In this document: piece by piece, positions 1 through 40,323 of the stretch
Layout of the letters: each line of letters opens with the position of its first letter
Position numbering within the stretch: position 1 is the first letter of the stretch
Virus record (IMG/VR): IMGVR_UViG_2695420876_000014
Length of the DNA stretch: 40,323 nt
Strand: one strand, 5' to 3'
Origin: a virus
Lineage: Duplodnaviria > Heunggongvirae > Uroviricota > Caudoviricetes
The notes under the pieces: model-generated
Database searches by the model: none
The model's input: only the letters and a program-made list of their open reading frames with translations
Told to the model about the DNA's origin: nothing
Program-made: the position numbers and the translations under genes

Positions 1-1248
1 ATGGCACTGAATATTCCATTCAGAAATGCGTACTATCGTTTTGCATCCAGTTACTCATTTCTCTTTTTTATTTCCTGGTCGCTGTGGTGGTCGTTATACG
101 CTATTTGGCTGAAAGGACATCTAGGGTTGACAGGGACGGAATTAGGTACACTTTATTCGGTCAACCAGTTTACCAGCATTCTATTTATGATGTTCTACGG
201 CATCGTTCAGGATAAACTCGGTCTGAAGAAACCGCTCATCTGGTGTATGAGTTTCATCCTGGTCTTGACCGGACCGTTTATGATTTACGTTTATGAACCG
301 TTACTGCAAAGCAATTTTTCTGTAGGTCTAATTCTGGGGGCGCTATTTTTTGGCTTGGGGTATCTGGCGGGATGCGGTTTGCTTGATAGCTTCACCGAAA
401 AAATGGCGCGAAATTTTCATTTCGAATATGGAACAGCGCGCGCCTGGGGATCTTTTGGCTATGCTATTGGCGCGTTCTTTGCCGGCATATTTTTTAGTAT
501 CAGTCCCCATATCAACTTCTGGTTGGTCTCGCTATTTGGCGCTGTATTTATGATGATCAACATGCGTTTTAAAGATAAGGATCACCAGTGCGTAGCGGCA
601 GATGCGGGAGGGGTAAAAAAAGAGGATTTTATCGCAGTTTTCAAGGATCGAAACTTCTGGGTTTTCGTCATATTTATTGTGGGGACGTGGTCTTTCTATA
701 ACATTTTTGATCAACAACTTTTTCCTGTCTTTTATGCAGGTTTATTCGAATCACACGATGTAGGAACGCGCCTGTATGGTTATCTCAACTCATTCCAGGT
801 GGTACTCGAAGCGCTGTGCATGGCGATTATTCCTTTCTTTGTGAATCGGGTAGGGCCAAAAAATGCATTACTTATCGGAGTTGTGATTATGGCGTTGCGT
901 ATCCTTTCCTGCGCGCTGTTCGTTAACCCCTGGATTATTTCATTAGTGAAGTTGTTACATGCCATTGAGGTTCCACTTTGTGTCATATCCGTCTTCAAAT
1001 ACAGCGTGGCAAACTTTGATAAGCGCCTGTCGTCGACGATCTTTCTGATTGGTTTTCAAATTGCCAGTTCGCTTGGGATTGTGCTGCTTTCAACGCCGAC
1101 TGGGATACTCTTTGACCACGCAGGCTACCAGACAGTTTTCTTCGCAATTTCGGGTATTGTCTGCCTGATGTTGCTATTTGGCATTTTCTTCTTGAGTAAA
1201 AAACGCGAGCAAATAGTTATGGAAACGCCTGTACCTTCAGCAATATAG
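1..1248 (+). CDS. cscB: sucrose:H+ symporter CscB (LacY-family MFS permease)
   Basis: 415-aa ORF with a polytopic hydrophobic profile; N-terminus MALNIPFRNAYYRFASSYSF and overall sequence recognised as the E. coli csc-regulon sucrose permease; first codon is the first base of the window. Confidence 0.93.
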   Translation: MALNIPFRNAYYRFASSYSFLFFISWSLWWSLYAIWLKGHLGLTGTELGTLYSVNQFTSILFMMFYGIVQDKLGLKKPLIWCMSFILVLTGPFMIYVYEPLLQSNFSVGLILGALFFGLGYLAGCGLLDSFTEKMARNFHFEYGTARAWGSFGYAIGAFFAGIFFSISPHINFWLVSLFGAVFMMINMRFKDKDHQCVAADAGGVKKEDFIAVFKDRNFWVFVIFIVGTWSFYNIFDQQLFPVFYAGLFESHDVGTRLYGYLNSFQVVLEALCMAIIPFFVNRVGPKNALLIGVVIMALRILSCALFVNPWIISLVKLLHAIEVPLCVISVFKYSVANFDKRLSSTIFLIGFQIASSLGIVLLSTPTGILFDHAGYQTVFFAISGIVCLMLLFGIFFLSKKREQIVMETPVPSAI

Positions 1249-1259
1249 ACGTAAACTTT

Positions 1260-1308
1260 TTCCGGTTGTTGTCGATAGCTCTATATCCCTCAACCGGAAA
1301 ATAATAAT
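1260..1308 (+). terminator. possible terminator after cscB (9-bp stem, long loop, weak AT-rich tail)
   Basis: ttccggttg (1260-1268) pairs with caaccggaa (1291-1299), followed by aataataat; loop is long (22 nt), so this is weak. Confidence 0.3.
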
Positions 1309-1689
1309 AGTAAAATGCTTAGCCCTGCTAATAATCGCCTAATCCAAACGCCTCATTCATGTTCTGGTACAGTCGCTCAAATGTACTTCAGATGCGCGGT
1401 TCGCTGATTTCCAGGACATTGTCGTCATTCAGTGACCTGTCCCGTGTATCACGGTCCTGCGAATTCATCAAGGAATGCATTGCGGAGTGAAGTATCGAGT
1501 CACGCCATATTTCGCTATCAGGATTCTGTGTGATGGTTACATCGCCCGGCCCAGGGCTGTTTAGTCATCAGCGCTTTCTGACAGTGCTGAGATTTCAACC
1601 TGTTGCAGTAAAAATGAGTAGATATAAGGCAAGTGTGCTGCCAAACCCATCTTTTACGGGGTGAAGGTAGATTTCGTTTGAAGGGTATC

Positions 1690-1704
1690 TGGTGTCCCCT
1701 GCAG
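1690..1704. repeat. prophage attR core, tggtgtcccctgcag, matching the reverse complement of the argW tRNA-Arg 3' end
   Basis: 15-nt string equals the reverse complement of the acceptor-stem/CCA end of argW as I recall it; lies 74 bp from torI at the boundary between host-like and phage-like DNA; an imperfect inverted copy (cagcagggga, 1720-1729) follows. Confidence 0.6.
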
Positions 1705-1777
1705 ACATCTACTTGAGGCAGCAGGGGATTGATTGGAATGGTGTTTTTGAGATATGAGAAATATTTTACCCGCTATT

Positions 1778-1978
1778 TTACCCATTGGCGCGGCTTAAGA
1801 GCTTATTTTTGAATTCACAATGGTCACGATATAACCATCTTGCTCGTCCGTGGATAACTTTGGCTTTAGGCAGGTCGCCGGACTTAATCCGGTCATAGAT
1901 GAAGGTTTTACCGAAGCCAGTATCGGCCATGATGAATTTCAAATCAACCAGTGAATCAGGTTGTAGTTCGTGTTGCAT
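1778..1978 (-). CDS. torI: excisionase / recombination directionality factor TorI (AlpA-like winged helix)
   Basis: 66-aa ORF MQHELQPDSLVDLKFIMADTGFGKTFIYDRIKSGDLPKAKVIHGRARWLYRDHCEFKNKLLSRANG recognised as TorI of the KplE1/CPS-53 prophage; placed next to the att core. Confidence 0.9.
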   Translation of the reverse strand: MQHELQPDSLVDLKFIMADTGFGKTFIYDRIKSGDLPKAKVIHGRARWLYRDHCEFKNKLLSRANG

Positions 1979-1996
1979 GAGTGCTATCTCCGAATA

Positions 1997-2012
1997 GGGA
2001 ATCGAACCTGCA
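1997..2012 (-). other. tRNA T-arm-like fragment (gggaatcgaacctgca), not a complete tRNA
   Basis: 16 nt match the reverse complement of the argW T-stem/loop region (GCAGGTTCGATTCC); the flanks do not complete a cloverleaf or an acceptor stem. Confidence 0.4.
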
Positions 2013-2020
2013 AATCAGGC

Positions 2021-2044
2021 AATAAAAAACCGCCATCAGGCGGC
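2021..2044 (-). terminator. rho-independent terminator on the minus strand, upstream of torI
   Basis: Minus-strand reading gccgcctgatggcgg followed by ttttttatt. Confidence 0.6.
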
Positions 2045-2109
2045 TTGGTGTTCTTTCAGTTCTTCAATTCGAATATTGGTTACATTGTTTTCATATATGA
2101 ATAAATAAA

Positions 2110-2322
2110 TTAGCTTTTTTCGTTGCCTTCGCTTTCTTTATTAATTTTAACAAACTCGTTTTTACCACGCTCTCCAAATGCGTCTTTAGAGTCGTTGTAT
2201 CCGCAATCGCAGCACACATAATCTCCAGACCATCCACGCATTGTTTTTTCTTTTGCAATATTTCCAGAACCGCATTTTGGACAAGACATATCACTACCTC
2301 CAAAGCATGAGTGAGATGACAA
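2110..2322 (-). CDS. small zinc-ribbon protein (CxxC...CxxC)
   Basis: 70-aa ORF with CPKCGSG and CCDCGY motifs; the true start may be the internal MSCPKCGSG (near 2289). Confidence 0.5.
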   Translation of the reverse strand: MSSHSCFGGSDMSCPKCGSGNIAKEKTMRGWSGDYVCCDCGYNDSKDAFGERGKNEFVKINKESEGNEKS

Positions 2323-2385
2323 CGTAACATTGATTGGAGATTAACAATAGATTGCTGATGTAAAAGATATGTATAAGCTTCGCTT

Positions 2386-3030
2386 TCAAAGTGGAGGCTC
2401 TGGTAGCGGCATCCAGTGTGACGGCTCACATACCCCCTCAACACCGTTCATGTAAAAGAATTGAAATAACCCTTTACCTTTGTGAAACCCTACCATCTGC
2501 TCTTTTGTGTCTGAACAATAAACCAAAACATCTTCTTCGTTTGGCATTCGCTCACTACAGCTTATCCAACTATCCGGAGTTACCGGAGAGTTGGTTGACG
2601 TTTCCGCAATATCCCGAAAATTATTGGTTGACGAATTCTTGTTTTCCCGAAAGTTTCCGGACTGAAGCATGGCGGCGCGGCAGGCGCTCCATCCAGCTGT
2701 TCGCCCAAGCGCGTAAACTTCAGATGGCTCAAGATAATCAATGTCATGCCCGTCCTCATCGTCGTTCTCAGGTAATGCAGCAGGTACTACCGGTACTGGC
2801 GGAGCGGCGTAGACTTCAATAATCCCATTATCAATAGGCCACTCTCCATCCTTGATGTAGTCACTTGTACCGTCAACTTGCTGTTCTGCAATGTGGAATG
2901 CACCAACTGGCTCTGCCTCAAGCGAGGCCAGTGCAATTCGTGCCAGTTCCATTTGTTCGCCACGGGTAAGCCCGTTTTCAAGCGGATTTTTAATGAATAA
3001 TTCGATACGTTCTTTGGTAATAGTGGTCAT
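2386..3030 (-). CDS. DUF551-domain phage protein
   Basis: 214-aa ORF with an acidic middle and a C-terminal segment ending SHWMPLPEPP, characteristic of DUF551 proteins in enterobacterial prophages. Confidence 0.65.
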   Translation of the reverse strand: MTTITKERIELFIKNPLENGLTRGEQMELARIALASLEAEPVGAFHIAEQQVDGTSDYIKDGEWPIDNGIIEVYAAPPVPVVPAALPENDDEDGHDIDYLEPSEVYALGRTAGWSACRAAMLQSGNFRENKNSSTNNFRDIAETSTNSPVTPDSWISCSERMPNEEDVLVYCSDTKEQMVGFHKGKGLFQFFYMNGVEGVCEPSHWMPLPEPPL

Positions 3031-3032
3031 AG

Positions 3033-3224
3033 CTATTTCACCTTAATCTCAACATTTCGCAGCTTTAGCTCTACTGGCAGGTCTGACTTTCCTGTTAATG
3101 CTAATGCGAGATTTTCTGGGGTAATGAGAGCAGTTATTGCTTTCCCCATTGCCAGACGAATAATTATTCGTATTTCGCGATCGTCACATGCTCCTGGTCG
3201 AACGATTGATATTTGTCCGTCCAT
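3033..3224 (-). CDS. hypothetical small phage protein
   Basis: Track ORF 3033..3266 trimmed to the internal Met (MDGQISIVRPG...) so that it abuts the upstream gene; no recognisable domain. Confidence 0.4.
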   Translation of the reverse strand: MDGQISIVRPGACDDREIRIIIRLAMGKAITALITPENLALALTGKSDLPVELKLRNVEIKVK

Positions 3225-3225
3225 A

Positions 3226-3869
3226 TCACTCTCCTTTGATGCGAATGCCAGCGGCGCGGGAATCATTCCATCGCTTTACTTCTTCACGAATTACGTCAAT
3301 GCATTCTTTCGAATCCATTAGGTAATCTTCATCAAAAAGCCTTTCCTGTTCGTTTTCTATCGCAACAATGATTGCTTCAACTAACTTTTGTGCCTGAGAA
3401 CCACTTTCTAACTCTGCAATGCGCTTCTCTGCGGCTTCCAGCTTCTCGCGCATATCGTCAACGTACTCGACCAGAGAACCGCCAGCAGGAATTTCGCACT
3501 CCTCGACCAGTTGGAAGTAGATATCAGCTGCGGCCCGTGTGTTGCTATGCCTGCGTCGCCCATCTCACCTTCACGAAGAGCATCGCGTTCGGCGGTAAGA
3601 TTGGCTATTTTGCTGTCTTTGCCTTCCAGCTCAACGCGCAGCTTCCCAACCGTAAGCGCAATATCCTCGTTCTCCTGATCGCGGCTTTTGATGTATTGCT
3701 GGTTTCTTTCCCGTTCATCCAACAATGCCAGCGCGATATCTGGCGAAAAGTGCTTCATAAAATCGTTAAGCGCATTAATTCGCTGATCGCAAGGCATTAC
3801 AGGTGCTTCACCGGCAATTTTTGTTTTTTCAGCGATTTCACGAAGCTTTTGATAATCAATCTTGCTCAC
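3226..3869 (-). pseudogene. Ea22/Ead-like coiled-coil protein split by a frameshift
   Basis: ORF 3408..3869 ([15 protein letters not shown]...) turns into implausible sequence after ...LTAERDALREGE, while a second frame is open from about 3564 and reads ...AAADIYFQLVEECEIPAGGSLVEYVDDMREKLEAAEKRIAELE..., continuing as ORF 3226..3453; the shift is near 3542-3564. Confidence 0.5.
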
Positions 3870-4110
3870 TGGTTGCCTCCTGCTTTTCTGCCTTCAACAC
3901 CATGCGAGAACCATCATCCAGCTCCCACGCGATCTCACCACCTTCAGCCATGACCAGTCGCCACACCAATTGAGCAGCCTCATTGGTAACATCACGACCT
4001 GGATCATTGCCAACGCGCATACGTCCACCTTCAACATCGCGCATTTTTGCCAGCATGATAGTTTTTGATAGCGGTGAAAAACCAAGCTGTAGTCGTGCGG
4101 AATTACTCAC
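3856..4110 (-). CDS. hypothetical phage protein (GTG start)
   Basis: 84-aa ORF whose start overlaps the stop of the upstream gene. Confidence 0.45.
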
Positions 4111-4292
4111 TGCTTGCCTCCTTTACGCCACATCGCATTCAGATATTTGTTTTGATTCACTGATGGAAAAGAATTTCTCTTAAGCAATTCCTCTATCGAT
4201 GGCATTGGCTTTACGCGTTGGCGAATAATCATTTCTGCCGGAAGAATTCCGGGATTGTATGCAAGTCCTCTCATGGTAAATTCCTCAGTCAT
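4107..4292 (-). CDS. hypothetical small phage protein
   Basis: Track ORF 4107..4427 trimmed to [15 protein letters not shown]...; its ATG lies in an AATGACTGA overlap with the stop of the upstream gene. Confidence 0.4.
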
Positions 4293-4581
4293 TACTGATA
4301 GCGCCATAGCGTGAGCGGTAATTACGCAGGCGCGGGTCGATATATTCAGGGAAGTGGGTATATGTGGCTTTGCGGAATGGTCGGATTGATGTCTGGTAAA
4401 TTCGCTCGCGTTCTTCTTTCTCTGCAAGCCATATACAGTGGCGAAATTCCTTTTCCTCTTTCGTTTCCTGCGGTAGCGACATTATCAGGTCGTAGTTTTT
4501 TCTGAATTTATCCAGCACCTCCGATACGGAATTGCCGGAACAGCGGCGCGCGTCGTCCGCACCATACAGAGGCGCTGGCAT
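4285..4581 (-). CDS. hypothetical phage protein
   Basis: 98-aa ORF ([16 protein letters not shown]...) 13 nt downstream of ssb on the same strand. Confidence 0.5.
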
Positions 4582-4594
4582 GATTTTCTCCTGA

Positions 4595-5101
4595 TTAAAT
4601 TGCGTGAATAGCGTGACGAGGGAAGGGGAGAGTTACTGGTGCAAAGGGTATATCGTCGTCAAAATCCATCGGAGGTTCGTTGTGTTGTGCTGGTGATGAT
4701 TGCTGCTGTGGCTTCTGTGATTGCCTGCTGGCTGCTTGTTGTTTGCTGTCGCCAATGCCGCCAAGCATCTGCATCACGCCATTAATTCCGACATGAACCT
4801 CGGTTGTGTAACGGTCTTGCCCTGACTGGTCTTTCCACTTTCTGGTTCTCAGCATTCCCTCGAAATAAATCTGATCACCTTTTTTCACATACTGCCCCAC
4901 GACCTCAGCCAGTTTCCCGGATACAGCAACACGATGCCATTCAGTCAATTCCTTTTGCTCGCCAGTATTTTTATCTCGCCATTGTTCTGACGTGGCTATT
5001 GTCAGGTTAGCGAACGCTGTTCCTGATGGTGAGTATCGAACTTCCGGGTCTTGTCCTACCCGACCAAGGATAATCACCTTATTTACGCCTCTGCTTGCCA
5101 T
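4595..5101 (-). CDS. ssb: single-stranded DNA-binding protein
   Basis: 168 aa; N-terminal OB-fold sequence [23 protein letters not shown]...TEWHRV, Gln/Pro-rich linker and acidic C-terminal tail DFDDDIPF, as in bacterial and phage SSB. Confidence 0.93.
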
Positions 5102-5809
5102 TTATGCCGCCTGTTTTAGTTCGTTAACTCTGATGCTCATTACCTGAACGCATTTAGCCTGCGCATCCTCATTGCCAGCCATTAATTGCCAGTCACGCTG
5201 ATAACGCTCGATGAGTTTTTTCTTGTCAGTTTCTGTTGACGCATAATCGCTGAAGTCTTTCAGGATTTGTTCGCAGTCAACCGATGGAGATTTCTGGTTG
5301 GTATTTTCTGGTGATGGTTTGTTATCTGATGCTGGGATTGCCCATCCCGGAAGCGATGGAGGGAGCCAGTAAAATCCTGTTCCATCCTTCAGTTTTGCCC
5401 TGTGCCACCCCTGCTTTTTATCGAGAGATGTTTGTGCGAAACCTTCCTCAAGGTTATACAGATACCGACCGATTCCCCACTGAACGGCAGCGCGCTTCAT
5501 TGCACCGGAACGACCACCTTTGACGGCTTCTACCTGCGTGTTTTCAGCAGCATCCCATTTGGTTACCCATTCGGAATCAATCTTTATTGATATGCCGCAT
5601 TCAACGCCGCCGTTGTTGGGAATATCGCGGTATTCATTGCGCCATCCTGCTTTGCCGCAAACATCGTCCAGGCGTTTCATGATTGCCCGGTTCGTGACAT
5701 AAGCCAGCACCATAGCCCACACCTTGCCATCGCGTGTTTTACCGCTTTGCTGTATTCGCCATTCGATATCTTCAGGGCTGAATGGCTCATCGAATTTGTT
5801 CAAATCCAT
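5102..5809 (-). CDS. Rad52/Sak-type single-strand annealing recombinase
   Basis: 235 aa; central KGGRSGAMKRAAVQWGIGRYLYNL segment resembles the Rad52/22 family; sits next to ssb in the recombination position of the leftward early operon. Confidence 0.65.
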   Translation of the reverse strand: MDLNKFDEPFSPEDIEWRIQQSGKTRDGKVWAMVLAYVTNRAIMKRLDDVCGKAGWRNEYRDIPNNGGVECGISIKIDSEWVTKWDAAENTQVEAVKGGRSGAMKRAAVQWGIGRYLYNLEEGFAQTSLDKKQGWHRAKLKDGTGFYWLPPSLPGWAIPASDNKPSPENTNQKSPSVDCEQILKDFSDYASTETDKKKLIERYQRDWQLMAGNEDAQAKCVQVMSIRVNELKQAA

Positions 5810-5908
5810 AATTCACCTCAGAATGGACAAGGCCCAAGGAAATAACGCTGATTTAATACTTCGACTCGGGACAAATTAAGGCATACCCGCATTCCTTCGC
5901 GGTCGCCA

Positions 5909-6067
5909 TTATGGCGATACCAGAGAGCTTTCTGCGTGTACATGCGTCTCTGTAACTTGCTCTCCTTCACTGTGGTTGCAAGTGACATGAATATCTCCTT
6001 CGTTACCGATTAATTCTTTCATCTGACGAATGAATTCTTCGTCTGACCAGTTATCTGTAAAACTCAT
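5909..6067 (-). CDS. hypothetical small protein in the kil position
   Basis: 52-aa reading MSFTDNWSDEEFIRQMKELIGNEG...; ATG overlaps the cIII-like stop in an ATGA arrangement. Confidence 0.4.
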   Translation of the reverse strand: MSFTDNWSDEEFIRQMKELIGNEGDIHVTCNHSEGEQVTETHVHAESSLVSP

Positions 6068-6234
6068 GGACGGCCTTGTTGTTTCAAAATATCCCAAAGC
6101 TTTTCGAGCAAACTTTTCATTCTTGGTTGTTTAAAGTCTGCTCCGGTTAAAATATTTTTTCGTGAATGCTGCACCGATAAAATCGGGTTGAAAGGGCGAA
6201 CCGATGCCGCCCCTGCAATAGCGAACTGTTGCAT
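6064..6234 (-). CDS. cIII: cIII-like protein (FtsH inhibitor that stabilises CII)
   Basis: 56-aa reading MQQFAIAGAASVRPF...KSLLEKLWDILKQQGRP resembles lambda CIII (MQYAIAGW...KRLIDILNQPGVP); good SD (aaggag) before the ATG at 6232-6234; the longer track ORF 6064..6339 would read through a terminator. Confidence 0.55.
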   Translation of the reverse strand: MQQFAIAGAASVRPFNPILSVQHSRKNILTGADFKQPRMKSLLEKLWDILKQQGRP

Positions 6235-6297
6235 AGGATGCTCCTTCTGTTTGATTGCATAACGAAAACGCCTCAAGTGAAGCGTTATTGGTATGCA

Positions 6298-6323
6298 TAT
6301 AAAAAAGCCCTCGCACTGGAGGG
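6298..6323 (-). terminator. rho-independent terminator inside the leftward early operon (tL-like)
   Basis: Minus-strand reading gccctccagtgcgagggc followed by ttttttatat; lies between the ral-like and cIII-like genes. Confidence 0.6.
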
Positions 6324-6460
6324 CAAAGAAGATTTCCAATAATCAGAACAAGTCGGCTCCTGTTTAGTTACGAGCGACATTGCTCCGTGTATTCACTCGT
6401 TGGAATGAATACACAGTGCAGTGTTTATTCTGTTATTTATGCCAAAAATAAAGGCCACTA

Positions 6461-6661
6461 TCAGGCAGCTTTGTTGTTCTGTTTACCAAGTTCTCTGGCA
6501 ATCATTGCCGTCGCTCGTATTGCCCATTTATCGACATATTTCCCATCTTCCATTACAGGAAACATTTCTTCAGGCTTAACCATGCATTCCGATTGCAGCT
6601 TGCATCCATTGCATCGCTTGAATTGTCCACACCATTGATTTTTATCAATAGTCGTAGTCAT
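6461..6661 (-). CDS. ral: restriction alleviation protein Ral-like
   Basis: 66-aa ORF MTTTIDKNQWCGQFKRCNGCKLQSECMV... matches my recollection of lambda Ral in size, sequence and position between N and cIII; from memory only. Confidence 0.55.
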   Translation of the reverse strand: MTTTIDKNQWCGQFKRCNGCKLQSECMVKPEEMFPVMEDGKYVDKWAIRATAMIARELGKQNNKAA

Positions 6662-6874
6662 AAGGATAGTCCTGGTATTGTTCCATCACATCCTGGGGAT
6701 GCTCTTCGAACTCTTCAAATTCTTCTTCCATATATCACCTTAAATAGTGGATTGCGGTAGTAAAGATTGTGCCTGTCTTTTAACCACATCAGGCTCGGTG
6801 GTTCTCGTGTACCCCTACAGCGAGAAATCGGATAAACTCTATTCACCCCTACAGAGAGCAAAAGAGAAACGCCG

Positions 6875-7456
6875 ATGAACAACTCATGGTGGCAGGAACT
6901 AATGCATTTTTTCCTGCAAGGAATGACACTTAAACAGTTGATTCATATGCTAATCATCCTGATCATATTGATTATTGTTATGCCGGTAAGCGTAAAAGAA
7001 TGGATAAACCTGCATAATCCAGAAATCCTTCCTCATTACTGGATGTATTACATCCTGTTGTTTTGCGTTAGCTATGTGCTTAACGGCGTTGTTAATTCCG
7101 CTTATCACGCTGTGACTGAAAGAATTGAGGTATTCGCTGCTCAGAAGCGCAAATCTAAAGAAGAAAAATATGTGCAAGATTTGTTTGATTCGTTAACTCT
7201 TGGAGAAAGAGCGTATTTGGCATTCGCTGTAGCCGCTAATAACCAGCTACAAACGGAAAAGGGAGCTCATGAATCAATTTCATTGCTCAAAAAAGGACTC
7301 CTCGTTCGAAGGCCTCCTGCTGTTGGGTATCCTGATACCGACCGTTTTGTTATTCCTGAAAGCTATAGACATGAGTGCTACATTCGGTTTGCCGGGAAGG
7401 CAGACAGCCTTATGGATGAACTTATCGCTCAGGATAAGCATGGCAAAAACAAGTAA
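6875..7456 (+). CDS. sieB: superinfection exclusion protein SieB-like (two N-terminal TM helices)
   Basis: 193 aa with two hydrophobic helices (LIHMLIILIILIIVMPV and YILLFCVSYVLNGVV) and a soluble C-terminal domain; lies in the N-proximal early-left region but on the opposite strand to N. Confidence 0.55.
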   Translation: MNNSWWQELMHFFLQGMTLKQLIHMLIILIILIIVMPVSVKEWINLHNPEILPHYWMYYILLFCVSYVLNGVVNSAYHAVTERIEVFAAQKRKSKEEKYVQDLFDSLTLGERAYLAFAVAANNQLQTEKGAHESISLLKKGLLVRRPPAVGYPDTDRFVIPESYRHECYIRFAGKADSLMDELIAQDKHGKNK

Positions 7457-7472
7457 TTAGCAAATGAATTTA

Positions 7473-7856
7473 TCATCTCGCCGTCAGTTGTTTGGATTTC
7501 CGGTAGCCTGCCGCGTAAATGGCTACGTTTGGAAGACATACACCAGTTTCTGGTTGCTTATGTCCAAACTCATTCGCGTACACAATGGCCGCTCGCTCCA
7601 GATTGCGTCTGTATTCTTTCTGTTGCCAGATCACGTCCTGTGCCATGAACTTAATTGGCTTAGCGTCTTCTATACGCTCAGGCGTTTCGTGAGTACCTTT
7701 AGCCTGAATCTGCGCTCTGCTTAGAGTAGGGCGGTGTAATACTTCTGAACTTATTGCTTCTTCGCGGGCCAGTACGCCGTTAGCTAATGCCTTTACCTTT
7801 AAACGCTCACGACGACGAGAACGTGAATTGCCTTTGAACTGAGTTCTGCGTGTCAT
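7473..7856 (-). CDS. N-like transcription antiterminator with a P22-type arginine-rich motif
   Basis: 127 aa; N-terminus MTRRTQFKGNSRSRRRERLKVKALANG resembles the RNA-binding ARM of P22/phage-21 N proteins; strong SD (aggagg) before the ATG; matching P22-type boxB hairpins found at both nut positions. Confidence 0.75.
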   Translation of the reverse strand: MTRRTQFKGNSRSRRRERLKVKALANGVLAREEAISSEVLHRPTLSRAQIQAKGTHETPERIEDAKPIKFMAQDVIWQQKEYRRNLERAAIVYANEFGHKQPETGVCLPNVAIYAAGYRKSKQLTAR

Positions 7857-8021
7857 ATAGACCTCCTGATGAACTTTGGTGGTGTGGTAGGTGGGAGACC
7901 CATTTCGACCTGTTTCGGCCTACTTCAATTCGGCAATAGTCCCGCAGGCCTCGCCGCTTTACGTGCGACATATTCCCGTCCATGAACCCTTCACCACACC
8001 CCAAAGTTCACTTTGGTTATT

Positions 8022-8036
8022 GCGCTTTGTCAGCGC
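8022..8036 (-). promoter_or_regulatory. nutL boxB hairpin (minus-strand GCGCTGACAAAGCGC)
   Basis: Reverse complement of 8022-8036 is GCGCTGACAAAGCGC, a 5-bp stem with GACAA pentaloop as in P22 boxB; upstream of N in the leftward transcript. No convincing boxA was found next to it. Confidence 0.6.
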
Positions 8037-8107
8037 CGTAGATTCATATTCGAATCGTTGTATATTCACCGCCCTGGTGAGTAGTGCGTCCTGCTGATGG
8101 GTGAACT

Positions 8108-8160
8108 TTATCGGAATGATAAATTAATGGCAATAGCAAAATGATAAATTCTCTTGGTTT
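8108..8160. promoter_or_regulatory. OL/pL region with repeated ATGATAAAT operator-like half-sites
   Basis: ggaatgataaattaatgg and aaaatgataaattctc in an AT-rich gap upstream of nutL and N; the same motif recurs three times between cI and cro. Confidence 0.45.
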
Positions 8161-8330
8161 TCAAATATCGTATTGATTCTTATGGTGTTTTATTTTGTTG
8201 TAGGAATTCGACAGGATAAATAAAGAGATTTGAGGGAGATCTGGATTGCGTTGTTTAGCAAGTTGTATCTATTTATTTTTCAACAAATACAATTGGTTAT
8301 GTGTTTTTAGGTGTGGGGATCGTGAGGCAA

Positions 8331-8354
8331 AGAAAACCCGGCGCTGAGGCCGGG
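8331..8354 (-). terminator. rho-independent terminator ending the cI operon
   Basis: Minus-strand reading cccggcctcagcgccggg followed by ttttcttt, just downstream of the stop at 8363. Confidence 0.7.
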
Positions 8355-8362
8355 TTAATGCG

Positions 8363-8983
8363 TTAATGCTGGGGAGTGATTTTTTTGTTGTCTGTTGGCT
8401 GGGTATTTTGTGGCGGCGCTTGCAAAGTGGAAGGCTGTTGCAAAGGTACGTGGTCTGACTTTAAAGCTGATACCAGCCCGGGAATCGCAACTATTACAGC
8501 GATAATGACACTAAAAATGGCTAATCGTATAGAAATACCCGACTGAACACCACTAATTGCGGTATTAACCCCTGTTATTTGTCCTTGAATTCCTTCGAAT
8601 CTCCCATTAATTGCTTTTATATCGCCAGCAGCGCTATCCATCTTTCCATCGATCTTGGACGATAGAGAGCTTATGGCTGCATTAAGTGATGCAAATTGGA
8701 CATTAACGCTTTCACGAGATAGAGCCATGTCAGCCCTAATGGAAGAAGCAATAGACTCCATCTCTGCTTTATTAGCAGCTAAGCGAGCATCAAGTTCCTC
8801 TCTGCTGATCGTTCCCACTTCTTCCTCCGTTTGTGGCGGTTTTATGTAATTATTTTGCACCTTGGTGGGAGAATTATCAAATTCAGCCTCAAAATCGGAA
8901 CCGCCAACAACCTTCAACCTCCGGCTTTCAGATATGTTGGTGTCTTGCTTTCCATGATTATTTAAATTACTGTCGTCACTCAT
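8363..8983 (-). CDS. tail-anchored coiled-coil membrane protein of unknown function (third gene of the cI operon)
   Basis: 206 aa: polar N-terminus, long Ser/Ala-rich heptad-like middle, one C-terminal TM helix (IRLAIFSVIIAVIVAIPGLVSAL) and a Pro/Gln-rich tail; ATG overlaps the stop of the upstream gene (ATGA). Confidence 0.6.
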   Translation of the reverse strand: MSDDSNLNNHGKQDTNISESRRLKVVGGSDFEAEFDNSPTKVQNNYIKPPQTEEEVGTISREELDARLAANKAEMESIASSIRADMALSRESVNVQFASLNAAISSLSSKIDGKMDSAAGDIKAINGRFEGIQGQITGVNTAISGVQSGISIRLAIFSVIIAVIVAIPGLVSALKSDHVPLQQPSTLQAPPQNTQPTDNKKITPQH

Positions 8984-9468
8984 AATAGCTCTACGGTGAA
9001 AAATGATTCATTTTTATGAAGTTCATTTTTAGGGTCTTCATTATCTTGCAATATCCCTATAACACTATACAGCCCTTTAGCTGGGACCCTAATTTCTTTC
9101 AATGTTACTATTACCTGTCCGCCAACCCCTGTTTCAAAATGGCTATCTTTCGTATCGATGAAAAGTGAAACTGATTCCGAAGAGCCGTCAGGGAATTGAA
9201 TTTCCTCACCTTTTTTTATAATTAGGTGCGCGGGGATTACCATAATACCCAAATTATATCTTGAATTTGGTTTCAACCCGATCATACCAACCCTGAAATC
9301 AATTGATAGCCGCGCAGGAAATTCATTGCATGTAAAATTAAGCGTCGGTTGGTTGGGTTCTTCGCTGCTATCAAATGGGGTTATAAAAGATATTCTTTCT
9401 AAATTAAGTGCCATAAATTCTCCTGCATCGCTGTATGCTCTACGAGCATCTCTGCGATCATCCATCAT
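8980..9468 (-). CDS. hypothetical protein (second gene of the cI operon)
   Basis: 162-aa ORF; a better-supported start is the internal MALNLERISF at 9414 (aggag 8 nt upstream), giving 144 aa; no recognisable domain. Confidence 0.55.
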   Translation of the reverse strand: MMDDRRDARRAYSDAGEFMALNLERISFITPFDSSEEPNQPTLNFTCNEFPARLSIDFRVGMIGLKPNSRYNLGIMVIPAHLIIKKGEEIQFPDGSSESVSLFIDTKDSHFETGVGGQVIVTLKEIRVPAKGLYSVIGILQDNEDPKNELHKNESFFTVELL

Positions 9469-9484
9469 CCAAACGTCTCTTCAC

Positions 9485-9826
9485 TCATCCGAAGAAGCAG
9501 CAATCCGGGTCAGCACGCACAAGCTCAAGCGCATCAGTCAGCGAAAGTTCAGTACTGTACTGATGCCATTTCATATCCTTCCGCATCCAATAGATTTTCC
9601 ATCTATCCAGAGAACGTATGTACTTGATTCTTGCTGATGGCAGGATGTTTGTTTCACCTGGGTTGCCCTGCCACACGGGGCGCTGTTCGCCGATATCTAT
9701 CGTTTGGTCATTGATGCTATAAACAATATCCAGTTCATTGCGGATATGTTCAGGCGGCCTTATGCTTTCAATGAATTGGTGAACTTCTTTTTTGACCGCT
9801 TGATATTCAAGGTCAGTGAACGCCAT
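9485..9826 (-). CDS. hypothetical protein (first gene downstream of cI)
   Basis: 113-aa ORF MAFTDLEYQAVKKEVHQFIESIRPPEH... with a strong SD (gaggagg) 4 nt before the ATG; 60 nt downstream of the cI stop on the same strand. Confidence 0.6.
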   Translation of the reverse strand: MAFTDLEYQAVKKEVHQFIESIRPPEHIRNELDIVYSINDQTIDIGEQRPVWQGNPGETNILPSARIKYIRSLDRWKIYWMRKDMKWHQYSTELSLTDALELVRADPDCCFFG

Positions 9827-9886
9827 CTATCCTCCTCACCCAAACGTTTCTTCTGGCCACTGGTTACCAGCTATGTGACGATGAAG

Positions 9887-10591
9887 TCACGAACTTTTCA
9901 GCCACTCCCTTGCCTCGATGTCATCCAGATGGCGAGATTGCTTCAGAATACCAGCTACATACTCCACCTTTGCTACTTGATGATAAGGCAACGTTATAGG
10001 CCTGTGATCCTGGTTAATGCTTGTAAATTGGTATTCTCCATCTCTGTCATAGCCAAGAACCTTAATCATGTTGTGTCCTTCAACGGTTCTGACAAACACC
10101 TCATCACCCGGGAATACTTTGGTGTTAGGCTCAATGAGTACATATTCTCCTGATTTTATTCTGGGCCACATGCTGTCTCCTTTCACACGAAGACCAAAGG
10201 CATCTGGATCATCGCTATAAATTTTGAGCCACCCATCGCGCTCTTCGGTCATCTCGATGGCACCATCAACACCAAGAATTGCCTCACCAACCACGCGCAC
10301 TAACCCTTTTCTTACCTGACCGACAAAAGTTAAAGAATCTGAGCATGATGCAATTGGTGTTACATCATGTACCAAATCAAGCCACCCATTAGGTAACCCA
10401 AGCGCGGCTTCAAATTTTCTTGCTAGTTTATCCCCTATGTTTCGAGTGCTTTTTTCACCGGAGACTTGCGTGAGTTGAGAAGGGCTAACCCCAAGCTTAT
10501 CGGCAAAGCTTGCATTAGTGTTACCCGCGATTTTTTTATGCTCATCTAGCAAAAACGCCAGATTCGATTTGCGAATATCTTTGTTTTCCAT
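9887..10591 (-). CDS. cI: CI-like prophage repressor (N-terminal HTH, C-terminal S24 LexA-type autopeptidase)
   Basis: 234 aa; HTH-like FADKLGVSPSQLTQV and a C-terminal domain with VKGDSMWPRIKSGEYVLIEPN (catalytic Ser, with Lys downstream) typical of RecA-cleavable repressors; divergent from the cro-like gene. Confidence 0.9.
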   Translation of the reverse strand: MENKDIRKSNLAFLLDEHKKIAGNTNASFADKLGVSPSQLTQVSGEKSTRNIGDKLARKFEAALGLPNGWLDLVHDVTPIASCSDSLTFVGQVRKGLVRVVGEAILGVDGAIEMTEERDGWLKIYSDDPDAFGLRVKGDSMWPRIKSGEYVLIEPNTKVFPGDEVFVRTVEGHNMIKVLGYDRDGEYQFTSINQDHRPITLPYHQVAKVEYVAGILKQSRHLDDIEAREWLKSS

Positions 10592-10611
10592 CTCACAATT
10601 TTCCCTCTATT

Positions 10612-10672
10612 TAGCAAATGGATAAATACGCAATATGATAAATTTACATTGCGGATTATTTATCAAAATGGT
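10612..10672. promoter_or_regulatory. OR/pR/pRM region with three GATAAAT-type operator half-sites
   Basis: aaatggataaatacg, aatatgataaatttac and, inverted, attatttatcaaaatgg lie between the divergent cI and cro starts. Confidence 0.5.
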
Positions 10673-10704
10673 AAAGTTGTTCTGTGTGATAAACGGAGGC
10701 ACTA

Positions 10705-10938
10705 ATGAGTAATGAACTACTACGCTGGCGAAAAGAGGCTTCTAGTGAGGAATGGAAGCGACTCGCCGCATTAGCGAAAACTTCAGTTGGCTATCTTGAC
10801 CAGATTGCATATGGATTTCGAAGAGCTTCCCCTGATAAAGCGAATGCAATCGAAGAAGCTACTCGTAATTTCACGGGTTATAAACCTGTGAAAAAGGAAA
10901 ACCTAGTGTTCGTATCGCGTAGAGCATCGGCTGCATAA
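10705..10938 (+). CDS. cro: Cro-like HTH regulator
   Basis: 77-aa ORF divergent from cI, preceded by an SD (ggagg); contains an HTH-like segment (AKTSVGYLDQIAYGFRRAS). Confidence 0.55.
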   Translation: MSNELLRWRKEASSEEWKRLAALAKTSVGYLDQIAYGFRRASPDKANAIEEATRNFTGYKPVKKENLVFVSRRASAA

Positions 10939-10945
10939 GTAACAC

Positions 10946-10991
10946 CGCTCTTTTCACAATGGACATTCGTCCTACGTCGCTGACAAAGCGA
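10946..10991 (+). promoter_or_regulatory. nutR: boxA (cgctctttt) and P22-type boxB (tcgctgacaaagcga)
   Basis: boxA-like CGCTCTTTT at 10946-10954; hairpin with GACAA loop at 10977-10991; located between cro and cII on the rightward transcript. Confidence 0.6.
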
Positions 10992-11076
10992 GTCCCAATA
11001 TATCTGACCAACTAAGGCCATATGCGTTTCCACGCATACCTTTCAACTAGCTATTCACTATTGGAAATCTTAAGAA

Positions 11077-11376
11077 ATGGAACAAACAAGTTACAGCAAA
11101 CTATCACAGCGAGAAATTGATCGCGCTGAAACTGATTTACTCATCAACCTGTCAACGCTTACCCAGCGCGGTCTGGCAAAGATGATTGGCTGTCATGAAT
11201 CGAAGATAAGCAGAACGGACTGGAGATTTATTGCTTCGGTCTTGTGTGCTTTCGGAATGGCATCAGACATCAGTCCGATTAGCAGGGCTTTTAAGTATGC
11301 GCTTGATGAACTCACCAATAAAAAACGCCCGGTGTGCAAGACCGAGCGTTCTGAACAAATCAAGATGGAATTCTGA
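11077..11376 (+). CDS. cII: CII-like transcriptional activator
   Basis: 99 aa; C-terminus ELTNKKRPVCKTERSEQIKMEF closely resembles lambda CII (ILTNKKRPAATERSEQIQMEF); sits between cro and O. Confidence 0.8.
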   Translation: MEQTSYSKLSQREIDRAETDLLINLSTLTQRGLAKMIGCHESKISRTDWRFIASVLCAFGMASDISPISRAFKYALDELTNKKRPVCKTERSEQIKMEF

Positions 11377-11408
11377 GGTCATTACTGGATCTATCAACAG
11401 GAGTCATT

Positions 11409-12347
11409 ATGACAAATACAGCAAAAATACTCAACTTCGGCAGAAGTAACTTTGCCGGACAGGAGCGTAATGTGGCAGATCTCGATGATGGTTACGCCAG
11501 ACTATCAAATATGCTGATTGAGGCTTATTCAGGCGCAGATCTGACCAAGCGACAGTTTAAAGTGCTGCTTGCCATTCTGCGTAAAACCTATGGGTGGAAT
11601 AAACCAATGGACAGAATCACCGATTCTCAACTTAGCGAGATTACAAAGTTACCTGTCAAACGGTGCAATGAAGCCAAGTTAGAACTCGTCAGAATGAATA
11701 TTATCAAGCAGCAAGGCGGCATGTTTGGACCAAATAAAAACATCTCAGAATGGTGCATCCCTCAAAACGAGGGAGGTTCCCCTAAAATGAGGGACATCCC
11801 TCAAAACGAGGGAAAATCCCCTAAAACGAGGGATAAAACATCCCTCAAATTAGGGGATTGCTATCCCTCAAAACAGGGGGACACAAAAGACACTATTACA
11901 AAAGAAAAAAGAAAAGATTATTCGTCCGAGAATTCTGGCGAATCCTCTGACCAGCCAGAAAACGATCTTTCTGTGGTTAAACCGGATGCTGCAATTCAGA
12001 GCGGCAGCAAGTGGGGAACAGCAGAAGACCTGACCGCCGCAGAGTGGATGTTTGACATGGTGAAGACCATCGCACCATCAGCCAGAAAACCGAATTTTGC
12101 AGGGTGGGCTAACGATATCCGCCTGATGCGTGAACGTGACGGACGTAACCACCGCGACATGTGCGTGCTGTTCCGCTGGGCATGCCAGGACAACTTCTGG
12201 TCCGGTAACGTGCTAAGTCCGGCCAAACTCCGCGACAAGTGGACCCAACTCGAAATCAACCGTAACAAGCAACAGGCAGGCGTGACAGCCGGAAAACCAA
12301 AACTCGACCTGACAAACACTGACTGGATTTACGGGGTGGATTTATGA
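11409..12347 (+). CDS. O: replication initiator O (lambda type)
   Basis: 312 aa; MTNTAKILNFGRSNFAGQERNVADLDDGYARLSNML... recognised as lambda O, with an extra repeat-encoded segment (IPQNEGGSPKMRD) in the origin-binding region. Confidence 0.92.
   Translation: MTNTAKILNFGRSNFAGQERNVADLDDGYARLSNMLIEAYSGADLTKRQFKVLLAILRKTYGWNKPMDRITDSQLSEITKLPVKRCNEAKLELVRMNIIKQQGGMFGPNKNISEWCIPQNEGGSPKMRDIPQNEGKSPKTRDKTSLKLGDCYPSKQGDTKDTITKEKRKDYSSENSGESSDQPENDLSVVKPDAAIQSGSKWGTAEDLTAAEWMFDMVKTIAPSARKPNFAGWANDIRLMRERDGRNHRDMCVLFRWACQDNFWSGNVLSPAKLRDKWTQLEINRNKQQAGVTAGKPKLDLTNTDWIYGVDL
11757..11880. repeat. replication origin iterons inside the O gene, about six ~18-bp direct repeats of (A)TCCCTCAAAACGAGGGA
   Basis: Repeats begin near 11757, 11777, 11796, 11817, 11840 and 11862; each is an internal palindrome (tccctc...gaggga); an A-rich tract follows (11881-11925). 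Confidence 0.85.
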
Positions 12348-13045
12348 AAAACATCGCCGCACAGATGGTTAATTTTGACCGTGAGCAGATGCGTCGGATC
12401 GCCAACAACATGCCGGAACAGTACGACGAAAAGCCGCAGGTACAGCAGGTAGCGCAGATCATCAACGGTGTGTTCAGCCAGTTACTGGCAACTTTCCCGG
12501 CGAGCCTGGCTAACCGTGACCAGAACGAACTGAACGAAATCCGCCGCCAGTGGGTTCTGGCTTTCCGGGAAAACGGGATCACCACAATGGAACAGGTTAA
12601 CGCAGGAATGCGCGTAGCCCGTCGGCAGAATCGACCATTTCTGCCATCACCCGGGCAGTTTGTTGCATGGTGCCGGGAAGAAGCATCCGTTATCGCCGGA
12701 CTGCCAAACGTCAGCGAGCTGGTTGATATGGTTTACGAGTATTGCCGGAAGCGTGGCCTGTATCCGGATGCGGAGTCTTATCCGTGGAAATCAAACGCGC
12801 ACTACTGGCTGGTCACCAACCTGTATCAGAACATGCGGGCCAATGCGCTTACTGATGCGGAATTACGCCGTAAGGCTGCCGATGAACTGACCTGTATGAC
12901 AGCGCGAATTAACCGTGGTGAGACGATACCTGAACCAGTAAAACAACTTCCTGTCATGGGCGGCAGACCTCTAAATCGTGTTCAGGCGCTGGCGAAGATC
13001 GCAGAAATTAAAGCTAAGTTCGGACTGAAAGGAGCAAGTGTATGA
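12344..13045 (+). CDS. P: replication protein P (DnaB helicase loader, lambda type)
   Basis: 233 aa; MKNIAAQMVNFDREQMRRIANNMPEQYDEKPQVQQ... recognised as near-identical to lambda P; start overlaps the O stop. Confidence 0.95.
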   Translation: MKNIAAQMVNFDREQMRRIANNMPEQYDEKPQVQQVAQIINGVFSQLLATFPASLANRDQNELNEIRRQWVLAFRENGITTMEQVNAGMRVARRQNRPFLPSPGQFVAWCREEASVIAGLPNVSELVDMVYEYCRKRGLYPDAESYPWKSNAHYWLVTNLYQNMRANALTDAELRRKAADELTCMTARINRGETIPEPVKQLPVMGGRPLNRVQALAKIAEIKAKFGLKGASV

Positions 13046-13332
13046 CGGGCAAAGAGGCAATTATTCATTACCTGGGGACGCATAATAGCTTCTGTGCGCC
13101 GGACGTTGCCGCGTTAACAGGCGCAACAGTAACCAGCATAAATCAGGCCGCGGCTAAAATGGCACGGGCAGGTCTTCTGGTTATCGAAGGTAAGGTCTGG
13201 CGAACGGTGTATTACCGGTTTGCTACCAAGGAAGAACGGGAAGGAAAGATGAGCACGAACCTGATTTTTAAGGAGTGTTGCCAGAGTGCCGCGATGAAAC
13301 GGGTATTGGCGGTATATGGAGTTAAAAGATGA
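13042..13332 (+). CDS. ren: Ren (Rex exclusion escape protein)
   Basis: 96 aa; MTGKEAIIHYLGTHNSFCAPDVAALTGATVTSINQAAAKMARAGLL... recognised as lambda Ren. Confidence 0.9.
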   Translation: MTGKEAIIHYLGTHNSFCAPDVAALTGATVTSINQAAAKMARAGLLVIEGKVWRTVYYRFATKEEREGKMSTNLIFKECCQSAAMKRVLAVYGVKR

Positions 13333-13356
13333 CCATCTACATCACTGAGCTAATAA

Positions 13357-13389
13357 CAGGCCTGCTGGTAATCGCAGGCCTTTTTATTT
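13357..13389 (+). terminator. rho-independent terminator after ren (tR2-like)
   Basis: Hairpin aggcctgc...gcaggcct followed by tttttattt. Confidence 0.7.
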
Positions 13390-13404
13390 GGGGGAGAGTA
13401 AATC

Positions 13405-13611
13405 GTGGCTGAGTTAATTTTCTCTGCATTGAGGATTCTCGGTGCTATGTGGATGGTGTCGACGTTCATTGCGGTTGTCGGAAGTTTTGTCCGGTTGGTA
13501 GGCGAAGGTAAAGACCTGGTGGGTGTGCTTTTCGGTAGCATTCTCCTGTGGGTGATTATCGGTGTTGCGCCTGTCGCTGTAGCAAAAATGGCGTGGCGTT
13601 TTGTGAGTTGA
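13405..13611 (+). CDS. small two-TM membrane protein (GTG start)
   Basis: 68 aa, almost entirely hydrophobic; an SD (ggagag) precedes the GTG; sits immediately after the terminator. Confidence 0.4.
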   Translation: MAELIFSALRILGAMWMVSTFIAVVGSFVRLVGEGKDLVGVLFGSILLWVIIGVAPVAVAKMAWRFVS

Positions 13612-13628
13612 ACTGAGGATAAGTATCG

Positions 13629-13967
13629 ATGGACGAATCAAGAAAGCAGTTTGAAGAAAGTTGGTTGCGACGTGGAGGCGAATCCTCAGACCTTATCCGT
13701 TACCCTGAAAATCACCATGAAATTGGCAGCGGTAATATTGGTGGTCAATACGTGATGGACGATGTTCAAGGCCACTGGCAAACGTGGCAGGCATCGCGAG
13801 CAGCTATTGAACTGGATATCGACTGGCCCGAATCGAATGACAACTTTTGGAAAGGTGGCGAAGAAGGCGCTTATGCGATGGGGCATGAGGATGGGAAGGA
13901 CAAAACGGTAATTGCAGTGATGAAAGCCATCAGGGCCGCAGGAATCAAAGAAAAGAATTTCGATTAA
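13629..13967 (+). CDS. hypothetical nin-region protein
   Basis: 112-aa ORF with an SD (gagga); no family recognised. Confidence 0.5.
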   Translation: MDESRKQFEESWLRRGGESSDLIRYPENHHEIGSGNIGGQYVMDDVQGHWQTWQASRAAIELDIDWPESNDNFWKGGEEGAYAMGHEDGKDKTVIAVMKAIRAAGIKEKNFD

Positions 13968-14099
13968 GCAAATATCACTTCAATAAATCGCTTTTAAGGC
14001 ATCACAATCGCTCTGTGGTGAGGTAAGCACGTGCAAGGCATGCCGATAAGCAGCGAGAATGAAAAATGCGTCAGAATGCGTTTGAGGAGGTTTTAAGAA

Positions 14100-14315
14100 A
14101 TGAGTACGATAGCTGAGCTTGTCAGGGCTAATTTTCGTGAAGAGTTGGTGCGTTGGTATCGGTATCGTTCATCGTCCAGTTTGCCGCTTGATGAGTTGTA
14201 TGAGCATTCACCTGCCGCACGACGCTATCCGCGTGACCGTGTTCTTCGACGGTTGTTCAAACTCAACAATGAGTTTCAGCGCAACAGAATTATCCGGAGT
14301 CTGGATTTTAAGTGA
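14100..14315 (+). CDS. hypothetical small nin-region protein
   Basis: 71-aa ORF preceded by a strong SD (gaggagg). Confidence 0.5.
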   Translation: MSTIAELVRANFREELVRWYRYRSSSSLPLDELYEHSPAARRYPRDRVLRRLFKLNNEFQRNRIIRSLDFK

Positions 14316-14325
14316 AGGAGTGAGC

Positions 14326-14562
14326 ATGAGCGACCTATCATTAACCCAGCCAAAGCTAAAAGAATGTCCGTTTTGCGGCGGTAATGCTCGTCTGTGGGTT
14401 GAGGCCGGAATAAATATTGATGTGTGGGGCTATGCAGAATGTGACCTCTGTGAAGCCAGGGGGGCATGGGCACCATCAGTTGCTGCGGCGGCTGAAAAAT
14501 GGAACCGGAGAGCAGGAGATGAAGCAAACCTTTCTGCTTCGCAACGAAGCAATCAGAAATAA
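14326..14562 (+). CDS. Lar-family restriction alleviation protein (zinc-ribbon)
   Basis: Track ORF 14119..14562 trimmed to MSDLSLTQPKLKECPFCGGNARLW... (SD aaggag); the CPFCGG...C..C pattern is typical of Lar-like proteins; overlaps the ninB start by 44 nt. Confidence 0.55.
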   Translation: MSDLSLTQPKLKECPFCGGNARLWVEAGINIDVWGYAECDLCEARGAWAPSVAAAAEKWNRRAGDEANLSASQRSNQK

Positions 14563-14965
14563 CGCCATAGACGCCATTCTCTCACTACCCATCGACGACA
14601 AGTCACCCCACGAAGTCCACGTTAAAGAACCCAAGCGCAGCAAAGCGCAGAATGACCGTATGTGGCCGATGCTGAACGATGTTTCGCGTCAGGTGCTATG
14701 GCATGGTCAACGGCTGGCGCCGGAAGACTGGAAAGACCTGTTCACTGCCCTGTGGCTTAAGACCAAAAAACTGGAGCAACGAAGTGTGCCTGGTATCGAC
14801 GGTGGCGTTGTCATGCTTGGCGTGCGTACCAGCAAAATGCGGAAGGCCAGCATGACTGAGCTTATCGAAATCATGTTCTGGTTCGGCTCAGAGCGCAACG
14901 TGCGGTGGAGTGATGACTCCTGGCGAGAGTATGAATGGTCACAACGAAAAGGGAGAGCTGCATGA
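14519..14965 (+). CDS. ninB: NinB/Orf family recombination protein
   Basis: Track ORF 14417..14965 trimmed to MKQTFLLRNEAIRNNAIDAILSLP...; resembles lambda NinB (...DQNRKLWACLGDVSRQVEWHGRWL...). Confidence 0.8.
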   Translation: MKQTFLLRNEAIRNNAIDAILSLPIDDKSPHEVHVKEPKRSKAQNDRMWPMLNDVSRQVLWHGQRLAPEDWKDLFTALWLKTKKLEQRSVPGIDGGVVMLGVRTSKMRKASMTELIEIMFWFGSERNVRWSDDSWREYEWSQRKGRAA

Positions 14966-15489
14966 CTATCAAATCAAATACGCCATCACACGACAAGGAC
15001 TGCTGGCAAACGCCGCTTTGGCTTTTTGATGCACTGGATATTGAGTTTGGATTCTGGCTGGATTCGGCAGCGAGCGACAAAAATGCTCTGTGTGCTCACT
15101 GGCTAACTGAGGCCGACGACGCGCTCAATTCTGAGTGGGTAAGCCACGGTGCAATCTGGAATAACCCACCGTACAGCAATATCAGGCCGTGGGTGGAAAA
15201 AGCCGCTGAGCAGTGCATACGACAGCGACAGACGGTAGTGATGCTTGTGCCAGAGGATATGTCAGTCGGATGGTTCAGCAAGGCTCTGGAGAGTGTCGAC
15301 GAAGTTCGCATTATCACTGATGGACGGATTAATTTTATCGAACCATCGACAGGGCTGGAGAAGAAGGGAAACAGCAAAGGCTCCATGCTGCTGATTTGGC
15401 GACCGTTCATCAGTCCTCGACGGATGTTTACTACCGTATCCAAAGCGGCATTGATGGCGATCGGGCAGGGCGTCAGGAGGGCGGAATGA
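14962..15489 (+). CDS. phage DNA N6-adenine methyltransferase (Dam-like)
   Basis: Start re-assigned to [25 protein letters not shown]... (SD aagggagag; ATGA overlap with the ninB stop); contains the NPPY catalytic motif ([10 protein letters not shown]). Confidence 0.8.
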
Positions 15490-15668
15490 GGCGACAGCAA
15501 CGAAGTATCACCGACATAATCTGCGAAAACTGCAAATACCTTCCAACGAAACGCTCCAGAAATAAACGCAAGCCAATCCCAAAAGAATCTGACGTAAAAA
15601 CCTTCAACTACACGGCTCACCTGTGGGATATCCGGTGGCTTAGAGAACGTGCGAGGAAAACAAGGTGA
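15486..15668 (+). CDS. ninE: NinE
   Basis: 60-aa reading [60 protein letters not shown] recognised as lambda NinE; ATGA overlap with the methyltransferase stop. Confidence 0.8.
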
Positions 15669-15835
15669 TTGACCAAAATCGAAGTTACGAACAAGGAAGT
15701 GTCGAGCGAGCTTTAACGTGCGCTAACTGCGGTCAGAAGCTGCATGTGCTGGAAGTTCACGTGTGCTCCGATTGCTGCGCAGAACTGATGAGCGATCCGA
15801 ATAGCTCAATGTACGAGGAAGAAGACGATGAATGA
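15665..15835 (+). CDS. ninF: NinF (GTG start; below the 60-aa cutoff of the ORF track)
   Basis: Hand translation from the GTG at 15665 gives (M)[55 protein letters not shown], resembling lambda NinF. Confidence 0.7.
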
Positions 15836-16550
15836 GTTAATAAATGGCAATGCCATCAAAATGACAAGCATTGAAATCGCTGAGTTGGTGGGTAAGCGCC
15901 ATGACAATGTGAAACGTACCATAGAAACGCTGGCTAAAAATGGTGTTATCCGGCTTCCTCAAATTGAGGTTTCCGAAAGAATCAATAACTTAGGGTTCAA
16001 TGTTCAGTACGAGCATTACGTCTTCGAGGGCGAACAAGGTAAGCGAGACAGTATTGTCGTTGTTGCCCAGTTGTCGCCAGAGTTCACCGCTCGCCTTGTT
16101 GACCGCTGGCGAGATCTTGAAGAAGCTGCGGTTAATATCCCCAAAACGCTACCGGAAGCGTTGCGCCTTGCTGCCGATCTTGCTGAGCAGAAAATGCAAC
16201 TGGAAAACCAGCTCGCAATTGTCGCACCTAAAGTTGAGTTTGCCGATCGCGTTGGCGAGGCCAGCGGAATTTTGATTGGAAACTTTGCAAAGGTTGTTGG
16301 AATTGGTCCAAACAAACTGTTTGCGTGGATGCGCGATCACAAAATCCTTATTGCTTCAGGTTCCCGGCGCAATGTGCCAATGCAGGAATATATGGAGCGC
16401 GGCTATTTCACAGTGAAAGAAACAGCGGTCAACACAAATCACGGAATACAGATATCGTTCACCACAAAAATCACCGGGCGTGGTCAACAGTGGCTGACCA
16501 GAAAGCTGCTCGATAACAGAATGCTGAAAGTAACAGGGGAGGCTGCTTAA
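15828..16550 (+). CDS. Rha-N / KilAC-domain antirepressor-like protein
   Basis: 240 aa; N-terminus ...MTSIEIAELVGKRHDNVKRTIETL... matches the Rha regulatory family and the C-terminal half looks like a KilAC/ANT domain. Confidence 0.65.
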   Translation: MNELINGNAIKMTSIEIAELVGKRHDNVKRTIETLAKNGVIRLPQIEVSERINNLGFNVQYEHYVFEGEQGKRDSIVVVAQLSPEFTARLVDRWRDLEEAAVNIPKTLPEALRLAADLAEQKMQLENQLAIVAPKVEFADRVGEASGILIGNFAKVVGIGPNKLFAWMRDHKILIASGSRRNVPMQEYMERGYFTVKETAVNTNHGIQISFTTKITGRGQQWLTRKLLDNRMLKVTGEAA

Positions 16551-16840
16551 TGGCTAACCTACGCAAAGAAGCGCGCGGCAGAGAATGCCAGGTACGTATT
16601 TACGGCGTATGCAATGGCAATCCTGAAACTACAGTTCTGGCACATTACCGGATGGCTGGAATTTGCGGAACTGGAATGAAGCCTGACGACCTGATCGGCG
16701 CATGGGCTTGTAGCGCGTGTCACGATGAAATCGACCGACGCACCCATAATCTCGACAACAAAGACGCCAGACTTTATCACCTCGAAGGCGTGATCAGGAC
16801 GCAGGCGATCCTGCTGAAGGAGGGGAAGATTAAGCCATGA
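16550..16840 (+). CDS. DUF1364 (YbcO-like) putative zinc-binding nuclease
   Basis: 96 aa with conserved Cys/His (CQVRIYGVC...CSACHDEID); commonly sits upstream of rusA in lambdoid prophages. Confidence 0.65.
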   Translation: MANLRKEARGRECQVRIYGVCNGNPETTVLAHYRMAGICGTGMKPDDLIGAWACSACHDEIDRRTHNLDNKDARLYHLEGVIRTQAILLKEGKIKP

Positions 16841-17199
16841 AAGAATATCAGTTTGTGCTTCCTTACCCGCCGTCGGTGAACACCTACTGGCGAAGACGGG
16901 GAAGCCAATACTACATCAGCGATAAAGGCCAGAAATACCGAAAAGACGTTCAGCAAATCATCCGCCAACTCAAGTTAGACATTTTCACCAAATCACGACT
17001 CCGTATCAAAGTCATCGCAGACGTTCCAGACTCCCGCCGCCGCGACCTCGATAACATCCTGAAAGGTTTACTCGACTCCCTTATCCACGCCGGATTTGCG
17101 GAAGACGACGAGCAATTCGATGACATTCGCGTAATTCGTGGCGTGAAAGTACCAGGCGGAAGGCTTGGAATAAAAATCACCGAACTGGAGAACGTATGA
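16837..17199 (+). CDS. rusA: Holliday junction resolvase RusA
   Basis: 120 aa; MKEYQFVLPYPPSVNTYWRRRG... with acidic catalytic residues (RRRDLDN), typical RusA. Confidence 0.9.
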   Translation: MKEYQFVLPYPPSVNTYWRRRGSQYYISDKGQKYRKDVQQIIRQLKLDIFTKSRLRIKVIADVPDSRRRDLDNILKGLLDSLIHAGFAEDDEQFDDIRVIRGVKVPGGRLGIKITELENV

Positions 17200-17384
17200 A
17201 CGCCACAATTCAAACGATACCAGAGCTTCTTATCTAGACACGAGGCAATCAGACCGAAGTGGCAAGGATGCTTTCCTGCGCAAGAGGAACAGTGCTCAAG
17301 TACAACCGAGACAGCAAAGGCGAGCGTCACGTAATAGTTAACGGCGTCCTGATGGTCAAACAGGGCAAAAGGGGAAGGCCATGA
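17196..17384 (+). pseudogene. ninH: NinH-like HTH gene interrupted by an in-frame TAG at codon 14
   Basis: Frame from the ATG at 17196 reads MNATIQTIPELLI-stop-TRGNQTEVARMLSCARGTVLKYNRDSKGERHVIVNGVLMV...; resembles lambda NinH (...IPDMLVEAYGNQTEVARRLKCSRGTVRKY...); the TAG is at 17235-17237. Confidence 0.5.
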
Positions 17385-18004
17385 GACTCGAAAGCGTAGC
17401 TAAATTTCATTCGCCAAAAAGCCCGATGATGAGCGACTCACCACGGGCTACGGCTTCTGACTCTCTTTCCGGTACTGATGTGATGGCTGCTATGGGGATG
17501 GCGCAATCACAAGCCGGATTCGGAATGGCTGCATTCTGCGGTAAGCATGAACTCAGCCAGAACGACAAACAAAAGGCTATCAACTATCTGATGCAATTTG
17601 CACACAAGGTATCGGGGAAATACCGTGGTGTGGCAAAGCTCGAAGGAAATACTAAGGCAAAGGTACTGCAAGTGCTCGCAACATTCGCTTATGCGGATTA
17701 TTGCCGTAGTGCTGCGACGCCGGGAGCAAGATGCAGAGATTGTCACGGTACAGGCCGTGCGGTTGATATAGCCAAAACGGAGCAGTGGGGGAGAGTTGTT
17801 GAGAAAGAGTGCGGAAGATGCAAAGGCGTCGGCTATTCAAGGATGCCAGCAAGCGCCGCATATCGCGCTGTAACGATGCTAATCCCAAACCTTACTCAAC
17901 CCACCTGGTCACGCACTGTTAAGCCGCTGTATGACGCTCTGGTGGTGCAATGCCACAAGGAAGAGTCAATCGCAGACAATATTTTGAATGCGGTCACACG
18001 TTAG
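17381..18004 (+). CDS. Q: late-gene antiterminator Q (lambda type)
   Basis: 207 aa; MRLESVAKFHSPKSPMMSDSPRATASDSLSG... recognised as near-identical to lambda Q; the lambda-like pR' and qut region follows. Confidence 0.95.
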   Translation: MRLESVAKFHSPKSPMMSDSPRATASDSLSGTDVMAAMGMAQSQAGFGMAAFCGKHELSQNDKQKAINYLMQFAHKVSGKYRGVAKLEGNTKAKVLQVLATFAYADYCRSAATPGARCRDCHGTGRAVDIAKTEQWGRVVEKECGRCKGVGYSRMPASAAYRAVTMLIPNLTQPTWSRTVKPLYDALVVQCHKEESIADNILNAVTR

Positions 18005-18046
18005 CAGCATGATTGCCACGGATGGCAACATATTAACGGCATAATA

Positions 18047-18075
18047 TTGACTTTTTGAATAAAGTTGGGTAAATT
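18047..18075 (+). promoter_or_regulatory. late promoter pR' (-35 ttgact, 17-bp spacer, -10 taaatt) with the Q utilisation site just downstream
   Basis: ttgactttttgaataaagttgggtaaatttgactcaacgatggg matches my recollection of lambda pR'/qut. Confidence 0.8.
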
Positions 18076-18218
18076 TGACTCAACGATGGGTTAATTCGCT
18101 CGTTGTGGTAGTGAGATGAAAAGAGGCGGCTCTTACTCCCGATTCCGCCTAGTTGGTCACTTCGACGTATCGTCTGGAACTCCAACCATCGCAGGCTGAG
18201 AGGTCTGCAAAATGCAAT

Positions 18219-18276
18219 CCCGAAACAGTTCGCAGGTAATAGTTAGAGCCTGCATAACGGTTTCGGGATTTTTTAT
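18219..18276 (+). terminator. tR' terminator (3' end of the short 6S late transcript)
   Basis: cccgaaac...gtttcggg hairpin followed by attttttat, as in lambda tR'. Confidence 0.8.
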
Positions 18277-18691
18277 GTCTGTGCAACAGGTAAGATCATT
18301 TGTAGAGTTCGACTCTCTACCGTGGGCTTTTTCCCGCGATGCGAGCCATAAATGCTCTTTCCGTTGTGCTGAATTAAGCGAATACCGGAAGCAGAACCGG
18401 ATCACCAAATGCGTACAGGCGTCATCGCCGCCCAGCAACAGCACAACCCAAACTGAGCCGTAGCCACTGGCTATCCTGAACTCATCAGTGATAGTTATGC
18501 TGCGGCCTTCTACGCATGACCTTCGTGAAAGCGGGTGGCATGAGGCTGCGCTAACAACCTCCTGCCGTTTTGCCCGTGCATATCGGTCACGAACAAATCT
18601 GATTACTAAACACAGTAGCCTGGATTTGTTCTATCAGTAATCGACCTTATTCCTAATTAAATAGAGCAAATCCCCTTATTGGGGGTAAGAC

Positions 18692-19015
18692 ATGAAGATG
18701 CCAGAAAAACATGACCTGTTAGCCGCCATTCTCGCGGCAAAGGAACAAGGCATCGGGGCAATCCTTGCGTTTGCAATGGCGTACCTTCGCGGCAGATATA
18801 ATGGCGGTGCGTTTACAAAAACAGTAATCGACGCAACGATGTGCGCCATTATCGCCTGGTTCATTCGTGACCTTCTCGACTTCGCTGGACTAAGTAGCAA
18901 TCTCGCTTATATAACGAGCGTGTTCATCGGCTACATCGGTACTGACTCGATTGGTTCGCTTATCAAACGCTTCGCTGCTAAAAAAGCCGGAGTAGAAGAT
19001 GGTGGAAATCAGTAA
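18692..19015 (+). CDS. S: holin S (class I, dual-start MKM)
   Basis: 107 aa; [39 protein letters not shown]... recognised as lambda S. Confidence 0.95.
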
Positions 19016-19475
19016 TCAACGTAAGGCGTTCCTCGATATGCTGGCGTGGTCAGAGGGAACTGATAACGGACGTCAGAAAACCAGAAATCATGGTTATGAC
19101 GTCATTGTTGGCGGAGAGCTATTCACTGATTACTCCGATCACCCTCGCAAACTTGTCACGCTAAACCCAAAACTCAAATCAACAGCAGCCGGACGTTACC
19201 AGCTTCTTTCCCGTTGGTGGGATGCCTACCGTAAGCAGCTTGGTCTGAAAGACTTCTCTCCCAAAAGTCAGGACGCTGTGGCATTGCAGCAGATTAAAGA
19301 GCGTGGCGCTTTACCGATGATTGATCGCGGTGATATACGTCAGGCAATCGACCGTTGCAGCAATATTTGGGCTTCAATGCCTGGGGCTGGTTACGGTCAG
19401 TTCGAGCATAAGGCTGACAGCCTGATTGCAAAATTCAAAGAAGCAGGCGGAACGGTCAGAGAGATTGAGGTATGA
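18999..19475 (+). CDS. R: endolysin R (lytic transglycosylase)
   Basis: 158 aa; ...[43 protein letters not shown]... recognised as lambda R. Confidence 0.95.
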
Positions 19476-19909
19476 GCAGAGTCACCGCGATTATCTCCGC
19501 TCTGATTATCTGCATCATCGTCTGCCTGTCATGGGCTGTTAATCATTACCGTGATAACGCCATCGCCTACAAAGAGCAGCGCGATAAGGCCGCATCCATC
19601 ATCGCTGACATGCAGAAGCGTCAACGTGATGTAGCAGAACTTGACGCCAGATACACAAAGGAGCTTGCTGATGCTAACGCGACTATCGAAAGTCTCCGTG
19701 CTGATGTTTCTGCTGGTCGTAAGCGCCTGCAAGTCGCCGCCACCTGTACAAAGTCAACGACCGGAGCCAGCAGCATGGGCGATGGAGAAAGCCCAAGACT
19801 TACAGCAGATGCTGAACTCAATTATTACCGTCTCCGAAGTGGAATCGACAGGATAACCGCGCAGGTTAACTACCTGCAGGAATACATCAGGACGCAATGC
19901 CTGAAATGA
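19472..19909 (+). CDS. Rz: spanin inner-membrane subunit Rz (i-spanin)
   Basis: 145 aa; N-terminal [33 protein letters not shown] then coiled-coil; lambda-Rz-like N-terminus with a diverged C-terminus. Confidence 0.85.
19671..19856 (+). CDS. Rz1: spanin outer-membrane lipoprotein Rz1 (o-spanin), embedded in the +1 frame of Rz
   Basis: Start re-assigned to [20 protein letters not shown] (signal peptide and lipobox Cys) followed by a Pro-rich mature peptide; lies wholly inside Rz. Confidence 0.7.
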
Positions 19910-19945
19910 TCGGGCGATGAAAACCAAAAAAAACAGGAGCAATAC

Positions 19946-20221
19946 ATGACTGAGCTTTATCACCGCATCTCAACTTTTCTCTCTGGTTGCTGGGCGTTTA
20001 TCACGTCTATTTCGTTCGCCATCTTTAGTTTCGGTAGCACAGCGTGCTCGCTTAGTCGAGGTCTGTGGCGTGCTATTTCAGCACTAGCGCCAAAATTTTT
20101 ACCTGAAAAGGCTGTTTGGCGAATTGTAGAGCGAATGTGTAGTGAGAGCGTTCGCGAGAAGATTAACGTATTTGGACGTCATCCTCGAAATACAGGCGCA
20201 TTGTGCAGTCCGTTACTGTAG
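19946..20221 (+). CDS. hypothetical protein with a hydrophobic N-terminal half
   Basis: 91-aa ORF with a strong RBS (aggag 7 nt upstream); composition is unusual, so it could be spurious. Confidence 0.4.
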   Translation: MTELYHRISTFLSGCWAFITSISFAIFSFGSTACSLSRGLWRAISALAPKFLPEKAVWRIVERMCSESVREKINVFGRHPRNTGALCSPLL

Positions 20222-20446
20222 TCATTACAAAGCCCATCTACGGGTGGGCTTGATAATGAAACCGGAATTTATTCTGGGAAACCAGTTACGGCAGTACAGC
20301 GAAACAACCCAAGCCAGTAAGTGGGGAAATAACACTGGCAGCCACTGAAAGATGAACCTCCAGCCTTATGGCAAAAAAGATTCTTTGTGGTGGCGGACTG
20401 ATGGAAAGACATCCTAATCAAGCAACCACTCTACAGGGTCATAATT

Positions 20447-20827
20447 ATGAACGACCAGCAAATCGAAAAAGAAATCGTTGAGAAAGGCAAAACGGCACTG
20501 CGAATCACCCCGCAGCACATCGAAGACGTGATTAAAAGCGAGCATTACTTTACTGCTTATGATGGACGAAATGGTGCCATTTCCAGCAACGAATATTGTG
20601 GCAGGGAAAAACCAGAAGAAGGCGATCGTGATTTATCACCATTGAAGTTGCTCACTTTCTGCGTACTGGTGCTGAAGAATGGCTTCACTGTCACCGGAGA
20701 GAGTGCCTGTGCAAGCCCGGAAAACTTTGATGCAGAAATTGGTCGGAAGATTGCCCGGCAGAATGCTGTAAACAAAATCTGGATGCTGGAAGGTTACTTG
20801 CTGAAGCAGAAGTTAAGCGAACAGTAG
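20447..20827 (+). CDS. hypothetical phage protein, possibly N4 gp49 / Sf6 gp66 family
   Basis: 126-aa ORF upstream of the terminase genes; family assignment is from memory and uncertain; flanked by two copies of a conserved hairpin motif. Confidence 0.45.
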   Translation: MNDQQIEKEIVEKGKTALRITPQHIEDVIKSEHYFTAYDGRNGAISSNEYCGREKPEEGDRDLSPLKLLTFCVLVLKNGFTVTGESACASPENFDAEIGRKIARQNAVNKIWMLEGYLLKQKLSEQ

Positions 20828-20930
20828 TTATTACAAAAGCCATTCCCTACAGAGTGGCTTTGATAATGGCTTATACCCTACACGGGATAACTTAACTGAT
20901 ATCCCTTTTAACGGATAAACGGAGCCAACA

Positions 20931-21173
20931 ATGGCAGAGATTATTCCCATGACTGAAGAACAGAAATTCCAGTTAGAGATTTACAAGCTGGTCATGAACC
21001 AGAACGCAGCCGCAGAAGAAGCATTTCAATTCATCGGCACTGACGAGTTGAAGCTTGAGCTATTCAAAATTCACTTCCAGTCAGGCGGCGCTAATTCAGA
21101 TATCACGACCCGCACAATCGAAGCGGTGCGTAAATCGAAGGAAGCGTTAGACCTGTTCACTACCGGAGCATAA
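20931..21173 (+). CDS. hypothetical small protein upstream of terminase
   Basis: 80-aa ORF 2 nt before the small terminase start. Confidence 0.45.
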   Translation: MAEIIPMTEEQKFQLEIYKLVMNQNAAAEEAFQFIGTDELKLELFKIHFQSGGANSDITTRTIEAVRKSKEALDLFTTGA

Positions 21174-21175
21174 AC

Positions 21176-21616
21176 ATGGCGCGCCCAACAAAGTATCAAG
21201 AGGCGTACGCCGAACAGGCACGCAAACTGTGCTTGCTGGGCTACACCGATGCAGAGCTTGCTGATTTCTTCGAAGTCAGTGAGTCAACTATTAACAAGTG
21301 GAAGCTTGATTATCCTAAGTTTTCGGAGTCCATAAAAAAGGGTAAGGCCGTCGCTGATGCAGAAGTTAGTGATCGTCTTTATCAACGCGCTATGGGCTTC
21401 GTGGCTCCAGATATCGATATTCGTGTTATTGAAAACAGAATTGTCGAAACTCCGCTTGAGAAGTATTACCCGCCTGATACAACCGCTGCCATTTTCTGGC
21501 TTAAGAACCGACAGAAGGATAAATGGCGCGACAAGGTTGATCACGAGCTAACAGGCAAAGACGGCGGCGCAATTCAGATTGAAACATCACCGATGAGCAC
21601 TCTATTCGGAAAATGA
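21176..21616 (+). CDS. terminase small subunit (Sf6/P22-like)
   Basis: 146 aa; N-terminal HTH-like region; C-terminus ...GKDGGAIQIETSPMSTLFGK as I recall for the Sf6-type small terminase; its stop overlaps the large-subunit start. Confidence 0.75.
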   Translation: MARPTKYQEAYAEQARKLCLLGYTDAELADFFEVSESTINKWKLDYPKFSESIKKGKAVADAEVSDRLYQRAMGFVAPDIDIRVIENRIVETPLEKYYPPDTTAAIFWLKNRQKDKWRDKVDHELTGKDGGAIQIETSPMSTLFGK

Positions 21617-23028
21617 CCTCGATTAATCCTATCTTTGAACCGTTCATTGAGGCGCATCGCTACAAAGTCGCCAAAGGCGGTCGAGGTAGCGGTAAGTCAT
21701 GGGCAATCGCGAGACTGCTTGTTGAAGCGGTGCGTCGGCAGCCAGTGCGTATTCTCTGCGCTCGTGAACTGCAAAACAGTATCAGCGATTCGGTAATCCG
21801 GTTGCTTGAAGATACCATCGAGCGTGAAGGGTATTCGGCTGAGTTTGAAATTCAGCGTTCAATGATTCGTCATCTCGGAACGAATGCTGAATTCATGTTC
21901 TACGGCATCAAAAACAACCCGACGAAGATTAAATCGCTAGAAGGTATTGATATCTGCTGGGTGGAAGAAGCGGAAGCGGTAACAAAGGAATCGTGGGATA
22001 TCCTGATACCAACCATCCGTAAGCCGTTCTCTGAAATATGGGTGAGCTTCAACCCGAAAAACATCCTCGACGATACCTATCAGCGATTCGTCGTAAACCC
22101 TCCTGATGATATTTGTCTGCTGACGGTGAACTACACCGACAACCCGCACTTTCCTGAAGTTCTCCGTCTGGAGATGGAAGAGTGCAAACGCAGAAATCCG
22201 ACACTGTATCGTCACATCTGGCTTGGTGAGCCAGTAAGCGCAAGTGATATGGCAATCATCAAACGTGAATGGCTTGAAGCCGCAACCGATGCGCACAAGA
22301 AACTCGGATGGAAAGCGAAAGGCGCGGTTGTTTCTGCACATGACCCGTCAGATACAGGGCCGGATGCTAAAGGTTACGCATCGCGTCACGGTTCGGTGGT
22401 TAAGCGCATTGCCGAAGGTCTGCTGATGGACATCAACGATGGTGCTGACTGGGCTACTTCGCTGGCGATTGAAGACGGCGCTGACCATTACCTGTGGGAT
22501 GGTGATGGTGTTGGTGCGGGGCTACGCAGACAGACAACGGAAGCGTTCTCCGGCAAGAAAATCACCGCCACGATGTTCAAGGGCAGCGAATCGCCATTCG
22601 ATGAAGATGCACCATATCAGGCCGGAGCATGGGCCGATGAAGTCGTACAGGGCGACAACGTTCGTACTATTGGCGATGTATTCCGCAATAAGCGAGCGCA
22701 ATTCTATTACGCGCTGGCTGACAGGCTGTATCTGACATATCGGGCGGTTGTCCACGGTGAGTATGCAGACCCCGACGACATGCTGAGTTTCGACAAAGAA
22801 GTGATAGGCGAGAAGATGCTGGAGAAGCTGTTTGCAGAACTGACGCAGATTCAGCGCAAATTCAATAATAACGGGAAGCTGGAGCTTATGACTAAGGTCG
22901 AAATGAAGCAGAAGCTCGGTATTCCATCTCCTAACCTGGCTGATGCGCTGATGATGTGTATGCATTGCCCGGAGTCGGCTTCGCAACCCGACTATTCCAG
23001 TTACTCAATTCCTTGTGGTGTAGGTTGA
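21613..23028 (+). CDS. terminase large subunit
   Basis: 471 aa; Walker A KGGRGSGKSWA near the N-terminus, Walker B-like DICWVEEAE, then a nuclease domain. Confidence 0.9.
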   Translation: MTSINPIFEPFIEAHRYKVAKGGRGSGKSWAIARLLVEAVRRQPVRILCARELQNSISDSVIRLLEDTIEREGYSAEFEIQRSMIRHLGTNAEFMFYGIKNNPTKIKSLEGIDICWVEEAEAVTKESWDILIPTIRKPFSEIWVSFNPKNILDDTYQRFVVNPPDDICLLTVNYTDNPHFPEVLRLEMEECKRRNPTLYRHIWLGEPVSASDMAIIKREWLEAATDAHKKLGWKAKGAVVSAHDPSDTGPDAKGYASRHGSVVKRIAEGLLMDINDGADWATSLAIEDGADHYLWDGDGVGAGLRRQTTEAFSGKKITATMFKGSESPFDEDAPYQAGAWADEVVQGDNVRTIGDVFRNKRAQFYYALADRLYLTYRAVVHGEYADPDDMLSFDKEVIGEKMLEKLFAELTQIQRKFNNNGKLELMTKVEMKQKLGIPSPNLADALMMCMHCPESASQPDYSSYSIPCGVG

Positions 23029-23029
23029 T

Positions 23030-25228
23030 ATGGCAGAAAAAAAGATGACTGACTGGCATCGCAAGGTGCTGTGCAACTTTGATAATGCCTGGTCAGCAAC
23101 GAAGGATATGCGTGAGCAGATTATTGAGGCTCAACGTTTCGTCCGGGTGTCCGGCGCACAGTGGGAAGGCAGCACAAACGCTGGTTACTCATTTGATGAA
23201 GGCAGGTTTGAGCATTACCCGCGCTTTGAACTGAATAAGATTGCCCGTGAATGTGATCGCATCATTGGCGAGTATCGACAGAATCGCATCAGCGTTAAAT
23301 TCAGGCCTAAGGACGATAAGGCATCGGAAGCGTTAGCCGAAAAGATGAACGGCAAATTCCGCGCTGACTATCAGGAAACATCCGGTGGCGAAGCGTGTGA
23401 TAACGCATTTGATGATGCTGTAACGGGCGGATTCGGTTGTTTCCGCATGTGTGCCGATTACGAAGATGAAATGGATCCGAGTAACGAGCAGCGACGCATC
23501 AGCCTTCTTCCTGTTTACGACCCAGCGACATGCGTCTTCTTCGATCAGGACAGCAAGCAATATGACCGCTCTGATGCTATGTGGGCTATGGAAATGTTCT
23601 CCATGACGCCTAAAGCGTTCGAGGCTGAATACCCTGATTCCATCGCGGCAAGCCTTTCTCGTGATGACACTGGCACTCAATATGACTGGTCAACGCCCGA
23701 TGCCATCTATGTTGGACGCTACTACGAAGTTCGCATAGAGAAGGTGAAGCTCACGGCGTGGCGCAACCCTGTTAGCGGAGAAATGGCAATCTATGATGAA
23801 GAGCAAATCAAAAATATTGTCGACGAACTGACCGATGGTGCATTCGAACTGATTGGCGAGCGAACGGTGAAGAAACGCCGCGTTTATTGCGGCCTTCTGT
23901 CTGGCGCTGAATGGCTGGAAGAACCGAAGCGTATTCCGGGCGAACATATTCCTCTCATCCCGGTATATGGGCGTCGCTCGTTTGTTGATAATCAGGAGCG
24001 AATCGAAGGCCACGCAGCAAAAGCGATGGATGCACAGCGTCTTGAGAACCTGATGGTTTCCATGATTGCAGATAACGCCACTCAGGCTGGCGGCGATGGC
24101 ATTCCTGTAGTTGATGTTGACATGATTCCTGGTCCTCTTGCCACTCATTGGGCGGAGCGCAACAAAAAGCGCCCGGCGTTCCTGCCGATGGTCAGTCTGA
24201 AAAACAAAAACGGAGATATTACTGCGCAGGCTCAGGTCAGCAGTTATACACCTCCGACACAAATGCCTCCTGCTCTTGCCGGGCTATTGCAGTACACCGG
24301 AACGGCTATTCAGCAAATTACAGGTGCGTCGCAGCTTGAGAACATGCCGAGCAACGTCGCTACCGATACCGTTGATAGCATCTTTAACCGGATGGACACG
24401 CAGTCCTATATCTACATGGACAACATGGCTAAATCCATGCGCCGTGCTGGCGTCGTGTGGCTTTCTATGGCTCGTGAAGTCTATGGCAGCGATACGCCAA
24501 TGCGCATCGTTAATGAGGATGGCAGCGATGACGTGGCGCTGATGAATGGTGAAGTGGTTGACCGTCAGACAGGGAAGGTTATCGCGCTTAACGACCTTTC
24601 GCAGGGTAACTATGAAGTGACTGTCGATGTCGGTCAGTCGTTCGCTACTCGCCGTGATGCAACGGTTAAGTCGTTGCTTTCCATGCTGGCACTTATCCCG
24701 CCAGGAACGCCGAAGCATGACCTTGTATCGTCGATGATTCTCGACAATATGGACGGCGAAGGGATGGACGACCTTAAAGAATACAACCGCAATCAGTTGC
24801 TTCTGTCTGGCGTTATTAAGCCGAGAACACCAGAAGAACAGCAGATGGTTGAGCAGGCGAAACAACAACAGGCCAGTCAGCCGGATCCGGCTATGGTTGC
24901 TGCGCAAGGTCAGCTTCTTGCTGGTCAGGCTGAATTGCAGAAAGCGCAGAACGAACAGGCAGCCATTCAGGTTAAAGCATTCCAGGCACAGACTGATGCT
25001 CAGGTTGCAGCGGCAAACGTTGTGAAAATCCTCGCATCTGCCGATAGCCAGCAGAAATCTGATATCCGCGAGGCTCTGAAACTGCTCGGACAGTTCCAGC
25101 AACAGCAAGGAGACAATGCCCGTGCTGATGCAGAGCTTGTCCTGAAAAGTCAGGCACAGGGTCATGCGCAGCGCATGGACATCAGCAGCATCCTGCAAAA
25201 ATCAACTCAGCAACAACCACAGCAGTAA
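23030..25228 (+). CDS. portal protein (P22 gp1-like)
   Basis: 732 aa directly after the large terminase; size matches P22-type portals; long Gln/Ala-rich helical C-terminus consistent with a P22-type barrel extension. Confidence 0.88.
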   Translation: MAEKKMTDWHRKVLCNFDNAWSATKDMREQIIEAQRFVRVSGAQWEGSTNAGYSFDEGRFEHYPRFELNKIARECDRIIGEYRQNRISVKFRPKDDKASEALAEKMNGKFRADYQETSGGEACDNAFDDAVTGGFGCFRMCADYEDEMDPSNEQRRISLLPVYDPATCVFFDQDSKQYDRSDAMWAMEMFSMTPKAFEAEYPDSIAASLSRDDTGTQYDWSTPDAIYVGRYYEVRIEKVKLTAWRNPVSGEMAIYDEEQIKNIVDELTDGAFELIGERTVKKRRVYCGLLSGAEWLEEPKRIPGEHIPLIPVYGRRSFVDNQERIEGHAAKAMDAQRLENLMVSMIADNATQAGGDGIPVVDVDMIPGPLATHWAERNKKRPAFLPMVSLKNKNGDITAQAQVSSYTPPTQMPPALAGLLQYTGTAIQQITGASQLENMPSNVATDTVDSIFNRMDTQSYIYMDNMAKSMRRAGVVWLSMAREVYGSDTPMRIVNEDGSDDVALMNGEVVDRQTGKVIALNDLSQGNYEVTVDVGQSFATRRDATVKSLLSMLALIPPGTPKHDLVSSMILDNMDGEGMDDLKEYNRNQLLLSGVIKPRTPEEQQMVEQAKQQQASQPDPAMVAAQGQLLAGQAELQKAQNEQAAIQVKAFQAQTDAQVAAANVVKILASADSQQKSDIREALKLLGQFQQQQGDNARADAELVLKSQAQGHAQRMDISSILQKSTQQQPQQ

Positions 25229-25318
25229 TTAACCCATAACGTGCAATGGCTGTCTTTATGAGGCCTGGCACCCTATTGCCTTCCGATGGGCTGAACATCG
25301 AGTAAACAGGGGTAACAA

Positions 25319-26212
25319 ATGGACCAGATGGCAGAAAACACACCAGAAGTTGAAATCGAAACCGATGCGTCAGAGCAGATTCCTGATGATGTCGAACTGG
25401 CTGAAGAAGTCGAAACAGAAGATGGCAGTGAGTCCTCCGGCAATGATGCAGAGGAAGCTACTGAAACTGATGGCGACGAATCAGAACAGGAATTCTACTT
25501 TGGTGACGAAAAGCTGGATTCGCCAACCAGCGAAGATGGCGCAGAGCATGGACTGGTAAAACACCTGCGCAAGACGATTAAAGAGAAAGACCGCGAGCTG
25601 AAAGAGCTGATGCGTCAGTCTCAGAAACCCGTCGAGCAGCAGCCGGTAATAACTCAACCACCGCGAATGCCAAAACTGGATGATGAGGACATCGGTTTCG
25701 ATGAAGAAATCTACCAGCAACGCATGGCTAAGTGGGCAGAGGATAACGGCAAGTACCAGCAACAGGAGATGGCTCGCAAGCAGAAGGAGCAGGAGCTTCA
25801 GGCTGCCTATCAAGAGCGATTATCCAAATATCAGCAACGTGTTAAGGCTCTCAAAGTTCCTGGCTATCAGGAAGCAGAACAGGCCGTACTCGAGGAAATC
25901 CCCATCGAGACACAAAACGCGATCCTGTTTGAGTCAGAGAAGCCGGAAATCGTTGTTCTGGCGCTCGGTCGCAACGCTGAACTGCGCAAGCAACTGGCAG
26001 AAGCTACCAACCCCGTAGCAATTGGTCGTCTGCTGGAACGTATCGAATCGAAGGCCAGAGTCATGCCAAAAGCAAAAACCACGGCAGCCACAACCCCGAC
26101 AGTTAAGGGGAGCAACGGCGCAGTAATCAACAACCTCGGCAAATTGAAAGCCAAGGCGCTGGAAACTGGTGACTGGACGCCGTATTTCGCCGCTAAAAAG
26201 GCAAAAAAATAA
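25319..26212 (+). CDS. scaffolding protein (P22 gp8-like)
   Basis: 297 aa, acidic N-terminus and highly charged helical body; between portal and coat. Confidence 0.7.
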   Translation: MDQMAENTPEVEIETDASEQIPDDVELAEEVETEDGSESSGNDAEEATETDGDESEQEFYFGDEKLDSPTSEDGAEHGLVKHLRKTIKEKDRELKELMRQSQKPVEQQPVITQPPRMPKLDDEDIGFDEEIYQQRMAKWAEDNGKYQQQEMARKQKEQELQAAYQERLSKYQQRVKALKVPGYQEAEQAVLEEIPIETQNAILFESEKPEIVVLALGRNAELRKQLAEATNPVAIGRLLERIESKARVMPKAKTTAATTPTVKGSNGAVINNLGKLKAKALETGDWTPYFAAKKAKK

Positions 26213-26230
26213 CCTATCGGAGCATTAAAC

Positions 26231-27484
26231 ATGGCTAACCAATTAGCAAAAGACCTTGAAATCATGTTCGAAAACTACGTTGAAGGCTTTGAGGCCGCCT
26301 GCGTAGTTTCCCGTAACGCTAAAAAATTCCGTCCCGGTGATACAGCAATGCAGCGAGCAGGTGATGTTCTGTATCGTCCGCAGCATTACCACATGAACAT
26401 TGAGGAAGGCCTAGACCTCAGCGGCAAAACGCCAACAGCACTGGTTCAGCGCCTTGTTCCTTCTGTGTTCAAGGAGCCGAAAAACATTCTGTACACTCTG
26501 GATGCGCGTGAAATGCGTGACCCGGAACATAAAACTGAAGCTGGTCGCGCCGCAGGTATGCGCCTTGCTGCACAGATTGACTCTGACCTGATTTCCATGG
26601 TCACGCAGCGTGCTACTAACGTGATCACAATGGCTGACTCAACCACTGGTTCACAGGGTCGTGATTTGTGGAACTGTGCGGCAGGTATTGATGCCACCAT
26701 GACGGCGATTGGTGTACCACAGGGTATCAACCGCCGCTCTTTCTGGAACCCCTTCAACTACAAAGACCTTGCTGGCGAGCTTGGTCACCGTGCCTATGCT
26801 CAGGGCGCAACCCTGACAGCATACGAAAAAGCGCAGATCCCTCCGGTTGCGTCCTTCGATAGCTACAAGACCGATATTTCTGGTCGTGTTCCGAAGGGTA
26901 CAGCAACTTCCATTACGCTGGCAGCAGCACCTGCGCACAAGGTTGAAGCGAAAGATGCTAACGAAATGCCAGTGGATAACCGACAGGGGACCATTACGGT
27001 ATCTGCTGAAGGTTTGCAGGTTGGCGATGCGTTTACCATCGCAGGGGTGAATTCCGTACACCAGATCACCAAAGATACCACCGGGCAGCCGCAGGTATTC
27101 CGCGTTCTGGCAGTTAGCGGAACGACAGTAACTATCTCCCCGAAAATTCTGCCGCCTGACAACGCGGATGTCGCCAGCCGTCCATATGCAAACGTTGATG
27201 CTAATGCGGCAAGTAGCGCAGCAATCACCATTCTCAACAAAAATGCCGCACCGGCTAACCTGTTCTGGGCTGATGGTTCTGTTGAACTGATGTACGGCAA
27301 ACTGGCGTTCCCGACTGGTCAGGGTCCACAGGTAATGACAGCAACCACCGAGCAGGGCGCTACGCTGATCATGTCTTACGCCTTCGACCACATCAAAGGC
27401 GTAACCACTGCGCGTTTCACCACTCTGTACGGTTGCTCTGTACTGGTTCCTGAATATACGGGCATCGTTATTGCCGGGCAGTAA
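26231..27484 (+). CDS. major capsid (coat) protein (P22 gp5-like)
   Basis: 417 aa in the coat position; followed by a strong terminator. Confidence 0.82.
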   Translation: MANQLAKDLEIMFENYVEGFEAACVVSRNAKKFRPGDTAMQRAGDVLYRPQHYHMNIEEGLDLSGKTPTALVQRLVPSVFKEPKNILYTLDAREMRDPEHKTEAGRAAGMRLAAQIDSDLISMVTQRATNVITMADSTTGSQGRDLWNCAAGIDATMTAIGVPQGINRRSFWNPFNYKDLAGELGHRAYAQGATLTAYEKAQIPPVASFDSYKTDISGRVPKGTATSITLAAAPAHKVEAKDANEMPVDNRQGTITVSAEGLQVGDAFTIAGVNSVHQITKDTTGQPQVFRVLAVSGTTVTISPKILPPDNADVASRPYANVDANAASSAAITILNKNAAPANLFWADGSVELMYGKLAFPTGQGPQVMTATTEQGATLIMSYAFDHIKGVTTARFTTLYGCSVLVPEYTGIVIAGQ

Positions 27485-27490
27485 TTTAGG

Positions 27491-27514
27491 TGGGGCTTCG
27501 GCCCCATTTTTATT
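27491..27514 (+). terminator. rho-independent terminator after the coat gene
   Basis: tggggcttcggcccca hairpin followed by tttttatt. Confidence 0.8.
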
Positions 27515-27525
27515 GGGAGAAGACA

Positions 27526-27714
27526 ATGGCACGAACAATGCTCTATAAGCCGGGCAACATGATCACCTGTGGTCAGTTTGCTGTCGATTACATCATTGTT
27601 GATGACGAAGAAGTTAAATCTCACCTGAAAAAAGGCTGGGTAAAAACTCCTGAAGAAACCGCAACGAAGCAAAAAGTGGCTAAGGCGGAAGAAGATGGCG
27701 AAAACGAAGGGTGA
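27526..27714 (+). CDS. hypothetical small virion-module protein
   Basis: Track ORF 27490..27714 trimmed to MARTMLYKPG... (SD gggaga), placing the start after the terminator. Confidence 0.45.
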   Translation: MARTMLYKPGNMITCGQFAVDYIIVDDEEVKSHLKKGWVKTPEETATKQKVAKAEEDGENEG

Positions 27715-28156
27715 TCTCGTTCTTAAGGCTTTACGAAAAGCCGGGCTGTATTCCAATGCCACGTTGACAGATGCTGACCCTCAGGCAATTGAAGATGCCA
27801 TTAATGACCTCGAAGACATGATGGCAGCATGGCAGGCAAAAGGTATCGAGCTTGGGTATCAGTTTGCTGATACAGAAAACGGCATCATGCCGTTACCTGA
27901 CGATGATTCAGGTATCCCTGCATGGGCAAATGATGGCGTCGCTTTGAAACTCGCTGTGCAAGTGTGCATGGATAACGTCATTCAGCCGTCAGACGCTCTC
28001 CTTACCGCTGCTGACAGTGCATATCAGACAATCTGTATCGCTTTAACCAAAATACCACCACTTGAGCGGAGAAATGACATGCCTCGCGGTAGTGGTAACA
28101 AAAGCGCGTTTACGTGGAATCGGTTTTACATCGAGAAAGATGATCCGAGTACGTGA
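27695..28156 (+). CDS. head-to-tail adaptor (P22 gp4-like)
   Basis: 153 aa in the gp4 position; assigned by gene order. Confidence 0.55.
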   Translation: MAKTKGDLVLKALRKAGLYSNATLTDADPQAIEDAINDLEDMMAAWQAKGIELGYQFADTENGIMPLPDDDSGIPAWANDGVALKLAVQVCMDNVIQPSDALLTAADSAYQTICIALTKIPPLERRNDMPRGSGNKSAFTWNRFYIEKDDPST

Positions 28157-28165
28157 GGTGAATAA

Positions 28166-29584
28166 ATGCCGATTCAGCAACTTCCGCTTATGAAAGGTGT
28201 CGGCAAAGACTTTCGAAACGCCGACTATATCGACTATCTGCCAGTGAATATGTTGGCAACCCCCAAAGAAATCCTGAACAGCAGCGGATATCTTCGCTCA
28301 TTCCCGGGCATTGCCAAACGCTCTGATGTGAACGGTGTATCGCGCGGCGTCGAGTACAACATGGCGCAGAATGCTGTTTATCGTGTGTGTGGCGGCAAGC
28401 TCTACAAAGGCGAAAGCGAAGTCGGTGACGTCGCCGGAAGTGGTCGTGTATCAATGGCGCATGATCGGACATCACAGGCGGTAGGTGTTAATGGTCAACT
28501 GGTCGAGTATCGCTATGATGGCACGGTTAAAACAGTCTCAAACTGGCCTGCGGACAGCGGATTCACGCAGTATGAGTTAGGTTCGGTCCGTGACATTACG
28601 CGCTTACGTGGGCGTTATGCGTGGTCAAAAGACGGAACTGATTCATGGTTTATCACTGACCTTGAAGACGAATCGCATCCTGACCGTTACAGCGCACAAT
28701 ATCGCGCAGAATCGCAGCCGGACGGCATCATCGGTATCGGCACATGGCGAGACTTCATAGTCTGCTTTGGTTCGTCGACGATTGAATATTTCTCCCTGAC
28801 TGGTGCAACCACAGTTGGTGCTGCTTTGTATGTCGCACAGCCATCACTGATGGTGCAAAAAGGCATTGCCGGGACTTACTGCAAAACGCCGTTTGCTGAC
28901 TCGTATGCGTTCATCAGCAATCCGGCAACAGGTGCGCCGTCTGTATATATCATCGGCTCCGGTCAGGTATCACCAATCGCCAGCGCGAGCATTGAGAAAA
29001 TCCTCCGCTCCTACACTGCTGATGAACTGGCTGATGGCGTGATGGAGTCTCTGAGATTTGATGCGCATGAGTTGCTGATTATCCATCTTCCGCGCCACGT
29101 CCTCGTGTACGACGCATCTTCAAGCGCCAATGGTCCGCAATGGTGTGTGTTGAAAACTGGCTTGTATGACGATGTGTACCGCGCTATCGACTTCATTTAC
29201 GAAGGCAATCAGATAACGTGCGGCGATAAGCTGGAGTCCATGACCGGGAAATTGCAATTCGACATCAGCAGCCAGTACGACAAGCAACAGGAACATCTGC
29301 TGTTTACTCCTCTGTTCAAAGCGGATAACGCCAGAGTGTTCGACCTTGAAGTTGAATCGTCAACTGGAGTTGCGCAGTACGCTGACCGCCTTTTTCTCTC
29401 TGCAACCACTGACGGCATCAATTACGGGCGTGAGCAGATGATTGAGCAGAATGAACCGTTCGTTTACGACAAACGCGTTTTGTGGAAGCGTGTCGGGCGA
29501 ATAAGGAAAAATGTCGGCTTCAAATTGCGCGTTATCACTAAGTCACCTGTCACTCTCTCAGGCTGCCAGATAAGGATTGAGTAA
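28166..29584 (+). CDS. tail hub protein (P22 gp10-like)
   Basis: 472 aa, the same length as P22 gp10, in the corresponding position. Confidence 0.65.
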
Positions 29585-30285
29585 TGGCGGATTCGAATCT
29601 CAATGTGCCGGTAATCATTCAGGCTACACGGCTCGACACATCAGTCCTTCCACGCAATATCTTCTCGCAGTCGTATCTGCTTTACGTTATCGCACAGGGC
29701 ACTGATGTTGGTAACGTGGCTAACAAGGCCAACGAGGCCGGACAGGGCGCTTACGATGCTCAGGTGAAAAACGATGAACAGGATGTCGAACTGGCTGACC
29801 ACGATGCAAGAATCACCGCAAACACAAAAGCGATAAATCTCCTTGAGGTCAGGTTAACAACCGCCGAAGGGAAGATAGTCGTACTGCGTAGCGATGTTGA
29901 TTACTTGCTGGATGAGGTTATCGATATTCAGGCGCATCTGGTCACTGTTGACCAAAGACTGGATGGCGTAGAAAGCGATGTATCTGACATTAAGAGTGAT
30001 TACGTATCGAAAACCGTAACCGAATCGCAGTCTCTTGCGTCACCGCTGGATGTAAAAACATCATATTCAGTTGATGGAATTCAGGTTGTTGGAGCAAGAA
30101 ATACCGGATGGACTGCAGCCACAGGTACACCTCTTCTTGGCTCATTCAACGCTAACCAGTCATACACGGTCGGCACTACGTACACACAATCCGAAGTCGC
30201 GGCTCTCGCTACAGGTTTGCAGCAGGCGCGGCAGCGTATTCTGGCGCTTGAAACAGCACTTAGATTACATGGGCTGATTGACTGA
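29584..30285 (+). CDS. tail needle (P22 gp26-like)
   Basis: 233 aa; [43 protein letters not shown]... and C-terminus ...[35 protein letters not shown] recognised as gp26-like. Confidence 0.85.
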
Positions 30286-30740
30286 TGATTACATTCAAAC
30301 CAACGCGAAACATCGACCTGATCGAAGCAGTCGGAAATCACCCTGACATTATTGCCGGGAGCAACAACGGTGATGGATACGACTACAAACCTGAATGCCG
30401 TTACTTTGAGGTGAACGTGCACGGGCAGTTCGGCGGCATTGTTTACTATCAGGAGATTCAGCCGCTGACATTCGATTGCCACGCCATGTACCTGCCAGAG
30501 ATTCGCGGCTTCAGCAAGGAAATCGGTCTGGCGTTCTGGCGATACATTCTGACTAACACCACCGTTCAGTGCGTCACATCGTTCGCTGCACGTAAATTCC
30601 GCCACGGTCAGATGTACTGCGCAATGATTGGCCTTAAGCGTGTAGGAACCATCAAGAAATACTTCAAAGGCGTGGATGACGTGACGTTTTACAGCGCAAC
30701 ACGCGAAGAACTAATCGACTTCCTGAATCACGGGAGATAG
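30285..30740 (+). CDS. gp14-like virion protein
   Basis: 151 aa; assigned by position between the needle and ejection genes. Confidence 0.45.
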   Translation: MITFKPTRNIDLIEAVGNHPDIIAGSNNGDGYDYKPECRYFEVNVHGQFGGIVYYQEIQPLTFDCHAMYLPEIRGFSKEIGLAFWRYILTNTTVQCVTSFAARKFRHGQMYCAMIGLKRVGTIKKYFKGVDDVTFYSATREELIDFLNHGR

Positions 30741-30742
30741 CC

Positions 30743-31435
30743 ATGTTATATGCATTTAAGCTGGGCAGAAAACTGCGCGGAGAGGAACCTTATTGCCCTG
30801 AAAAAGTCGGGAAAGGTGGCAGTTCTGATAAAAGCGCAAAGTATGCCGCAGAAGCTCAGAAGTATGCCGCAGACCTGCAAAATCAGCAGTGGCAGACGAT
30901 CATGAAAAACCTTGCTCCGTTCACGCCGCTTGCGGAGCAGTATGTTAACCAGCTTCAGAATCTTTCCAGTTTAGAAGGTCAGGGGCAGGCACTTAATCAG
31001 TATTACAACTCTCAGCAGTATAAAGACCTTGCAGGTCAGGCTCGTTACCAGAGTCTTGCTGCTGCGGAGGCGACGGGTGGACTTGGTTCGACAGCCACAA
31101 GCAATCAACTGGCTACGATCGCGCCGACTCTCGGTCAGTCTTGGTTATCAAACCAGATGAGCAATTACAACAATCTGGCAAACGTTGGGCTTGGTGCGCT
31201 GCAAGGTCAGGCAAACGCCGGGCAGACGTACGCCAACAACATGAGCAGCATTGCACAGCAAAGCGCAGCTCTTGCCGCTGCTAATGCCAATAAACCATCA
31301 GGCCTTCAGACAGCAATTAGCGGCGGAACGTCAGGTGCGATTGCCGGTGCAGGTCTTGCCAGCCTTTTGGGAACATCAACGCCTTGGGGCGCTGGCATTG
31401 GTGCTGGTATCGGATTGCTTGGCTCGTTGTTTTAA
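30743..31435 (+). CDS. ejection protein (P22 gp7-like)
   Basis: 230 aa (P22 gp7 is ~229 aa); Gln/Ala/Gly-rich low-complexity sequence. Confidence 0.55.
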   Translation: MLYAFKLGRKLRGEEPYCPEKVGKGGSSDKSAKYAAEAQKYAADLQNQQWQTIMKNLAPFTPLAEQYVNQLQNLSSLEGQGQALNQYYNSQQYKDLAGQARYQSLAAAEATGGLGSTATSNQLATIAPTLGQSWLSNQMSNYNNLANVGLGALQGQANAGQTYANNMSSIAQQSAALAAANANKPSGLQTAISGGTSGAIAGAGLASLLGTSTPWGAGIGAGIGLLGSLF

Positions 31436-31444
31436 GGGGTAATC

Positions 31445-32776
31445 ATGGCTACTTGGCAAGGAACAAACGGCGGATTGTTGGCTGGTATCGGCGGCGTCAA
31501 CTCAAACGCTCCGAGCGTAAATGACATCGGCAATACGCTTCAGCTTATCAGGCAGAACAATGATATTGAGCGTTCAGGCGCTAACAATGTTGGGCTGACT
31601 GCTTTGCAAGGCCTTTCAGGTATTGCAGGGGTGTTTCAGCAGGAAAAGCAGGCTCAGCGGCAGAAAGAATTTCAGCAGGCGTACGCTAATGCTTATGCGT
31701 CTGGTGATCGCGGTGCTTTGCGTCAGTTGGCTACTCAATATCCAGACCAGATTGAATCTGTTCGCAAAGGCATGGGATTCATTGATGAAGACCAGCGCAA
31801 TTCTATCGGCACCTTAGCTGCTGGCGCACGCCTTGCTGCCTCGTCTCCAGAAGCAATGCAATCATGGCTGCAAAACAACGCCGGTGAGTTAGCTCGTGTT
31901 GGCGTTAATCCTCAGGACGTCGCTCAGATGTACCAACAGAACCCGCGGCAGTTCGGCGAATTTGTCGATCACCTGGGGATGAACAGTCTCGGACCCGAAA
32001 AATACTTTGACCTACAGGATAAAATGCAGGGTCGCCAGGTTACCATGCGCGGTCAGGACCTGGATTCGCAAACCGCCGCTCGGAATCAGGCAATCACAAT
32101 GCGCGGACAAGATATCCAGGCGAATTTAGGTCAGCAGCGCATTAATCTGGACGCAGAAACAAACCGCATTAACAACGAAAATAAGCGCCTTGACCGGATG
32201 CTATCTGCAGAAACTAACGACCTGAAGCGCCAGGAAATACAGAGCCGCATAGCAGCCAACAACCAGCAGTTGCAGCAGAAGCAGCAAGCGCTAAATGATG
32301 GCTACAAAGACGGCATCAACACCCTCACAACCAGCATGTTCACTCTGAACGATATCGTTAGTTCTCCTTCACTTAAGAGCATTACAGGCTTACGTGGAGT
32401 AATCCCCAACGTTCCAGGCTCACAGGCTGCAGACACTCAGGCACGACTTGATACCTTTAAATCACAAGCATACCTGACAGCGGTTCAGGCCATGCGAGGC
32501 ATGGGCGCACTTTCTGATGCCGAGGGCAAAAAGCTCGACCAGGCTGTTGGTTCGCTGCAGAACTCGCAGAGCGAGGAGTCCTTTCGTCGCAACGCTGGCG
32601 TCATCCTGAACACGCTCAACCAGAAGCGTAATGAGGCGGTTGGTAAGTACGTTCAGCAAAACGGTATCAAGCGAGTGGAAGCGCCTCAGGCTTCTATAGA
32701 TTACCTGAAGCAGCACCCAGAGTTGTCAATCGACTTCATTAATCGCTACGGATATCTTCCATCTTTGGGGCAGTAA
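31445..32776 (+). CDS. ejection protein (P22 gp20-like)
   Basis: 443 aa in the gp20 position; assigned by order and size. Confidence 0.55.
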   Translation: MATWQGTNGGLLAGIGGVNSNAPSVNDIGNTLQLIRQNNDIERSGANNVGLTALQGLSGIAGVFQQEKQAQRQKEFQQAYANAYASGDRGALRQLATQYPDQIESVRKGMGFIDEDQRNSIGTLAAGARLAASSPEAMQSWLQNNAGELARVGVNPQDVAQMYQQNPRQFGEFVDHLGMNSLGPEKYFDLQDKMQGRQVTMRGQDLDSQTAARNQAITMRGQDIQANLGQQRINLDAETNRINNENKRLDRMLSAETNDLKRQEIQSRIAANNQQLQQKQQALNDGYKDGINTLTTSMFTLNDIVSSPSLKSITGLRGVIPNVPGSQAADTQARLDTFKSQAYLTAVQAMRGMGALSDAEGKKLDQAVGSLQNSQSEESFRRNAGVILNTLNQKRNEAVGKYVQQNGIKRVEAPQASIDYLKQHPELSIDFINRYGYLPSLGQ

Positions 32777-35170
32777 ATGGCTAATTACCGTGATTTGTTA
32801 GAGCAGGCTGGCGCACGTTACGGTGTGCCAGAAGGGTTGATGACTGCACTTGGTGCCAAGGAGTCTTCTTACAACCCTGCCGCAGTAAGCTCCGCCGGGG
32901 CTGTAGGATTGACTCAGGTCATGCCTGGGACATGGCGTGATATGGGTTATACCGATGAGCAAATGCAAAACCCCGAATATCAGGCTGACGCTGGCGCGCG
33001 CTATCTGGCAAAGATGTACCAGCAGTTTGGTAACTGGCGTGACGCTCTTCAGGCTTATCACGACGGTCCCGGCAACGTTATGAAGGCAAAGCGTGGTGAA
33101 TATACGCCAGGACCTGAAGGCCGCGGTTACGTTGATGATCGCTTTGCTCAATGGGCGGGTGACCCGGTGACAGACTCAACAGTCGAACAGCGCGCCACCT
33201 CCGCAAAGGTACATCCTCAGCAAGACCCTAACAACCCGTTTGCACAACTGGAAGCACAGTCATCCGAACAAGTATCGGCATCAGGCGTGCAGTCAGACCC
33301 AAATAATCCATTTGCTCAGATTGAGCAGCAGGCAGCCAGTCAGCAGCCACCTCAACCCGTAAGTTCTGTCGCACCGAAACCTGTTCAGCAGCAAGGCGGA
33401 ATAATGTCTGACCTTGGTAATGGACTTGCTGAAACCGGGCGCGGCTTACTACAGGCAGGAATCAACGTAGCGAACATACCCGCTGAACTCACTGATGCTG
33501 TAACAAGCGCGGCGGCTTGGGCTGGCGGTAAACTCGGCATTGGCGATGGTACATATCAACCAGCACCACGAGTAACAACGCAGGGATTAGAGCGGGACTT
33601 TGGCCTTCAGCAAGGCGCGCTGACTCCACAAACGACAGAGGGCAGGGTATTTGCTGAGGCATTGCCTTATCTCACTCCTGCTGGCGTTGAGAGAGCGGCA
33701 GCACAGGCACCAACACTTGCTGGTCGAATTGCTCAGGGGGCAACTCGCCTTCTAGCAGAAAACGCAGTTGGATCACTTGCTGCAAATAGTGCGAAAGATG
33801 ATGCGGAAGCACTCGCCACCGATTTAGGCGTTGGTGTGCTGGCTGGCGGCGCTATTAACGCAGCTGGACGTGGATTAGGTGCTGCTTATCGTGGCGTTCG
33901 TGGTGCTATCACGCCAGAAGCGCAGCAGGCTATCAGATTTGCAGAGCGTGAAGGAGTTCCTCTGCACACCACAGACCTGTTACAACCCACTTCCCGCGTC
34001 GGAAAAATGGCGCAGACTACAGCAGAAAATATCCCTCTGGCTGGCACAAGCGGAATGAGAGCAACGCAACAGGAAGCGAGAAGCCAGTTGGTGCAGAGAT
34101 TTGCTGATAAATTCGGCGAGTATGATCCAGCGGTTATTATTGACAGCCTTAAAGCGAAAACATCAGGAATTCGTCGCGCTGCAGGGAACCGTCTTGAGCA
34201 GGTTCAGAATGCAATGGCGGGAGTCAATATCCTGCCTGCGCGAGCAATTCAGCAGATTGATACCGAGATATCTAATCTGCAGAAGCTTGGTAAGGTCGCT
34301 GATAACGAGACTATTTCAAAACTTCAGTCATATCGTGATGAGCTTGTTCGCAATGCTGGCCCTGATGGTCCGGTAAATCTTGATTTGAAGCAATTAAGCG
34401 ATCTGCGCAGCCAGTTCAGAATGGACGTGAAGGGGGAACGACCAGTGTTACCAAACCGTTCCGATGCTGCCATTCAGCGCGTTTACAAGGCGATGACAGA
34501 CGATATCAATGGTGCCATTGGTCAGAATCTTGGTAACGATACTCTCCGTAAATATCAGCAGGCCAATGCCGTCTACGCTGACGAAGCGGCGAAACTAAAG
34601 AATACCAGGCTGAAGAATGTTCTCATGAAAGGCGACCTGACGCCGGAAGTTGTCAACAACATGCTATTCAGCAAGAACAAATCGGAAATTAAGACGCTGT
34701 ATAACTCAGTTGGTCGTGTTGGCAGGGCGCAAATGCGCAATGGCATCATTGGAAAGGCGATGGAGAAATCAGGGGGTTCACCTGACCAGTTCCTTCGACA
34801 GCTTAACATCCTGCAAAACCAGACTGGCATCACATTTAAGGGGCAGGACGCTGCTTATCTGAAAGGATTGAAAAATTACCTGCAATCCACGCAGCAGGCT
34901 GCAAAAGCGGCAGTAACAACACCAACAGGGCAGCAAACCATCCCGTTCATTATCGGGTATGGGACGGCAATGAACCCGGCGACAACTGGCGCAGCAGTAA
35001 GCTACGGACTTCTTACTCGCGCCTATGAGAGCGAACCATTCAGAAATGCAATGCTCCGAATGGCAAACACCCCACGCGGATCAACAGACTTTGAGAAAGC
35101 AATGCAGCAGGCACAAAAGGCAATTAACGCTCTGACGCAGGGGGCTAAGTCTGATGCGTTGTCAGAATAG
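32777..35170 (+). CDS. ejection protein (gp16 position) with an N-terminal lytic transglycosylase domain
   Basis: 797 aa; N-terminus ...LGAKESSYNPAAVSSAGAVGLTQVMPGTWRDMGY...AYHDGPGN matches the catalytic Glu-Ser and downstream motifs of SLT domains. Confidence 0.7.
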   Translation: MANYRDLLEQAGARYGVPEGLMTALGAKESSYNPAAVSSAGAVGLTQVMPGTWRDMGYTDEQMQNPEYQADAGARYLAKMYQQFGNWRDALQAYHDGPGNVMKAKRGEYTPGPEGRGYVDDRFAQWAGDPVTDSTVEQRATSAKVHPQQDPNNPFAQLEAQSSEQVSASGVQSDPNNPFAQIEQQAASQQPPQPVSSVAPKPVQQQGGIMSDLGNGLAETGRGLLQAGINVANIPAELTDAVTSAAAWAGGKLGIGDGTYQPAPRVTTQGLERDFGLQQGALTPQTTEGRVFAEALPYLTPAGVERAAAQAPTLAGRIAQGATRLLAENAVGSLAANSAKDDAEALATDLGVGVLAGGAINAAGRGLGAAYRGVRGAITPEAQQAIRFAEREGVPLHTTDLLQPTSRVGKMAQTTAENIPLAGTSGMRATQQEARSQLVQRFADKFGEYDPAVIIDSLKAKTSGIRRAAGNRLEQVQNAMAGVNILPARAIQQIDTEISNLQKLGKVADNETISKLQSYRDELVRNAGPDGPVNLDLKQLSDLRSQFRMDVKGERPVLPNRSDAAIQRVYKAMTDDINGAIGQNLGNDTLRKYQQANAVYADEAAKLKNTRLKNVLMKGDLTPEVVNNMLFSKNKSEIKTLYNSVGRVGRAQMRNGIIGKAMEKSGGSPDQFLRQLNILQNQTGITFKGQDAAYLKGLKNYLQSTQQAAKAAVTTPTGQQTIPFIIGYGTAMNPATTGAAVSYGLLTRAYESEPFRNAMLRMANTPRGSTDFEKAMQQAQKAINALTQGAKSDALSE

Positions 35171-35334
35171 CTTTTCAAACACCAGGAACGTGCAAAAACC
35201 AAATATGTAGAACGCAATATTCAACAGATCTCTTTGCATAGACTCATCTCATAATTAACAAATCATAACTGACATTAGTGCAATGCTGGGCAAGTTGCAT
35301 CTTGTCAGGCATTGCTACGTCCGGAGCAAATTAA

Positions 35335-40323: not shown

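What the first reader, a model, noticed from the sequence alone, without database searches (positions are those of the whole stretch)
1690..1978. Split recombination module: excisionase torI at the left end, integrase intS 37 kb away at the right end
torI (1778-1978) lies 74 bp inside the 15-bp att core (1690-1704), and the integrase is at the far end of the prophage (39172-40323), both on the minus strand. In the circular phage the order would be early-left genes, torI, attP, int, so attP sits between xis and int and the int promoter must overlap the other att junction, just outside this window. This matches the KplE1-type organisation, where the excisionase both directs excision and can repress int.
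Basis: partly seen in the sequence, partly recalled or inferred. Interest (0 to 1): 0.5.

Follow-up and report, generated by a model that had tools for sequence, protein, structure and literature searches.

The report
Known KplE1-type split integrase/excisionase module

Summary
The ORF at 1778-1978(-) is 66/66 identical to TorI (PDB 1Z4H). The ORF at 39172-40323(-) is IntS, 382/383 identical to the K-12 protein. TGGTGTCCCCTGCAG at 1690-1704 occurs once in the window.

The window maps to GCA_001277575.1 contig CYAG01000004.1:178232-218554, with no mismatches at either end. On that contig, 161 bp beyond the window, the same 15-mer forms the 3' end of tRNA-Arg(CCU) argW.

Joining the two bacterial flanks in silico gives an empty attB that is 100% identical over 715 bp in many E. 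coli genomes. Joining the two phage arms gives attP, found as one piece (97.8%) in phage HK620 between hkaC (=torI) and int. It also occurs in Sf6 and HK633, and its central 36-nt junction occurs in 14 IMG/VR contigs.

The attL arm carries, unchanged, the mapped PintS promoter, the five TorI sites and four IntS arm-type motifs described by Panis et al. 2010.

The element is 38,795 bp and appears intact. This is already known biology, so interest is low.

One side observation: torI sits between two adjacent pieces of the last 30 nt of argW.

The parts
1690..1704 (-). attR core. It is a 15-bp copy of the last 15 nt of argW (nt 61-75, CTGCAGGGGACACCA on the minus strand). It marks the boundary between the bacterial DNA on the cscB side and the prophage.
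   Evidence: Unique in the window. Identical to the 3' end of tRNA-Arg(CCT) on the same contig. The predicted attB is 100% identical in empty-site genomes. K-12 annotates the equivalent 15 nt as pawZ.
1705..1777 (-). P' arm of attR/attP, between the core and the torI stop codon. It contains an IHF-like motif AATCAATCCCCTG (1722-1734, one mismatch to WATCAANNNNTTR) and an IntS arm-type motif GGGTAAAAT (1763-1771).
   Evidence: Motif scan. Nearly invariant between K-12, HK620 and the window. IHF is part of the published in vitro excision reaction. The position of the IHF site is my inference.
1775..1783 (-). Second IntS arm-type motif GGGTAAAAT. It overlaps the torI stop codon, so attR reaches into the torI gene.
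   Evidence: The same 9-mer family occurs four times in the 45 bp upstream of the intS ATG on L008, where Panis et al. place the P' arm-type sites containing TAAA.
1778..1978 (-). [quoted passage not shown] It is the last gene of the prophage on this side.
   Evidence: 66/66 identity to PDB 1Z4H. PHROG 66 'excisionase and transcriptional regulator', E=2.7e-8. RefSeq annotates it as torI.
1985..2023 (-). Region directly upstream of torI. It is the equivalent of the HK620-annotated cII-dependent 'phage integration' promoter pI, with the cII site at 2010-2022. It contains at 1998-2013 an exact 16-nt copy of argW nt 46-61 (T arm).
   Evidence: HK620 and Sf6 annotations mapped through alignment A2. 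16-mer match. The promoter is an annotators' prediction and has not been shown to function.
2027..2046 (-). Intrinsic terminator hairpin (AAGCCGCC-TGAT-GGCGGTTT, followed by a T run) between the upstream eag-like gene and torI.
   Evidence: Terminator scan.
7473..7856 (-). N-like antiterminator gene, the first gene of the leftward early operon whose last gene is torI.
   Evidence: PHROG 271, E=3e-38. All intervening major ORFs (erf, ssb and others) are on the minus strand.
9887..10591 (-). CI-like prophage repressor. It is inferred to keep the leftward operon, and therefore torI, silent in the lysogen.
   Evidence: PHROG 4 / CI-like repressor. A cII-like gene lies at 11077-11376.
39172..40323 (-). 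intS, a P4-type tyrosine integrase of 383 aa. Its promoter, the TorI sites, attL and argW lie 1-236 bp beyond the window end. In window-equivalent coordinates: arm-type motifs 40324-40368, -10 box 40360-40365, -35 box 40384-40389, TorI sites I5-I1 40390-40477, core 40485-40499, argW 40485-40559.
   Evidence: Pfam domains. 99% identity to K-12 IntS and 98% to HK620 Int. Off-window features were read on L008, which is the same contig.

Best explanation
Interval 1690-1978 is attR plus the excisionase gene of a 38,795-bp, apparently complete P22-like (Lederbergvirus) prophage. The prophage is integrated in the 3' end of the tRNA-Arg(CCU) gene argW of an E. coli strain that carries the csc sucrose genes. 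It carries the KplE1/HK620/Sf6-type recombination module.

Shown here by sequence:
- IntS and TorI are encoded at opposite prophage ends on the same strand.
- In the circular phage, attP lies between them.
- The 161-bp arm between the attL core and intS carries the sigma-70 promoter PintS (TTGACA, 18 nt, TAAAAA). The promoter is interleaved with four IntS arm-type motifs, and five TorI sites lie just upstream, with I5 abutting the -35 box.
- attR carries the core, an IHF-like motif and two arm-type motifs, the second overlapping the torI stop codon.

Taken from the literature on essentially identical sequences (K-12 KplE1):
- IntS is made constitutively at a low, self-limited level from PintS.
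- Excision is triggered only when TorI appears.
- TorI binds attL and, with IntS and IHF, builds the excisive intasome.
- TorI also shuts PintS down through sites I4 and I5.

Inferred for this intact prophage: torI is the last gene of the CI-repressed leftward operon and lies behind an intrinsic terminator. It should therefore be expressed only after induction, by N-antiterminated transcription. This couples excision to the lytic switch without any co-transcription of int and xis.
For: Identity of the parts.

Same-contig attL and argW with the identical 15-mer.

Precise insertion: the in-silico attB matches at 100% over 715 bp as a single piece, and 1415 genomes hold a place covering at least 80% of it.

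attP between RDF and int in free phages: HK620 matches at 97.8% in one piece and has an annotated attP core. The same arrangement is seen in Sf6. 14 IMG/VR contigs, mostly 37-41 kb, carry the exact 36-nt attP junction.

Regulatory sites: alignment A1 shows the -35 box, the -10 box, the five GTTCG/GTCCG/GATCG sites and the arm-type repeats invariant against K-12. Their offsets from the ATG match the published coordinates.

Context that makes the module usable: N-like, CI-like and CII-like genes, O/P, Q, terminase, portal, coat, DNA-transfer and tailspike genes are all present as full-length ORFs. There is a terminator upstream of torI.

Mechanism: PMC2951348 and PMC3509656.
Against: Nothing was measured in this strain. 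Excision, PintS activity and TorI repression are carried over from K-12 and HK620.

IntS here ends two residues earlier than the 385-aa K-12 and HK620 proteins and carries E382D.

The attL arm differs from K-12 at 6 positions and the P' arm at 3 positions, all outside the defined motifs.

The torI promoter was described as uncharacterised in 2010, so the 'PL plus antitermination' step is inference.

A generic sigma-70 scan does not pick up PintS, because its -10 box is TAAAAA.
Confidence: 0.93

Rival explanations
1. Lambda-like coupling after all. In the circular phage, intS would be expressed mainly by read-through from upstream of torI, either from PL or from the annotated cII-dependent pI promoter, across attP. 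PintS in the attL arm would then be secondary, and the 'split' would matter only as a map artefact of integration.
For: The HK620 and Sf6 annotators placed a cII-activated 'phage integration' promoter just upstream of hkaC/gene 18. This prophage encodes a CII-like protein. torI and intS are co-oriented, and no terminator-like site was found between the core and intS.
Against: In the prophage the two genes are 37 kb apart and separated by the junction, so read-through cannot supply IntS for excision. PintS has a mapped transcription start site in identical sequence, and chromosomal intS is expressed from it. The pI site is TTGC-N5-TTGC rather than the canonical N6, and it is untested. At best this route adds to establishment of lysogeny and does not replace PintS.
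Confidence: 0.15
2. The module is an inactive relic. The prophage would be cryptic like K-12 CPS-53, and torI would be kept only for its host-regulatory role as a TorR inhibitor.
For: torI was first found as a TorR inhibitor. Many argW prophages are degraded, for example K-12 with only 10.2 kb left.
Against: Even the degraded K-12 element excises when TorI is supplied. Here the element is full length at 38.8 kb with intact regulatory, replication, lysis and virion genes. All att motifs are intact.
Confidence: 0.05
3. The 15-mer at 1690-1704 is a chance repeat or a leftover of another element, and the real prophage boundary is elsewhere.
For: A 15-mer alone is short. One of 100 shuffled windows gave a 15-nt match to argW.
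Against: Joining the flanks exactly at this 15-mer reproduces real empty sites at 100% identity. It also reproduces real phage attP at 97.8% in a single piece. K-12, HK620 and the window diverge from one another exactly at the core edge.
Confidence: 0.01

Closest known systems
KplE1 (CPS-53) cryptic prophage of E. coli K-12: IntS/TorI module at argW (Panis et al. 2007, 2010, 2012)
   Same: TorI is 100% identical and IntS 99% identical. The target tRNA, the core, the PintS promoter, the TorI sites I1-I5 and the arm-type motifs are the same, and int and RDF sit at opposite ends in the same orientation.
   Different: K-12 keeps only 10.2 kb and has no repressor. This element is 38.8 kb with a full lambdoid/P22-like gene set. 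The core repeat is 15 bp rather than 16 bp, because the bacterial flank is csc-type rather than dsdC. The gene downstream of intS is a Wzy-like gene rather than yfdGHI. IntS is two residues shorter.
Phages HK620 and Sf6 (Lederbergvirus): hkaC/gene 18, attP, int
   Same: The reconstructed attP is 97.8-98.2% identical in one piece. The order is the same: terminator, pI region, RDF, attP core, pX/PintS, int.
   Different: The rest of the genome is mosaic. The early region is closest to HK140/mEp506-like lambdoids. The late region is closest to the CUS-3, Sf101 and Huey group. The tailspike and conversion genes differ.
Lambda attP-int-xis module
   Same: A tyrosine integrase with arm-type and core-type sites, a small DNA-bending RDF, IHF, and an RDF that is made only after induction.
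   Different: In lambda, int and xis are adjacent on one side of attP. They are co-transcribed from PL, and sib provides retroregulation. Here attP separates them, int has its own autoregulated promoter inside attL, and the RDF represses int.
Satellite phage P4 int/vis, and P2/186 int/cox
   Same: Transcription of int and the RDF is uncoupled. In P4, int expression is lowered by both Int and the RDF. IntS belongs to the P4-type integrases, which carry the Arm-DNA-bind_3/DUF4102 N-terminal domain.
   Different: The RDF proteins are unrelated. Vis is proposed to act on int mRNA, whereas TorI acts on DNA next to the -35 box. The target tRNAs differ.

Membership tests
KplE1/HK620/Sf6-type recombination module | TorI-type RDF (66-aa winged-helix protein) | tested here: met
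   66/66 identity to PDB 1Z4H. PHROG 66 excisionase. Pfam and NCBIfam give nothing above their cutoffs, so membership rests on identity to the characterised protein.
KplE1/HK620/Sf6-type recombination module | IntS-type tyrosine integrase (arm-binding, core-binding and catalytic domains) | tested here: met
   PF13356 + PF22022 + PF00589. 382/383 identical to K-12 IntS and 377/383 to HK620 Int.
KplE1/HK620/Sf6-type recombination module | Integration into the 3' end of argW tRNA-Arg(CCU), with a duplicated 15-16-bp core | tested here: met
   The core at 1690-1704 equals the last 15 nt of argW on the same contig. The empty attB is reproduced at 100%.
KplE1/HK620/Sf6-type recombination module | attP lies between the RDF gene and int, so the two genes end up at opposite, co-oriented ends of the prophage | tested here: met
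   Both genes are on the minus strand, 37.2 kb apart. The reconstructed attP is contiguous in HK620, Sf6 and HK633, and its 36-nt junction is present in 14 IMG/VR contigs.
KplE1/HK620/Sf6-type recombination module | The integrase promoter is embedded in attL and overlaps the IntS arm-type and TorI binding sites | tested here: met
   On L008 (the same contig) the -35 box, the -10 box, five TorI motifs and four arm-type motifs are identical to K-12 and lie at the published offsets. The sites are outside the window.
KplE1/HK620/Sf6-type recombination module | TorI-dependent excision, and repression of intS by IntS and TorI | not testable with these tools
   This is an experimental property. It has been shown for K-12 KplE1 and for HK620 substrates (PMC2951348).
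Lambda-type int-xis module | int and xis are adjacent on the same side of attP and are co-transcribed in the prophage | tested here: not met
   torI is at 1778-1978 and intS at 39172-40323, at opposite ends, with attP between them in the circular form.
P22-like phages (Lederbergvirus) | P22-type virion module: tailspike with a head-binding domain, portal, coat, and ejection (DNA-transfer) proteins | tested here: met
   PF09008 Head_binding, E=6e-63. Portal, major head, terminase and DNA-transfer PHROGs. 95-97% DNA matches to CUS-3, Sf101 and Huey.

The most novel reading that the evidence does not exclude
The torI cassette is flanked by the two halves of one tRNA end. argW nt 46-61 (window 1998-2013) lies 19 nt upstream of the torI ATG. 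argW nt 61-75 is the att core (1690-1704). The two pieces are colinear, co-oriented and 293 bp apart. The most novel reading is that the RDF gene, together with its arm, was inserted into an ancestral attP that held about 30 nt of argW. An alternative novel reading is that the retained T-arm copy is functional. It contains a GTTCG TorI-type motif and overlaps the predicted pI promoter, so it could be an operator through which TorI or IntS controls torI or establishment-phase int expression.
Probability: 0.15. Interest if true: 0.35.

Novelty: already known. Interest (0 to 1): 0.1.

Why it matters
The finding adds little new knowledge. It is one more, apparently intact, carrier of a recombination module that has been dissected genetically, biochemically and structurally in K-12 KplE1 and in HK620. 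Related intS sequences occur in about 2,000 of 5,426 complete E. coli genomes.

Its practical value lies in annotation:
- It fixes the prophage boundaries to the base (window 1705 to 176 bp beyond the window end, 38,795 bp).
- It shows that argW is reconstituted by the phage-borne core.
- It predicts that this prophage is excision-competent and inducible.

The intact CI/N/terminator context makes this strain, unlike K-12, suitable for testing how torI expression is wired to induction. That step was left open in the published work.

Tried and rejected
- Pfam and NCBIfam on TorI returned no family above cutoff (HTH_17 at 16.9 bits, AlpA at 12.7 bits). I relied on identity to 1Z4H instead.
- Rfam on 1250-2450 at E<=5 gave only sub-threshold hits (STnc130 at 24 bits against a gathering score of 55, and others). 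I rejected them.
- The generic promoter scan missed PintS because its -10 box is TAAAAA, and it proposed a different weak site that I do not trust.
- The source genome is not among the complete E. coli genomes. The best match covering the whole right-end query (window 38800-40323) is 96.8%. I recovered the source through exact-protein look-ups instead.
- The 2007 JBC paper that first footprinted attL and attR is not in the library. The attR site assignments (two arm-type motifs, one IHF-like motif) are therefore my motif readings, not published coordinates.
- The search for related loci with TorI kept only 100%-identical copies. It gave no divergent modules for testing the split-tRNA idea. The one divergent relative examined, Klebsiella phage Chronis, lacks the 16-mer.
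- The ORF at 1654-1785(-), the hkaB/Sf6 gp17 homologue, has no family hits, and integration rewrites its C-terminus. I treated it as probably non-coding.

Full report
**1. What is at the coordinates**

The minus-strand ORF at 1778-1978 encodes 66 aa. It is residue-for-residue identical to the NMR-solved 'Tor inhibition protein' TorI, PDB 1Z4H. RefSeq annotates the same sequence as torI in hundreds of E. coli genomes.

TGGTGTCCCCTGCAG at 1690-1704 is the only match in the window, even allowing two mismatches. The space between it and the torI stop codon is 73 nt.

The ORF at 39172-40323(-) ends on its ATG at the last base of the window. It has the three domains of a P4-type tyrosine integrase. 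It is 382/383 identical to K-12 IntS and 377/383 identical to HK620 Int. Both of those proteins are 385 aa, two residues longer at the C-terminus.

The window starts with a cscB-type LacY symporter and contains no tRNA.

**2. Extending the window**

None of the 5,426 complete E. coli genomes matches the whole right-end query (window 38800-40323) at better than 96.8%. Exact-protein look-ups found the source.

L008 and L016 both come from GCA_001277575.1 contig CYAG01000004.1. L008 has 0 mismatches to the window over 4989 nt and L016 has 0 over 6030 nt. This places the window at 178232-218554 of that contig.

Beyond the window end lie 161 bp of phage arm, and then CTGCAGGGGACACCA as the last 15 nt of tRNA-Arg(CCT) argW. 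After that come yfdC, mlaA and fadL.

attL and attR therefore share exactly 15 bp. The next base is T at attL and G at attR. K-12 has a 16-bp repeat because its attR flank is dsdC-type. Another genome in which this prophage end abuts dsdC shows the K-12-type junction (L013).

One unit of the element, counting one core copy, is 38,795 bp.

**3.

Joining the argW side of attL to the cscB side of attR at the core gives a 715-bp attB. It occurs uninterrupted at 100% identity in many E. coli genomes. In total, 1415 genomes hold a place covering at least 80% of it.

Joining the torI side to the intS side gives an 883-bp attP. It occurs as a single 97.8%-identical piece in phage HK620, whose authors annotated the attP core, attP repeats, hkaC and int there. 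It also occurs in HK633, Sf6, N7, IME10 and others.

The exact 36-nt attP junction is present in 14 IMG/VR contigs, most of them 37-41 kb long.

K-12, HK620 and the window align almost perfectly up to the core edge and diverge immediately after it. Insertion is therefore precise at this 15-mer.

**4. Anatomy of the two att sites**

The attL arm on L008 differs from K-12 at six positions. None of them falls in a defined element.

Using the published offsets from the intS ATG, the arm contains:
- TorI sites I1 and I2: GTTCG and GTCCG at L008 3847-3851 and 3867-3871.
- TorI sites I3, I4 and I5: GTTCG, GTTCG and GATCG at 3910-3934.
- The -35 box TTGACA at 3935-3940 and the -10 box TAAAAA at 3959-3964.
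- Four GG(G/A)TAAAA(A/T) arm-type motifs between 3956 and 4000.

All of these lie beyond the window, at window-equivalent positions 40324-40477.

Within the window, attR has three recognisable elements:
- the core;
- an IHF-like AATCAATCCCCTG at 1722-1734;
- two direct GGGTAAAAT arm-type motifs at 1763-1771 and 1775-1783.

The second arm-type motif overlaps the torI stop codon, so attR extends into the gene. The attR assignments are my own motif readings, because the 2007 footprinting paper is not available in the library.

**5. How it works**

Panis et al. (PMC2951348) established the following for essentially this sequence:
- intS is transcribed from PintS inside attL.
- intS is repressed by IntS, through arm-type sites around the -10 box.
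- intS is also repressed by TorI, through I4 and I5 next to the -35 box.
- Excision efficiency has a narrow IntS optimum.
- Producing TorI is sufficient to trigger excision.

The in vitro reaction uses IntS, TorI and IHF on attL and attR. TorI also binds IntS and TorR.

For the present element I infer the upstream control. torI is the last gene of a minus-strand operon that begins with an N-like antiterminator (7473-7856) and continues through erf and ssb. A CI-like repressor gene lies at 9887-10591. A clean intrinsic terminator (2046-2027 plus a T run) sits just before torI. TorI should therefore appear only after repressor loss and antitermination.

The torI promoter itself was still called uncharacterised in 2010. 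The HK620 and Sf6 annotators predicted a cII-dependent promoter (pI) in the 40 bp upstream of the gene, and this prophage has a CII-like gene. I treat a pI/read-through contribution to int expression during establishment as a secondary possibility, not as a replacement for PintS.

**6. Is the prophage intact?**

PHROG and Pfam hits identify the CI-like, N-like and CII-like regulators, the O-like and P-like replication proteins, and Q. They also identify the large terminase, portal, major head protein, DNA-transfer protein and a P22-type tailspike. All are full-length ORFs.

At the DNA level the genome is mosaic. The early half is closest to HK140 and mEp506. The late half is closest to the CUS-3, Sf101 and Huey group, at 95-97% identity. 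Nothing suggests decay, unlike the 10.2-kb K-12 remnant.

**7. Comparison and novelty**

All sequence-testable defining features of the KplE1/HK620/Sf6 module are met. The defining feature of the lambda arrangement, adjacent co-transcribed int and xis, is not met. The functional features were not testable here.

The literature already describes this organisation and its regulation as a 'new paradigm' (2010). It explicitly lists HK620, Sf6, CUS-3 and E. coli prophages as carriers.

The module is very common. intS-like sequences occur in 2,084 of 5,426 complete genomes. In IMG/VR, 444 candidate stretches encode a TorI relative, and the best 80 that were kept are all 100% identical to TorI.

**8. 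Side observation**

The two longest exact matches between argW and the window are the core (argW nt 61-75) and a 16-mer, TTGCAGGTTCGATTCC (argW nt 46-61). The 16-mer lies at 1998-2013(-), 19 nt upstream of the torI ATG. In 100 shuffled windows, the longest match to argW was usually 10-12 nt and at most 15 nt.

The two pieces are co-oriented and colinear, and they abut in the tRNA. torI plus the P' arm (293 bp) therefore sits between the halves of the last 30 nt of argW.

The 16-mer is conserved in K-12, HK620 and Sf6. It is present at that position in 74 of 80 IMG/VR contigs with identical TorI. It is absent from the 78%-identical module of Klebsiella phage Chronis, where xis overlaps an upstream gene.

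The 16-mer coincides with the predicted pI/cII site of HK620 and with the Sf6 'boundary sequence bsq2'. It also contains a GTTCG motif.

It may be a footprint of how the RDF gene entered an ancestral attP, or it may be a functional operator. I could not discriminate between these readings.

Noticed in passing
window 1998-2013 (- strand), with 1690-1704: There is an exact 16-nt copy of argW nt 46-61 (T arm) 19 nt upstream of the torI ATG. The att core is argW nt 61-75. Together the two pieces make up the last 30 nt of argW, split by the 293-bp segment holding torI and the P' arm. The 16-mer overlaps the HK620-annotated cII-dependent pI promoter and the Sf6 'bsq2' boundary sequence, and it contains a GTTCG TorI-type motif. 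It is conserved in K-12, HK620, Sf6 and 74 of 80 IMG/VR copies, and absent in Klebsiella phage Chronis.
   Followed up: partly
window 2027-2046 (- strand): A strong intrinsic terminator hairpin with a T run lies between the eag-like gene (2110-2322) and torI. Transcription from the early-left operon would therefore need antitermination to reach torI.
   Followed up: partly
window 37431-38756 (- strand): A 441-aa membrane protein gene lies downstream of intS. It occupies the slot where K-12 KplE1 has yfdGHI (gtr-type O-antigen glucosylation). It is annotated 'O-antigen polymerase' in a relative and hits TIGR04370 (repeat-unit polymerase) weakly, at 32 bits against a cutoff of 40. It also matches PHROG 14022 of unknown function. 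It is a likely lysogenic-conversion gene of the Wzy type.
   Followed up: partly
window 1654-1785 (- strand): A 43-aa ORF homologous to HK620 hkaB and Sf6 gene 17 starts inside the torI stop region and runs across the att core into bacterial DNA. Integration therefore rewrites its C-terminus. It has no family hits, and its conservation is better explained by the arm-type and IHF-like sites it overlaps.
   Followed up: partly
window 1-1689: The bacterial flank at attR is the csc sucrose locus (cscB at 1-1248, with cscK and cscA further left on the contig), not dsdC/dsdX as in K-12. This flank difference is why the core repeat is 15 bp here and 16 bp in K-12. In one near-identical genome (strain E94) cscB is a pseudogene.
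   Followed up: partly
window 6875-7456 (+ strand): A gene matching PHROG 1301, which is annotated 'superinfection exclusion; inhibits SieB', E=3e-122. It lies on the opposite strand inside the leftward early region, between the N-like gene and erf.
   Followed up: no
L036-L115 (IMG/VR contigs with identical TorI): Downstream of the core these contigs show at least five different flanks: csc-type, dsdC-type, attP form, and three others that begin TGAACACTTCTC, TTTATCCTTCCA and TCCCGCTGTACA. The same module therefore abuts several different neighbourhoods, which could be other host backgrounds or tandem elements at argW.
   Followed up: no

What the first reader, a model, noticed from the sequence alone, without database searches (positions are those of the whole stretch)
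1997..2044. tRNA T-arm-like fragment and terminator immediately upstream of torI
A 16-nt stretch (gggaatcgaacctgca) matches the reverse complement of the argW T-arm region but lacks an acceptor end, so it is a second tRNA-derived fragment ~300 bp inside the prophage from attR. It is followed, in the direction of leftward transcription, by a strong terminator (2021-2044) that would insulate torI from upstream early transcription. The fragment could be the scar of an older integration or a secondary att half-site, making torI a cassette bracketed by tRNA-derived sequences.
Basis: seen in the sequence. Interest (0 to 1): 0.4.

Follow-up and report, generated by a model that had tools for sequence, protein, structure and literature searches.

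The report
Conserved T-loop-like box before torI
The tRNA-like 16-mer is real, but it is not an integration scar: it is a short box kept unchanged in front of the prophage's excision-factor gene torI, just after a well-known lambda-type terminator, and what the box does is not yet known.

Summary
Both observations hold. GGGAATCGAACCTGCA is at 1997-2012; exact identity to argW is 1998-2013. A -13 kcal/mol hairpin plus U-run (2046-2019, minus strand) lies just upstream of torI. No tRNA is detected by ARAGORN or Rfam.

The window is an HK620/Sf6-like lambdoid prophage at argW. The terminator is the lambda/P22 t'I element. It is 100% identical to P22 and is replaced by at least eight other hairpins at the same place in relatives. 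With an N-type antiterminator gene in the window, it most likely restricts torI expression to antiterminated pL transcripts.

The T-arm-like piece is the E. coli form of a box, (C)AGGTTCGATTyCC. It sits 4-7 nt before the torI Shine-Dalgarno in 15 of 16 lineages (13 nt in Serratia) and is tandemly duplicated in some. It is as conserved as second codon positions (0.91, against 0.31 for the 20 nt upstream), so it is under selection rather than decaying.

Its likeness to argW is mostly generic: tRNA-Lys matches 14/16. attP also keeps its own degenerate T-loop beside the core, so the scar or split-tRNA reading is not supported.

The box's mechanism is unresolved. My best guess is an operator-like site containing the TorI pentamer GTTCG. 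HK620's annotated cII site and pI promoter are not conserved.

The parts
1690..1704 (-). attR core, the duplicated 3' end of argW (CTGCAGGGGACACCA on the minus strand)
   Evidence: Single exact match in the window. Identical to the argW 3' end. Annotated as attP core in HK620 and Sf6 and as pawZ in K-12.
1762..1784 (.). Two arm-type integrase repeats (TATTTTACCCGCTATTTTACCCA) overlapping the torI stop
   Evidence: Corresponds to the HK620 repeat_region 1441-1463 (offset +321).
1778..1978 (-). torI, the recombination directionality factor (66 aa)
   Evidence: ORF found. The RefSeq product name is TorI in near-identical loci. 98.5% identical DNA in HK620 hkaC.
1986..1991 (-). torI Shine-Dalgarno GGAGAT, 7 nt before the ATG
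   Evidence: Read from the sequence. Conserved as GGAG in all lineages.
1998..2010 (-). Conserved leader box CAGGTTCGATTCC.
   Evidence: Lies 4-7 nt before the SD in 15 of 16 lineage representatives. The core 10 nt are 0.91 identical pairwise. Tandem copies occur in L007, L129, L130, L133 and L126.
2010..2022 (-). TTGCCTGATTTGC, annotated in HK620 as a cII binding site within a putative pI promoter (which maps to window 1985-2023)
   Evidence: HK620 and Sf6 annotation. The spacing is N5, not lambda's N6. It occurs at chance frequency. Neither half-site is conserved.
2019..2046 (-). Intrinsic terminator of lambda t'I type: hairpin 2046-2027, U-run down to about 2019
   Evidence: -13 kcal/mol. 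100% identical to P22 over 2020-2110 and annotated there as terminator t'I. Same sequence in lambda.
2110..2289 (-). eaG-like zinc-ribbon gene, the last gene before the terminator
   Evidence: Product called 'Eag protein' in a near-identical locus. Annotated as P22 eaG. Only weak zinc-ribbon Pfam hits.
7473..7856 (-). N-type antiterminator gene. It is context: the factor expected to carry pL transcription through the terminator.
   Evidence: Pfam PF25694 N_peptide, 56.3 bits against a cut-off of 27.9.

Best explanation
Positions 1985-2046 are the leader of the excision-factor gene torI, at the far end of the leftward early (pL) operon of an HK620/Sf6-like prophage integrated at argW. Read in the direction of transcription, the leader has three parts.

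(a) A lambda t'I-type intrinsic terminator. It stops ordinary transcripts coming from the early genes. torI should therefore be transcribed mainly by N-antiterminated polymerases after induction. This step is inferred from lambda and P22 biology and from the N gene in the window.

(b) A 13-nt box, CAGGTTCGATTCC, anchored a few bases before the ribosome-binding site. It is a selected cis-acting element of the torI leader, not a decaying tRNA fragment. Its likeness to the argW T-arm is largely likeness to any T-arm.

(c) The torI SD and start codon.

For the box itself I commit, with low confidence (about 0.3), to an operator-like DNA site for the module's own DNA-binding protein. Its best-conserved bases are GTTCG, the pentamer whose mutation abolishes TorI action at attL. 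Bound there, TorI could feed back on the still uncharacterised promoter activity in this leader. An RNA-level role, as part of the translation-initiation region that partly pairs with the SD, is nearly as likely (about 0.25). The confidence of 0.7 applies to (a), to the claim that the box is a selected leader element and not a scar, and to (c). It does not apply to the operator mechanism.
For: Terminator:
- Hairpin plus U-run on the minus strand.
- 100% identity to the P22 segment annotated as terminator t'I and to lambda.
- In relatives at least eight unrelated G+C-rich hairpins of -10.7 to -13.5 kcal/mol, each followed by a U-run, occupy the same place before the gene.
- An N-type antiterminator gene is present in the window.

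Box:
- Found upstream of torI homologues from E. coli, Serratia, Citrobacter, Pantoea, Edwardsiella and Erwinia phages, with unrelated flanks.
- In the alignment of 16 lineage representatives, G, T, T, G, T and C are invariant and C, C, A and T nearly so.
- Pairwise identity is 0.91 for the core. It is 0.31 for the 20 nt upstream and 0.65 for synonymous third positions of torI.
- The distance to the SD is 4-7 nt in 15 of 16 lineages, while the distance to the terminator varies.
- Among the first 120 viral contigs carrying box+GGAG, the only ORF-linked cases are torI-family genes (27 plus 2). The rest are tRNA genes or have no linked gene.

Operator idea:
- The TorI sites on attL are GTTCG, GATCG and GTCCG, and changing them to CAAGC abolishes TorI repression (PMC2951348).
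- The same pentamers are conserved in the P' arms of relatives.
- The box occurs as a direct tandem repeat in two independent lineages.
- The torI promoter is described as 'non-characterized' (PMC2951348).
Against: No sigma-70-like promoter is detected in the leader, so there is no shown target for an operator. A weight matrix built from 35 P'-arm TorI sites scores the box at -1.7, against 9-19 for real sites. The A that follows GTTCG in the box is never seen in those sites. The tandem copies are 16 and 13 bp apart, not one helical turn. The same leader also serves a divergent excision-factor family. Several functional relatives lack the box altogether: Klebsiella phage Chronis, Erwinia phage vB_EhrS_49 and Dryocola L017. 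The box is therefore dispensable. Termination efficiency and read-through by N were not measured.
Confidence: 0.7

Rival explanations
1. RNA-level element. In the mRNA, the 3' half of the box (AUUyCC, or UUCGA) pairs with the torI SD (GGAGAU). This damps translation of leaky read-through transcripts.
For: The box is anchored to the SD rather than to the terminator. In most lineages the predicted partners of the SD are box bases, with P(SD paired) of 0.8-1.0. In the lineages with the TTTCC variant, the 6-bp helix AUUUCC/GGAGAU forms with P = 1.0, reached by about 1% of shuffles. The E. coli leader folds so that both the SD and the AUG are paired.
Against: In most lineages SD pairing is no higher than with a shuffled upstream sequence (fraction of shuffles at least as high: 0.2-0.65). 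In the Edwardsiella-type lineage the box folds on itself and leaves the SD free (P = 0.17-0.24). No common structure exists across lineages. The most conserved half, GGUUCG, is not explained.
Confidence: 0.25
2. First reader's reading. The box is a tRNA-derived scar of an older integration, or a secondary att (attB-like) half-site, so that torI is a cassette bracketed by argW-derived sequence.
For: There are 16 nt of exact identity to argW. In argW this stretch abuts the att core with a 1-nt overlap, and it has the same orientation in the window. Homology between lineages often breaks exactly at the 5' edge of the box. All lineages carrying the box use the argW core.
Against: tRNA-Lys matches 14/16 and 12/13. 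No lineage shows any longer tRNA similarity, and Rfam and ARAGORN find nothing. attP keeps its own degenerate T-loop next to the core, which argues against a split. The box is far too conserved for an inert scar. The crossover sequence does not follow it. Relatives without the box use the same core.
Confidence: 0.1
3. Database annotation (HK620, Sf6). The stretch 1985-2023 is a cII-activated pI promoter like lambda's, the box is merely its spacer, and TTGCCTGATTTGC is the cII site.
For: Annotated in this way in AF335538 and AF547987. In lambda the same terminator is followed directly by TTGC-N6-TTGC, then the SD and xis.
Against: The spacing here is N5, not N6. TTGC-N5-TTGC occurs 4 times in the window against 3.8 expected. 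The second TTGC is TTCC, TTAC or TGAC in other lineages, and the first is TTAC in K-12 and many other E. coli. No conserved -10 element exists, because the bases between the box and the SD vary freely. No promoter was found by the scan. The conserved part is the supposed spacer, which is the opposite of what a promoter predicts.
Confidence: 0.1
4. The box is coding. It is either a short upstream ORF (..QVRFPxRR*) that ends 5-6 nt before the torI ATG and couples translation, or the conserved C-terminal remnant of an ancestral upstream gene.
For: In the frame CAG GTT CGA TTC CCN, a stop codon (TAG, TAA or TGA) lies 5-6 nt before the ATG in about 60 of 70 distinct sequences. Many substitutions are synonymous only in this frame: CGA>AGA three times independently, CGA>CGG, TTC>TTT, CAG>CAA, and CCT/CCA/CCG.
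Against: There is no conserved start codon. The Edwardsiella-type lineage has TGA immediately before CAG, and L120, L126, L127 and L129 have no start at all. Where a start exists it is a TTG preceded by a U-run and without an SD. Non-synonymous and nonsense variants also occur. The Erwinia-type lineage has no stop in this frame.
Confidence: 0.08

Closest known systems
Lambda t'I terminator and the xis leader (also P22 t'I downstream of eaG)
   Same: The terminator sequence is the same element: AAGCCGCCTGATGGCGGTTTTTT, 100% identical to P22 over window 2020-2110 and to lambda. It holds the same position at the end of the leftward early operon, directly before the excision-factor gene.
   Different: In lambda the terminator is followed at once by TTGC-N6-TTGC (the cII site of pI), then the SD and xis. 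Here 18 extra bases carrying the box lie between, and the TTGC spacing is N5. In P22 the terminator is followed by eaC, not by an excision-factor gene.
KplE1 / HK620 / Sf6 recombination module (torI, attP, intS at argW; Panis et al.)
   Same: Same torI (identical protein), same 15-16-nt core and same arm-type repeats. The leader is 97-98% identical.
   Different: The published work maps TorI, IntS and IHF sites on attL and attR and calls the torI promoter 'non-characterized' (PMC2951348). None of the papers or database records I could read mentions the box. In K-12 the terminator stem has decayed to -2.9 kcal/mol.
TorI binding sites I1-I5 on attL
   Same: They share the pentamer GTTCG on the same strand. 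Site I4 (TGGTTCGC) also has a G before the pentamer.
   Different: The P'-arm sites follow (C/T)AGTTCG(C/T) and come in arrays spaced 10 or 20 bp. The box has GGTTCGA, is usually single, and scores below zero on the site matrix.
tRNA T-arm (argW tRNA-Arg(CCU); generic GGTTCGAnTCC)
   Same: 16 of 16 bases match the argW 5' T-stem strand, the loop and two further bases, in the sense orientation of the torI mRNA.
   Different: There is no 3' stem strand, no acceptor and no other tRNA part. The cloverleaf models find nothing. tRNA-Lys matches nearly as well.
Boundary sequences (bsq) of lambdoid phage mosaics (Clark 2001; Casjens 2004; from the Sf6 annotation)
   Same: Sf6 bsq2 covers torI plus this leader. 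Homology between phages breaks within 2016-2028 or at the 5' edge of the box. The same leader is joined to a different excision-factor gene in L260 and L320.
   Different: A boundary sequence is a descriptive label for a module joint. It does not explain why 10-13 bases stay invariant while the gene next to them diverges by 15-25%.

Membership tests
tRNA gene or tRNA pseudogene fragment | Cloverleaf detectable by tRNA models | tested here: not met
   ARAGORN finds 0 genes in the window and none at this place in 23 related loci. Rfam finds no tRNA hit at E<=10 in the window or in 10 related loci.
tRNA gene or tRNA pseudogene fragment | Similarity to argW that goes beyond the generic T-arm | tested here: not met
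   Identity is limited to 16 nt (1998-2013). tRNA-Lys(UUU) matches 14/16, and 12/13 of the conserved box.
tRNA gene or tRNA pseudogene fragment | T-stem complementarity (a 3' strand CCTGC after the loop) | tested here: not met
   The window has CCCTA after the loop, which gives only 2 pairs. A hairpin exists only in some lineages (L015, L021 group).
Intrinsic (Rho-independent) terminator, lambda t'I type | G+C-rich hairpin followed directly by a U-run on the transcribed strand | tested here: met
   8-bp stem with 5 G-C pairs, a 4-nt loop and UUUUUUAUU. Energy -13.0 kcal/mol, z = -3.3.
Intrinsic (Rho-independent) terminator, lambda t'I type | Sequence identity with the lambda/P22 element | tested here: met
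   100% identity to P22 over 91 nt, annotated there as terminator t'I. Same sequence in lambda.
Intrinsic (Rho-independent) terminator, lambda t'I type | Actual termination, and read-through by N | not testable with these tools
   Support is indirect only: different hairpins at the same site in relatives and an N-type gene in the window.
cII-activated promoter (lambda pI / pRE type) | TTGC-N6-TTGC straddling the -35 region | tested here: not met
   The spacing is N5 (2010-2022). This pattern occurs at chance frequency. Lambda has N6.
cII-activated promoter (lambda pI / pRE type) | Conservation of the activator site and of the -10 element among relatives | tested here: not met
   Both half-sites vary, and the bases between the box and the SD vary freely.
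att site (core or half-site) of the IntS system | Crossover or identity segment TGCAGGGGACACCA adjacent to the T-loop part | tested here: not met
   The box is followed by CTATTC, TGAAAA, CTGTCC and similar in different lineages. The only core in the window is at 1690-1704.
att site (core or half-site) of the IntS system | Binding by IntS | not testable with these tools
   attP of relatives keeps TTCGAT 3 nt from the core.
TorI (excision-factor) operator | Pentamer GTTCG / GATCG / GTCCG | tested here: met
   GTTCG lies in the box and is its best-conserved part.
TorI (excision-factor) operator | Match to the extended site and helical phasing of repeats | tested here: not met
   Matrix score is -1.7, against 9-19 for P'-arm sites. 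Tandem copies are spaced 16 and 13 bp.
SD-sequestering leader hairpin | SD pairing above background, with a structure shared across lineages | tested here: inconclusive
   SD pairing is high, but it exceeds shuffled controls only in the TTTCC lineages and is absent in the Edwardsiella-type lineage.
Upstream ORF / leader peptide | Conserved start codon, frame and stop | tested here: not met
   The stop is conserved in most lineages. The start is absent or not conserved in several.

The most novel reading that the evidence does not exclude
The box is a deliberate mimic of the attB arm, that is, of the argW T-loop DNA that the integrase or the excision factor sees at the bacterial site. By binding IntS or TorI in front of torI, it couples synthesis of the excision factor to the amount of free recombination protein. 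This would be a decoy half-site acting as a regulatory switch for prophage excision, shared by at least two excision-factor families that target argW.
Probability: 0.12. Interest if true: 0.6.

Novelty: new member of a known kind. Interest (0 to 1): 0.33.

Why it matters
In this family of prophages the integrase is made constantly at a low level, and excision is thought to depend only on expression of TorI (PMC2951348). Yet the torI promoter and leader are uncharacterised. A 13-nt box as conserved as the protein's own second codon positions, placed between a conserved terminator and the ribosome-binding site, is the obvious candidate for the missing control element. It can be tested with simple mutations and gel shifts. 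The analysis also corrects two database readings, because the HK620/Sf6 'cII site' and pI promoter are not supported by comparison. It further shows that a tRNA-like string next to an att site need not be an integration scar.

Tried and rejected
1. Split-tRNA idea. In argW the 16-mer abuts the att core, which suggested that a 30-nt argW 3' fragment had been split by insertion of torI. I rejected this because attP of relatives has its own TTCGAT 3 nt from the core, and no lineage shows further tRNA similarity.
2. Tracking of the host T-stem by the phage box (the Edwardsiella-type GACAGG..CCTGTC hairpin). The att core there implies a GCAGG/CCTGC host stem, so there is no tracking.
3. TorI site matrix. 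The box scores poorly. I kept the operator idea only because of the pentamer.
4. IntS arm-type site. Those are GGGTAAAA-type repeats, unlike the box.
5. SD sequestration. It is not distinguishable from shuffled leaders in most lineages.
6. Upstream ORF. There is an attractive synonymous-substitution pattern but no conserved start.
7. Sigma-70 promoter in the leader. None was found by the scan or by eye in relatives.
8. cII site. See the rival explanations.
9. Rfam matches in the area (STnc130, isrK, Phe leader) are far below their gathering scores. They reflect the terminator only.
10. Literature. The papers on the torI promoter, on Rho control (PNAS 2013), on TorI (PNAS 2004) and on the recombination module (JBC 2007) are not held in the library. 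What I say about Rho control of torI comes from memory only.

Full report
**Setting**

The window is a mosaic lambdoid, P22-like prophage of the HK620/Sf6 type inserted at argW.
- The left flank is the csc sucrose locus (cscB, 1-1248).
- The attR core TGGTGTCCCCTGCAG is at 1690-1704.
- torI (1978-1778, minus strand) is the last gene of the leftward early operon.
- The repressor gene is at 9887-10591, and an N-type antiterminator gene at 7473-7856 (Pfam PF25694, 56 bits).
- The integrase gene runs to the right end of the window (39172-40323), so attL and argW lie just outside.
- DNA 1700-2110 is 98.5% identical to HK620 and 98.4% identical to Sf6.

**The observation**

The 16-mer is present once, at 1997-2012, with 0.02 expected even allowing two mismatches. 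I took argW from an E. coli genome with an empty site. Against it, the exact identity is 1998-2013, which is the reverse complement of TTGCAGGTTCGATTCC. That stretch covers two bases of the variable region, the 5' strand of the T-stem, the T-loop and two bases of the 3' strand. It does not extend either way.

No tRNA is found by ARAGORN or by Rfam at E<=10. The terminator is an 8-bp hairpin (2046-2027) followed by UUUUUUAUU on the minus strand. Its energy is -13.0 kcal/mol and z = -3.3. On the plus strand there is no U-run. For leftward transcription the order is terminator, 16-mer, SD (1991-1986), ATG (1978). The 16-mer therefore lies inside the torI leader.

**What the databases already say**

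- In P22 (L06296) the identical sequence is annotated as terminator t'I, 'identical to 29106..29165 in bacteriophage lambda'. I confirmed this in the lambda sequence.
- In HK620 the stretch that maps to window 1985-2023 is annotated as a 'phage integration' promoter, with a cII site that maps to 2010-2022.
- Sf6 calls it 'pI; possible integrase expression promoter' and places torI plus the leader in boundary sequence bsq2.
- In K-12, nothing is annotated between ypdJ and torI.

Homology searches show a mosaic joint here. K-12 KplE1 homology stops at 2028, and the P22 eaG-terminator segment starts at 2020.

**Comparison with relatives**

I fetched loci encoding TorI homologues from 21 species-representative genomes and about 190 viral contigs. 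They gave 88 distinct upstream regions. Three points stand out.

1. A terminator directly before the gene is a recurring feature. At least eight unrelated hairpins occur there: CCGCC/GGCGG, GCCGC/GCGGC, CCCGGC/GCCGGG, GCCCTC/GAGGGC, GCCCGC/GCGGGC and others. Their energies are -10.7 to -13.5 kcal/mol, and each is followed by a U-run. In K-12 the stem has decayed to -2.9 kcal/mol.

2. The T-arm-like piece is the E. coli version of a box, (C)AGGTTCGATT(C/T)CC. It is present in E. coli, Serratia, Citrobacter, Pantoea, Edwardsiella and Erwinia-phage lineages, with unrelated sequence on its 5' side. It lies 4-7 nt before the SD in 15 of 16 lineage representatives and 13 nt before it in Serratia. 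It is tandemly duplicated in the Erwinia-phage lineage (period 16) and in L126 (period 13).

3. Its conservation is that of a selected element:

| Region | Mean pairwise identity |
|---|---|
| Box, 10-nt core | 0.91 |
| Box, 13 nt | 0.88 |
| 20 nt upstream of the box | 0.31 |
| 4 nt downstream of the box | 0.47 |
| torI second codon positions | 0.905 |
| torI third positions of invariant residues | 0.65 |

Among the first 120 viral contigs holding box+GGAG, the matches are 41 tRNA genes, 27 torI-like genes and 56 others. Two of the 'others' (L260, L320) are a divergent excision-factor gene with the same leader and the same argW core. The rest are missed tRNA ends or have no linked gene.

**Why it is not a scar or an att half-site**

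- The likeness to argW is mostly likeness to any T-arm. tRNA-Lys(UUU) matches 14/16 of the 16-mer and 12/13 of the box.
- I noticed that in argW the 16-mer abuts the att core and has the same orientation, which suggested a tRNA 3' end split by torI. However, attP of relatives reads (A/T)TTCGATGTATGCAGGGGACACCA. That is a degenerate T-loop already sitting 3 nt from the core. The box is therefore a second, separate copy, not the missing half.
- No lineage shows any longer tRNA similarity.
- The crossover sequence never follows the box.
- Relatives without the box use the same core.

**Why the annotated cII site and pI promoter are doubtful**

Lambda has TTGC-N6-TTGC immediately after the same terminator. 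The window has N5, a pattern that occurs at chance frequency (4 found against 3.8 expected). Both half-sites change in relatives and in many E. coli, where they read TTAC, TTCC or TGAC. The bases where a -10 element would lie vary freely. The only conserved part is the supposed spacer. The promoter scan finds nothing in the leader.

**Mechanism of the terminator**

This part is inferred. As in lambda and P22, transcripts from pL that are not modified by N should stop at 2019-2027, so the lysogen makes no TorI. After induction, N-modified polymerase reads through into torI. The N gene is present, the terminator is the lambda element, and its position is conserved through replacement by other hairpins. 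Nothing was measured.

**Mechanism of the box**

I tested four ideas.

(a) TorI operator. The published TorI sites on attL are GTTCG, GATCG and GTCCG, and changing them to CAAGC abolishes repression of the integrase promoter (PMC2951348). These pentamers are conserved in the P' arms of relatives as (C/T)AGTTCG(C/T). GTTCG is also the best-conserved part of the box. Against this, a matrix built from 35 such sites scores the box at -1.7 (real sites score 9-19), and it ranks 1314 of 80,616 positions in the window. The tandem copies are also not spaced by a helical turn.

(b) SD sequestration in the mRNA. Box bases are the predicted partners of the SD in most lineages (P = 0.8-1.0), and the TTTCC variant gives a perfect AUUUCC/GGAGAU helix. 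But shuffled leaders pair nearly as well, and one lineage leaves the SD free.

(c) A short upstream ORF. The frame CAG GTT CGA TTC CCN gives ..QVRFPxRR*, with a stop 5-6 nt before the ATG in most sequences. Many substitutions are synonymous only in that frame. However, several lineages have no start codon at all.

(d) cII promoter, as discussed above.

None of these is established. I rank the operator-like DNA site slightly first (about 0.3) and the RNA-level role second (about 0.25). What is well supported is that the box is a selected part of the torI leader, tied to the start of the gene.

**Comparison with what is known, and novelty**

The terminator is already known. The recombination module (torI, attP, intS at argW) is well studied, but its authors call the torI promoter 'non-characterized' and conclude that excision control rests on expression of the excision factor. 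I found no mention of the box in the papers and database records available to me. Several key papers could not be read, so prior description cannot be excluded. I file it as a new member of a known kind: a conserved cis-acting box in a phage regulatory leader. Interest is modest.

Noticed in passing
L001 1790-1930 / L339 1595-1810 (K-12 KplE1): In K-12 the terminator stem before torI has decayed (-2.9 kcal/mol). The DNA upstream (ypdJ) reads as the N-terminal helix-turn-helix part of a second excisionase (..LTLDEACQFLKIS) cut off at the mosaic joint. Loss of the intrinsic terminator may be why Rho matters for torI silencing in K-12; that Rho point is from memory of Menouni 2013, which I could not read.
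   Followed up: partly
L260 and L320 (viral contigs): The same leader (terminator, box, SD) precedes a divergent excision-factor gene (MRELRDDSLIDMKF..). Its arm-type repeats are different (GGGCATA), but it uses the same argW core. The recombination joint is at the ATG, so the leader behaves as a mosaic unit of its own.
   Followed up: partly
window 1694-1730, and attP of L007, L015, L016, L127 and others: attP/attR carries an inverted repeat TCCCCTGC..(18 nt)..GCAGGGGA. In relatives there is also a degenerate T-loop (TTCGAT) 3 nt from the core, so homology of attP to argW extends to about 25 nt, beyond the 15-16-nt identity block.
   Followed up: partly
L007 (Erwinia phage Midgardsormr38) upstream of the excisionase; also L129, L130, L133, L126: The box is tandemly duplicated: CAGGTTCGATTCCCGTCAGGTTCGATTCCC with period 16, and period 13 in L126.
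   Followed up: partly
L019, L030, L131, L196, L141, L142, L168, L205, downstream of the att core: Other integrative elements sit in tandem at argW right after attR. Their integrase-proximal arms carry (G/A)GTTCGAT(G/T/A/C) next to repeated arm-type sites, just before the integrase start.
   Followed up: no
window 1654-1785 (-): A 43-aa ORF spans the attR core (HK620 hkaB / Sf6 gene 17). In the prophage it is a phage-host hybrid, so it is unlikely to be a real gene.
   Followed up: no
window 8363-9826 (-): Three ORFs (206, 162 and 113 aa) lie between the N-type gene and the repressor gene, where lambdoid phages often carry accessory (moron or exclusion) genes. They were not examined.
   Followed up: no
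window 1-1248 and L002 1-1649: The prophage's left neighbour is the csc sucrose-utilisation locus (a cscB-like MFS transporter, and a kinase upstream) rather than dsdC as in K-12. This marks a non-K-12 chromosomal background at argW.
   Followed up: no

Follow-up and report, generated by a model that had tools for sequence, protein, structure and literature searches.

A conserved, covarying long-range helix in the N leader of a lambdoid phage is a probable counterpart of the RNase III-processed stem-loop of lambda

The window, a stretch of 40,323 nucleotides from a virus of the Caudoviricetes, encodes an N antiterminator on its minus strand. The gene is preceded by a pL-like promoter, a nutL boxB hairpin and the two arms of a long-range helix (Table 1). 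The bases AUCAGCAGGACGC (8098-8086) match exactly those with which the lambda pL transcript begins, and a GenBank note on the homologous bases of HK106 reads '5' nt of sequence similar to lambda early leftward transcript'; A8098 was therefore taken as the transcript start. With the start placed by homology, the N leader is ~242 nt long, ends at the ATG at 7856 (minus strand), and contains a stem-loop of about 143 nt. Positions 7840-8140 are 100% identical to the corresponding region of Stx1a-converting phages and 98-99% identical to that of HK97, HK106, 933W-like and Stx2 phages. An earlier note on this DNA, made from the sequence alone, had called the N protein P22-like. The description suits the boxB, which is common to P22-type leaders, but not the N protein, which belongs to the H-19B/933W/HK97 type.

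Table 1. Features of the N leader and their coordinates in the window.
Feature	Position	Strand	Basis
pL-like promoter, TTGCCA-17-TAAAGT	8105-8133	-	Consensus scan
Inferred transcript start (+1), A	8098	-	Homology with the lambda pL start and HK106 GenBank annotation
nutL boxB hairpin, GCGCUGACAAAGCGC	8022-8036	-	Counterpart of the annotated nutL boxB in HK106
H0, local alternative hairpin	8001-8016	-	CCAAAG (8016-8011) with CUUUGG (8006-8001), loop UGAA
5' arm of the long-range helix, GUGAACUUUGGGGUGUGGUG	7992-8011	-	Pairing, fold, covariation
Type A cap, multi-branched interior, 102 nt	7890-7991	-	RNAalifold, 23 type A variants
Cap helix	7989-7988/7891-7890		RNAalifold
Cap helix	7987-7984/7975-7972		RNAalifold
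Cap helix	7969-7965/7957-7953		RNAalifold
Cap helix	7950-7945/7912-7907		RNAalifold
Cap helix	7944-7942/7933-7931		RNAalifold
Cap helix	7902-7899/7895-7892		RNAalifold
3' arm of the long-range helix, UACCACACC-A-CCAAAGUUCAU, bulged A at 7880	7869-7889	-	Pairing, fold
Shine-Dalgarno (SD) sequence of N, AGGAGG	7862-7867	-	1 nt from the helix foot
N antiterminator gene, 127 aa, H-19B/933W/HK97 type	7473-7856	-	ORF list; Pfam N_peptide PF25694, E = 4.8e-15; annotated N in matching phages

Two further observations concern the surroundings of the leader. A terminator-like hairpin with a U-run lies at 8335-8356 (minus strand), just upstream of pL, and comes after three minus-strand ORFs (8363-9826) located between the repressor gene (9887-10591) and pL. 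This arrangement is reminiscent of the lambda rex region and its terminator. On the plus strand, a probable nutR boxB, UCGCUGACAAAGCGA, is found at 10977-10991; its loop is the same as that of the nutL boxB, and the closing G-C pair is replaced by U-A with both sides altered. A boxA-like sequence, CGCUCUUUUCA, precedes it at about 10947-10957, and a GU-rich boxC-like motif is not present after it.

The pairing of the two arms was examined on the minus-strand RNA. The outer part of the helix has 11 pairs, G8011•U7869 followed by U8010-A7870 through G8001-C7879, and the inner part has 8 pairs, G8000-C7881 through U7993-A7888, with A7880 bulged between the two parts. The earlier note had described an inverted repeat with a single bulge at this place, between the nutL boxB (8036-8022) and the N ATG (7856), and its location and bulge are both correct. 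The ~105 nt that it gave between the arms come to 104 nt by count. Its length of 17 bp is an underestimate, because the helix has 19 bp and extends 1-2 bp further at each end. The result is a duplex of about two helical turns with one bulge. A gapless repeat finder returns it as two pieces of 10 and 13 nt because of the bulge. The 5' arm includes the GU-rich motif known from lambda work as boxC of nutL.

The earlier note had proposed RNA folding of the minus-strand transcript as a check. For the 261-nt leader, the long-range helix is present in both the minimum free energy (MFE) fold and the centroid fold. The 149-nt stem-loop has a folding energy of -60.4 kcal/mol compared to -42.5 ± 3.8 kcal/mol for dinucleotide shuffles (z = -4.7), and none of the 200 shuffles was as good. 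The window was also scanned for helices of at least 18 perfect Watson-Crick pairs with one 1-nt bulge and a loop of no more than 200 nt. The N-leader helix is the sole match in the 40,323 bases, and 30 shuffles of the window gave none. The boxB hairpin lies 10 nt off one side of the helix foot and the N SD lies 1 nt off the other, and in the MFE fold the SD bases G7866-G7865 are paired with C8016-C8015. An upstream sequence, AAAGUUCAC (8109-8101), was rejected as a partner for the 5' arm because it lies in the promoter, ahead of the inferred start at 8098.

An N-leader RNase III element is of a kind known from lambda since the 1970s-1990s. The lambda site was reportedly described by Steege in 1987, Kameyama in 1991 and Wilson in 1997 and 2002 as a stem-loop between NUTL and the N ribosome site, and the fold of the lambda leader suggests that the mapped lambda cleavage sites lie in the very helix considered here. 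The stem-loop of the lambda N 5'UTR is cleaved by RNase III (PMC4419217), and the N mRNA of lambda is under positive regulation by the enzyme (PMC9032294). When lambda N and Nus factors are bound at NutL, they repress the translation of N over a spacer described as 'highly structured' (PMC5725501). The earlier note had suggested that the window might hold an analogous element, and the comparison with lambda bears this out and goes beyond it, since the arms are homologous, occupy the same position and have the same bulge. The lambda arms GGCUUUGGGGUGUGUG...CACACACCACCAAAGCU align base for base with the window arms GAACUUUGGGGUGUGGUG...ACCACACCACCAAAGUUC, with the bulged A at the same place (CUUUGGGGUGUGUG opposite CACACACC-A-CCAAAG in lambda, and CUUUGGGGUGUGGUG opposite CACCACACC-A-CCAAAG in the window). 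The transcript 5' end AUCAGCAGGACGCAC is common to both phages. The leaders of lambda, H-19B, a Salmonella phage and a P22-type phage adopt the same basal helix with the same bulge position when folded, and leaders set side by side, lambda included, all have CUUUGGGRUG...CAYC-N-CCAAAG at the same place.

The window and lambda elements are alike in their position on the pL transcript, the transcript 5' end, the near-identical arms, the place of the bulged A and a similar distance to the SD. By analogy, RNase III-dependent control of N translation is presumably another point in common. They differ in three respects. The two stem interiors have unrelated sequences, the window having a type A cap and lambda another cap; the window nutL boxB and N protein are of another specificity type; and the window helix foot reaches 4-5 bp nearer the SD. 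As judged from sequence, the window inverted repeat is a homologue of the RNase III-processed N-leader stem-loop of lambda, and we infer that it is likewise cleaved. An RNase III feature is absent from the lambda GenBank records. These records (NC_001416 and J02459, 35037-35438; our loci L005 and L542) annotate N from an upstream ATG at 35438, giving a protein of 133 aa. That start would put the whole stem-loop in coding sequence, and the comparison of leaders fits the start further downstream, at 35360 (MDAQTRRRERRAEKQ).

The distribution of the element was determined with three core-motif pattern scans of IMG/VR that allowed gaps of 25-115 nt. They returned about 365 matches comprising 162 distinct elements, a sample biased toward the core. 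The great majority of the matches are in N leaders, and the minority are chance matches or lie in unclear contexts. Because of the bias, leaders were also gathered by the transcript 5' end alone (CAUCAGCAGGACGC). The helix was scored in a fixed geometry of 11 bp, a 0- or 1-nt bulge and 9 bp, with a threshold of at least 18 out of 20. A helix at this threshold is present in 189 of the 207 unique leaders of the 5'-end collection that have a boxA-like motif compared to 3 of 40 shuffled controls. The strict core occurs in only 4 of the 39 leaders unique to the 5'-end scan and the helix in 37; the two exceptions arise from a shortened version of the helix that falls outside the loop-length limit. 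A curated set of 64 distinct arm pairs was assembled after a few spurious best-scoring matches elsewhere were dropped. In this set, 76-101 nt separate the anchor from the start of the helix, and the end of the helix lies 12-18 nt ahead of the start codon. The bulge site is near the helix center, and 60 of the 64 arm pairs have a purine as the bulged nucleotide.

Covariation was evaluated in an alignment of 60 distinct arm pairs (A1). The best-pairing arms were picked for each leader, which inflates the percentage paired, and with this choice favoring structure 93.3% of the cells are paired compared to 75.2% in shuffles. Both sides change at 14 of the 20 pairs in the alignment, and the covariation score is 0.507 compared to 0.166, a value reached by none of 500 shuffles. 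Slid controls are 35-44% paired. The positions left unconstrained by the search pattern, five outside and five inside the core, are 71-94% paired, and each of them shows 5-6 pair types. Out of 1000 permutations, 0-2 were as high at these flanking positions. Pairing falls abruptly to background from inner position 6. The extension of pairing for five positions on either side of the 10-bp core, followed by a stop, indicates a constraint that keeps the helix at about 20 bp. The core itself has a variant that keeps pairing, CUUUGAGUAGCGCG/CGCGUUACUCAAAG, in some phages with a lambda-type N. The earlier note had named a lack of conservation or covariation of the arms in related phages as evidence that would count against its proposal; these data show instead that leaders of many N types have kept the helix and that its arms covary. 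RNase III usually does not need conserved sequence, so the strong sequence conservation of the 10-bp core may reflect another constraint besides RNase III.

A helix held in this way could have a role in which RNase III takes no part. It would then be an RNA-looping scaffold that only brings the nutL-bound complex of N, Nus factors and RNAP beside the N ribosome site for autorepression. The positions of boxB and the SD at the helix foot in the fold are what such a scaffold calls for, and autorepression of lambda N via NutL across a structured spacer has been described (PMC5725501). However, a length of ~20 bp with an abrupt stop at inner position 6 suits a two-turn RNase III substrate better than a tether, and the arms are near-identical to those of lambda, where the N 5'UTR stem-loop is cleaved (PMC4419217). 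We consider a scaffold without RNase III improbable.

The interior of the stem in the window is the type A cap, whose consensus structure was derived from 23 variants with RNAalifold (Table 1). The helix 7950-7945/7912-7907 (GGCCUG/CAGGUC) is the only cap helix with compensatory changes; the remaining ones are invariant across the 23 variants, which provides no evidence either way. A local hairpin, GGCC-GAAACA-GGUC, predicted by RNAfold from the single sequence was rejected, because the alignment favors the pairing of GGCCUG with CAGGUC. The type A cassette is 91-100% identical in phi80, VT2phi_272 and phages with a lambda N, and its flanks there are unrelated. The arm-bounded segment 7874-8006 (query positions 135-267) is the only part matched in phi80, VT2phi_272, ArgO145 and Louie; in these phages nutL and N are either unrelated or of the lambda type. 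H-19B and Salmonella phages exhibit the reverse pattern, in which the flanks match and the middle does not. In a limited sample (loci L001-L541) the caps fall into about 30 unrelated sequence classes of 38-198 nt that are reassorted among 19 types of N defined by the N terminus, and the mosaic boundaries coincide with the helix arms. The window N type (98-100% identical) is combined with the type A cap at 61 loci, with the H-19B cap type at 9 and with a 198-nt type at 8, and lambda-type N is combined with 15 cap types. The cap therefore appears to be an exchangeable module, and its job may be only to nucleate and stabilize the long-range helix. The type A element (7866-8016) is present in 499 of 5,426 complete E. 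coli genomes, and a single genome can have as many as 4 copies. In the 12 E. coli records listed, it is not covered by any annotated feature. The window element has no Rfam match even at E <= 10, and Rfam gave no match in 17 loci representing 17 cap types, lambda's included.

The coincidence of the arms with the mosaic boundaries raises the question of selection at the DNA level, with the arms acting as a recombination linker, that is, as short homologies for module swaps whose complementarity is incidental. The coincidence is exact, the 133-bp segment 7874-8006 is 91-97% identical in phi80, VT2phi_272 and Louie between unrelated flanks, and the reassortment of about 30 caps is what module swapping would yield. 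A linker of this kind does not explain the compensatory changes on both arms, with 93% of cells paired, or the core variants in which pairing is kept (CUUUGAGUAGCGCG/CGCGUUACUCAAAG). Nor does it account for a helix of constant length in which the place of the bulge and the spacing to the start codon are constant too. Selection for recombination in place of RNA structure is very unlikely, and recombination at the arms probably follows from the conserved RNA helix and is not an alternative to it.

Some caps are shaped like tRNA. ARAGORN called tRNAs at four N-leader alleles, L149 (5485-5558), L151 (369-450), L142 (2758-2828) and L517 (691-760), and two of them pass the Rfam tRNA gathering score (L149 with 45.5 bits and L151 with 34.8 bits). 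These tRNA-shaped RNAs are located atop the conserved basal helix, in the stretch that separates nutL from the N ribosome site, and the L149 leader folds into a cloverleaf on this helix. The discriminator and CCA-end places are taken in L142 and L517 by the bulged A and the CCA that follows it. The tRNA register relative to the core varies by allele, with tRNA position 1 at core index 8, 6 or 5. Two side observations belong with these caps. The N leaders of L473 and L487 have a 174-nt stem-loop with a T-arm-like hairpin, UGUGG-UUCRAUU-CCACA, four nucleotides ahead of the 3' arm, and neither ARAGORN nor Rfam calls a tRNA in this stem-loop. L079 (minus orientation, 7767-7879) has a 113-nt element with the same arms that is followed by a 170-aa ORF and not by an N-like gene; ARAGORN made no call at it, and its 3' part, GCGGGUUCAACUCCCGCC, resembles the 3'-terminal T arm of tmRNA.

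These alleles suggest that the element itself could be tRNA-like or of the RNase P type, with GGUGUGG/CCACACC followed by A-CCA mimicking an acceptor stem, discriminator and CCA end. The four ARAGORN calls fall at exactly this position, two are above the Rfam threshold, and the discriminator and CCA places of L142 and L517 agree with it. The window itself has no tRNA or tmRNA call by ARAGORN (7700-8200) and no Rfam match at E <= 10, and its cap is a multi-branch extension and not a cloverleaf. The difference in register among alleles means that the acceptor/ACCA resemblance is not general. The tRNA reading of the window element was rejected on these grounds and has only a slight chance of being correct; the tRNA-shaped RNAs are most readily viewed as a further cap type.

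The least probable proposal is that the segment is a small protein gene (ORF 7807-8004, 65 aa, or the hypothetical proteins that GenBank places over the homologous segment in Louie and PhiR12_1) or a pL terminator, given that stop codons interrupt the only open frame in phi80 and VT2phi_272, that this frame is absent from unrelated caps, and that the 3' arm is followed by UCAGGAGG and no U-run, with a terminator scan negative at the element. The GenBank genes, Louie_CDS0041 over the stem-loop itself (L003, 1503-1637) and the PhiR12_1 protein over the N-leader region (L008, 983-1117), are probably mis-calls because the annotated frame is not conserved. Two known kinds of element were also rejected. 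A transposon-like cassette, such as a miniature transposable element, does not fit since the flanks are mutually complementary, not direct repeats, there is no target-site duplication, and nearly all matches with a readable context are at the same N-leader place; L052, L057 and L113 look like chance matches, and L079 is a pattern match outside the N-leader place that, unlike these three, was not ascribed to chance. The prophage sRNAs AgvB/AsxR and the Pas sRNAs map elsewhere than the N leader, at places downstream of PR' and Q.

The 5' arm of the long-range helix has a second potential partner. The hairpin H0 starts immediately after boxB, folds alone at -5.3 kcal/mol, and cannot coexist with the outer half of that helix. 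Its upstream partner is fully complementary in 15 of 19 distinct combinations compared to 15.5% of shuffled upstream sequences. H0 also covaries with the 5' arm, as in CCAAAC/GUUUGG, CCGAAG/CUUCGG, UCAAAG/CUUUGA and CCAGAA/UUUUGG. In several H0 variants the long-range partner is mismatched at the altered position, and the upstream copy sometimes covaries better. The conservation of H0 implies that the outer half of the helix is unpaired at least part of the time. H0 ends at the helix center, the inferred cleavage site, and this suggests two plausible roles in our model: protection of the 3' end of the released nutL RNA, or help for that RNA in leaving the N mRNA.

We think it likely, by analogy with lambda, that the helix is an RNase III processing site that places nutL beside the N ribosome site and controls N translation. 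From homology and helix geometry, host RNase III would bind the two-turn duplex and cut both strands near its center, with the 5'-arm cut expected near G8001/G8000 and the 3'-arm cut near C7879-A7877. Cleavage would part the nutL-bearing leader from the N mRNA, which would keep a leader of ~21 nt. Before cleavage, the structure would limit N translation as in lambda, with the ribosome site hindered and the N/Nus complex at nutL held adjacent to it. Cleavage would lift this repression, and N synthesis would then track host RNase III activity. The literature searches found cleavage and expression data for lambda alone, and none for leaders of the H-19B/933W type.

A more speculative proposal, which we regard as rather unlikely, gives the helix a role beyond translational control as a fixed excision scaffold for hypervariable structured RNAs. 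If so, the caps (40-200 nt, some of them tRNA-shaped) would be cut by RNase III from the first phage transcript. Once freed, the caps could work in trans as 'morons' at the level of RNA, for instance by supplementing tRNAs or by serving as decoys against functions of the host or of rival phages. H0 would shield the 3' end of the released nutL RNA from exonucleases or aid its detachment from the N mRNA.

The long-range helix also has features in common with other known systems. Like the rrn leader (boxB-boxA-boxC), the N leader has Nus-loading signals upstream of a long-range helix that encloses a structured RNA, and the 5' strand of the helix comes after the box elements; the resemblance considered is one of layout. 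The enclosed RNA is a tRNA in some N-leader alleles, as in rrn spacers. A model for rRNA holds that a tether between boxA and RNAP aids formation of the long-range helix (PMC4807359). The two systems differ in that the enclosed RNA is 40-200 nt in N leaders compared to 1.5 kb for 16S rRNA, and in that the downstream product of the N leader is an mRNA under translational control. The lambda cIII, lambda sib/int and T7 R1.1-type sites are similarly irregular duplexes of ~two turns with a central bulge or internal loop, and processing at these RNase III sites alters translation or stability (PMC5371410, PMC9032294). They are local hairpins, whereas the N leader has a long-range helix with an exchangeable cap and a competing upstream hairpin. 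Full-text searches, made with limited access to the literature, found no earlier account of the helix in phages other than lambda or of tRNA-like N leaders, although such accounts may be known elsewhere. The invariant purine-bulge geometry, the breadth of cap exchange, the tRNA-shaped caps and the covarying H0 are likewise without an earlier description that we found, and with this limited access they too may be known.

N is the first product that commits lambdoid phages, Shiga-toxin phages included, to delayed-early expression, and the amount of N therefore feeds into the choice between lysis and lysogeny and, in Stx phages, into induction. The arrangement touches on two old questions about lambda, the conservation of the GU-rich 'boxC' beside nutL and the repression by nutL-bound N of a ribosome site about 100-200 nt off. 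The invariant helix geometry with its purine bulge, the competing upstream hairpin and the freely exchanged caps provide testable handles. If the lambda mechanism holds in phages of the Stx1a type, their N output would be tied to host RNase III activity.

What the first reader, a model, noticed from the sequence alone, without database searches (positions are those of the whole stretch)
8022..8036. P22-type boxB hairpin at nutL matches the arginine-rich N protein, but no boxA is evident
The minus-strand sequence GCGCTGACAAAGCGC is a 5-bp stem with GACAA pentaloop, as in P22 boxB, and the N-like protein has an N-terminal ARM of the P22/phage-21 kind, so ligand and RNA site agree. I could not find a CGCTCTT-type boxA within ~80 nt on the 5' side, unlike nutR, where boxA and boxB are both present.
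Basis: partly seen in the sequence, partly recalled or inferred. Interest (0 to 1): 0.4.

Follow-up and report, generated by a model that had tools for sequence, protein, structure and literature searches.

The report
H-19B-type nutL site without boxA
The hairpin is the real RNA landing site (nutL boxB) for this phage's N antiterminator, and its lack of a boxA is the normal, already described state of the H-19B/933W/HK97 type of N system, so the finding is correct but ordinary.

Summary
GCGCTGACAAAGCGC lies at 8036..8022 (-), at +63..+77 of the pL transcript and 166 nt upstream of the N start codon. It is identical to the P22 nutL boxB. A second copy with a compensating outer pair (TCGCTGACAAAGCGA, 10977..10991) sits in nutR behind a boxA, CGCTCTTTT.

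No boxA precedes the nutL boxB. The best boxA-like 9-mer, CGCACTACT (8088..8080), is no better than chance. It is homologous to lambda leader +11..+19, which is not lambda's boxA.

The region is not new. From +1 to about +103 it is identical to phage H-19B, 2 nt different from 933W, and one deletion different from HK97. N is 97-99% identical to theirs.

In my survey, none of the 52 distinct leaders of H-19B-type N genes had a boxA. All 70 P22-type N loci had GCTCTTTAA 11 nt before the same boxB. Within the H-19B type, N's arginine-rich motif (ARM) and boxB change together, while the flanking spacer (ACAACG, small hairpin, CUACG) stays fixed. nutR boxA is itself decaying in relatives.

This fits Neely & Friedman (2000). 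As I recall their abstract, H-19B N needs neither BOXA, NusB nor S10. The element is already known and of low interest.

The parts
8105..8133 (-). Predicted pL promoter: -35 TTGCCA at 8133..8128, 17-nt spacer, -10 TAAAGT at 8110..8105. The operator-like 10-mer AATTTATCAT lies at 8125..8116 and 8150..8141 and recurs in OR at 10644..10635.
   Evidence: Consensus scan. 10-mer search. The sequence is identical to the H-19B region upstream of N.
8080..8098 (-). Conserved 5' end of the pL transcript, AUCAGCAGGACGCACUACU. +1 is A8098 by homology with lambda pL +1 at 35582. It contains the boxA-like 9-mer CGCACTACT (8088..8080). The 933W GenBank 'nutL' feature starts there, but the 9-mer is homologous to lambda leader CGCACTGAC, which is not lambda's boxA.
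   Evidence: Alignment of pL leaders of lambda, P22, HK620, VT2-Sakai, H-19B, 933W and HK97. 933W annotation. Chance test.
8066..8080 (-). Hairpin 1, UCACC-agggc-GGUGA. It is homologous to the lambda hairpin CACC-augaa-GGUG that precedes lambda boxA. Its 3' arm plus the following AAUA occupies the register where nutR has boxA (CGGTGAATA against CGCTCTTTT, 4 of 9 match).
   Evidence: Folds. Among 31 distinct leaders the stem is nearly invariant and the loop varies. Register comparison.
8037..8065 (-). nutL spacer: AUAUACAACG, then hairpin 2 GAUUC-gaauau-GAAUC (8056..8041), then UACG. The layout ACAAYG, small hairpin, CUACG, boxB is the same as in this phage's nutR and in VT2-Sakai nutL. Hairpin 2 is the nutL counterpart of the published H-19B 'reducer' dyad.
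   Evidence: Folds. The flanks TACAACGATTC and GAATCTACG are invariant while the hairpin loop varies across 31 distinct leaders. nutR comparison.
8022..8036 (-). nutL boxB, GCGCU-GACAA-AGCGC: the RNA hairpin bound by the ARM of N.
   Evidence: Identical to P22 nutL boxB. ARM and boxB change together in relatives.
7993..8016 (-). Local hairpin CCAAAG-ugaa-CUUUGG (8016..8001), followed by the boxC-like GGUGUGGU. Positions 8011..7993 form the 5' arm of a long-range N-leader helix.
   Evidence: Folds. Duplex analysis of 38 leader variants.
7869..7888 (-). 3' arm of the long-range N-leader helix, ACCACACC-a-CCAAAGUUCAU. It ends one nt before the N Shine-Dalgarno AGGAGG (7867..7862). It is the homologue of the lambda N-leader stem.
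7473..7856 (-). N gene, 127 aa, H-19B/933W/HK97 type. The ARM is at residues 9-27.
   Evidence: Pfam PF25694 N_peptide, E = 4.8e-15. 97-99% identity to N of 933W, HK97 and relatives.
10946..10991 (+). nutR: boxA CGCTCTTTT (10946..10954), CACAAUG, hairpin GGAC-auuc-GUCC (10961..10972), UACG, boxB UCGCU-GACAA-AGCGA (10977..10991).
6267..6324 (-). Two leftward intrinsic-terminator candidates downstream of N (6324..6307 and 6286..6267). They are the likely first targets of N-modified RNA polymerase.
   Evidence: Consensus scan only.

Best explanation
This is the nutL site of an H-19B/933W/HK97-type N antitermination module, carried here by a P22-like phage. RNA polymerase starting at pL (+1 = 8098) transcribes a 62-nt leader and then boxB (+63..+77). 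The boxB hairpin folds, and the arginine-rich N terminus of N, whose gene lies 166 nt downstream, binds it. Through NusA, which in lambda binds the nut spacer, and through N's C-terminal region, the complex is handed to the elongating polymerase. The polymerase then reads through the leftward terminators, with candidates near 6300. Unlike lambda and P22, this nut type works without a boxA, and so without the NusB-S10 clamp. Its constant features are boxB and the spacer ACAAYG, small hairpin, CUACG. Shown here: the anatomy, the identity to H-19B, the family-wide absence of boxA, and the joint variation of ARM and boxB. Inferred or taken from the literature: N binding, the role of NusA, and independence from NusB and S10.
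For: The exact P22-type boxB lies in the pL transcript, with a second copy at nutR that has a compensating outer pair, G-C to U-A. The leader from +1 to about +103 is identical to H-19B and near-identical to 933W and HK97. N is 97-99% identical to N of 933W, HK97 and relatives and hits Pfam N_peptide. In the survey, 152 fetched H-19B-type loci (some contigs fetched twice) gave 52 distinct leaders. None has GCTCTT[TA] in the first 110 nt. All 70 P22-type loci have GCTCTTTAA at +36 or +40. Within the H-19B-type N body, three ARM types go with three boxB types, and each phage uses the same loop type at nutL and nutR. The exception is SPN9CC, whose loops differ by one base. Spacer flanks are invariant and the hairpin loops vary. 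The same flanks occur at nutR around a different hairpin. nutR boxA is CGCTATTTT in H-19B, which is the C5A change that in lambda sharply lowers NusB-NusE affinity (PMC3177189). It is CACTTCCAA in g341c and SPN9CC. [quoted passage not shown] Neely & Friedman 2000 (PMID 11123680; title seen) reported that H-19B N needs NusA but not NusB or S10 and that BOXA is not required. The content of that abstract is from my memory, because the paper is not held.
Against: Nothing here measures antitermination. The published boxA-independence was, as far as I recall, shown with nutR constructs, so nutL function in this phage is inferred. The stems of hairpins 1 and 2 never vary, so there is no covariation proof that they fold. 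The leader 9-mer CGCACTACT keeps lambda boxA positions G2, C5 and U6, so weak NusB/S10 binding cannot be excluded from sequence alone. The 933W GenBank 'nutL' feature begins there.
Confidence: 0.88

Rival explanations
1. nutL does have a boxA, but a degenerate one. The 9-mer CGCACTACT at +11..+19 (8088..8080) recruits NusB-S10 weakly. The two spacer hairpins shorten the effective distance to boxB, so the site is a conventional boxA-spacer-boxB nut site.
For: The 933W GenBank 'nutL' feature starts exactly at this 9-mer. It retains lambda boxA positions 1-3, 5 and 6. The 'reducer' idea allows long spacers.
Against: The match is no better than in 71-86% of shuffled leaders. The 9-mer aligns with lambda CGCACTGAC, and more loosely with the shared AUCAGCAGGACGC leader of P22, HK620 and VT2-Sakai. 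All of these carry a separate canonical boxA further downstream. It varies within the family (CGCATTACT, CGTATTACT, TGCACCACT, CACACTACT). It differs from boxA at positions 4, 7 and 8, and all eight boxA bases make base-specific contacts.
Confidence: 0.07
2. The hairpin is a relic, or nutL is weak or non-functional. Antitermination of the left operon would then be poor, or would rely on something other than this site.
For: In lambda, boxA mutations impair N action, so a boxA-less site could be thought defective.
Against: The boxA-less nutL is conserved in 52 distinct leaders from E. coli and Salmonella phages. Its boxB tracks the ARM of the adjacent N gene, which implies selection for N binding at this very site. 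Viable, studied phages (H-19B, 933W, HK97) carry the same sequence.
Confidence: 0.04
3. The main role of the hairpin at this position is control of N translation. In lambda, an N complex at nutL represses N translation and RNase III cleavage of the leader relieves it. Antitermination would then be secondary.
For: A conserved long-range helix starts 11 nt after boxB and ends next to the N Shine-Dalgarno sequence. It is homologous to the lambda N-leader stem.
Against: This role is compatible with antitermination rather than an alternative to it. The same boxB type occurs at nutR, where there is no N gene.
Confidence: 0.01

Closest known systems
nutL of phage H-19B (AF034975), 933W (AF125520, annotated 'nutL') and HK97 (NC_002167)
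   Same: The pL leader from +1 to about +103 is identical to H-19B. It differs from 933W at 2 nt and from HK97 by a 1-nt deletion. boxB, both spacer hairpins and the N protein (97-99% identical) are the same, and the pL/operator region is the same as in H-19B.
   Different: Nothing of substance differs in nutL. The middle of the N leader follows the 933W/HK97 version rather than the H-19B version. The rest of this phage is P22/CUS-3/Sf101-like, not Stx-phage-like.
nutL of Salmonella phage P22
   Same: The boxB is identical (GCGCUGACAAAGCGC). The ARM is related, the last ~30 residues of N are similar (67% identity), the transcript starts the same way (AUCAGCAGGACGC), and the long-range N-leader helix is shared.
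   Different: P22 has a canonical boxA, GCTCTTTAA, 11 nt before boxB in all 70 loci surveyed, and it has no spacer hairpin. The central part of N is unrelated.
nutL of phage lambda
   Same: Same position in the pL transcript, same first 16 nt, the same hairpin 1 (CACC-loop-GGUG), a boxC-like GGUGUG element and the N-leader helix.
   Different: Lambda has boxA CGCUCUUA directly after hairpin 1 and a 9-nt unstructured spacer. Its boxB is GCCCU-GAAGA-AGGGC and its N protein is different. Lambda N requires boxA, NusB and S10 (established knowledge; PMC3177189).
nutL of VT2-Sakai-type Stx2 phages
   Same: The same spacer layout: ACAACG, small hairpin, CUACG, boxB.
   Different: It has a canonical boxA, GCTCTTTAA, directly before ACAACG. 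Its boxB has a GAAA loop, and its N is only 37% identical.

Membership tests
Lambdoid nut site (N-utilisation site) | It lies in the early transcript, downstream of pL and upstream of N and the leftward terminators. | tested here: met
   pL predicted at 8133..8105. +1 = 8098 by alignment with lambda +1 at 35582. boxB is at +63..+77. N starts at 7856. Terminator candidates lie near 6300.
Lambdoid nut site (N-utilisation site) | A boxB stem-loop cognate to the ARM of the phage's own N. | tested here: met
   5-bp stem with a GACAA loop. Repeated at nutR. ARM and boxB change together across relatives.
Lambdoid nut site (N-utilisation site) | A boxA, CGCUCUU(U)A, 5' of boxB. | tested here: not met
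   No match with 2 or fewer mismatches in the transcript 5' of boxB. The best match is at chance level. At nutR the feature is met. boxA is reported to be dispensable in the H-19B subtype (Neely & Friedman 2000, from memory).
Lambdoid nut site (N-utilisation site) | N-dependent read-through of downstream terminators. | not testable with these tools
   This needs reporter assays.
H-19B/933W/HK97-type nut site | Sequence identity of the nutL region and N to the type phages. | tested here: met
H-19B/933W/HK97-type nut site | A dyad symmetry ('reducer' hairpin) in the spacer before boxB. | tested here: met
   GAUUC-n6-GAAUC at 8056..8041 and GGAC-n4-GUCC at 10961..10972. Stems are conserved and loops vary.
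H-19B/933W/HK97-type nut site | Independence from NusB, S10 and boxA. | not testable with these tools
   Indirect support only: family-wide absence of boxA at nutL and a decaying boxA at nutR.
P22-type nutL | boxA GCTCTTTAA, an 11-nt unstructured spacer, boxB GCGCUGACAAAGCGC, next to a gp24-type N. | tested here: not met
   Only the boxB matches. boxA is absent, the segment between hairpin 1 and boxB is 29 nt and contains a hairpin, and the central part of N is unrelated.

The most novel reading that the evidence does not exclude
H-19B-type nut sites may be a distinct boxA-independent class. In it the invariant single-stranded flanks ACAAYG and CUACG, brought together by an exchangeable 'reducer' hairpin, would form the host-factor site (probably for NusA) that replaces the boxA-NusB-S10 clamp. 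On this reading boxA has been lost completely at nutL and is being lost at nutR.
Probability: 0.3. Interest if true: 0.3.

Novelty: already known. Interest (0 to 1): 0.12.

Why it matters
For annotation, the result places nutL, pL and the N leader of this phage precisely. It shows that the early-control module is H-19B-type even though the virion genes are P22-like. More broadly, the survey shows how cleanly boxA presence at nutL follows the type of N protein rather than the type of boxB. Two phage groups use the identical boxB hairpin, one always with boxA and the other never. This matches the published NusB/S10-independence of H-19B N. It also shows that the 'nutL' feature in the 933W GenBank record begins at a conserved leader sequence and not at a boxA homologue. 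None of this changes current understanding.

Tried and rejected
- Rfam at gathering thresholds found nothing in the window, so no curated family matched the nut region.
- A PDB sequence search with N did not retrieve the P22 N-peptide/boxB entry and gave only a chance hit.
- BLASTP of N against P22 gp24 aligned only the C-terminal 30 residues, so the ARM comparison was done by hand.
- Neely & Friedman 2000 and the 933W genome paper are not held. Other papers that cite them gave only the titles. The mEpimmI paper was irrelevant.
- ATCTCTTTA at 8229..8221 was rejected as a boxA because it lies upstream of pL and is not in the pL transcript.
- GCGCAATAA, which overlaps the 3' arm of boxB, was rejected as an rrn-style downstream boxA. 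It has 3 transversion mismatches at core positions.
- Reading the hairpin as an intrinsic terminator was rejected because no T-run follows it (AATAACC).
- The count of structure pairs gave no covariation for hairpins 1, 2 and 4 because their stems never vary. The boxB columns are partly out of register there, because some relatives have a 4-nt loop.

Full report

Reading the minus strand gives ...GAATCTACG-GCGCTGACAAAGCGC-AATAACC..., with the 15-mer at 8036..8022. It has a 5-bp stem (GCGCU/AGCGC) and a GACAA loop.

A search allowing 2 mismatches finds only two sites in 40 kb: this one and TCGCTGACAAAGCGA at 10977..10991 (+). Shuffles gave a mean of 0.18 hits. The second copy differs only in the outermost pair, G-C to U-A, which is a compensating change.

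The hairpin is predicted in the minimum-energy and centroid folds of both the 81-nt and 254-nt leader. Its pair probabilities are 0.99-1.0.

No CGCTCTTTA-like sequence with 2 or fewer mismatches lies on the minus strand between 8036 and 8220. nutR has CGCTCTTTT at 10946..10954.

**2. Context**

- The ORF at 7856..7473 (-) is N. It hits Pfam N_peptide at E = 4.8e-15 and is 97-99% identical to N of 933W, HK97 and relatives.
- Its neighbours are sieB (6875..7456, +), a cI-type repressor (9887..10591, -), cro, and cII (11077..11376).
- A strong terminator at 8356..8335 (-) ends the repressor operon.
- A sigma-70-like promoter follows: -35 at 8133..8128 and -10 at 8110..8105.
- The 10-mer AATTTATCAT occurs twice in this promoter region and once in OR, as expected for operators.
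- Aligning pL leaders shows that lambda, P22, HK620, VT2-Sakai, H-19B, 933W, HK97 and the window all begin AUCAGCAGGACGC. In lambda the first A is coordinate 35582. I take that as the pL start from memory; the record itself shows only that it lies 9 nt downstream of operator OL1.
- So +1 is A8098 and boxB is +63..+77.
- The virion genes of the window are P22/CUS-3/Sf101-like. This is a P22-like phage carrying an H-19B-type early-control module.

**3. What the region is**

From +1 to about +103 the window is identical to H-19B. It differs from 933W at 2 nt and from HK97 by a 1-nt deletion. The 933W GenBank record annotates the corresponding 67 nt as 'nutL; putative N-utilization leftward'.

The anatomy, is:

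| Element | Sequence | Window coordinates |
|---|---|---|
| Leader | +1..+18 | 8098..8081 |
| Hairpin 1 | UCACC-agggc-GGUGA | 8080..8066 |
| Single-stranded segment | AUAUACAAC | 8065..8057 |
| Hairpin 2 | GAUUC-gaauau-GAAUC | 8056..8041 |
| Single-stranded segment | UACG | 8040..8037 |
| boxB | GCGCU-GACAA-AGCGC | 8036..8022 |

nutR has the same plan behind its boxA: CACAAUG, hairpin GGAC-auuc-GUCC, then UACG and boxB.

**4. Is there a hidden boxA?**

The 933W feature begins at CGCATTACT, which is CGCACTACT in the window (8088..8080). Whoever annotated 933W may have taken this as boxA.

Three results argue against that.

- It has 3 of 8 mismatches to lambda boxA and 4 of 9 to CGCTCTTTA. In shuffles of the 62-nt leader, 71-86% contain an equally good match.
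- In the alignment it corresponds to lambda +11..+19, CGCACTGAC. That lies upstream of lambda's hairpin CACC-augaa-GGUG and of the real lambda boxA at +34..+41. P22, HK620 and VT2-Sakai share the AUCAGCAGGACGC start and also carry a separate canonical boxA further on.
- It varies within the family.

At the register where nutR, and the VT2-Sakai nutL with the same spacer plan, have boxA, the window has CGGTGAATA. That matches 4 of 9 and has transversions at boxA positions 3, 5, 6 and 7. Part of it lies inside the 3' arm of hairpin 1.

In lambda, transversions at positions 2, 5 or 6 greatly reduce NusB-NusE affinity and N function, and all eight bases are read specifically (PMC3177189). I conclude that nutL has no functional boxA.

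**5. Comparative survey**

I fetched loci encoding relatives of this N, of P22 gp24 and of g341c N from IMG/VR, plus named phages. For each I extracted the pL leader (scripts).

- **H-19B-type N body (MTRRT...).** There were 152 fetched loci, some contigs fetched twice, giving 52 distinct leaders. None contains GCTCTT[TA] in the first 110 nt.
- **P22-type N.** All 70 loci have GCTCTTTAA at +36 or +40, an 11-nt spacer, and the same boxB, GCGCUGACAAAGCGC.
- **Others.** Lambda, HK620 and VT2-Sakai also have boxA.

So boxA presence at nutL follows the type of N protein and leader, not the boxB.

Within the H-19B type, the ARM and boxB change together:

| ARM | boxB |
|---|---|
| GNSRSRRRERLKAKALANG | GCGCU-GACAA-AGCGC |
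| GTSRARRRERLKAKALANG | GCUCc-GUCAA-cGAGC |
| GSAAGRRRERRAALQN... | (C/A)GGCU-GAAA-AGCC(G/U) |

g341c uses the GAAA type at nutR as well. Meanwhile the flanks TACAACGATTC and GAATCTACG are invariant in 31 distinct sequences, and variation falls in the two hairpin loops.

This joint variation is the best available evidence, short of an experiment, that the hairpin at 8036..8022 is the N-binding site.

**6. boxA at nutR in the family**

| Phage | Sequence at the nutR boxA position |
|---|---|
| Window, HK97 | CGCTCTTTT |
| H-19B | CGCTATTTT (the C5A change that is deleterious in lambda) |
| g341c, SPN9CC | CACTTCCAA |

A boxA that is absent at nutL and decaying at nutR is what one expects if this N does not use NusB-S10.

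That is the published conclusion of Neely & Friedman, Mol Microbiol 38:1074 (2000). [quoted passage not shown] From my memory of the abstract:

- H-19B N needs NusA but not NusB or S10.
- BOXA is not required.
- The spacer dyad (the 'reducer') works by bringing flanking nucleotides together.

The paper itself is not held, so these details rest on memory.

**7. Mechanism**

- **Shown here:** position in the pL transcript, the fold, identity to a studied system, and the matching of ARM to boxB.
- **Inferred:** N binds boxB as a bent helix, as in the P22 N-peptide/boxB complex (from memory). NusA binds the spacer, as shown for lambda in PMC2724277. The complex loops to the polymerase and suppresses the leftward terminators, with candidates at 6324..6307 and 6286..6267. 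No NusB-S10/boxA clamp is involved.

**8. Verdict**

The 'missing' boxA is the normal, conserved and already explained state of this nut type.

- Novelty: already known.
- Interest: low.
- Small additions from this work: the P22-type and H-19B-type groups share one boxB but split cleanly on boxA, and the start of the 933W 'nutL' feature is a conserved leader segment rather than a boxA homologue.

Noticed in passing
window 8011..7993 paired with 7888..7869 (-); local hairpin 8016..8001: A 19-bp long-range helix with one bulged A begins 11 nt after boxB and ends one nt before the N Shine-Dalgarno sequence (leader fold z = -3.45). It is present in 38 distinct leader variants, including lambda, P22 and HK620. 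The distal arms differ between variants but stay complementary to each other (for example GGUGUGGUG/CACCACACC, GGUGAAUGCAG/CUGUAUUCACC, GAUGCGAUG/CAUCGCAUC). Duplex energies are -21 to -36 kcal/mol against shuffle means of -11 to -18. It looks like the homologue of the lambda N-leader RNase III stem, and its 5' arm is the boxC-like GGUGUG element. The local hairpin CCAAAG-ugaa-CUUUGG competes with it. VT2-Sakai lacks it.
   Followed up: partly
L001 (H-19B) cro-cII spacer; L252 (g341c) 2423..2560; L253 (SPN9CC) 2764..2900: nutR boxA is not conserved in this N family. H-19B has CGCTATTTT, the lambda C5A-type change. The Salmonella phages g341c and SPN9CC have CACTTCCAA. The rest of nutR (ACAAYG, GGACAUUCGUCC, UACG, boxB) is kept.
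   Followed up: partly
L085/L252 (g341c), L086, L087, L088 (VT2-Sakai), L084/L253 (SPN9CC): boxB variants sit in an otherwise conserved leader. One is a true GAAA tetraloop, (C/A/U)GGCU-GAAA-AGCC(G/U/A), paired with ARMs of the GSAAGRRRERRAALQ and GTAASRRRARRANLQ kinds. The other is SPN9CC nutL, GCUCc-GUCAA-cGAGC, with a C-C closing mismatch like P22 boxB-right. SPN9CC nutR instead has a GACAA loop.
   Followed up: partly
L002 3257..3323 (933W, AF125520 9614..9680): The GenBank 'nutL' feature of 933W starts at CGCATTACT. That is the conserved pL leader segment homologous to lambda +11..+19, not a boxA homologue.
   Followed up: yes
window 8363..9826 (-): Three genes occupy the rexAB position between the repressor gene and pL: a DUF3024 protein (9485..9826), a 162-aa protein with no Pfam hit (8980..9468), and a 206-aa protein with a hydrophobic C-terminal segment (8363..8983). 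A strong terminator at 8356..8335 ends the group. They are probably prophage-expressed cargo. Function unknown.
   Followed up: no
window 8001..33000: The replication and virion genes match P22-like podoviruses (E212, CUS-3, Kapi1, Sf101; 95-97% over 44-65% of the query). The immunity and N module is H-19B/Stx-phage/HK97-type. This is a clear mosaic junction, and the homology break between different immunity regions falls at or just before pL +1.
   Followed up: partly
window 8116..8125, 8141..8150, 10635..10644 (-): The exact 10-mer AATTTATCAT occurs twice around the pL -35/-10 region and once in the cI-cro intergenic region. These are probably repressor operator half-sites. A fourth copy at 7467..7476 (+) is probably chance.
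   Followed up: no

What the first reader, a model, noticed from the sequence alone, without database searches (positions are those of the whole stretch)
8363..9826. Unrecognised three-gene operon directly downstream of the cI repressor, in the rexAB position
Three co-directional genes follow cI on the same strand: 9485-9826 (113 aa, strong SD), 8980-9468 (144-162 aa) and 8363-8983 (206 aa, translationally coupled by ATGA, tail-anchored coiled-coil membrane protein). They end at a strong terminator (8331-8354) and precede OL and N. Lambdoid phages keep lysogen-expressed exclusion or abortive-infection systems at exactly this spot (rexAB in lambda). None of the three resembles a family I recognise, and the DNA looks more AT-rich than the flanking core genes. 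This is the best candidate here for an undescribed prophage-encoded defence or exclusion system.
Basis: partly seen in the sequence, partly recalled or inferred. Interest (0 to 1): 0.85.

Follow-up and report, generated by a model that had tools for sequence, protein, structure and literature searches.

The report
Untested prophage defence cassette behind cI
Behind the prophage repressor gene sit a known-but-unstudied small gene and a separate, uncharacterised two-gene cassette (a soluble protein plus a membrane-anchored rod), in a slot where related phages keep proven anti-phage systems. The cassette is therefore a good but untested candidate for a new phage-exclusion module.

Summary
The three genes are real, co-directional, under purifying selection, and end at a terminator before OL/PL and N.

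They are two independent modules, not one three-gene system.

- **Gene 1** (9485-9826) is Pfam DUF3024 and PADLOC candidate PDC-S43, identical in kind to 933W L0084.
- **Genes 2 and 3** (8980-9414, 144 aa; 8363-8983, 206 aa) are a discrete cassette, 98% identical to phage HK542. Here it replaces 933W's L0083-stk-L0081 between shared flanks.

Gene 2 models as a generic Ig-like β-sandwich. Gene 3 is a tail-anchored coiled-coil protein.

In all 48 related loci with usable upstream sequence (41 viral contigs, 7 others), a gene-3 homologue follows a small partner gene. There are four unrelated partner families, and the gene-3 N-terminus co-varies with them. An upstream repressor-like ORF was found in 43 of the 48.

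The same slot holds Stk/PD-T4-6 in 933W. Behind the identical cI allele in BP-4795 it holds PD-Lambda-2.

The cassette matches no Pfam, NCBIfam, PADLOC or PDB family, and I found no paper on it.

Best reading (about 0.55): a lysogen-expressed exclusion module with an exchangeable cytoplasmic sensor and a membrane-anchored effector. Function and mechanism are inferred, not shown.

The parts
9887..10591 (-). cI repressor (LexA-like, S24 peptidase C-terminal domain). It is the upstream gene of the transcription unit. Its immunity type is that of Stx phage BP-4795, while its C-terminal two-thirds are 933W-like.
   Evidence: Pfam Peptidase_S24 E 3.8e-16. Window 10330-10940 is 99.8% identical to BP-4795 cI/cro. 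Window 9446-10340 is 97.8% identical to 933W.
9485..9826 (-). g1: 113-aa DUF3024 protein, matching PADLOC candidate PDC-S43 and 933W L0084. It is a separate module that sits as the conserved first gene after S24-type repressors and ahead of a hypervariable cargo slot.
9446..9483 (.). Recombination junction. This 38-bp stretch is shared by 933W (downstream of L0084) and HK542 (downstream of cI), and marks the upstream flank of the exchangeable cargo. Together with 9415-9445 it forms the conserved untranslated leader of g2.
   Evidence: The HK542 match ends at 9483 and the 933W match begins at 9446. The GenBank record EF120458 annotates 'boundary sequence' features in this immunity region.
8980..9414 (-). 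g2: 144-aa soluble all-β protein, proposed to be the exchangeable partner or specificity subunit.
8363..8983 (-). g3: 206-aa tail-anchored coiled-coil membrane protein. Residues 1-57 are a variable head. A conserved helix follows (SREEL..LAANKAE), then six Gly-rich heptads, a transmembrane segment at about 154-174, and a P/Q-rich 32-aa tail. Proposed to be the conserved membrane effector or scaffold.
   Evidence: Alignment of 23 homologues, including 7-residue indels. Hydropathy and heptad register. Only sub-threshold coiled-coil Pfam hits. ATGA overlap with g2. The N-terminus co-varies with the partner family: 52 of 60 pairs similar within families, 0 of 150 between.
8335..8356 (-). Intrinsic terminator ending the cI-g1-g2-g3 unit. 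It corresponds to Timm of HK542 and tM of 933W, and is the downstream shared flank of the cargo slot (shared region 8236-8357).
   Evidence: 8-bp stem with 6 GC pairs, followed by a T run. Annotated Timm/tM in EF120458 and AF125520. Both phages align across it.
8105..8155 (-). Presumed OL/PL: two copies of the operator-like motif ATGATAAATT, also present in OR, flanking a σ70-like promoter.
   Evidence: Promoter-like site at 8133-8105. Shared 10-mers at 8116-8125 and 8141-8150 versus 10635-10644.

Best explanation
The stretch is the lysogen-expressed accessory slot between cI and OL/PL of a lambdoid (Stx-phage-like) prophage. It holds two independent cargo modules, which are probably read through from the repressor promoter and end at one terminator.

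**Module 1** is a DUF3024 gene (g1).

**Module 2** is a self-contained cassette of about 1.1 kb (g2 + g3). I judge it most likely to be a two-component anti-phage exclusion system.
- g3 is anchored in the inner membrane by its C-terminal helix. A roughly 95-residue oligomeric coiled-coil stalk and an N-terminal head project into the cytoplasm.
- g2, a small soluble β-sandwich, docks on that head and supplies specificity for a component of an infecting phage.
- Recognition is passed to g3, which acts at the membrane. It either collapses membrane integrity or potential (Rex-like abortive infection, my preferred version) or blocks an early membrane-associated step of infection.

**Shown:** gene reality and selection, the mosaic cassette exchange, the obligate pairing with a partner gene, the partner/head co-variation, and occupancy of the slot by validated defence systems.

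**Inferred:** co-transcription with cI, the g2-g3 physical contact, the Nin-Cout topology, any anti-phage phenotype, and the mode of action.
For: **1. The slot is a defence hotspot.**
- 933W carries L0083-stk-L0081 there. stk matches PADLOC PD-T4-6 (E 1e-37) and mad6 (E 7e-50).
- BP-4795 has the identical cI allele and carries ORF22-21-20, matching PD-Lambda-2_A (2.5e-42), PD-Lambda-2_B (3.8e-50) and a PD-T4-9_C-like protein.
- Another cargo found after DUF3024 matches PDC-M63A (5e-44).
- The literature places rexAB and bstA in this region and reports stk as co-transcribed with cI.

**2. Precise cassette exchange.** g2-g3 replaces the stk module between shared flanks at 9446-9483 and 8236-8357.

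**3. Position in related loci.** In all 48 related loci with usable upstream sequence (41 IMG/VR contigs, 7 from other collections), the g3 homologue directly follows a small partner gene. An upstream repressor-like ORF on the same strand, of many unrelated N-terminal types, was found in 43 of them. Four lack one, and in one Yersinia locus the module follows DinI instead.

**4. Variable partner, conserved partner.**
- g3 always follows a small partner gene, and there are four partner families with no detectable relationship.
- The g3 N-terminal 55-100 residues co-vary with the partner family, while the stalk and anchor stay conserved.
- A g2 homologue at 40% identity (L057) is again followed, with an ATGA overlap, by a g3 relative that keeps the 'LKLVAGTD..F' head motif.

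**5. Purifying selection** on all three genes.

**6. g3 architecture.** A conserved basic residue lies on the cytoplasmic side of a single C-terminal transmembrane segment, and an uncharged Gly/Ser/Thr/Gln-rich amphipathic stretch sits next to that segment.

**7. Transcription.** No minus-strand terminator lies between cI and 8356.
Against: - No phenotype is known for any of the three genes.
- g2 and g3 match no PADLOC model convincingly. The best hit is LmuB at E 0.016, which is coiled-coil noise.
- The β-sandwich fold of g2 is generic, and its model has only moderate confidence (pLDDT 70.7; three of the five models scored below 40).
- The heptad core positions carried into the g3 transmembrane segment are large hydrophobic residues. 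The resting helix bundle therefore does not look like an open pore.
- The Gly-rich segment and the periplasmic tail are missing in the L057 relative, so they cannot be essential to a family-wide mechanism.
- Guilt by association with a hotspot is not proof. Such slots also carry genes that tune the phage's own switch, as Hex does.
- Partner/head co-variation could partly reflect shared ancestry of whole cassettes.
Confidence: 0.55

Rival explanations
1. All three genes form one three-component defence system. DUF3024 would be an obligatory sensor or regulator for the g2-g3 effector pair.
For: - The three genes are adjacent and co-directional, with no terminator between them.
- The exact trio recurs in 18 complete E. 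coli genomes and 13 viral contigs.
- DUF3024 is itself a PADLOC candidate.
Against: - g2-g3 occurs without g1 in HK542/HK244, in 33 of the 51 E. coli genomes that carry it, and in all the Klebsiella, Citrobacter and Phytobacter-type loci examined.
- g1 precedes at least 14 unrelated cargoes, including the stk module.
- The junction at 9446-9483 separates sequences of different ancestry.
Confidence: 0.08
2. The genes serve the prophage's own lysis-lysogeny switch rather than exclusion. They would modulate repressor cleavage, induction frequency or the commitment to lytic growth, as reported for 434 Hex (and, from my own knowledge, for λ RexA).
For: - Hex, encoded on the PRM transcript downstream of the 434 repressor, interferes with RecA-stimulated repressor autocleavage (PMC3564112).
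- In 76 of 83 DUF3024 loci, the ORF upstream of g1 belongs to the S24 (RecA-cleavable) repressor cluster.
Against: - g1 also follows a non-S24 HTH repressor in Kluyvera.
- In an Erwinia prophage, g1 sits beside DinI and tail genes with no repressor nearby.
- g2-g3 follows repressors of many unrelated types, including short non-cleavable ones, which argues against a repressor-specific partner.
- The structural similarity to PsiB is no stronger than to frataxin, Mediator subunits or actin-capping protein.
Confidence: 0.14
3. g2-g3 is a lysogenic-conversion module that changes host envelope or stress physiology and has no role against phages. It would resemble the host tail-anchored proteins ElaB, YqjD and YgaM, or DUF1640/MCUR1-type membrane scaffolds.
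For: - g3 shares the architecture of cytoplasmic coiled coil plus C-terminal anchor.
- A g3 relative (L057) gives a sub-threshold hit to Pfam CCDC90-like/DUF1640 (E 1.2e-6, 29 bits against a cut-off of 33.5) and to PDB 6H9L (E 0.17).
- DUF1640 proteins form large membrane-bound oligomeric scaffolds (PMC7519068).
Against: - The family is confined to prophages in every locus examined, and nearly always to the repressor-adjacent slot.
- It exchanges with validated defence cassettes.
- A hypervariable partner with a matched head is the pattern expected of an arms race, not of housekeeping.
- The window g3 itself reaches only E 0.12 for CCDC90-like, and just 4 of 23 family members hit it at all.
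Confidence: 0.13
4. g2-g3 is an addiction (toxin-antitoxin-like) pair that stabilises the prophage. g3 would be a membrane toxin held in check by g2.
For: - The two genes are small, tightly coupled by an ATGA overlap, and always paired.
- One product is a small membrane protein.
- Another cargo found after DUF3024 looks MqsR/MqsA-like.
Against: - Neither gene shows homology to a known TA family.
- Neither protein contains a DNA-binding antitoxin-like domain.
- This reading overlaps heavily with abortive-infection defence, because many TA modules are defence systems. It is therefore only a weak alternative.
Confidence: 0.08

Closest known systems
λ RexA/RexB (abortive-infection pair downstream of cI)
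   Same: - It occupies the same genomic slot, between cI and the Timm terminator and ahead of OL/PL and N.
- It is presumably read from PRM.
- It has the same two-gene logic of a cytoplasmic component plus an inner-membrane component.
- In wild λ-immunity phages HK542 and HK244, the g2-g3 cassette sits where λ carries rexAB.
   Different: - No sequence similarity to either Rex protein.
- g3 has one C-terminal transmembrane helix and a long coiled coil, whereas RexB is a polytopic membrane protein (own knowledge).
- g2 is a 144-aa β-sandwich, not a RexA-like DNA-binding protein.
- The trigger, phenotype and any ion-channel activity are unknown.
933W L0083-Stk-L0081 cassette (Stk tyrosine/Ser-Thr kinase, PADLOC PD-T4-6)
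   Same: - It is the direct positional alternative. It lies between the same 38-bp upstream flank and the same terminator flank, downstream of the same DUF3024 gene.
- Stk is reported to abort HK97 infection of 933W lysogens and to be co-transcribed with cI.
   Different: - The window has no kinase.
- g2 shows no similarity to L0083.
- The effector here is a membrane protein rather than an enzyme.
PD-Lambda-2 in Stx phage BP-4795
   Same: It occupies the slot behind the identical cI allele, 99.8% identical across cI-cro. This shows that one immunity type carries alternative defence cargoes.
   Different: - It is a three-gene system with no similarity to g1, g2 or g3.
- BP-4795 has no DUF3024 gene there.
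BstA (Salmonella prophage BTP1)
   Same: It is a prophage defence gene that is conserved immediately downstream of diverse repressors (PMC8585504).
   Different: It is a single large cytoplasmic protein with a DNA-based self-immunity element, and shares no homology with these genes.
CCDC90-like / DUF1640 (MCUR1, CCDC90B, yeast Put6/Put7; prokaryotic homologue PDB 6H9L)
   Same: - It shares the head, coiled-coil stalk and C-terminal transmembrane anchor, with the bulk of the protein on the N-in side.
- The g3 relative in L057 gives weak hits: Pfam E 1.2e-6 and 6H9L E 0.17.
   Different: - All hits fall below Pfam's gathering score.
- The window g3 reaches only E 0.12.
- The Gly-rich heptad array is not a feature of that family.
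- Coiled-coil composition alone may explain the hits.
PADLOC PDC-S43 / Pfam DUF3024 (g1 only)
   Same: g1 matches both models over their full length. It is the same gene as 933W L0084, 98% identical at the DNA level.
   Different: PDC-S43 is only a computational candidate. I found no experimental test and no paper that mentions DUF3024.

Membership tests
λ RexAB exclusion system | Located downstream of cI, before the Timm terminator and OL/PL | tested here: met
   Gene order is cI, g1, g2, g3, terminator (8356-8335), OL/PL, N. In HK542 the cassette directly follows a λ-type cI.
λ RexAB exclusion system | Sequence homology to RexA and RexB | tested here: not met
   No Rex family appeared in the Pfam, NCBIfam, PADLOC or PHROG scans or in the PDB sequence searches.
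λ RexAB exclusion system | Polytopic membrane component (RexB) | tested here: not met
   g3 has a single hydrophobic segment at 154-174, and g2 has none.
λ RexAB exclusion system | Excludes T4 rII mutants through loss of membrane potential | not testable with these tools
   This needs plaque assays and membrane-potential assays.
Pfam DUF3024 / PADLOC PDC-S43 (g1) | Full-length HMM match above the curated cut-off | tested here: met
   DUF3024 scores 108.7 bits against a cut-off of 24.9, covering residues 4-113 of 113. PDC-S43 E 7.2e-42, covering residues 1-113.
Pfam DUF3024 / PADLOC PDC-S43 (g1) | Demonstrated anti-phage activity | not testable with these tools
   No paper in the library mentions DUF3024. 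PDC-S43 appears once, as a predicted candidate only.
Pfam CCDC90-like (DUF1640) (g3) | HMM score at or above the gathering threshold of 33.5 bits | tested here: not met
   Window g3 scores 12.6 bits (E 0.12). Only 4 of 23 family members hit, best E 0.0044. The L057 relative scores 29 bits.
Pfam CCDC90-like (DUF1640) (g3) | Coiled coil followed by a single C-terminal transmembrane anchor | tested here: met
   Heptad region at about residues 58-152 and a transmembrane segment at 154-174.
Pfam CCDC90-like (DUF1640) (g3) | Trimeric head-neck-stalk structure | not tested
SieB superinfection exclusion | Match to Pfam SieB (PF14163) | tested here: not met
   g3 gives no SieB hit. The SieB-family gene of this prophage is a different ORF, 6875-7456 on the plus strand (E 2.5e-22).
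Tripartite α-pore-forming toxins (SmhB / MakE, ClyA-like) | Significant sequence match to a family member | tested here: not met
   NCBIfam MakE scores 15.6 bits against a cut-off of 360. PDB SmhB E 0.013 over 58 residues. These are compositional-level hits only.
Known defence systems in PADLOC-DB 2.0.0 (g2, g3) | HMM match to any system component | tested here: not met
   g2 has no hit. g3 hits only LmuB at E 0.016 (11.9 bits).

The most novel reading that the evidence does not exclude
g3 defines a previously unrecognised, modular class of prophage immunity. A conserved tail-anchored coiled-coil membrane protein would serve as a common effector chassis. Phages would re-arm it by swapping a matched pair, a small sensor protein plus the N-terminal head of g3, among at least four unrelated sensor folds. 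The chassis may also be a distant bacterial or phage relative of the mitochondrial MCUR1/CCDC90 scaffold family. Separately, DUF3024 would mark the 5' edge of a cargo-exchange site behind S24 repressors and have its own role.
Probability: 0.3. Interest if true: 0.72.

Novelty: new variant of a known kind. Interest (0 to 1): 0.55.

Why it matters
If the g2-g3 cassette is a defence system, it adds a family that the 2023 PADLOC models miss. It would also have an unusually clear architecture of variable sensor plus conserved membrane effector.

Four unrelated partner families, each with a matched head on g3, give natural chimeras for testing how specificity is encoded and how a signal reaches the membrane.

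The analysis also maps, to the base, a cassette-exchange site in Stx-type and λ-type prophages (flanks 9446-9483 and 8236-8357). That site alternately carries Stk/PD-T4-6, PD-Lambda-2 and this cassette. This is useful for mining further systems and for understanding phage-phage competition among EHEC prophages.

The cassette is rare: about 1% of complete E. coli genomes and one isolated phage lineage. Its ecological weight is therefore modest.

Tried and rejected
**Homology searches on g2 and g3 gave nothing usable.**
- I ran Pfam, NCBIfam, PADLOC and PHROGs.
- I ran PDB profile searches.
- I ran a full HMMER scan of 1.84 billion representative proteins with the g2 profile.
- The output was unknown-function PHROGs and coiled-coil noise (Baculo_PEP_C, NPV_P10, DUF1664, LmuB, SlaB, MakE, SmhB).

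**Structure searches were uninformative about function.**
- The g2 model matches generic Ig-like/FN3/CBM sandwiches in the PDB.
- In BFVD it matches uncharacterised small phage proteins.
- The afdb50 library was unavailable.

**Specific relationships tested and rejected.**
- g2 is not related to 933W L0083.
- Partner families A, B and C are not related to each other by hhalign.

**Literature searches found nothing on these genes.**
- Search terms were DUF3024, PDC-S43, HK542/HK244, protein accession numbers, and prophage-defence screens.
- Brenes & Laub 2025, Degnan et al. 2007 and Adlakha et al. 2019 are not held. A description in one of those papers cannot be excluded.

**Other checks.**
- Rfam gave no credible RNA in 7300-11100.
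- Repeat search found nothing notable in 8000-10000.
- Internal promoters are no more frequent than in shuffled sequence.
A narrower alignment found one informative locus, L057.
Full report
**1. Observation**

The minus strand of 8363-9826 carries three ORFs directly downstream of a LexA-like cI gene at 9887-10591 (Peptidase_S24, E 3.8e-16).
- g1 (9485-9826, 113 aa) has a GAGGAGG ribosome-binding site.
- g2 is best read from ATG 9414 (144 aa, preceded by AGGAG), not from 9468. All nine aligned homologues begin 'MA.N.ER', and PHROG 5893 aligns from residue 21 of the longer ORF.
- g3 (8363-8983, 206 aa) starts in an ATGA overlap with the g2 stop.

A G+C-rich hairpin with a T-run at 8356-8335 is the only minus-strand terminator-like site between cI and that point. 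Beyond it lie a PL-like promoter, two copies of an operator-like 10-mer shared with OR (8116-8150), and then N.

The g2-g3 DNA is moderately AT-rich: 41.2% GC against 47.4% for the window, the 6th percentile of 1.1-kb windows. g1 is not AT-rich at 45.9%.

Against homologues, synonymous sites are saturated while dN is 0.08-0.28. The ratios that could be computed are 0.08-0.24. All three are therefore real genes under purifying selection.

**2. The 'operon' is a mosaic of two modules**

- Window 9446-10340 (g1 plus the C-terminal two-thirds of cI) is 98% identical to Stx phage 933W. There, g1 is L0084 and is followed by L0083-stk-L0081.
- Window 8236-9483 (g2, g3 and the terminator) is 98% identical to phage HK542/HK244. 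These are wild λ-immunity phages in which the two genes directly follow a λ-type cI, in the position where λ carries rexAB.
- The two similarities overlap in a 38-bp stretch (9446-9483). Both phages also align across the terminator region (8236-8357). The g2-g3 cassette has therefore replaced the stk cassette between shared flanks.

The modules also occur independently.
- g2-g3 is in 51 of 5,426 complete E. coli genomes. It is always single-copy and chromosomal.
- Only 18 of those genomes have the g1-g2-g3 arrangement.
- Among 50,697 phage records, only HK542 and HK244 encode g3.

**3. g1**

g1 is a full-length member of Pfam DUF3024 (E 2.4e-31). It also matches PADLOC's computational candidate PDC-S43 (E 7.2e-42).

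I examined 83 DUF3024 loci.
- The upstream ORF falls in a single S24-repressor cluster in 76. It is an unrelated HTH protein in 1, and none was found in 6.
- The gene downstream is hypervariable:
  - the L0083-stk module in 31 loci;
  - a roughly 175-aa gene in 18;
  - g2-g3 in 12;
  - a ParA-like ATPase in 6;
  - a lipoprotein in 4;
  - about ten singletons, including an MqsR/MqsA-like pair.

g1 is thus a conserved 'first gene' at the edge of a cargo slot, not a dedicated partner of g2-g3. I found no paper that mentions DUF3024. PDC-S43 appears once, as a prediction that co-occurs with PD-T4-6 in an O157:H7 strain.

**4. g2**

g2 has no hit in Pfam, NCBIfam, PADLOC or PDB sequences.

The family is tiny. 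There are 12 clusters among 5.8 billion proteins, all in Enterobacteriaceae where a source names the organism. About 20 credible relatives appear among 1.84 billion representatives.

It has no hydrophobic segment. The model (pLDDT 70.7) is a seven-stranded β-sandwich.
- It resembles uncharacterised small phage proteins in BFVD.

**5. g3**

g3 has 28 homologue clusters across Enterobacterales. The alignment shows, in order:
- a variable N-terminus;
- a conserved helix 'SREEL.A.LAANKAE..IAS';
- six Gly-rich heptads ([I/V]xGxΦxx), with exact 7-residue insertions in some homologues;
- a basic residue, then a single hydrophobic helix at about 154-174;
- a short tail with a semi-conserved 'QPIIIQVPQ' motif.

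With no signal peptide and a 150-residue hydrophilic N-terminal part, a tail-anchored Nin-Cout topology is the natural inference.

Family scans give only sub-threshold coiled-coil hits.
- Baculo_PEP_C hits 23 of 23 members, NPV_P10 18, DUF1664 17 and CCDC90-like 4.
- MakE and SmhB hits have E values of 0.006-0.013.

A shorter relative beside a 40%-identical g2 homologue (L057) is clearly homologous over the head and first helix (hhalign probability 99%). It lacks the Gly heptads and the tail. It reaches 29 bits on CCDC90-like/DUF1640, against a cut-off of 33.5. Membership of that family is therefore not established.

**6. Context across relatives**

I examined 48 related loci with usable upstream sequence: 41 IMG/VR contigs and 7 from other collections.
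- In every one, a small gene lies immediately upstream of the g3 homologue, usually overlapping or within a few bases.
- An upstream repressor-like ORF on the same strand was found in 43. These ORFs have many unrelated N-terminal types, including λ cI, 933W/BP-4795 type, several other S24 proteins, and short Rac-like HTH repressors paired with YdaS/YdaT.
- Four loci had no such ORF within range.
- In one Yersinia locus the module sits beside DinI and tail genes instead. An Erwinia prophage carries DUF3024 plus the stk module in that same kind of slot.

The small partner falls into four families with no detectable relationship:
- g2-type, 143-144 aa;
- two families of about 96-101 aa;
- a 112-135-aa CxxC zinc-ribbon type.

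The g3 N-terminal 55-100 residues co-vary with the partner family. 52 of 60 within-family pairs are similar, against 0 of 150 between-family pairs. The stalk and anchor stay conserved.

I read this as a matched partner-head interface on a constant chassis. Shared descent of whole cassettes contributes to the signal.

**7. Is the slot a defence slot?**

Yes.
- 933W stk matches PD-T4-6 and mad6 (E 1e-37 to 7e-50).
- The immunity region of this window (cI N-terminus plus cro) is 99.8% identical to Stx phage BP-4795. Behind that same cI, BP-4795 carries three genes matching PD-Lambda-2_A (2.5e-42), PD-Lambda-2_B (3.8e-50) and a PD-T4-9_C-like protein.
- Another DUF3024-adjacent cargo matches PDC-M63A (5e-44).
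- Two further cargoes had no hit.

Published work states that stk is co-transcribed with cI and aborts HK97 infection, and that many lambdoid phages encode exclusion functions on the PRM transcript (PMC3564112). It also describes the cI-N interval as a mosaic hotspot holding rexAB and bstA (PMC8585504).

**8. Mechanism (inference)**

The best-supported model is a two-component exclusion module expressed in the lysogen.
- g3 oligomerises through its coiled coil and is anchored in the inner membrane.
- g2 binds the g3 head and recognises a phage component.
- The output is exerted at the membrane.

I favour a Rex-like abortive outcome. My reasons are the slot, the sensor-plus-membrane-protein logic, and the uncharged amphipathic segment adjoining the transmembrane helix.

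There are clear caveats.
- The heptad core in the membrane is hydrophobic, so there is no obvious resting pore.
- The L057 relative lacks the Gly-rich segment.
- A block of an early membrane-associated step is a live alternative.

Rival readings cannot be excluded without experiments. They are switch modulation as with Hex, host-physiology conversion as with DUF1640 or ElaB-type scaffolds, and an addiction module.

**9. Novelty and verdict**

- g1 is an already catalogued but untested candidate.
- The g2-g3 cassette matches nothing in the 2023 PADLOC models, and I found no literature on it.
- It is a new variant of a known kind, namely prophage exclusion cargo in the rex slot. Its modular design is noteworthy.
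- Interest is moderate. The position-based expectation of defence is not surprising to specialists, and the function is unproven. The partner/head modularity and the precisely mapped exchange site do make it directly testable.

Noticed in passing
window 6875-7456 (+): A 193-aa SieB-family superinfection-exclusion gene lies just beyond N on the opposite strand (Pfam SieB E 2.5e-22; PHROG 1301). It is a second likely lysogen-expressed exclusion function in the same prophage.
   Followed up: partly
window 9887-10940: The repressor is a hybrid. Its C-terminal two-thirds are 98% identical to 933W cI. Its N-terminal DNA-binding part and cro are 99.8% identical to Stx1 phage BP-4795, so the prophage has BP-4795 immunity with 933W-like flanks.
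   Followed up: yes
L138 (BP-4795, AJ556162.1) 1880-3221: ORF22-21-20 of BP-4795 are annotated as hypothetical proteins. They match PADLOC PD-Lambda-2_A, PD-Lambda-2_B and a PD-T4-9_C-like model. This Stx phage therefore appears to carry a validated-type defence system directly behind cI.
   Followed up: partly
L009 (Yersinia) 5221-6699 and L012 (Erwinia) 4071-7130: A g3-type module, and a DUF3024 plus L0083-kinase module, each also occur in a second kind of slot. That slot is next to a DinI gene and the tail or baseplate genes of Mu/P2-like prophages, so these cassettes move between distinct moron sites.
   Followed up: no
alignment A2, columns 247-253 and 265-271 (g3 homologues P0017, P0019, P0034, P0035, P0036, P0037): Some g3 homologues carry exact 7-residue insertions (for example IDGKIEG). 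These add one heptad to the Gly-rich repeat array, so the stalk length varies in whole heptads.
   Followed up: no
L042-L045, about 4420-4890: The zinc-ribbon partner gene (family D) appears as 112-, 120- and 135-aa versions that differ only at the C-terminal end. This suggests frameshift variants just upstream of the g3 start.
   Followed up: no
L057 3722-3934: In one metagenomic phage, a 70-aa treble-clef zinc-finger gene (weak DUF2116 hit, E 3.8e-4) sits between the S24 repressor and the g2/g3-like pair. It occupies the place that DUF3024 takes in the window.
   Followed up: no
L117-L119, L125-L127 (downstream of DUF3024): Six viral contigs carry a 368-aa ParA/MinD-like ATPase as the first cargo gene after DUF3024. 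It gives only a weak PADLOC PDC-M28B hit (E 1.6e-8 over 42 residues).
   Followed up: partly
L056 (NZ_CP145657.1) 8174-8242: This E. coli genome is 100% identical to the window over 8300-9900. There, the gene in the N position is annotated as an incomplete pseudogene ('regulator'), so that copy of the prophage is probably defective although the cI-g1-g2-g3 unit is intact.
   Followed up: no

What the first reader, a model, noticed from the sequence alone, without database searches (positions are those of the whole stretch)
10946..10991. nutR with boxA and P22-type boxB downstream of cro, inside an otherwise lambda-like right operon
CGCTCTTTT (10946-10954) and the hairpin tcgctgacaaagcga (10977-10991) sit between the cro-like gene and the lambda-like cII, O and P genes. 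The nut sites and N are therefore of one specificity (P22-like) while the downstream replication genes appear near-identical to lambda, marking a recombination joint within the immunity region.
Basis: partly seen in the sequence, partly recalled or inferred. Interest (0 to 1): 0.4.

Follow-up and report, generated by a model that had tools for sequence, protein, structure and literature searches.

The report
Known H-19B/933W-type nutR antitermination site
The flagged 46 bases are a real but already known phage control site, the "nutR" RNA signal that lets the phage N protein carry transcription past terminators. It is the same site annotated in Shiga-toxin phage 933W and studied experimentally in phage H-19B, so the finding is correct but ordinary.

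Summary
CGCTCTTTT (10946-10954) and the hairpin TCGCTGACAAAGCGA (10977-10991) lie between cro and cII. The same boxB core lies downstream of pL (8022-8036, minus strand), ahead of an N gene 97% identical to H-19B N. The 46 nt equal the nutR annotated in phage 933W (AF125520) except for one boxA base.

N belongs to the P22-type N family in Pfam, and nutL boxB is identical to P22 nutL boxB. O, P and ren are about 97% lambda. However, lambda identity starts only at 11311, at the oop terminator inside the 3' end of cII. It does not start at nutR or in the immunity region. Cro and most of cII are not lambda-like.

The stretch 10600-13100 is collinear at 97.6% with BP-4795 and H-19B. The stretch 7473-13972 is 99.7% identical to an E. 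coli prophage. The mosaic is therefore old and widely shared. nutR plus tR1 (about 110 bp) behaves as its own exchangeable cassette. Novelty: already known. Interest: low.

The parts
10946..10954 (+). nutR boxA, CGCTCTTTT
   Evidence: Read directly. It matches the start of the annotated 933W nutR, where the sequence is CGCTATTTT. It is polymorphic among relatives: CGCTATTTT 46, CGCTCTTTT 31, CACTCTTTT 2. It is absent in Salmonella and Enterobacter relatives.
10961..10972 (+). nutR spacer hairpin GGAC-ATTC-GTCC, the 'reducer' stem-loop of H-19B-type nut sites
   Evidence: It appears in both the MFE and centroid folds. It is identical in relatives that are about 75% identical overall. A GGGC variant keeps pairing as G.U. 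[quoted passage not shown]
10972..10976 (+). CUACG motif immediately 5' of boxB
   Evidence: It is invariant before boxB in every nutR and nutL variant collected, including the divergent Salmonella and Enterobacter phages.
10977..10991 (+). nutR boxB hairpin TCGCT-GACAA-AGCGA, the inferred binding site of the N arginine-rich motif
   Evidence: The stem covaries across relatives. N plus NusA/NusG protect boxB and the spacer of the H-19B nutR RNA, which carries the same boxB and spacer sequence, in footprinting (PMC3526286).
11021..11038 (+). tR1-region hairpin TATGCGT-TTCC-ACGCATA, in the position of the lambda tR1 hairpin, with no T-run after it
   Evidence: Fold of 10940-11060. The positional equivalent in lambda is seen. 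H-19B nutR/tR1 is used as a Rho-dependent terminator in PMC3526286. The intergenic RNA is C-rich and G-poor, with 38 C against 21 G in 138 nt.
10705..10938 (+). cro-like gene of H-19B/BP-4795 immunity type
   Evidence: ORF. It is 96-100% identical to H-19B cro DNA. It is unrelated to lambda Cro. It has a weak PHROG hit to a transcriptional repressor family.
10611..10639 (+). pR-like promoter, TTAGCA-17-TATGAT
   Evidence: Consensus scan only. It lies between the divergent cI and cro genes.
11077..11376 (+). cII gene (Phage_CII). The 5' three quarters are non-lambda and the last ~65 nt are lambda-like.
   Evidence: Pfam E-value 3e-35. It is 40% identical to lambda cII as protein. Alignment.
11322..11352 (-). 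oop-type intrinsic terminator, which marks the left edge of the lambda-like block
   Evidence: Terminator scan found 12 pairs plus a T-run. The lambda alignment starts at 11311.
11311..13398 (+). lambda-like replication block: oop, O (with a 39-bp iteron duplication), P and ren
   Evidence: 95.5-97.3% identity to lambda 38591-40636. Identity profile. Iteron array.
7473..7856 (-). N antiterminator gene, 127 aa, with arginine-rich motif 12-RSRRRER-18
   Evidence: 97% identical to H-19B N. Pfam PF25694 at 56 bits against a 27.9 cut-off. PHROG 271, N-like. The ARM residues are those mutated in PMC3526286.
8022..8036 (-). nutL boxB, GCGCT-GACAA-AGCGC
   Evidence: It is identical to P22 nutL boxB and to the boxB of the annotated 933W nutL.
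8041..8056 (-). nutL spacer hairpin, GATTC-GAATAT-GAATC
   Evidence: Fold. The stem is invariant while the loop takes 7 different sequences among relatives. No boxA match better than 5/9 lies upstream.
8105..8133 (-). pL-like promoter, TTGCCA-17-TAAAGT
   Evidence: Consensus scan only. It sits about 60 nt upstream of nutL boxB.

Best explanation
The element is the nutR site of a lambdoid early right operon, of the H-19B/933W type.

Proposed mechanism:
- Transcription from pR passes cro and produces an RNA carrying boxA, a small spacer hairpin, the CUACG motif and the boxB hairpin.
- The phage N protein (7473-7856, minus strand) binds boxB through its N-terminal arginine-rich motif.
- With NusA (and NusG), N then loads onto the elongating RNA polymerase and makes it resistant to the overlapping Rho-dependent terminator tR1 and to later terminators. 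This allows cII, O, P and the downstream genes to be expressed.
- A matching nutL (8022-8056, minus strand) does the same for the left operon.
- The spacer hairpin is thought to shorten the effective distance between the upstream elements and boxB.
- boxA is probably of minor importance in this nut type.

Shown here: the sequence elements, their pairing with N and nutL, their conservation and covariation, and near identity with sites that have been tested experimentally.
Inferred: function in this particular phage, and its host-factor requirements.
For: - The elements are at the stated coordinates, and the boxB core occurs only at the two expected places, each oriented with transcription.
- Both nut RNAs fold into spacer hairpin plus boxB hairpin.
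- The 46 nt equal the nutR annotated in 933W (AF125520, 13096-13141) except for one boxA base. nutL likewise matches the annotated 933W nutL, with one difference in 67 nt.
- N is 123/127 identical to H-19B N and falls in the P22-type N Pfam family.
- The N ARM aligns with the P22 N ARM: FKGNSRSRRRER against FAGNAKTRRHER.
- Every one of about 80 IMG/VR contigs encoding this N that covers the sites carries the same boxB at nutL and nutR.
- In divergent Salmonella and Enterobacter phages the boxB stems covary. Pair 1 takes four pair types; pairs 2 and 3 take two each. The spacer-hairpin stems are kept while loops vary.
- Published experiments used the H-19B nutR/tR1, which differs from this one by a single boxA base. 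They show N-dependent antitermination of the Rho-dependent tR1, dependence on the ARM (12-RSRRRER-18), and protection of the spacer and boxB but not boxA by N plus NusA/NusG (PMC3526286; PMC4499122).
- The title of Neely & Friedman 2000 is given in the reference list seen. Its content (boxA dispensable, NusB and S10 not needed, 'reducer' hairpin) is recalled from memory.
Against: - No experiment exists on this phage itself.
- The boxA allele here (CGCTCTTTT) differs from the tested H-19B allele (CGCTATTTT).
- The boxA octamer is not statistically unusual in the window.
- The whole-region fold z-scores are modest, -1.7 to -2.6.
- Rfam has no nut/boxB family, so there is no curated-model confirmation.
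- The Rho dependence of tR1 here is inferred only from homology and a C-rich, G-poor composition.
Confidence: 0.92

Rival explanations
1. A P22-derived N/nut set was recently joined to a lambda right operon, with the recombination joint at or next to nutR inside the immunity region.
For: - The boxB loop GACAA and the nutL boxB are identical to P22 nutL.
- The last ~70 nt of N and the adjacent sieB/esc region align to P22 at 85-88%.
- O, P and ren are about 97% lambda.
Against: - Lambda identity starts at 11311, not at nutR.
- P22 has no DNA match to nutR, nutL or the 5' part of N.
- N is 97% H-19B type.
- The whole N-to-ren block is shared at 97.6-99.7% with many Stx phages and E. coli prophages, so the arrangement is neither recent nor specific to this genome.
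Confidence: 0.05
2. The site acts mainly as the Rho-loading (rut) region and pause signal of terminator tR1. The boxA and boxB resemblance would then be a vestige with no N-dependent role in this phage.
For: - In H-19B, Rho footprints on the nutR spacer, and the nut and rut sites overlap (PMC3526286).
- The region is C-rich and G-poor.
- boxA is variable among relatives.
Against: - An intact N gene with a strong ribosome-binding site lies downstream of pL, with an identical-specificity nutL between them.
- boxB is invariant in about 80 relatives and covaries in distant ones.
- The two roles are not exclusive; published data show Rho and N occupying the site together.
Confidence: 0.03
3. The boxA-like string and the small hairpin in an intergenic region are a chance coincidence.
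For: The boxA octamer is not enriched, with 5 copies against 1.76 expected. Small hairpins are common.
Against: - The 13-mer boxB core is present exactly twice, at the two canonical positions and strands. A search allowing one mismatch found 3 sites against 0.10 expected.
- The 46 nt are identical, apart from one boxA base, to an annotated and experimentally used nutR.
Confidence: 0.01

Closest known systems
nutR (and nutL) of Shiga-toxin phages H-19B and 933W. The sites are annotated in GenBank AF125520, and H-19B nutR/tR1 is used in the antitermination studies PMC3526286 and PMC4499122.
   Same: - 45 of 46 nt are identical to the annotated 933W nutR.
- The spacer hairpin, CUACG motif, boxB and downstream tR1 hairpin are the same.
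- nutL is the same apart from 1 nt.
- N is 97% identical, including the ARM RSRRRER.

   Different: - boxA position 5 is C here (CGCTCTTTT, closer to the lambda/rrn consensus) and A in H-19B, 933W and BP-4795. Both alleles are common among relatives.
- The host genome here is a P22-like podovirus without stx, not a Stx phage.
- The cargo genes between N and cI differ.
- In the cII 3'-end patch (11325-11400) the window is closer to lambda than these phages are.
P22 nutL and nutR with gp24 (N)
   Same: - The boxB loop is GACAA.
- nutL boxB is 15/15 identical, and nutR boxB shares 13/15 with P22 nutL boxB.
- N is in the same Pfam family (PF25694).
- The ARM core G-N-x-[KR]-[ST]-R-R-x-E-R and the C-terminal 21 residues are similar.

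   Different: - P22 nut sites have a short spacer without the spacer hairpin.
- P22 nutR boxB (CCGCC-GACAA-CGCGG) differs in its stem.
- The N proteins align by BLASTP only over the last 30 residues.
- There is no DNA-level homology around the sites.
- Cross-specificity was not tested.
Lambda nutR / tR1
   Same: The architecture and position are the same: the cro stop, then boxA within about 10 nt, spacer, boxB, a hairpin in the tR1 zone, then cII. The boxA core CGCTCTT is shared.
   Different: - The boxB sequence and loop differ (GCCCT-GAAAA-AGGGC).
- The spacer is 8 nt in lambda and 22 nt here.
- Lambda N belongs to a different Pfam family, N36.
- DNA identity is at background level until 11311.
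Phage 21-type nut sites, as found in PA28 and HK629
   Same: They occupy the same slot between cro and the same type of cII. PA28 is identical to the window from the cro stop through CGCTCTTT of boxA.
   Different: The sequence diverges immediately after boxA into a phi21-type boxB (TCACCTCTAACAGGGTGA). These sites are paired with a phi21-type N ARM.

Membership tests
Lambdoid N-utilisation (nut) site | Located in the early transcript just downstream of pR/cro (nutR), with a second copy downstream of pL and upstream of N (nutL), both in the sense orientation | tested here: met
   nutR lies 8-54 nt after the cro stop. The nutL boxB lies about 60 nt after the pL-like promoter and about 165 nt before the N start codon.
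Lambdoid N-utilisation (nut) site | boxB: a short hairpin with a 5-bp stem and a purine-rich 5-nt loop, of the same type at nutL and nutR | tested here: met
   The hairpins are TCGCT-GACAA-AGCGA and GCGCT-GACAA-AGCGC. The stem covaries among relatives.
Lambdoid N-utilisation (nut) site | boxA (consensus CGCTCTTTA) located 5' of boxB | tested here: inconclusive
   nutR has CGCTCTTTT, an 8/9 match. nutL has no match better than 5/9. boxA is polymorphic or absent in relatives. This fits the H-19B type, in which boxA is reported to be dispensable (recalled from Neely & Friedman 2000).
Lambdoid N-utilisation (nut) site | A cognate N protein with an N-terminal arginine-rich motif, encoded in the left operon | tested here: met
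   A 127-aa ORF matches Pfam PF25694 and PHROG 271, has ARM 12-RSRRRER-18, and is 97% identical to H-19B N.
Lambdoid N-utilisation (nut) site | N- and boxB-dependent read-through of downstream terminators | not testable with these tools
   This has been shown experimentally only for the H-19B nutR, which differs by a single boxA base (PMC3526286, PMC4499122).
H-19B/933W-type nut site | Long boxA-boxB spacer containing a dyad-symmetry stem-loop in both nutL and nutR | tested here: met
   nutR has GGAC-ATTC-GTCC and nutL has GATTC-N6-GAATC. Both are predicted in the MFE and centroid folds. The stems are conserved while loops vary among relatives.
H-19B/933W-type nut site | Sequence identity with the annotated 933W nutR/nutL and the H-19B nut regions | tested here: met
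   45/46 for nutR and 66/67 for nutL against 933W.
H-19B/933W-type nut site | Reduced host-factor requirement: independent of NusB and S10, dependent on NusA | not testable with these tools
   This property is recalled from Neely & Friedman 2000. Only the paper's title could be seen, in the reference list of PMC3526286; the paper itself is not held.
P22-type N/boxB specificity class | boxB with a GACAA pentaloop closed by a U-A pair on a G/C stem | tested here: met
   Both sites meet this. nutL is identical to P22 nutL boxB.
P22-type N/boxB specificity class | N protein homologous to P22 gp24, including the ARM | tested here: met
   PF25694 at 56.3 bits against a cut-off of 27.9; P22 gp24 scores 152 bits in the same family. 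The ARM aligns. BLASTP aligns only the C-terminal 30 residues, at 67% identity.
P22-type N/boxB specificity class | Functional interchangeability with P22 gp24 and P22 nut sites | not tested
   No experiment or paper was found here.

The most novel reading that the evidence does not exclude
The single-base boxA polymorphism may be functional. In this reading, the consensus-like allele carried here (CGCUCUUUU, in 31 of 79 sequences) restores NusB/S10 binding. Phages with this allele would then use a fuller, lambda-like set of host factors. The CGCUAUUUU allele of H-19B, 933W and BP-4795 would work without those factors. One nut type would therefore exist in two host-factor-dependence states.

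A related point concerns recombination. The shared boxA core appears to be the crossover point at which H-19B-type and phi21-type nut cassettes are exchanged behind the same cro.
Probability: 0.12. Interest if true: 0.3.

Novelty: already known. Interest (0 to 1): 0.1.

Why it matters
It matters little beyond correct annotation. The site tells an annotator that delayed-early expression in this P22-like E. coli phage is controlled by an H-19B-type N/nut system. It also shows that N, nutL and nutR travel as a matched set.

The comparison is a clean textbook example of lambdoid mosaicism. The same N-to-ren early block occurs in Stx phages, in a lambda-type prophage at ybhC and in this podovirus. 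The ~110-bp nutR-tR1 segment is bounded by joints at boxA and just before cII. The oop terminator marks the edge of the replication module.

None of this opens a new question.

Tried and rejected
- **Rfam scan of the whole window:** no hits. Rfam has no nut/boxB or oop model, so this neither supports nor refutes the site.
- **BLASTN of 6001-16000 against P22:** looked for a P22-derived nutR. It found only sieB/esc plus the last 70 nt of N and a few nin patches, so the idea of 'P22 DNA at nutR' was rejected.
- **BLASTP of N against P22 gp24 and lambda N:** only the C-terminus aligns to P22 and there is only a marginal ARM match to lambda. The family-level link needed Pfam and a multiple alignment.
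- **Neely & Friedman 2000:** the paper is not held. Its specific claims are therefore marked as recalled from memory.
- **MAFFT alignment of nutL and nutR variants for the count of structure pairs:** it misplaced the loop gap in the tetraloop variants. Pairs were tabulated explicitly in a script instead.
- **boxA significance:** not significant on its own.
- **Third boxB-like site at 34576-34588:** considered, but treated as chance. It has one mismatch in the loop and lies in the structural-gene region, with no boxA or spacer context examined.

Full report
**1. Observation**

A 77-codon cro-like ORF (10705-10938) ends with TAA at 10936-10938. CGCTCTTTT occupies 10946-10954, TCGCTGACAAAGCGA occupies 10977-10991, and a cII gene starts at 11077.

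The boxB core CGCTGACAAAGCG occurs exactly twice in the 40,323-base window. One copy is here on the + strand. The other is at 8023-8035 on the - strand, between a pL-like promoter (8133-8105) and an N gene (7856-7473). About 0.10 sites were expected, and no shuffle in 100 reached three.

Both 15-mers fold as 5-bp stems with a GACAA loop, with z-scores of -3.8 and -3.2. The boxA octamer alone is not unusual, with 5 copies against 1.76 expected. Its meaning comes from its position.

The 22-nt boxA-boxB spacer contains a 4-bp hairpin, GGAC-ATTC-GTCC (10961-10972). nutL has an analogous hairpin, GATTC-GAATAT-GAATC (8056-8041). Both appear in the MFE and centroid folds.

**2. What it is**

The 46 nt at 10946-10991 equal the feature annotated 'nutR; putative N-utilization rightward' in the 933W GenBank record (AF125520, 13096-13141), apart from one base in boxA. 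The base is C here and A in 933W, H-19B and BP-4795. The 67-nt annotated 933W nutL matches 8088-8022 with one difference.

The N protein is 123/127 identical to H-19B N. It passes the curated threshold of Pfam PF25694, at 56 bits against a cut-off of 27.9. P22 gp24 matches that family over its full length at 152 bits, while lambda N matches PF11438 instead. The arginine-rich motif aligns with that of P22 N: FKGNSRSRRRER against FAGNAKTRRHER. BLASTP itself aligns only the C-terminal 30 residues, at 67% identity.

The window's nutL boxB is 15/15 identical to P22 nutL boxB. 'P22-like specificity class' is therefore a fair description, but the precise family is the H-19B/933W nut type.

**3. Conservation**

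About 80 IMG/VR contigs encode this N at 98-100% identity. Every contig that covers the sites has the same nutL and nutR boxB.

- boxA is polymorphic: CGCTATTTT 46, CGCTCTTTT 31, CACTCTTTT 2.
- The spacer hairpin changes only by A to G, which gives a G.U pair.
- The loop of the nutL spacer hairpin takes seven different sequences while its stem never changes.

More distant relatives were also examined: Salmonella phages Oslo, 103203_sal4 and GE_vB_TR, and Enterobacter phage MII_001. Their nutR DNA is about 75% identical, and their N proteins are of the same type.

- boxA is not recognisable.
- ACAA[C/U], the spacer hairpin and CUACG are kept.
- The boxB stems covary. The outermost pair is U-A, G-C, C-G or A-U. 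Pairs 2 and 3 take two types each.

This pattern supports boxB and the spacer hairpin as RNA structures under selection, and boxA as weakly constrained.

**4. Mechanism**

The mechanism follows from experiments on the H-19B nutR/tR1, which differs from this site by a single boxA base.

- H-19B N overcomes the Rho-dependent tR1 that overlaps nutR.
- Changing the ARM arginines (12-RSRRRER-18) abolishes this.
- N plus NusA/NusG protect the spacer and boxB, but not boxA, in RNase H and T1 footprints.
- Rho's initial footprint is on the spacer.
- The RNA has two hairpins.

These results are in PMC3526286. PMC4499122 uses the same site.

From memory of Neely & Friedman 2000: H-19B N needs NusA but not NusB or S10, boxA is dispensable, and the spacer stem-loop (the 'reducer') brings the flanking elements together. 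Only the title could be verified here, because the paper is not held.

Downstream, the hairpin at 11021-11038 corresponds in position to the lambda tR1 hairpin. The intergenic RNA is C-rich and G-poor. The inference that this phage uses the site in the same way is strong but untested.

**5. The mosaic claim**

BLASTN and a three-way alignment were used to map identity.

- Lambda identity is at background level (0.3-0.55 per 50 nt) through cro, nutR and the first three quarters of cII.
- It rises to about 97% at 11311 and ends at 13398, just after ren.
- The left edge coincides with the oop-type terminator on the minus strand (11352-11322).
- Cro is unrelated to lambda Cro, and cII is 40% identical as protein.
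- Inside O, a 39-bp duplication adds two iterons relative to lambda, as annotated for 933W.
- P22 has no DNA match in 10600-13100 apart from a 33-nt patch at 11384-11416.

The whole stretch 10600-13100 aligns end to end at 97.6% with BP-4795, AU5Stx1 and many Stx1a phages, and at 97.0% with H-19B. The stretch 7473-13972 is 99.7% identical to a prophage of E. coli S1-IND-01-A, integrated next to ybhC, which has lambda-type head and tail genes. The lambda/non-lambda junction is therefore an old, widely shared feature.

Finer joints do exist.

- 933W, which has a different cI and cro, becomes homologous at 10929.
- PA5 and Nil2 become homologous at 10945.
- Sakai-type Stx2 phages, mEpX1, HK629 and lambda variants share only cII, from about 11055-11062.
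- PA28 is identical from the cro stop through CGCTCTTT and then switches to a phi21-type boxB, paired with a phi21-type N.

nutR-tR1 is thus a cassette of about 110 bp that co-varies with the N ARM. The 3' end of cII and oop forms a junction to at least four different replication modules among contigs carrying this same nutR. In 11325-11400 the window is closer to lambda (about 6 mismatches) than to the Stx phages (about 19).

**6. Context**

The window as a whole is a P22-like (Lederbergvirus-type) E. coli podovirus genome. Its virion genes are closest to CUS-3, Sf101, Sf6, Kapi1 and phiKp_30. Lambda-like patches are limited to:

- ea10/ral (6296-6854);
- the t_imm region (8236-8357);
- oop-O-P-ren (11311-13398);
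- ninE/F (15493-15830);
- Q-S-R (17370-19584).

**7. Verdict**

The identification as nutR is right, and the type is H-19B/933W within the P22-like N/boxB class. The claim of a recombination joint at this site inside the immunity region is not supported as stated.

Everything seen is already annotated or published for close relatives. Novelty is 'already known' and interest is low.

The only mildly open point is whether the consensus-like boxA allele changes host-factor dependence.

Noticed in passing
window 8363-9826 (-), with a terminator at 8335-8356 (-): Three cargo ORFs sit between cI and pL, in the position of lambda rexAB. The 113-aa DUF3024 protein (9485-9826) matches the PADLOC candidate defence family PDC-S43 at E = 7e-42. 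The 162-aa and 206-aa ORFs match only PHROGs of unknown function. H-19B, BP-4795 and 933W carry other genes in this slot, although 933W shares the DUF3024 gene region (9446-10340 at 97.8%).
   Followed up: partly
window 11756-11833: The O gene carries a 39-bp tandem duplication relative to lambda. This gives six ori iterons instead of four, as annotated in 933W, and an O protein of 312 aa.
   Followed up: partly
window 11311-11400; loci L004-L083: The cII 3' end and the oop terminator form a junction hot spot. Contigs with the same nutR and cII 5' part continue into at least four different downstream replication modules. In 11325-11400 the window is closer to lambda than to H-19B, BP-4795 or 933W.
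   Followed up: partly
window 10936-10953; L093 (phage PA28) 3903-3925: PA28 is identical to the window from the cro stop through CGCTCTTT of boxA. It then switches to a phi21-type spacer and boxB. The boxA core therefore looks like the crossover point for exchanging nut cassettes.
   Followed up: partly
L094 (phage HK629) 2402-2674 (-): HK629 N is a natural hybrid. It has a phi21-type N-terminal ARM region joined to a C-terminal 21 residues (CLPNVAIYAAGYRKSKQLTAR) identical to the N of this window. It is paired with phi21-type nut sites.
   Followed up: no
L086 (Salmonella phage GE_vB_TR) and L090 (Enterobacter phage vB_Ecl_MII_001), nutL and nutR: Relatives of this nut type have boxB hairpins with a true GAAA tetraloop in place of the GACAA pentaloop, at both nutL and nutR. 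The stem changes are compensatory, and at least in MII_001 the N ARM is altered (MTRRTAFNGSASGRRRERR).
   Followed up: partly
window 34576-34588 (+): A third boxB-like sequence, CGCTGACGAAGCG, has one mismatch in the loop and lies in the virion-gene region. It is probably chance, and its context was not examined.
   Followed up: no
L091 (E. coli S1-IND-01-A chromosome) 20001-26501: The same N-to-ren block, at 99.7% identity, sits in a lambda-type siphovirus prophage next to ybhC, whereas the window has P22-like virion genes. In that RefSeq record N is not called as a gene; only a 69-nt pseudogene fragment labelled 'regulator' is annotated.
   Followed up: partly
window, whole: Rfam 15 reports no family anywhere in the 40-kb phage genome at gathering thresholds. 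The nut sites and the oop-like antisense RNA therefore have no curated RNA model.
   Followed up: no

Follow-up and report, generated by a model that had tools for sequence, protein, structure and literature searches.

Phage lambda initiates replication inside its own O gene (38686-39585), which encodes an initiator of 299 amino acids and contains four annotated iterons (39034-39118). In Shiga toxin (Stx) phages six iterons are found instead of four; they were named 1, 1', 1'', 2, 3*, and 4, and O is thereby lengthened by 13 amino acids (Kozlowska et al. 2020, PMC7466680, where the first comparison is credited to Nejman et al. 2009). In the GenBank/RefSeq record of phage 933W, six sites bound by protein O are labelled 'ori iteron 1' to 'ori iteron 6'; their positions correspond to those described below.

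The 933W and P27 origins were studied by EMSA, DMS footprinting, and transformation with iteron-mutant plasmids (PMC7466680). Every single iteron can bind O in vitro, and only the four nearest to the A/T-rich tract are strongly occupied, with lambda, P27, and 933W O alike; iteron 1' is bound weakly. Mutations of the distal iterons abolish transformation by a P27-derived plasmid, and replacement of the A/T tract leaves O binding unaffected. The same work suggested that the extra 13 residues might act as a spacer which loosens O-some packing, and its secondary-structure prediction puts them outside the DNA-contacting part of O. The role of the A/T tract in unwinding is treated in PMC7466680 and PMC6022878; the latter also gives the domain/linker model of lambda O and reports that some in-frame origin deletions are tolerated.

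The 40,323-nucleotide stretch of phage DNA analysed here (the window) contains an origin of the six-iteron subtype. The iterons follow the order 1, 1', 1, 2, 3*, 4, the 39-bp extra unit is present, and O is 312 amino acids long. Positions 11700-11960 are 100% identical to 933W and 11730-11830 are 100% identical to P27, while the O gene as a whole is 99.6% identical in DNA to that of 933W and of many Stx1 and Stx2 phages. The six-iteron origin is therefore already known, judging by this identity: it is annotated in 933W and has been characterised biochemically and genetically (PMC7466680). Because of the identity to 933W and P27, the published origin experiments apply to the origin sequence of the window. 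The locus is very probably a functional lambda-type theta origin in the linker-coding part of O, in the form found in the Stx phages 933W, P27, and H-19B. Binding of O to the iterons and O/P-dependent replication of the fragment, both demonstrated for the identical 933W/P27 origin, are predicted for this one. To call it an origin with six working iterons would overstate the case, since only four of the six are clearly protected in vitro (PMC7466680).

Table 1. Features of the origin region and its surroundings (window coordinates).
Feature	Position	Strand	Description
Candidate pR-like promoter	10611..10639	+	Between cI and cro; consensus match 9/12; putative function
O gene	11409..12347	+	ORF of 312 aa, replication initiator, contains the origin; PF04492 (Phage_rep_O) at residues 22-115, E 1e-35
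39-bp unit	11757..11795	+	No counterpart in lambda; two iterons, 13 codons, IPQNEGGSPKMRD; single gap in alignments
Iteron 1	11757..11774	+	ATCCCTCAAAACGAGGGA; distal extra copy; same sequence as the third iteron; 933W 'ori iteron 1'
Iteron 2	11777..11794	+	TTCCCCTAAAATGAGGGA; published iteron 1'; most diverged copy, 76%; 933W 'ori iteron 2'
Iteron 3	11796..11813	+	Lambda ITN1; aligns with lambda 39034-39051, annotated 'ori iteron 1'
Iteron 4	11816..11833	+	Identical to lambda ITN2
Iteron 5	11840..11857	+	Lambda ITN3 with one G-to-A change (published 3*): ATCCCTCAAATTAGGGGA here, ATCCCTCAAATTGGGGGA in lambda
Iteron 6	11863..11880	+	Lambda ITN4
A/T-rich, A-strand-biased tract	11881..11922	+	Putative DNA unwinding element; about 21-25% GC; identical to the lambda and 933W tract
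P gene	12344..13045	+	DnaB helicase loader, partner of the O C-terminal domain; PF06992 (Phage_lambda_P), E 1e-61

The repeat finder detected six copies of a 17-18 nt unit between 11757 and 11880 (Table 1), with start-to-start distances of 20, 19, 20, 24, and 23 bp and with 76-100% identity to the reference iteron. When up to three mismatches were allowed, the consensus ATCCCTCAAAACGAGGGA matched four times across the 40-kb window, every time within the array; the shuffled expectation is 0.03 matches and none of 100 shuffles gave four. The two other iterons are more diverged (76%), yet they are in register. Inverted arms TCCCTC/GAGGGA, read off the sequence, make up the internal dyad of the unit, and the array is a tandem series of imperfect inverted repeats of the 18-19 bp kind, placed about two helical turns apart (six copies, 19-24 bp spacing). 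Directly to the right of the last iteron lies the GC minimum of the O gene, with a GC content of 0.25 and an AT skew of +0.67 over 11880-11919. An initial annotation had described these elements as six direct repeats of about 18 bp at intervals of about 20 bp, followed by an A/T-rich tract in the ori-lambda architecture, all inside O. Both repeats and tract were recovered, and the range it gave (11757-11925) correctly spans them. A chance or artefactual origin of the array was rejected, with 0.03 matches expected against four observed and with the array common to hundreds of independent genomes.

To the right of the A/T tract no inverted repeat was detected by the repeat tool at seed 6. Visual inspection shows a weak palindrome, ATTCGTCCGAGAATTCTGGCGAAT, at 11920-11943; it is one base pair short of its lambda counterpart because of a synonymous A-to-C change that is also present in 933W. 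An Rfam scan of the whole window gave no match at gathering thresholds.

The array corresponds to O codons 117-158 and the Pfam N-terminal domain stops at residue 115. The origin lies between the N-terminal DNA-binding and the C-terminal P-binding domains, and the insertion sits just past the former, ahead of the C-terminal half. Alignment of 11700-11960 with lambda contains one 39-nt gap and two substitutions, and the protein alignment contains one 13-residue gap at residues 117-129. The initial annotation had set a lambda O of 299 aa against 312 aa here, had counted six iterons where lambda has four, and had mapped the extra residues onto the extra repeats. All of this agrees with the lambda record and with the two alignments, in which the additional DNA consists of two iterons rather than unrelated sequence.

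The segment 11756-11794 is 90% identical to 11795-11833 (lambda ITN1 and ITN2), with four differences, three of them contiguous in the spacer. Because iterons 1 and 3 are identical, the 39-bp gap could equally well be shifted by one repeat unit; according to the published footprints (PMC7466680), the pair of iterons most distant from the A/T tract is the likelier addition. Outside the insertion the O genes of the window and lambda differ at 18 of 900 positions (2%). The protein differs from 933W O by G13S and E17G, and from lambda O by G13S, L37I, the 13-residue insertion, and S282G (lambda numbering). O codons 13 and 17 are found at window positions 11445 and 11458. Serine 13 stands where both lambda and 933W have glycine, and the lambda-like glycine 17 (glutamate in 933W and P27) is combined with an Stx-type isoleucine 37 and a 933W-type glycine 295.

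The extra unit is exactly 13 codons long, and O variants of 299, 312, and 325 aa are all in frame. Such a pattern would be expected if the repeats were kept mainly for the protein, with a 13-residue repeat (IPQNEGxSPKxRD) setting the length of the O linker and the DNA repeats arising as a by-product; the published spacer suggestion is in line with it. Preservation of the frame is, however, required under any model, because an out-of-frame change destroys O. The repeats also possess the dyad symmetry of binding sites and a two-turn phasing, single iterons were bound in vitro, and the predicted secondary structure leaves the segment outside the part of O that contacts DNA (PMC7466680). We consider it very improbable that the protein repeat is the main reason for the array; a binding-site array within the O coding sequence is the preferred reading.

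Outgroups bear on the direction of change. The Salmonella phages ES18, epsilon34, and vB_SosS_Oslo have four iterons with 20/24/23 spacing, which is also that of lambda. With four iterons in three outgroups a duplication is more parsimonious, albeit on small numbers, and the six-iteron array was therefore probably derived by an in-frame 39-bp tandem duplication, four being the likely ancestral state. The outgroups thus support the wording of the initial annotation, that the array had expanded in-frame. In the opposite direction, it could be argued that lambda arose by deletion from a six-iteron ancestor, since recombination between the two identical 19-bp repeats would yield exactly its array. 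The 39-nt units differ from each other at 4 of 39 positions, and the O flanks are 2% from lambda. A deletion nevertheless needs more events, as all three Salmonella phages have four iterons. ES18 gp59 is 85% identical to the O protein of the window over residues 19-170 (the N-domain and the iteron-coded linker), and ES18 has no P gene. Judged by the gp59 alignment, the O N-domain and the iterons appear to travel together as a specificity module.

The six-iteron form is widespread. In the phage collection its junction was present at 99% identity or above in 71 records, with about 70 more in lower identity bands; lambda-type (four-iteron) phages among the matches listed are 78.9-86.5% identical to it. 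Among IMG/VR contigs the exact six-type junction was found in 67 and the four-type in 58, and the six-iteron form makes up about half of the IMG/VR relatives. Complete E. coli genomes possess the six-iteron junction in 692 of 5426 cases (approximately 13%) and either form in 1259 of 5426. Iteron number was compared across lambdoid relatives, as the initial annotation had proposed, in 83 sequences (the best 80 O loci plus the lambda, 933W, and window references): 41 have six, 41 have four, and one has an apparent five. The 'five-iteron' contig (L006) really has six iterons, its iteron 1' carrying an additional point change. A separate tally of four, six, and eight iterons over pooled loci counts some contigs twice and does not represent frequencies.

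A rare form with eight iterons, arranged as 1, 1', 1, 1', 1, 2, 3*, 4, was found in one IMG/VR contig and one complete chromosome. The chromosome is that of E. coli 03_3013 (NZ_CP074958.1; positions 2536-2698 of extracted locus L219), where the origin lies in an intact 325-aa O with IPQNEGGSPKMRD occurring twice, and P and ren come next; cI, cro, and cII have the same sizes in this prophage as in the window. In the contig (L094, 10125-10287) the A/T tract is cut by an apparent insertion-sequence end at the contig end. An eight-iteron probe at 99% identity or above matched 1 to 6 of the 5426 complete E. coli genomes. In the papers searched, no lambdoid study using the phrase 'eight iterons' or '8 iterons' was found, and the variant may nonetheless have been reported. 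With O proteins of 299, 312, and 325 aa, the array therefore changes by 39-bp in-frame steps.

Origins with four, six, and eight iterons are all accompanied by an intact O, which suggests that copy number is not critical for viability. This would fit a core origin made of the four proximal iterons, as in lambda, with the two distal ones serving as accessories, regulatory or structural, and not as full partners in the initiation complex. The distal copies could modulate O-some packing, cruciform formation, or the dependence on transcriptional activation or DnaA. Efficient protection of the four A/T-adjacent iterons only (PMC7466680) and the divergence of iteron 1', the least conserved copy, are consistent with such a division of roles. 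Against it, a P27-derived plasmid lost the ability to transform once its distal iterons were mutated (PMC7466680), and the six-iteron array is near-invariant across dozens of contigs, which argues against neutral decay. An accessory role for the distal pair is a serious possibility, to which we give slightly less than an even chance.

The array is polymorphic (four, six, or eight iterons) and its six-iteron form is distributed outside Stx phages. It is conceivable, if on balance doubtful, that it constitutes a length-polymorphic in-frame module that moves with the O N-domain between lambdoid and P22-like prophages, Stx and non-Stx alike, and whose copy number tunes initiation. The tuning itself, whether through O-some compaction or through dependence on transcriptional activation, DnaA, or starvation, is speculation. 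If it were true, the replication phenotype ascribed to Stx phages would belong to a widespread origin allele and not to toxin phages.

The surroundings of the origin follow the lambda gene order, with Pfam matches for the cognate O and P in an operon after pR, cro, and cII. The cII gene (PF05269, Phage_CII) precedes O, and P overlaps the O stop codon, as in lambda. The pR-like site lies between cI (9887-10591, minus strand) and cro (10705-10938), a position matching that of 933W pR, with the caveat that shuffled sequence yields a similar number of matches in the region. A pO/oop-like antisense element (11322-11434, minus strand) overlaps the end of cII; a promoter-like sequence occupies 11434-11406, and a hairpin with a T run, resembling a terminator, occupies 11352-11322. 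The larger part of cII is of another type than in lambda, but identity to lambda begins in the region of the cII stop and continues from there.

The carrier is not a Shiga-toxin-converting phage: the window has no stx operon, and its structural genes are P22-like. The late genes resemble those of P22, HK620, CUS-3, and Sf101 and include Terminase_3, a portal, and a tailspike with the P22 head-binding domain (PF09008). The identical O protein also occurs in other prophages, whose late regions resemble those of lambda or of Stx phages but contain no stx. The six-iteron subtype is thus not Stx-specific, and the identity of the origin is unaffected by its carrier. Positions 1409-22347 are 100% identical to an E. 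coli draft contig (GCA_001277575.1), in which no gene is called in the approximately 690 bp between Q (17381-18004) and the holin. No tRNA was found in the window.

The eight-iteron contig with the interrupted A/T tract indicates that decaying prophages carry such origins, and the origin of the window might likewise be a silent relic in a defective prophage that does not fire. Its O, P, and ren genes are, however, intact within a complete-looking prophage. Intact reading frames are also present for cI, cro, cII, the nin genes, Q, and the lysis genes, as well as for terminase, portal, coat, tailspike, and integrase, and the exact O protein is present in 87 blocks of the protein collection. A silent relic is accordingly very improbable, and a functional origin remains the preferred reading.

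Several other genes of the prophage were noted. The left end (1-1248) encodes a LacY-family permease, annotated in matching genomes as an oligosaccharide/sucrose MFS transporter (cscB). A tyrosine integrase (39172-40323, minus strand) is located downstream of the tailspike at the window end, and matching genomes annotate a torI-type excisionase at the left end. Integrase and excisionase therefore mark opposite prophage ends, which we take to be the KplE1/HK620-type arrangement. Between tailspike and integrase there is a 441-aa ORF (37431-38756, minus strand) with no Pfam or PADLOC match; P22-like phages have serotype-conversion or other accessory genes at this position. A SieB superinfection-exclusion homologue (6875-7456, plus strand; PF14163, E 2.5e-22) adjoins N, as in P22 and lambda. 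A three-gene cluster (8363-9826, minus strand) is placed between N and cI, at the position of rexAB in lambda. One of its products, a DUF3024 protein (9485-9826, minus strand), matches the PADLOC candidate defence family PDC-S43 (E 7e-42), and the proteins at 8980-9468 and 8363-8983 (minus strand) gave no significant family match. The cluster may be a prophage-encoded exclusion or defence module.

A mechanism can be proposed by combining the anatomy observed in the window with the lambda, 933W, and P27 literature (PMC7466680, PMC6022878). Rightward transcription from pR would produce O and P and, by crossing the origin, would activate it. Dimers of O would use their N-terminal domain to bind the dyad-symmetric iterons, and with sites about two helical turns apart the bound DNA would be bent and wrapped into an O-some. 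On supercoiled DNA the torsional stress would then open the adjacent A/T-rich tract. The C-terminal domain of O would recruit P-DnaB, after which host chaperones would free the helicase. In the six-iteron version most of the binding would be done by the four iterons adjoining the A/T tract, and the two distal ones would bind O weakly and still be needed for plasmid establishment. The 39-bp duplication would lengthen the O linker by 13 residues.

The element probably marks the start of replication of the prophage after induction, and the value of the result is mainly correct annotation. In addition, it places the 'Stx-type' allele in toxin-free P22-like prophages. The natural series of four, six, and eight iterons offers material for testing the role of the extra iterons.

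Compared with the lambda origin, the origin of the window occupies the same gene and position and has the same iteron consensus, and ITN1, ITN2, ITN4, and the A/T tract are identical. Lambda differs in lacking the 39-bp unit, and thus has four iterons and a 299-aa O, in having G instead of A in iteron 3, and in one synonymous A/C change in the weak palindrome. The origins of 933W, P27, H-19B, and VT1-Sakai are closer: they share six iterons in the same order, the same 39-bp extra unit, the 312-aa O, the A-variant of iteron 3, and P and ren downstream. In 933W the immunity region is different (cI, cro, and cII of 235, 75, and 98 aa, compared to 234, 77, and 99 aa here), as are O residues 13 and 17, and the Stx phages differ from the window in their virion genes, which are P22/HK620-like here, and in the stx operon. 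The ES18, epsilon34, and Oslo origins share the iteron consensus and, at 85% identity, the N-terminal O domain with its linker, but the C-terminal half of their O is unrelated and its partner is a primase/helicase, not P. Iteron plasmid origins follow a shared logic, with directly repeated initiator sites beside an A/T-rich unwinding element, and plasmid iterons control copy number by handcuffing. The plasmid initiator family is unrelated, however, and plasmid iterons are intergenic, whereas here the iterons are themselves the coding sequence of the initiator.
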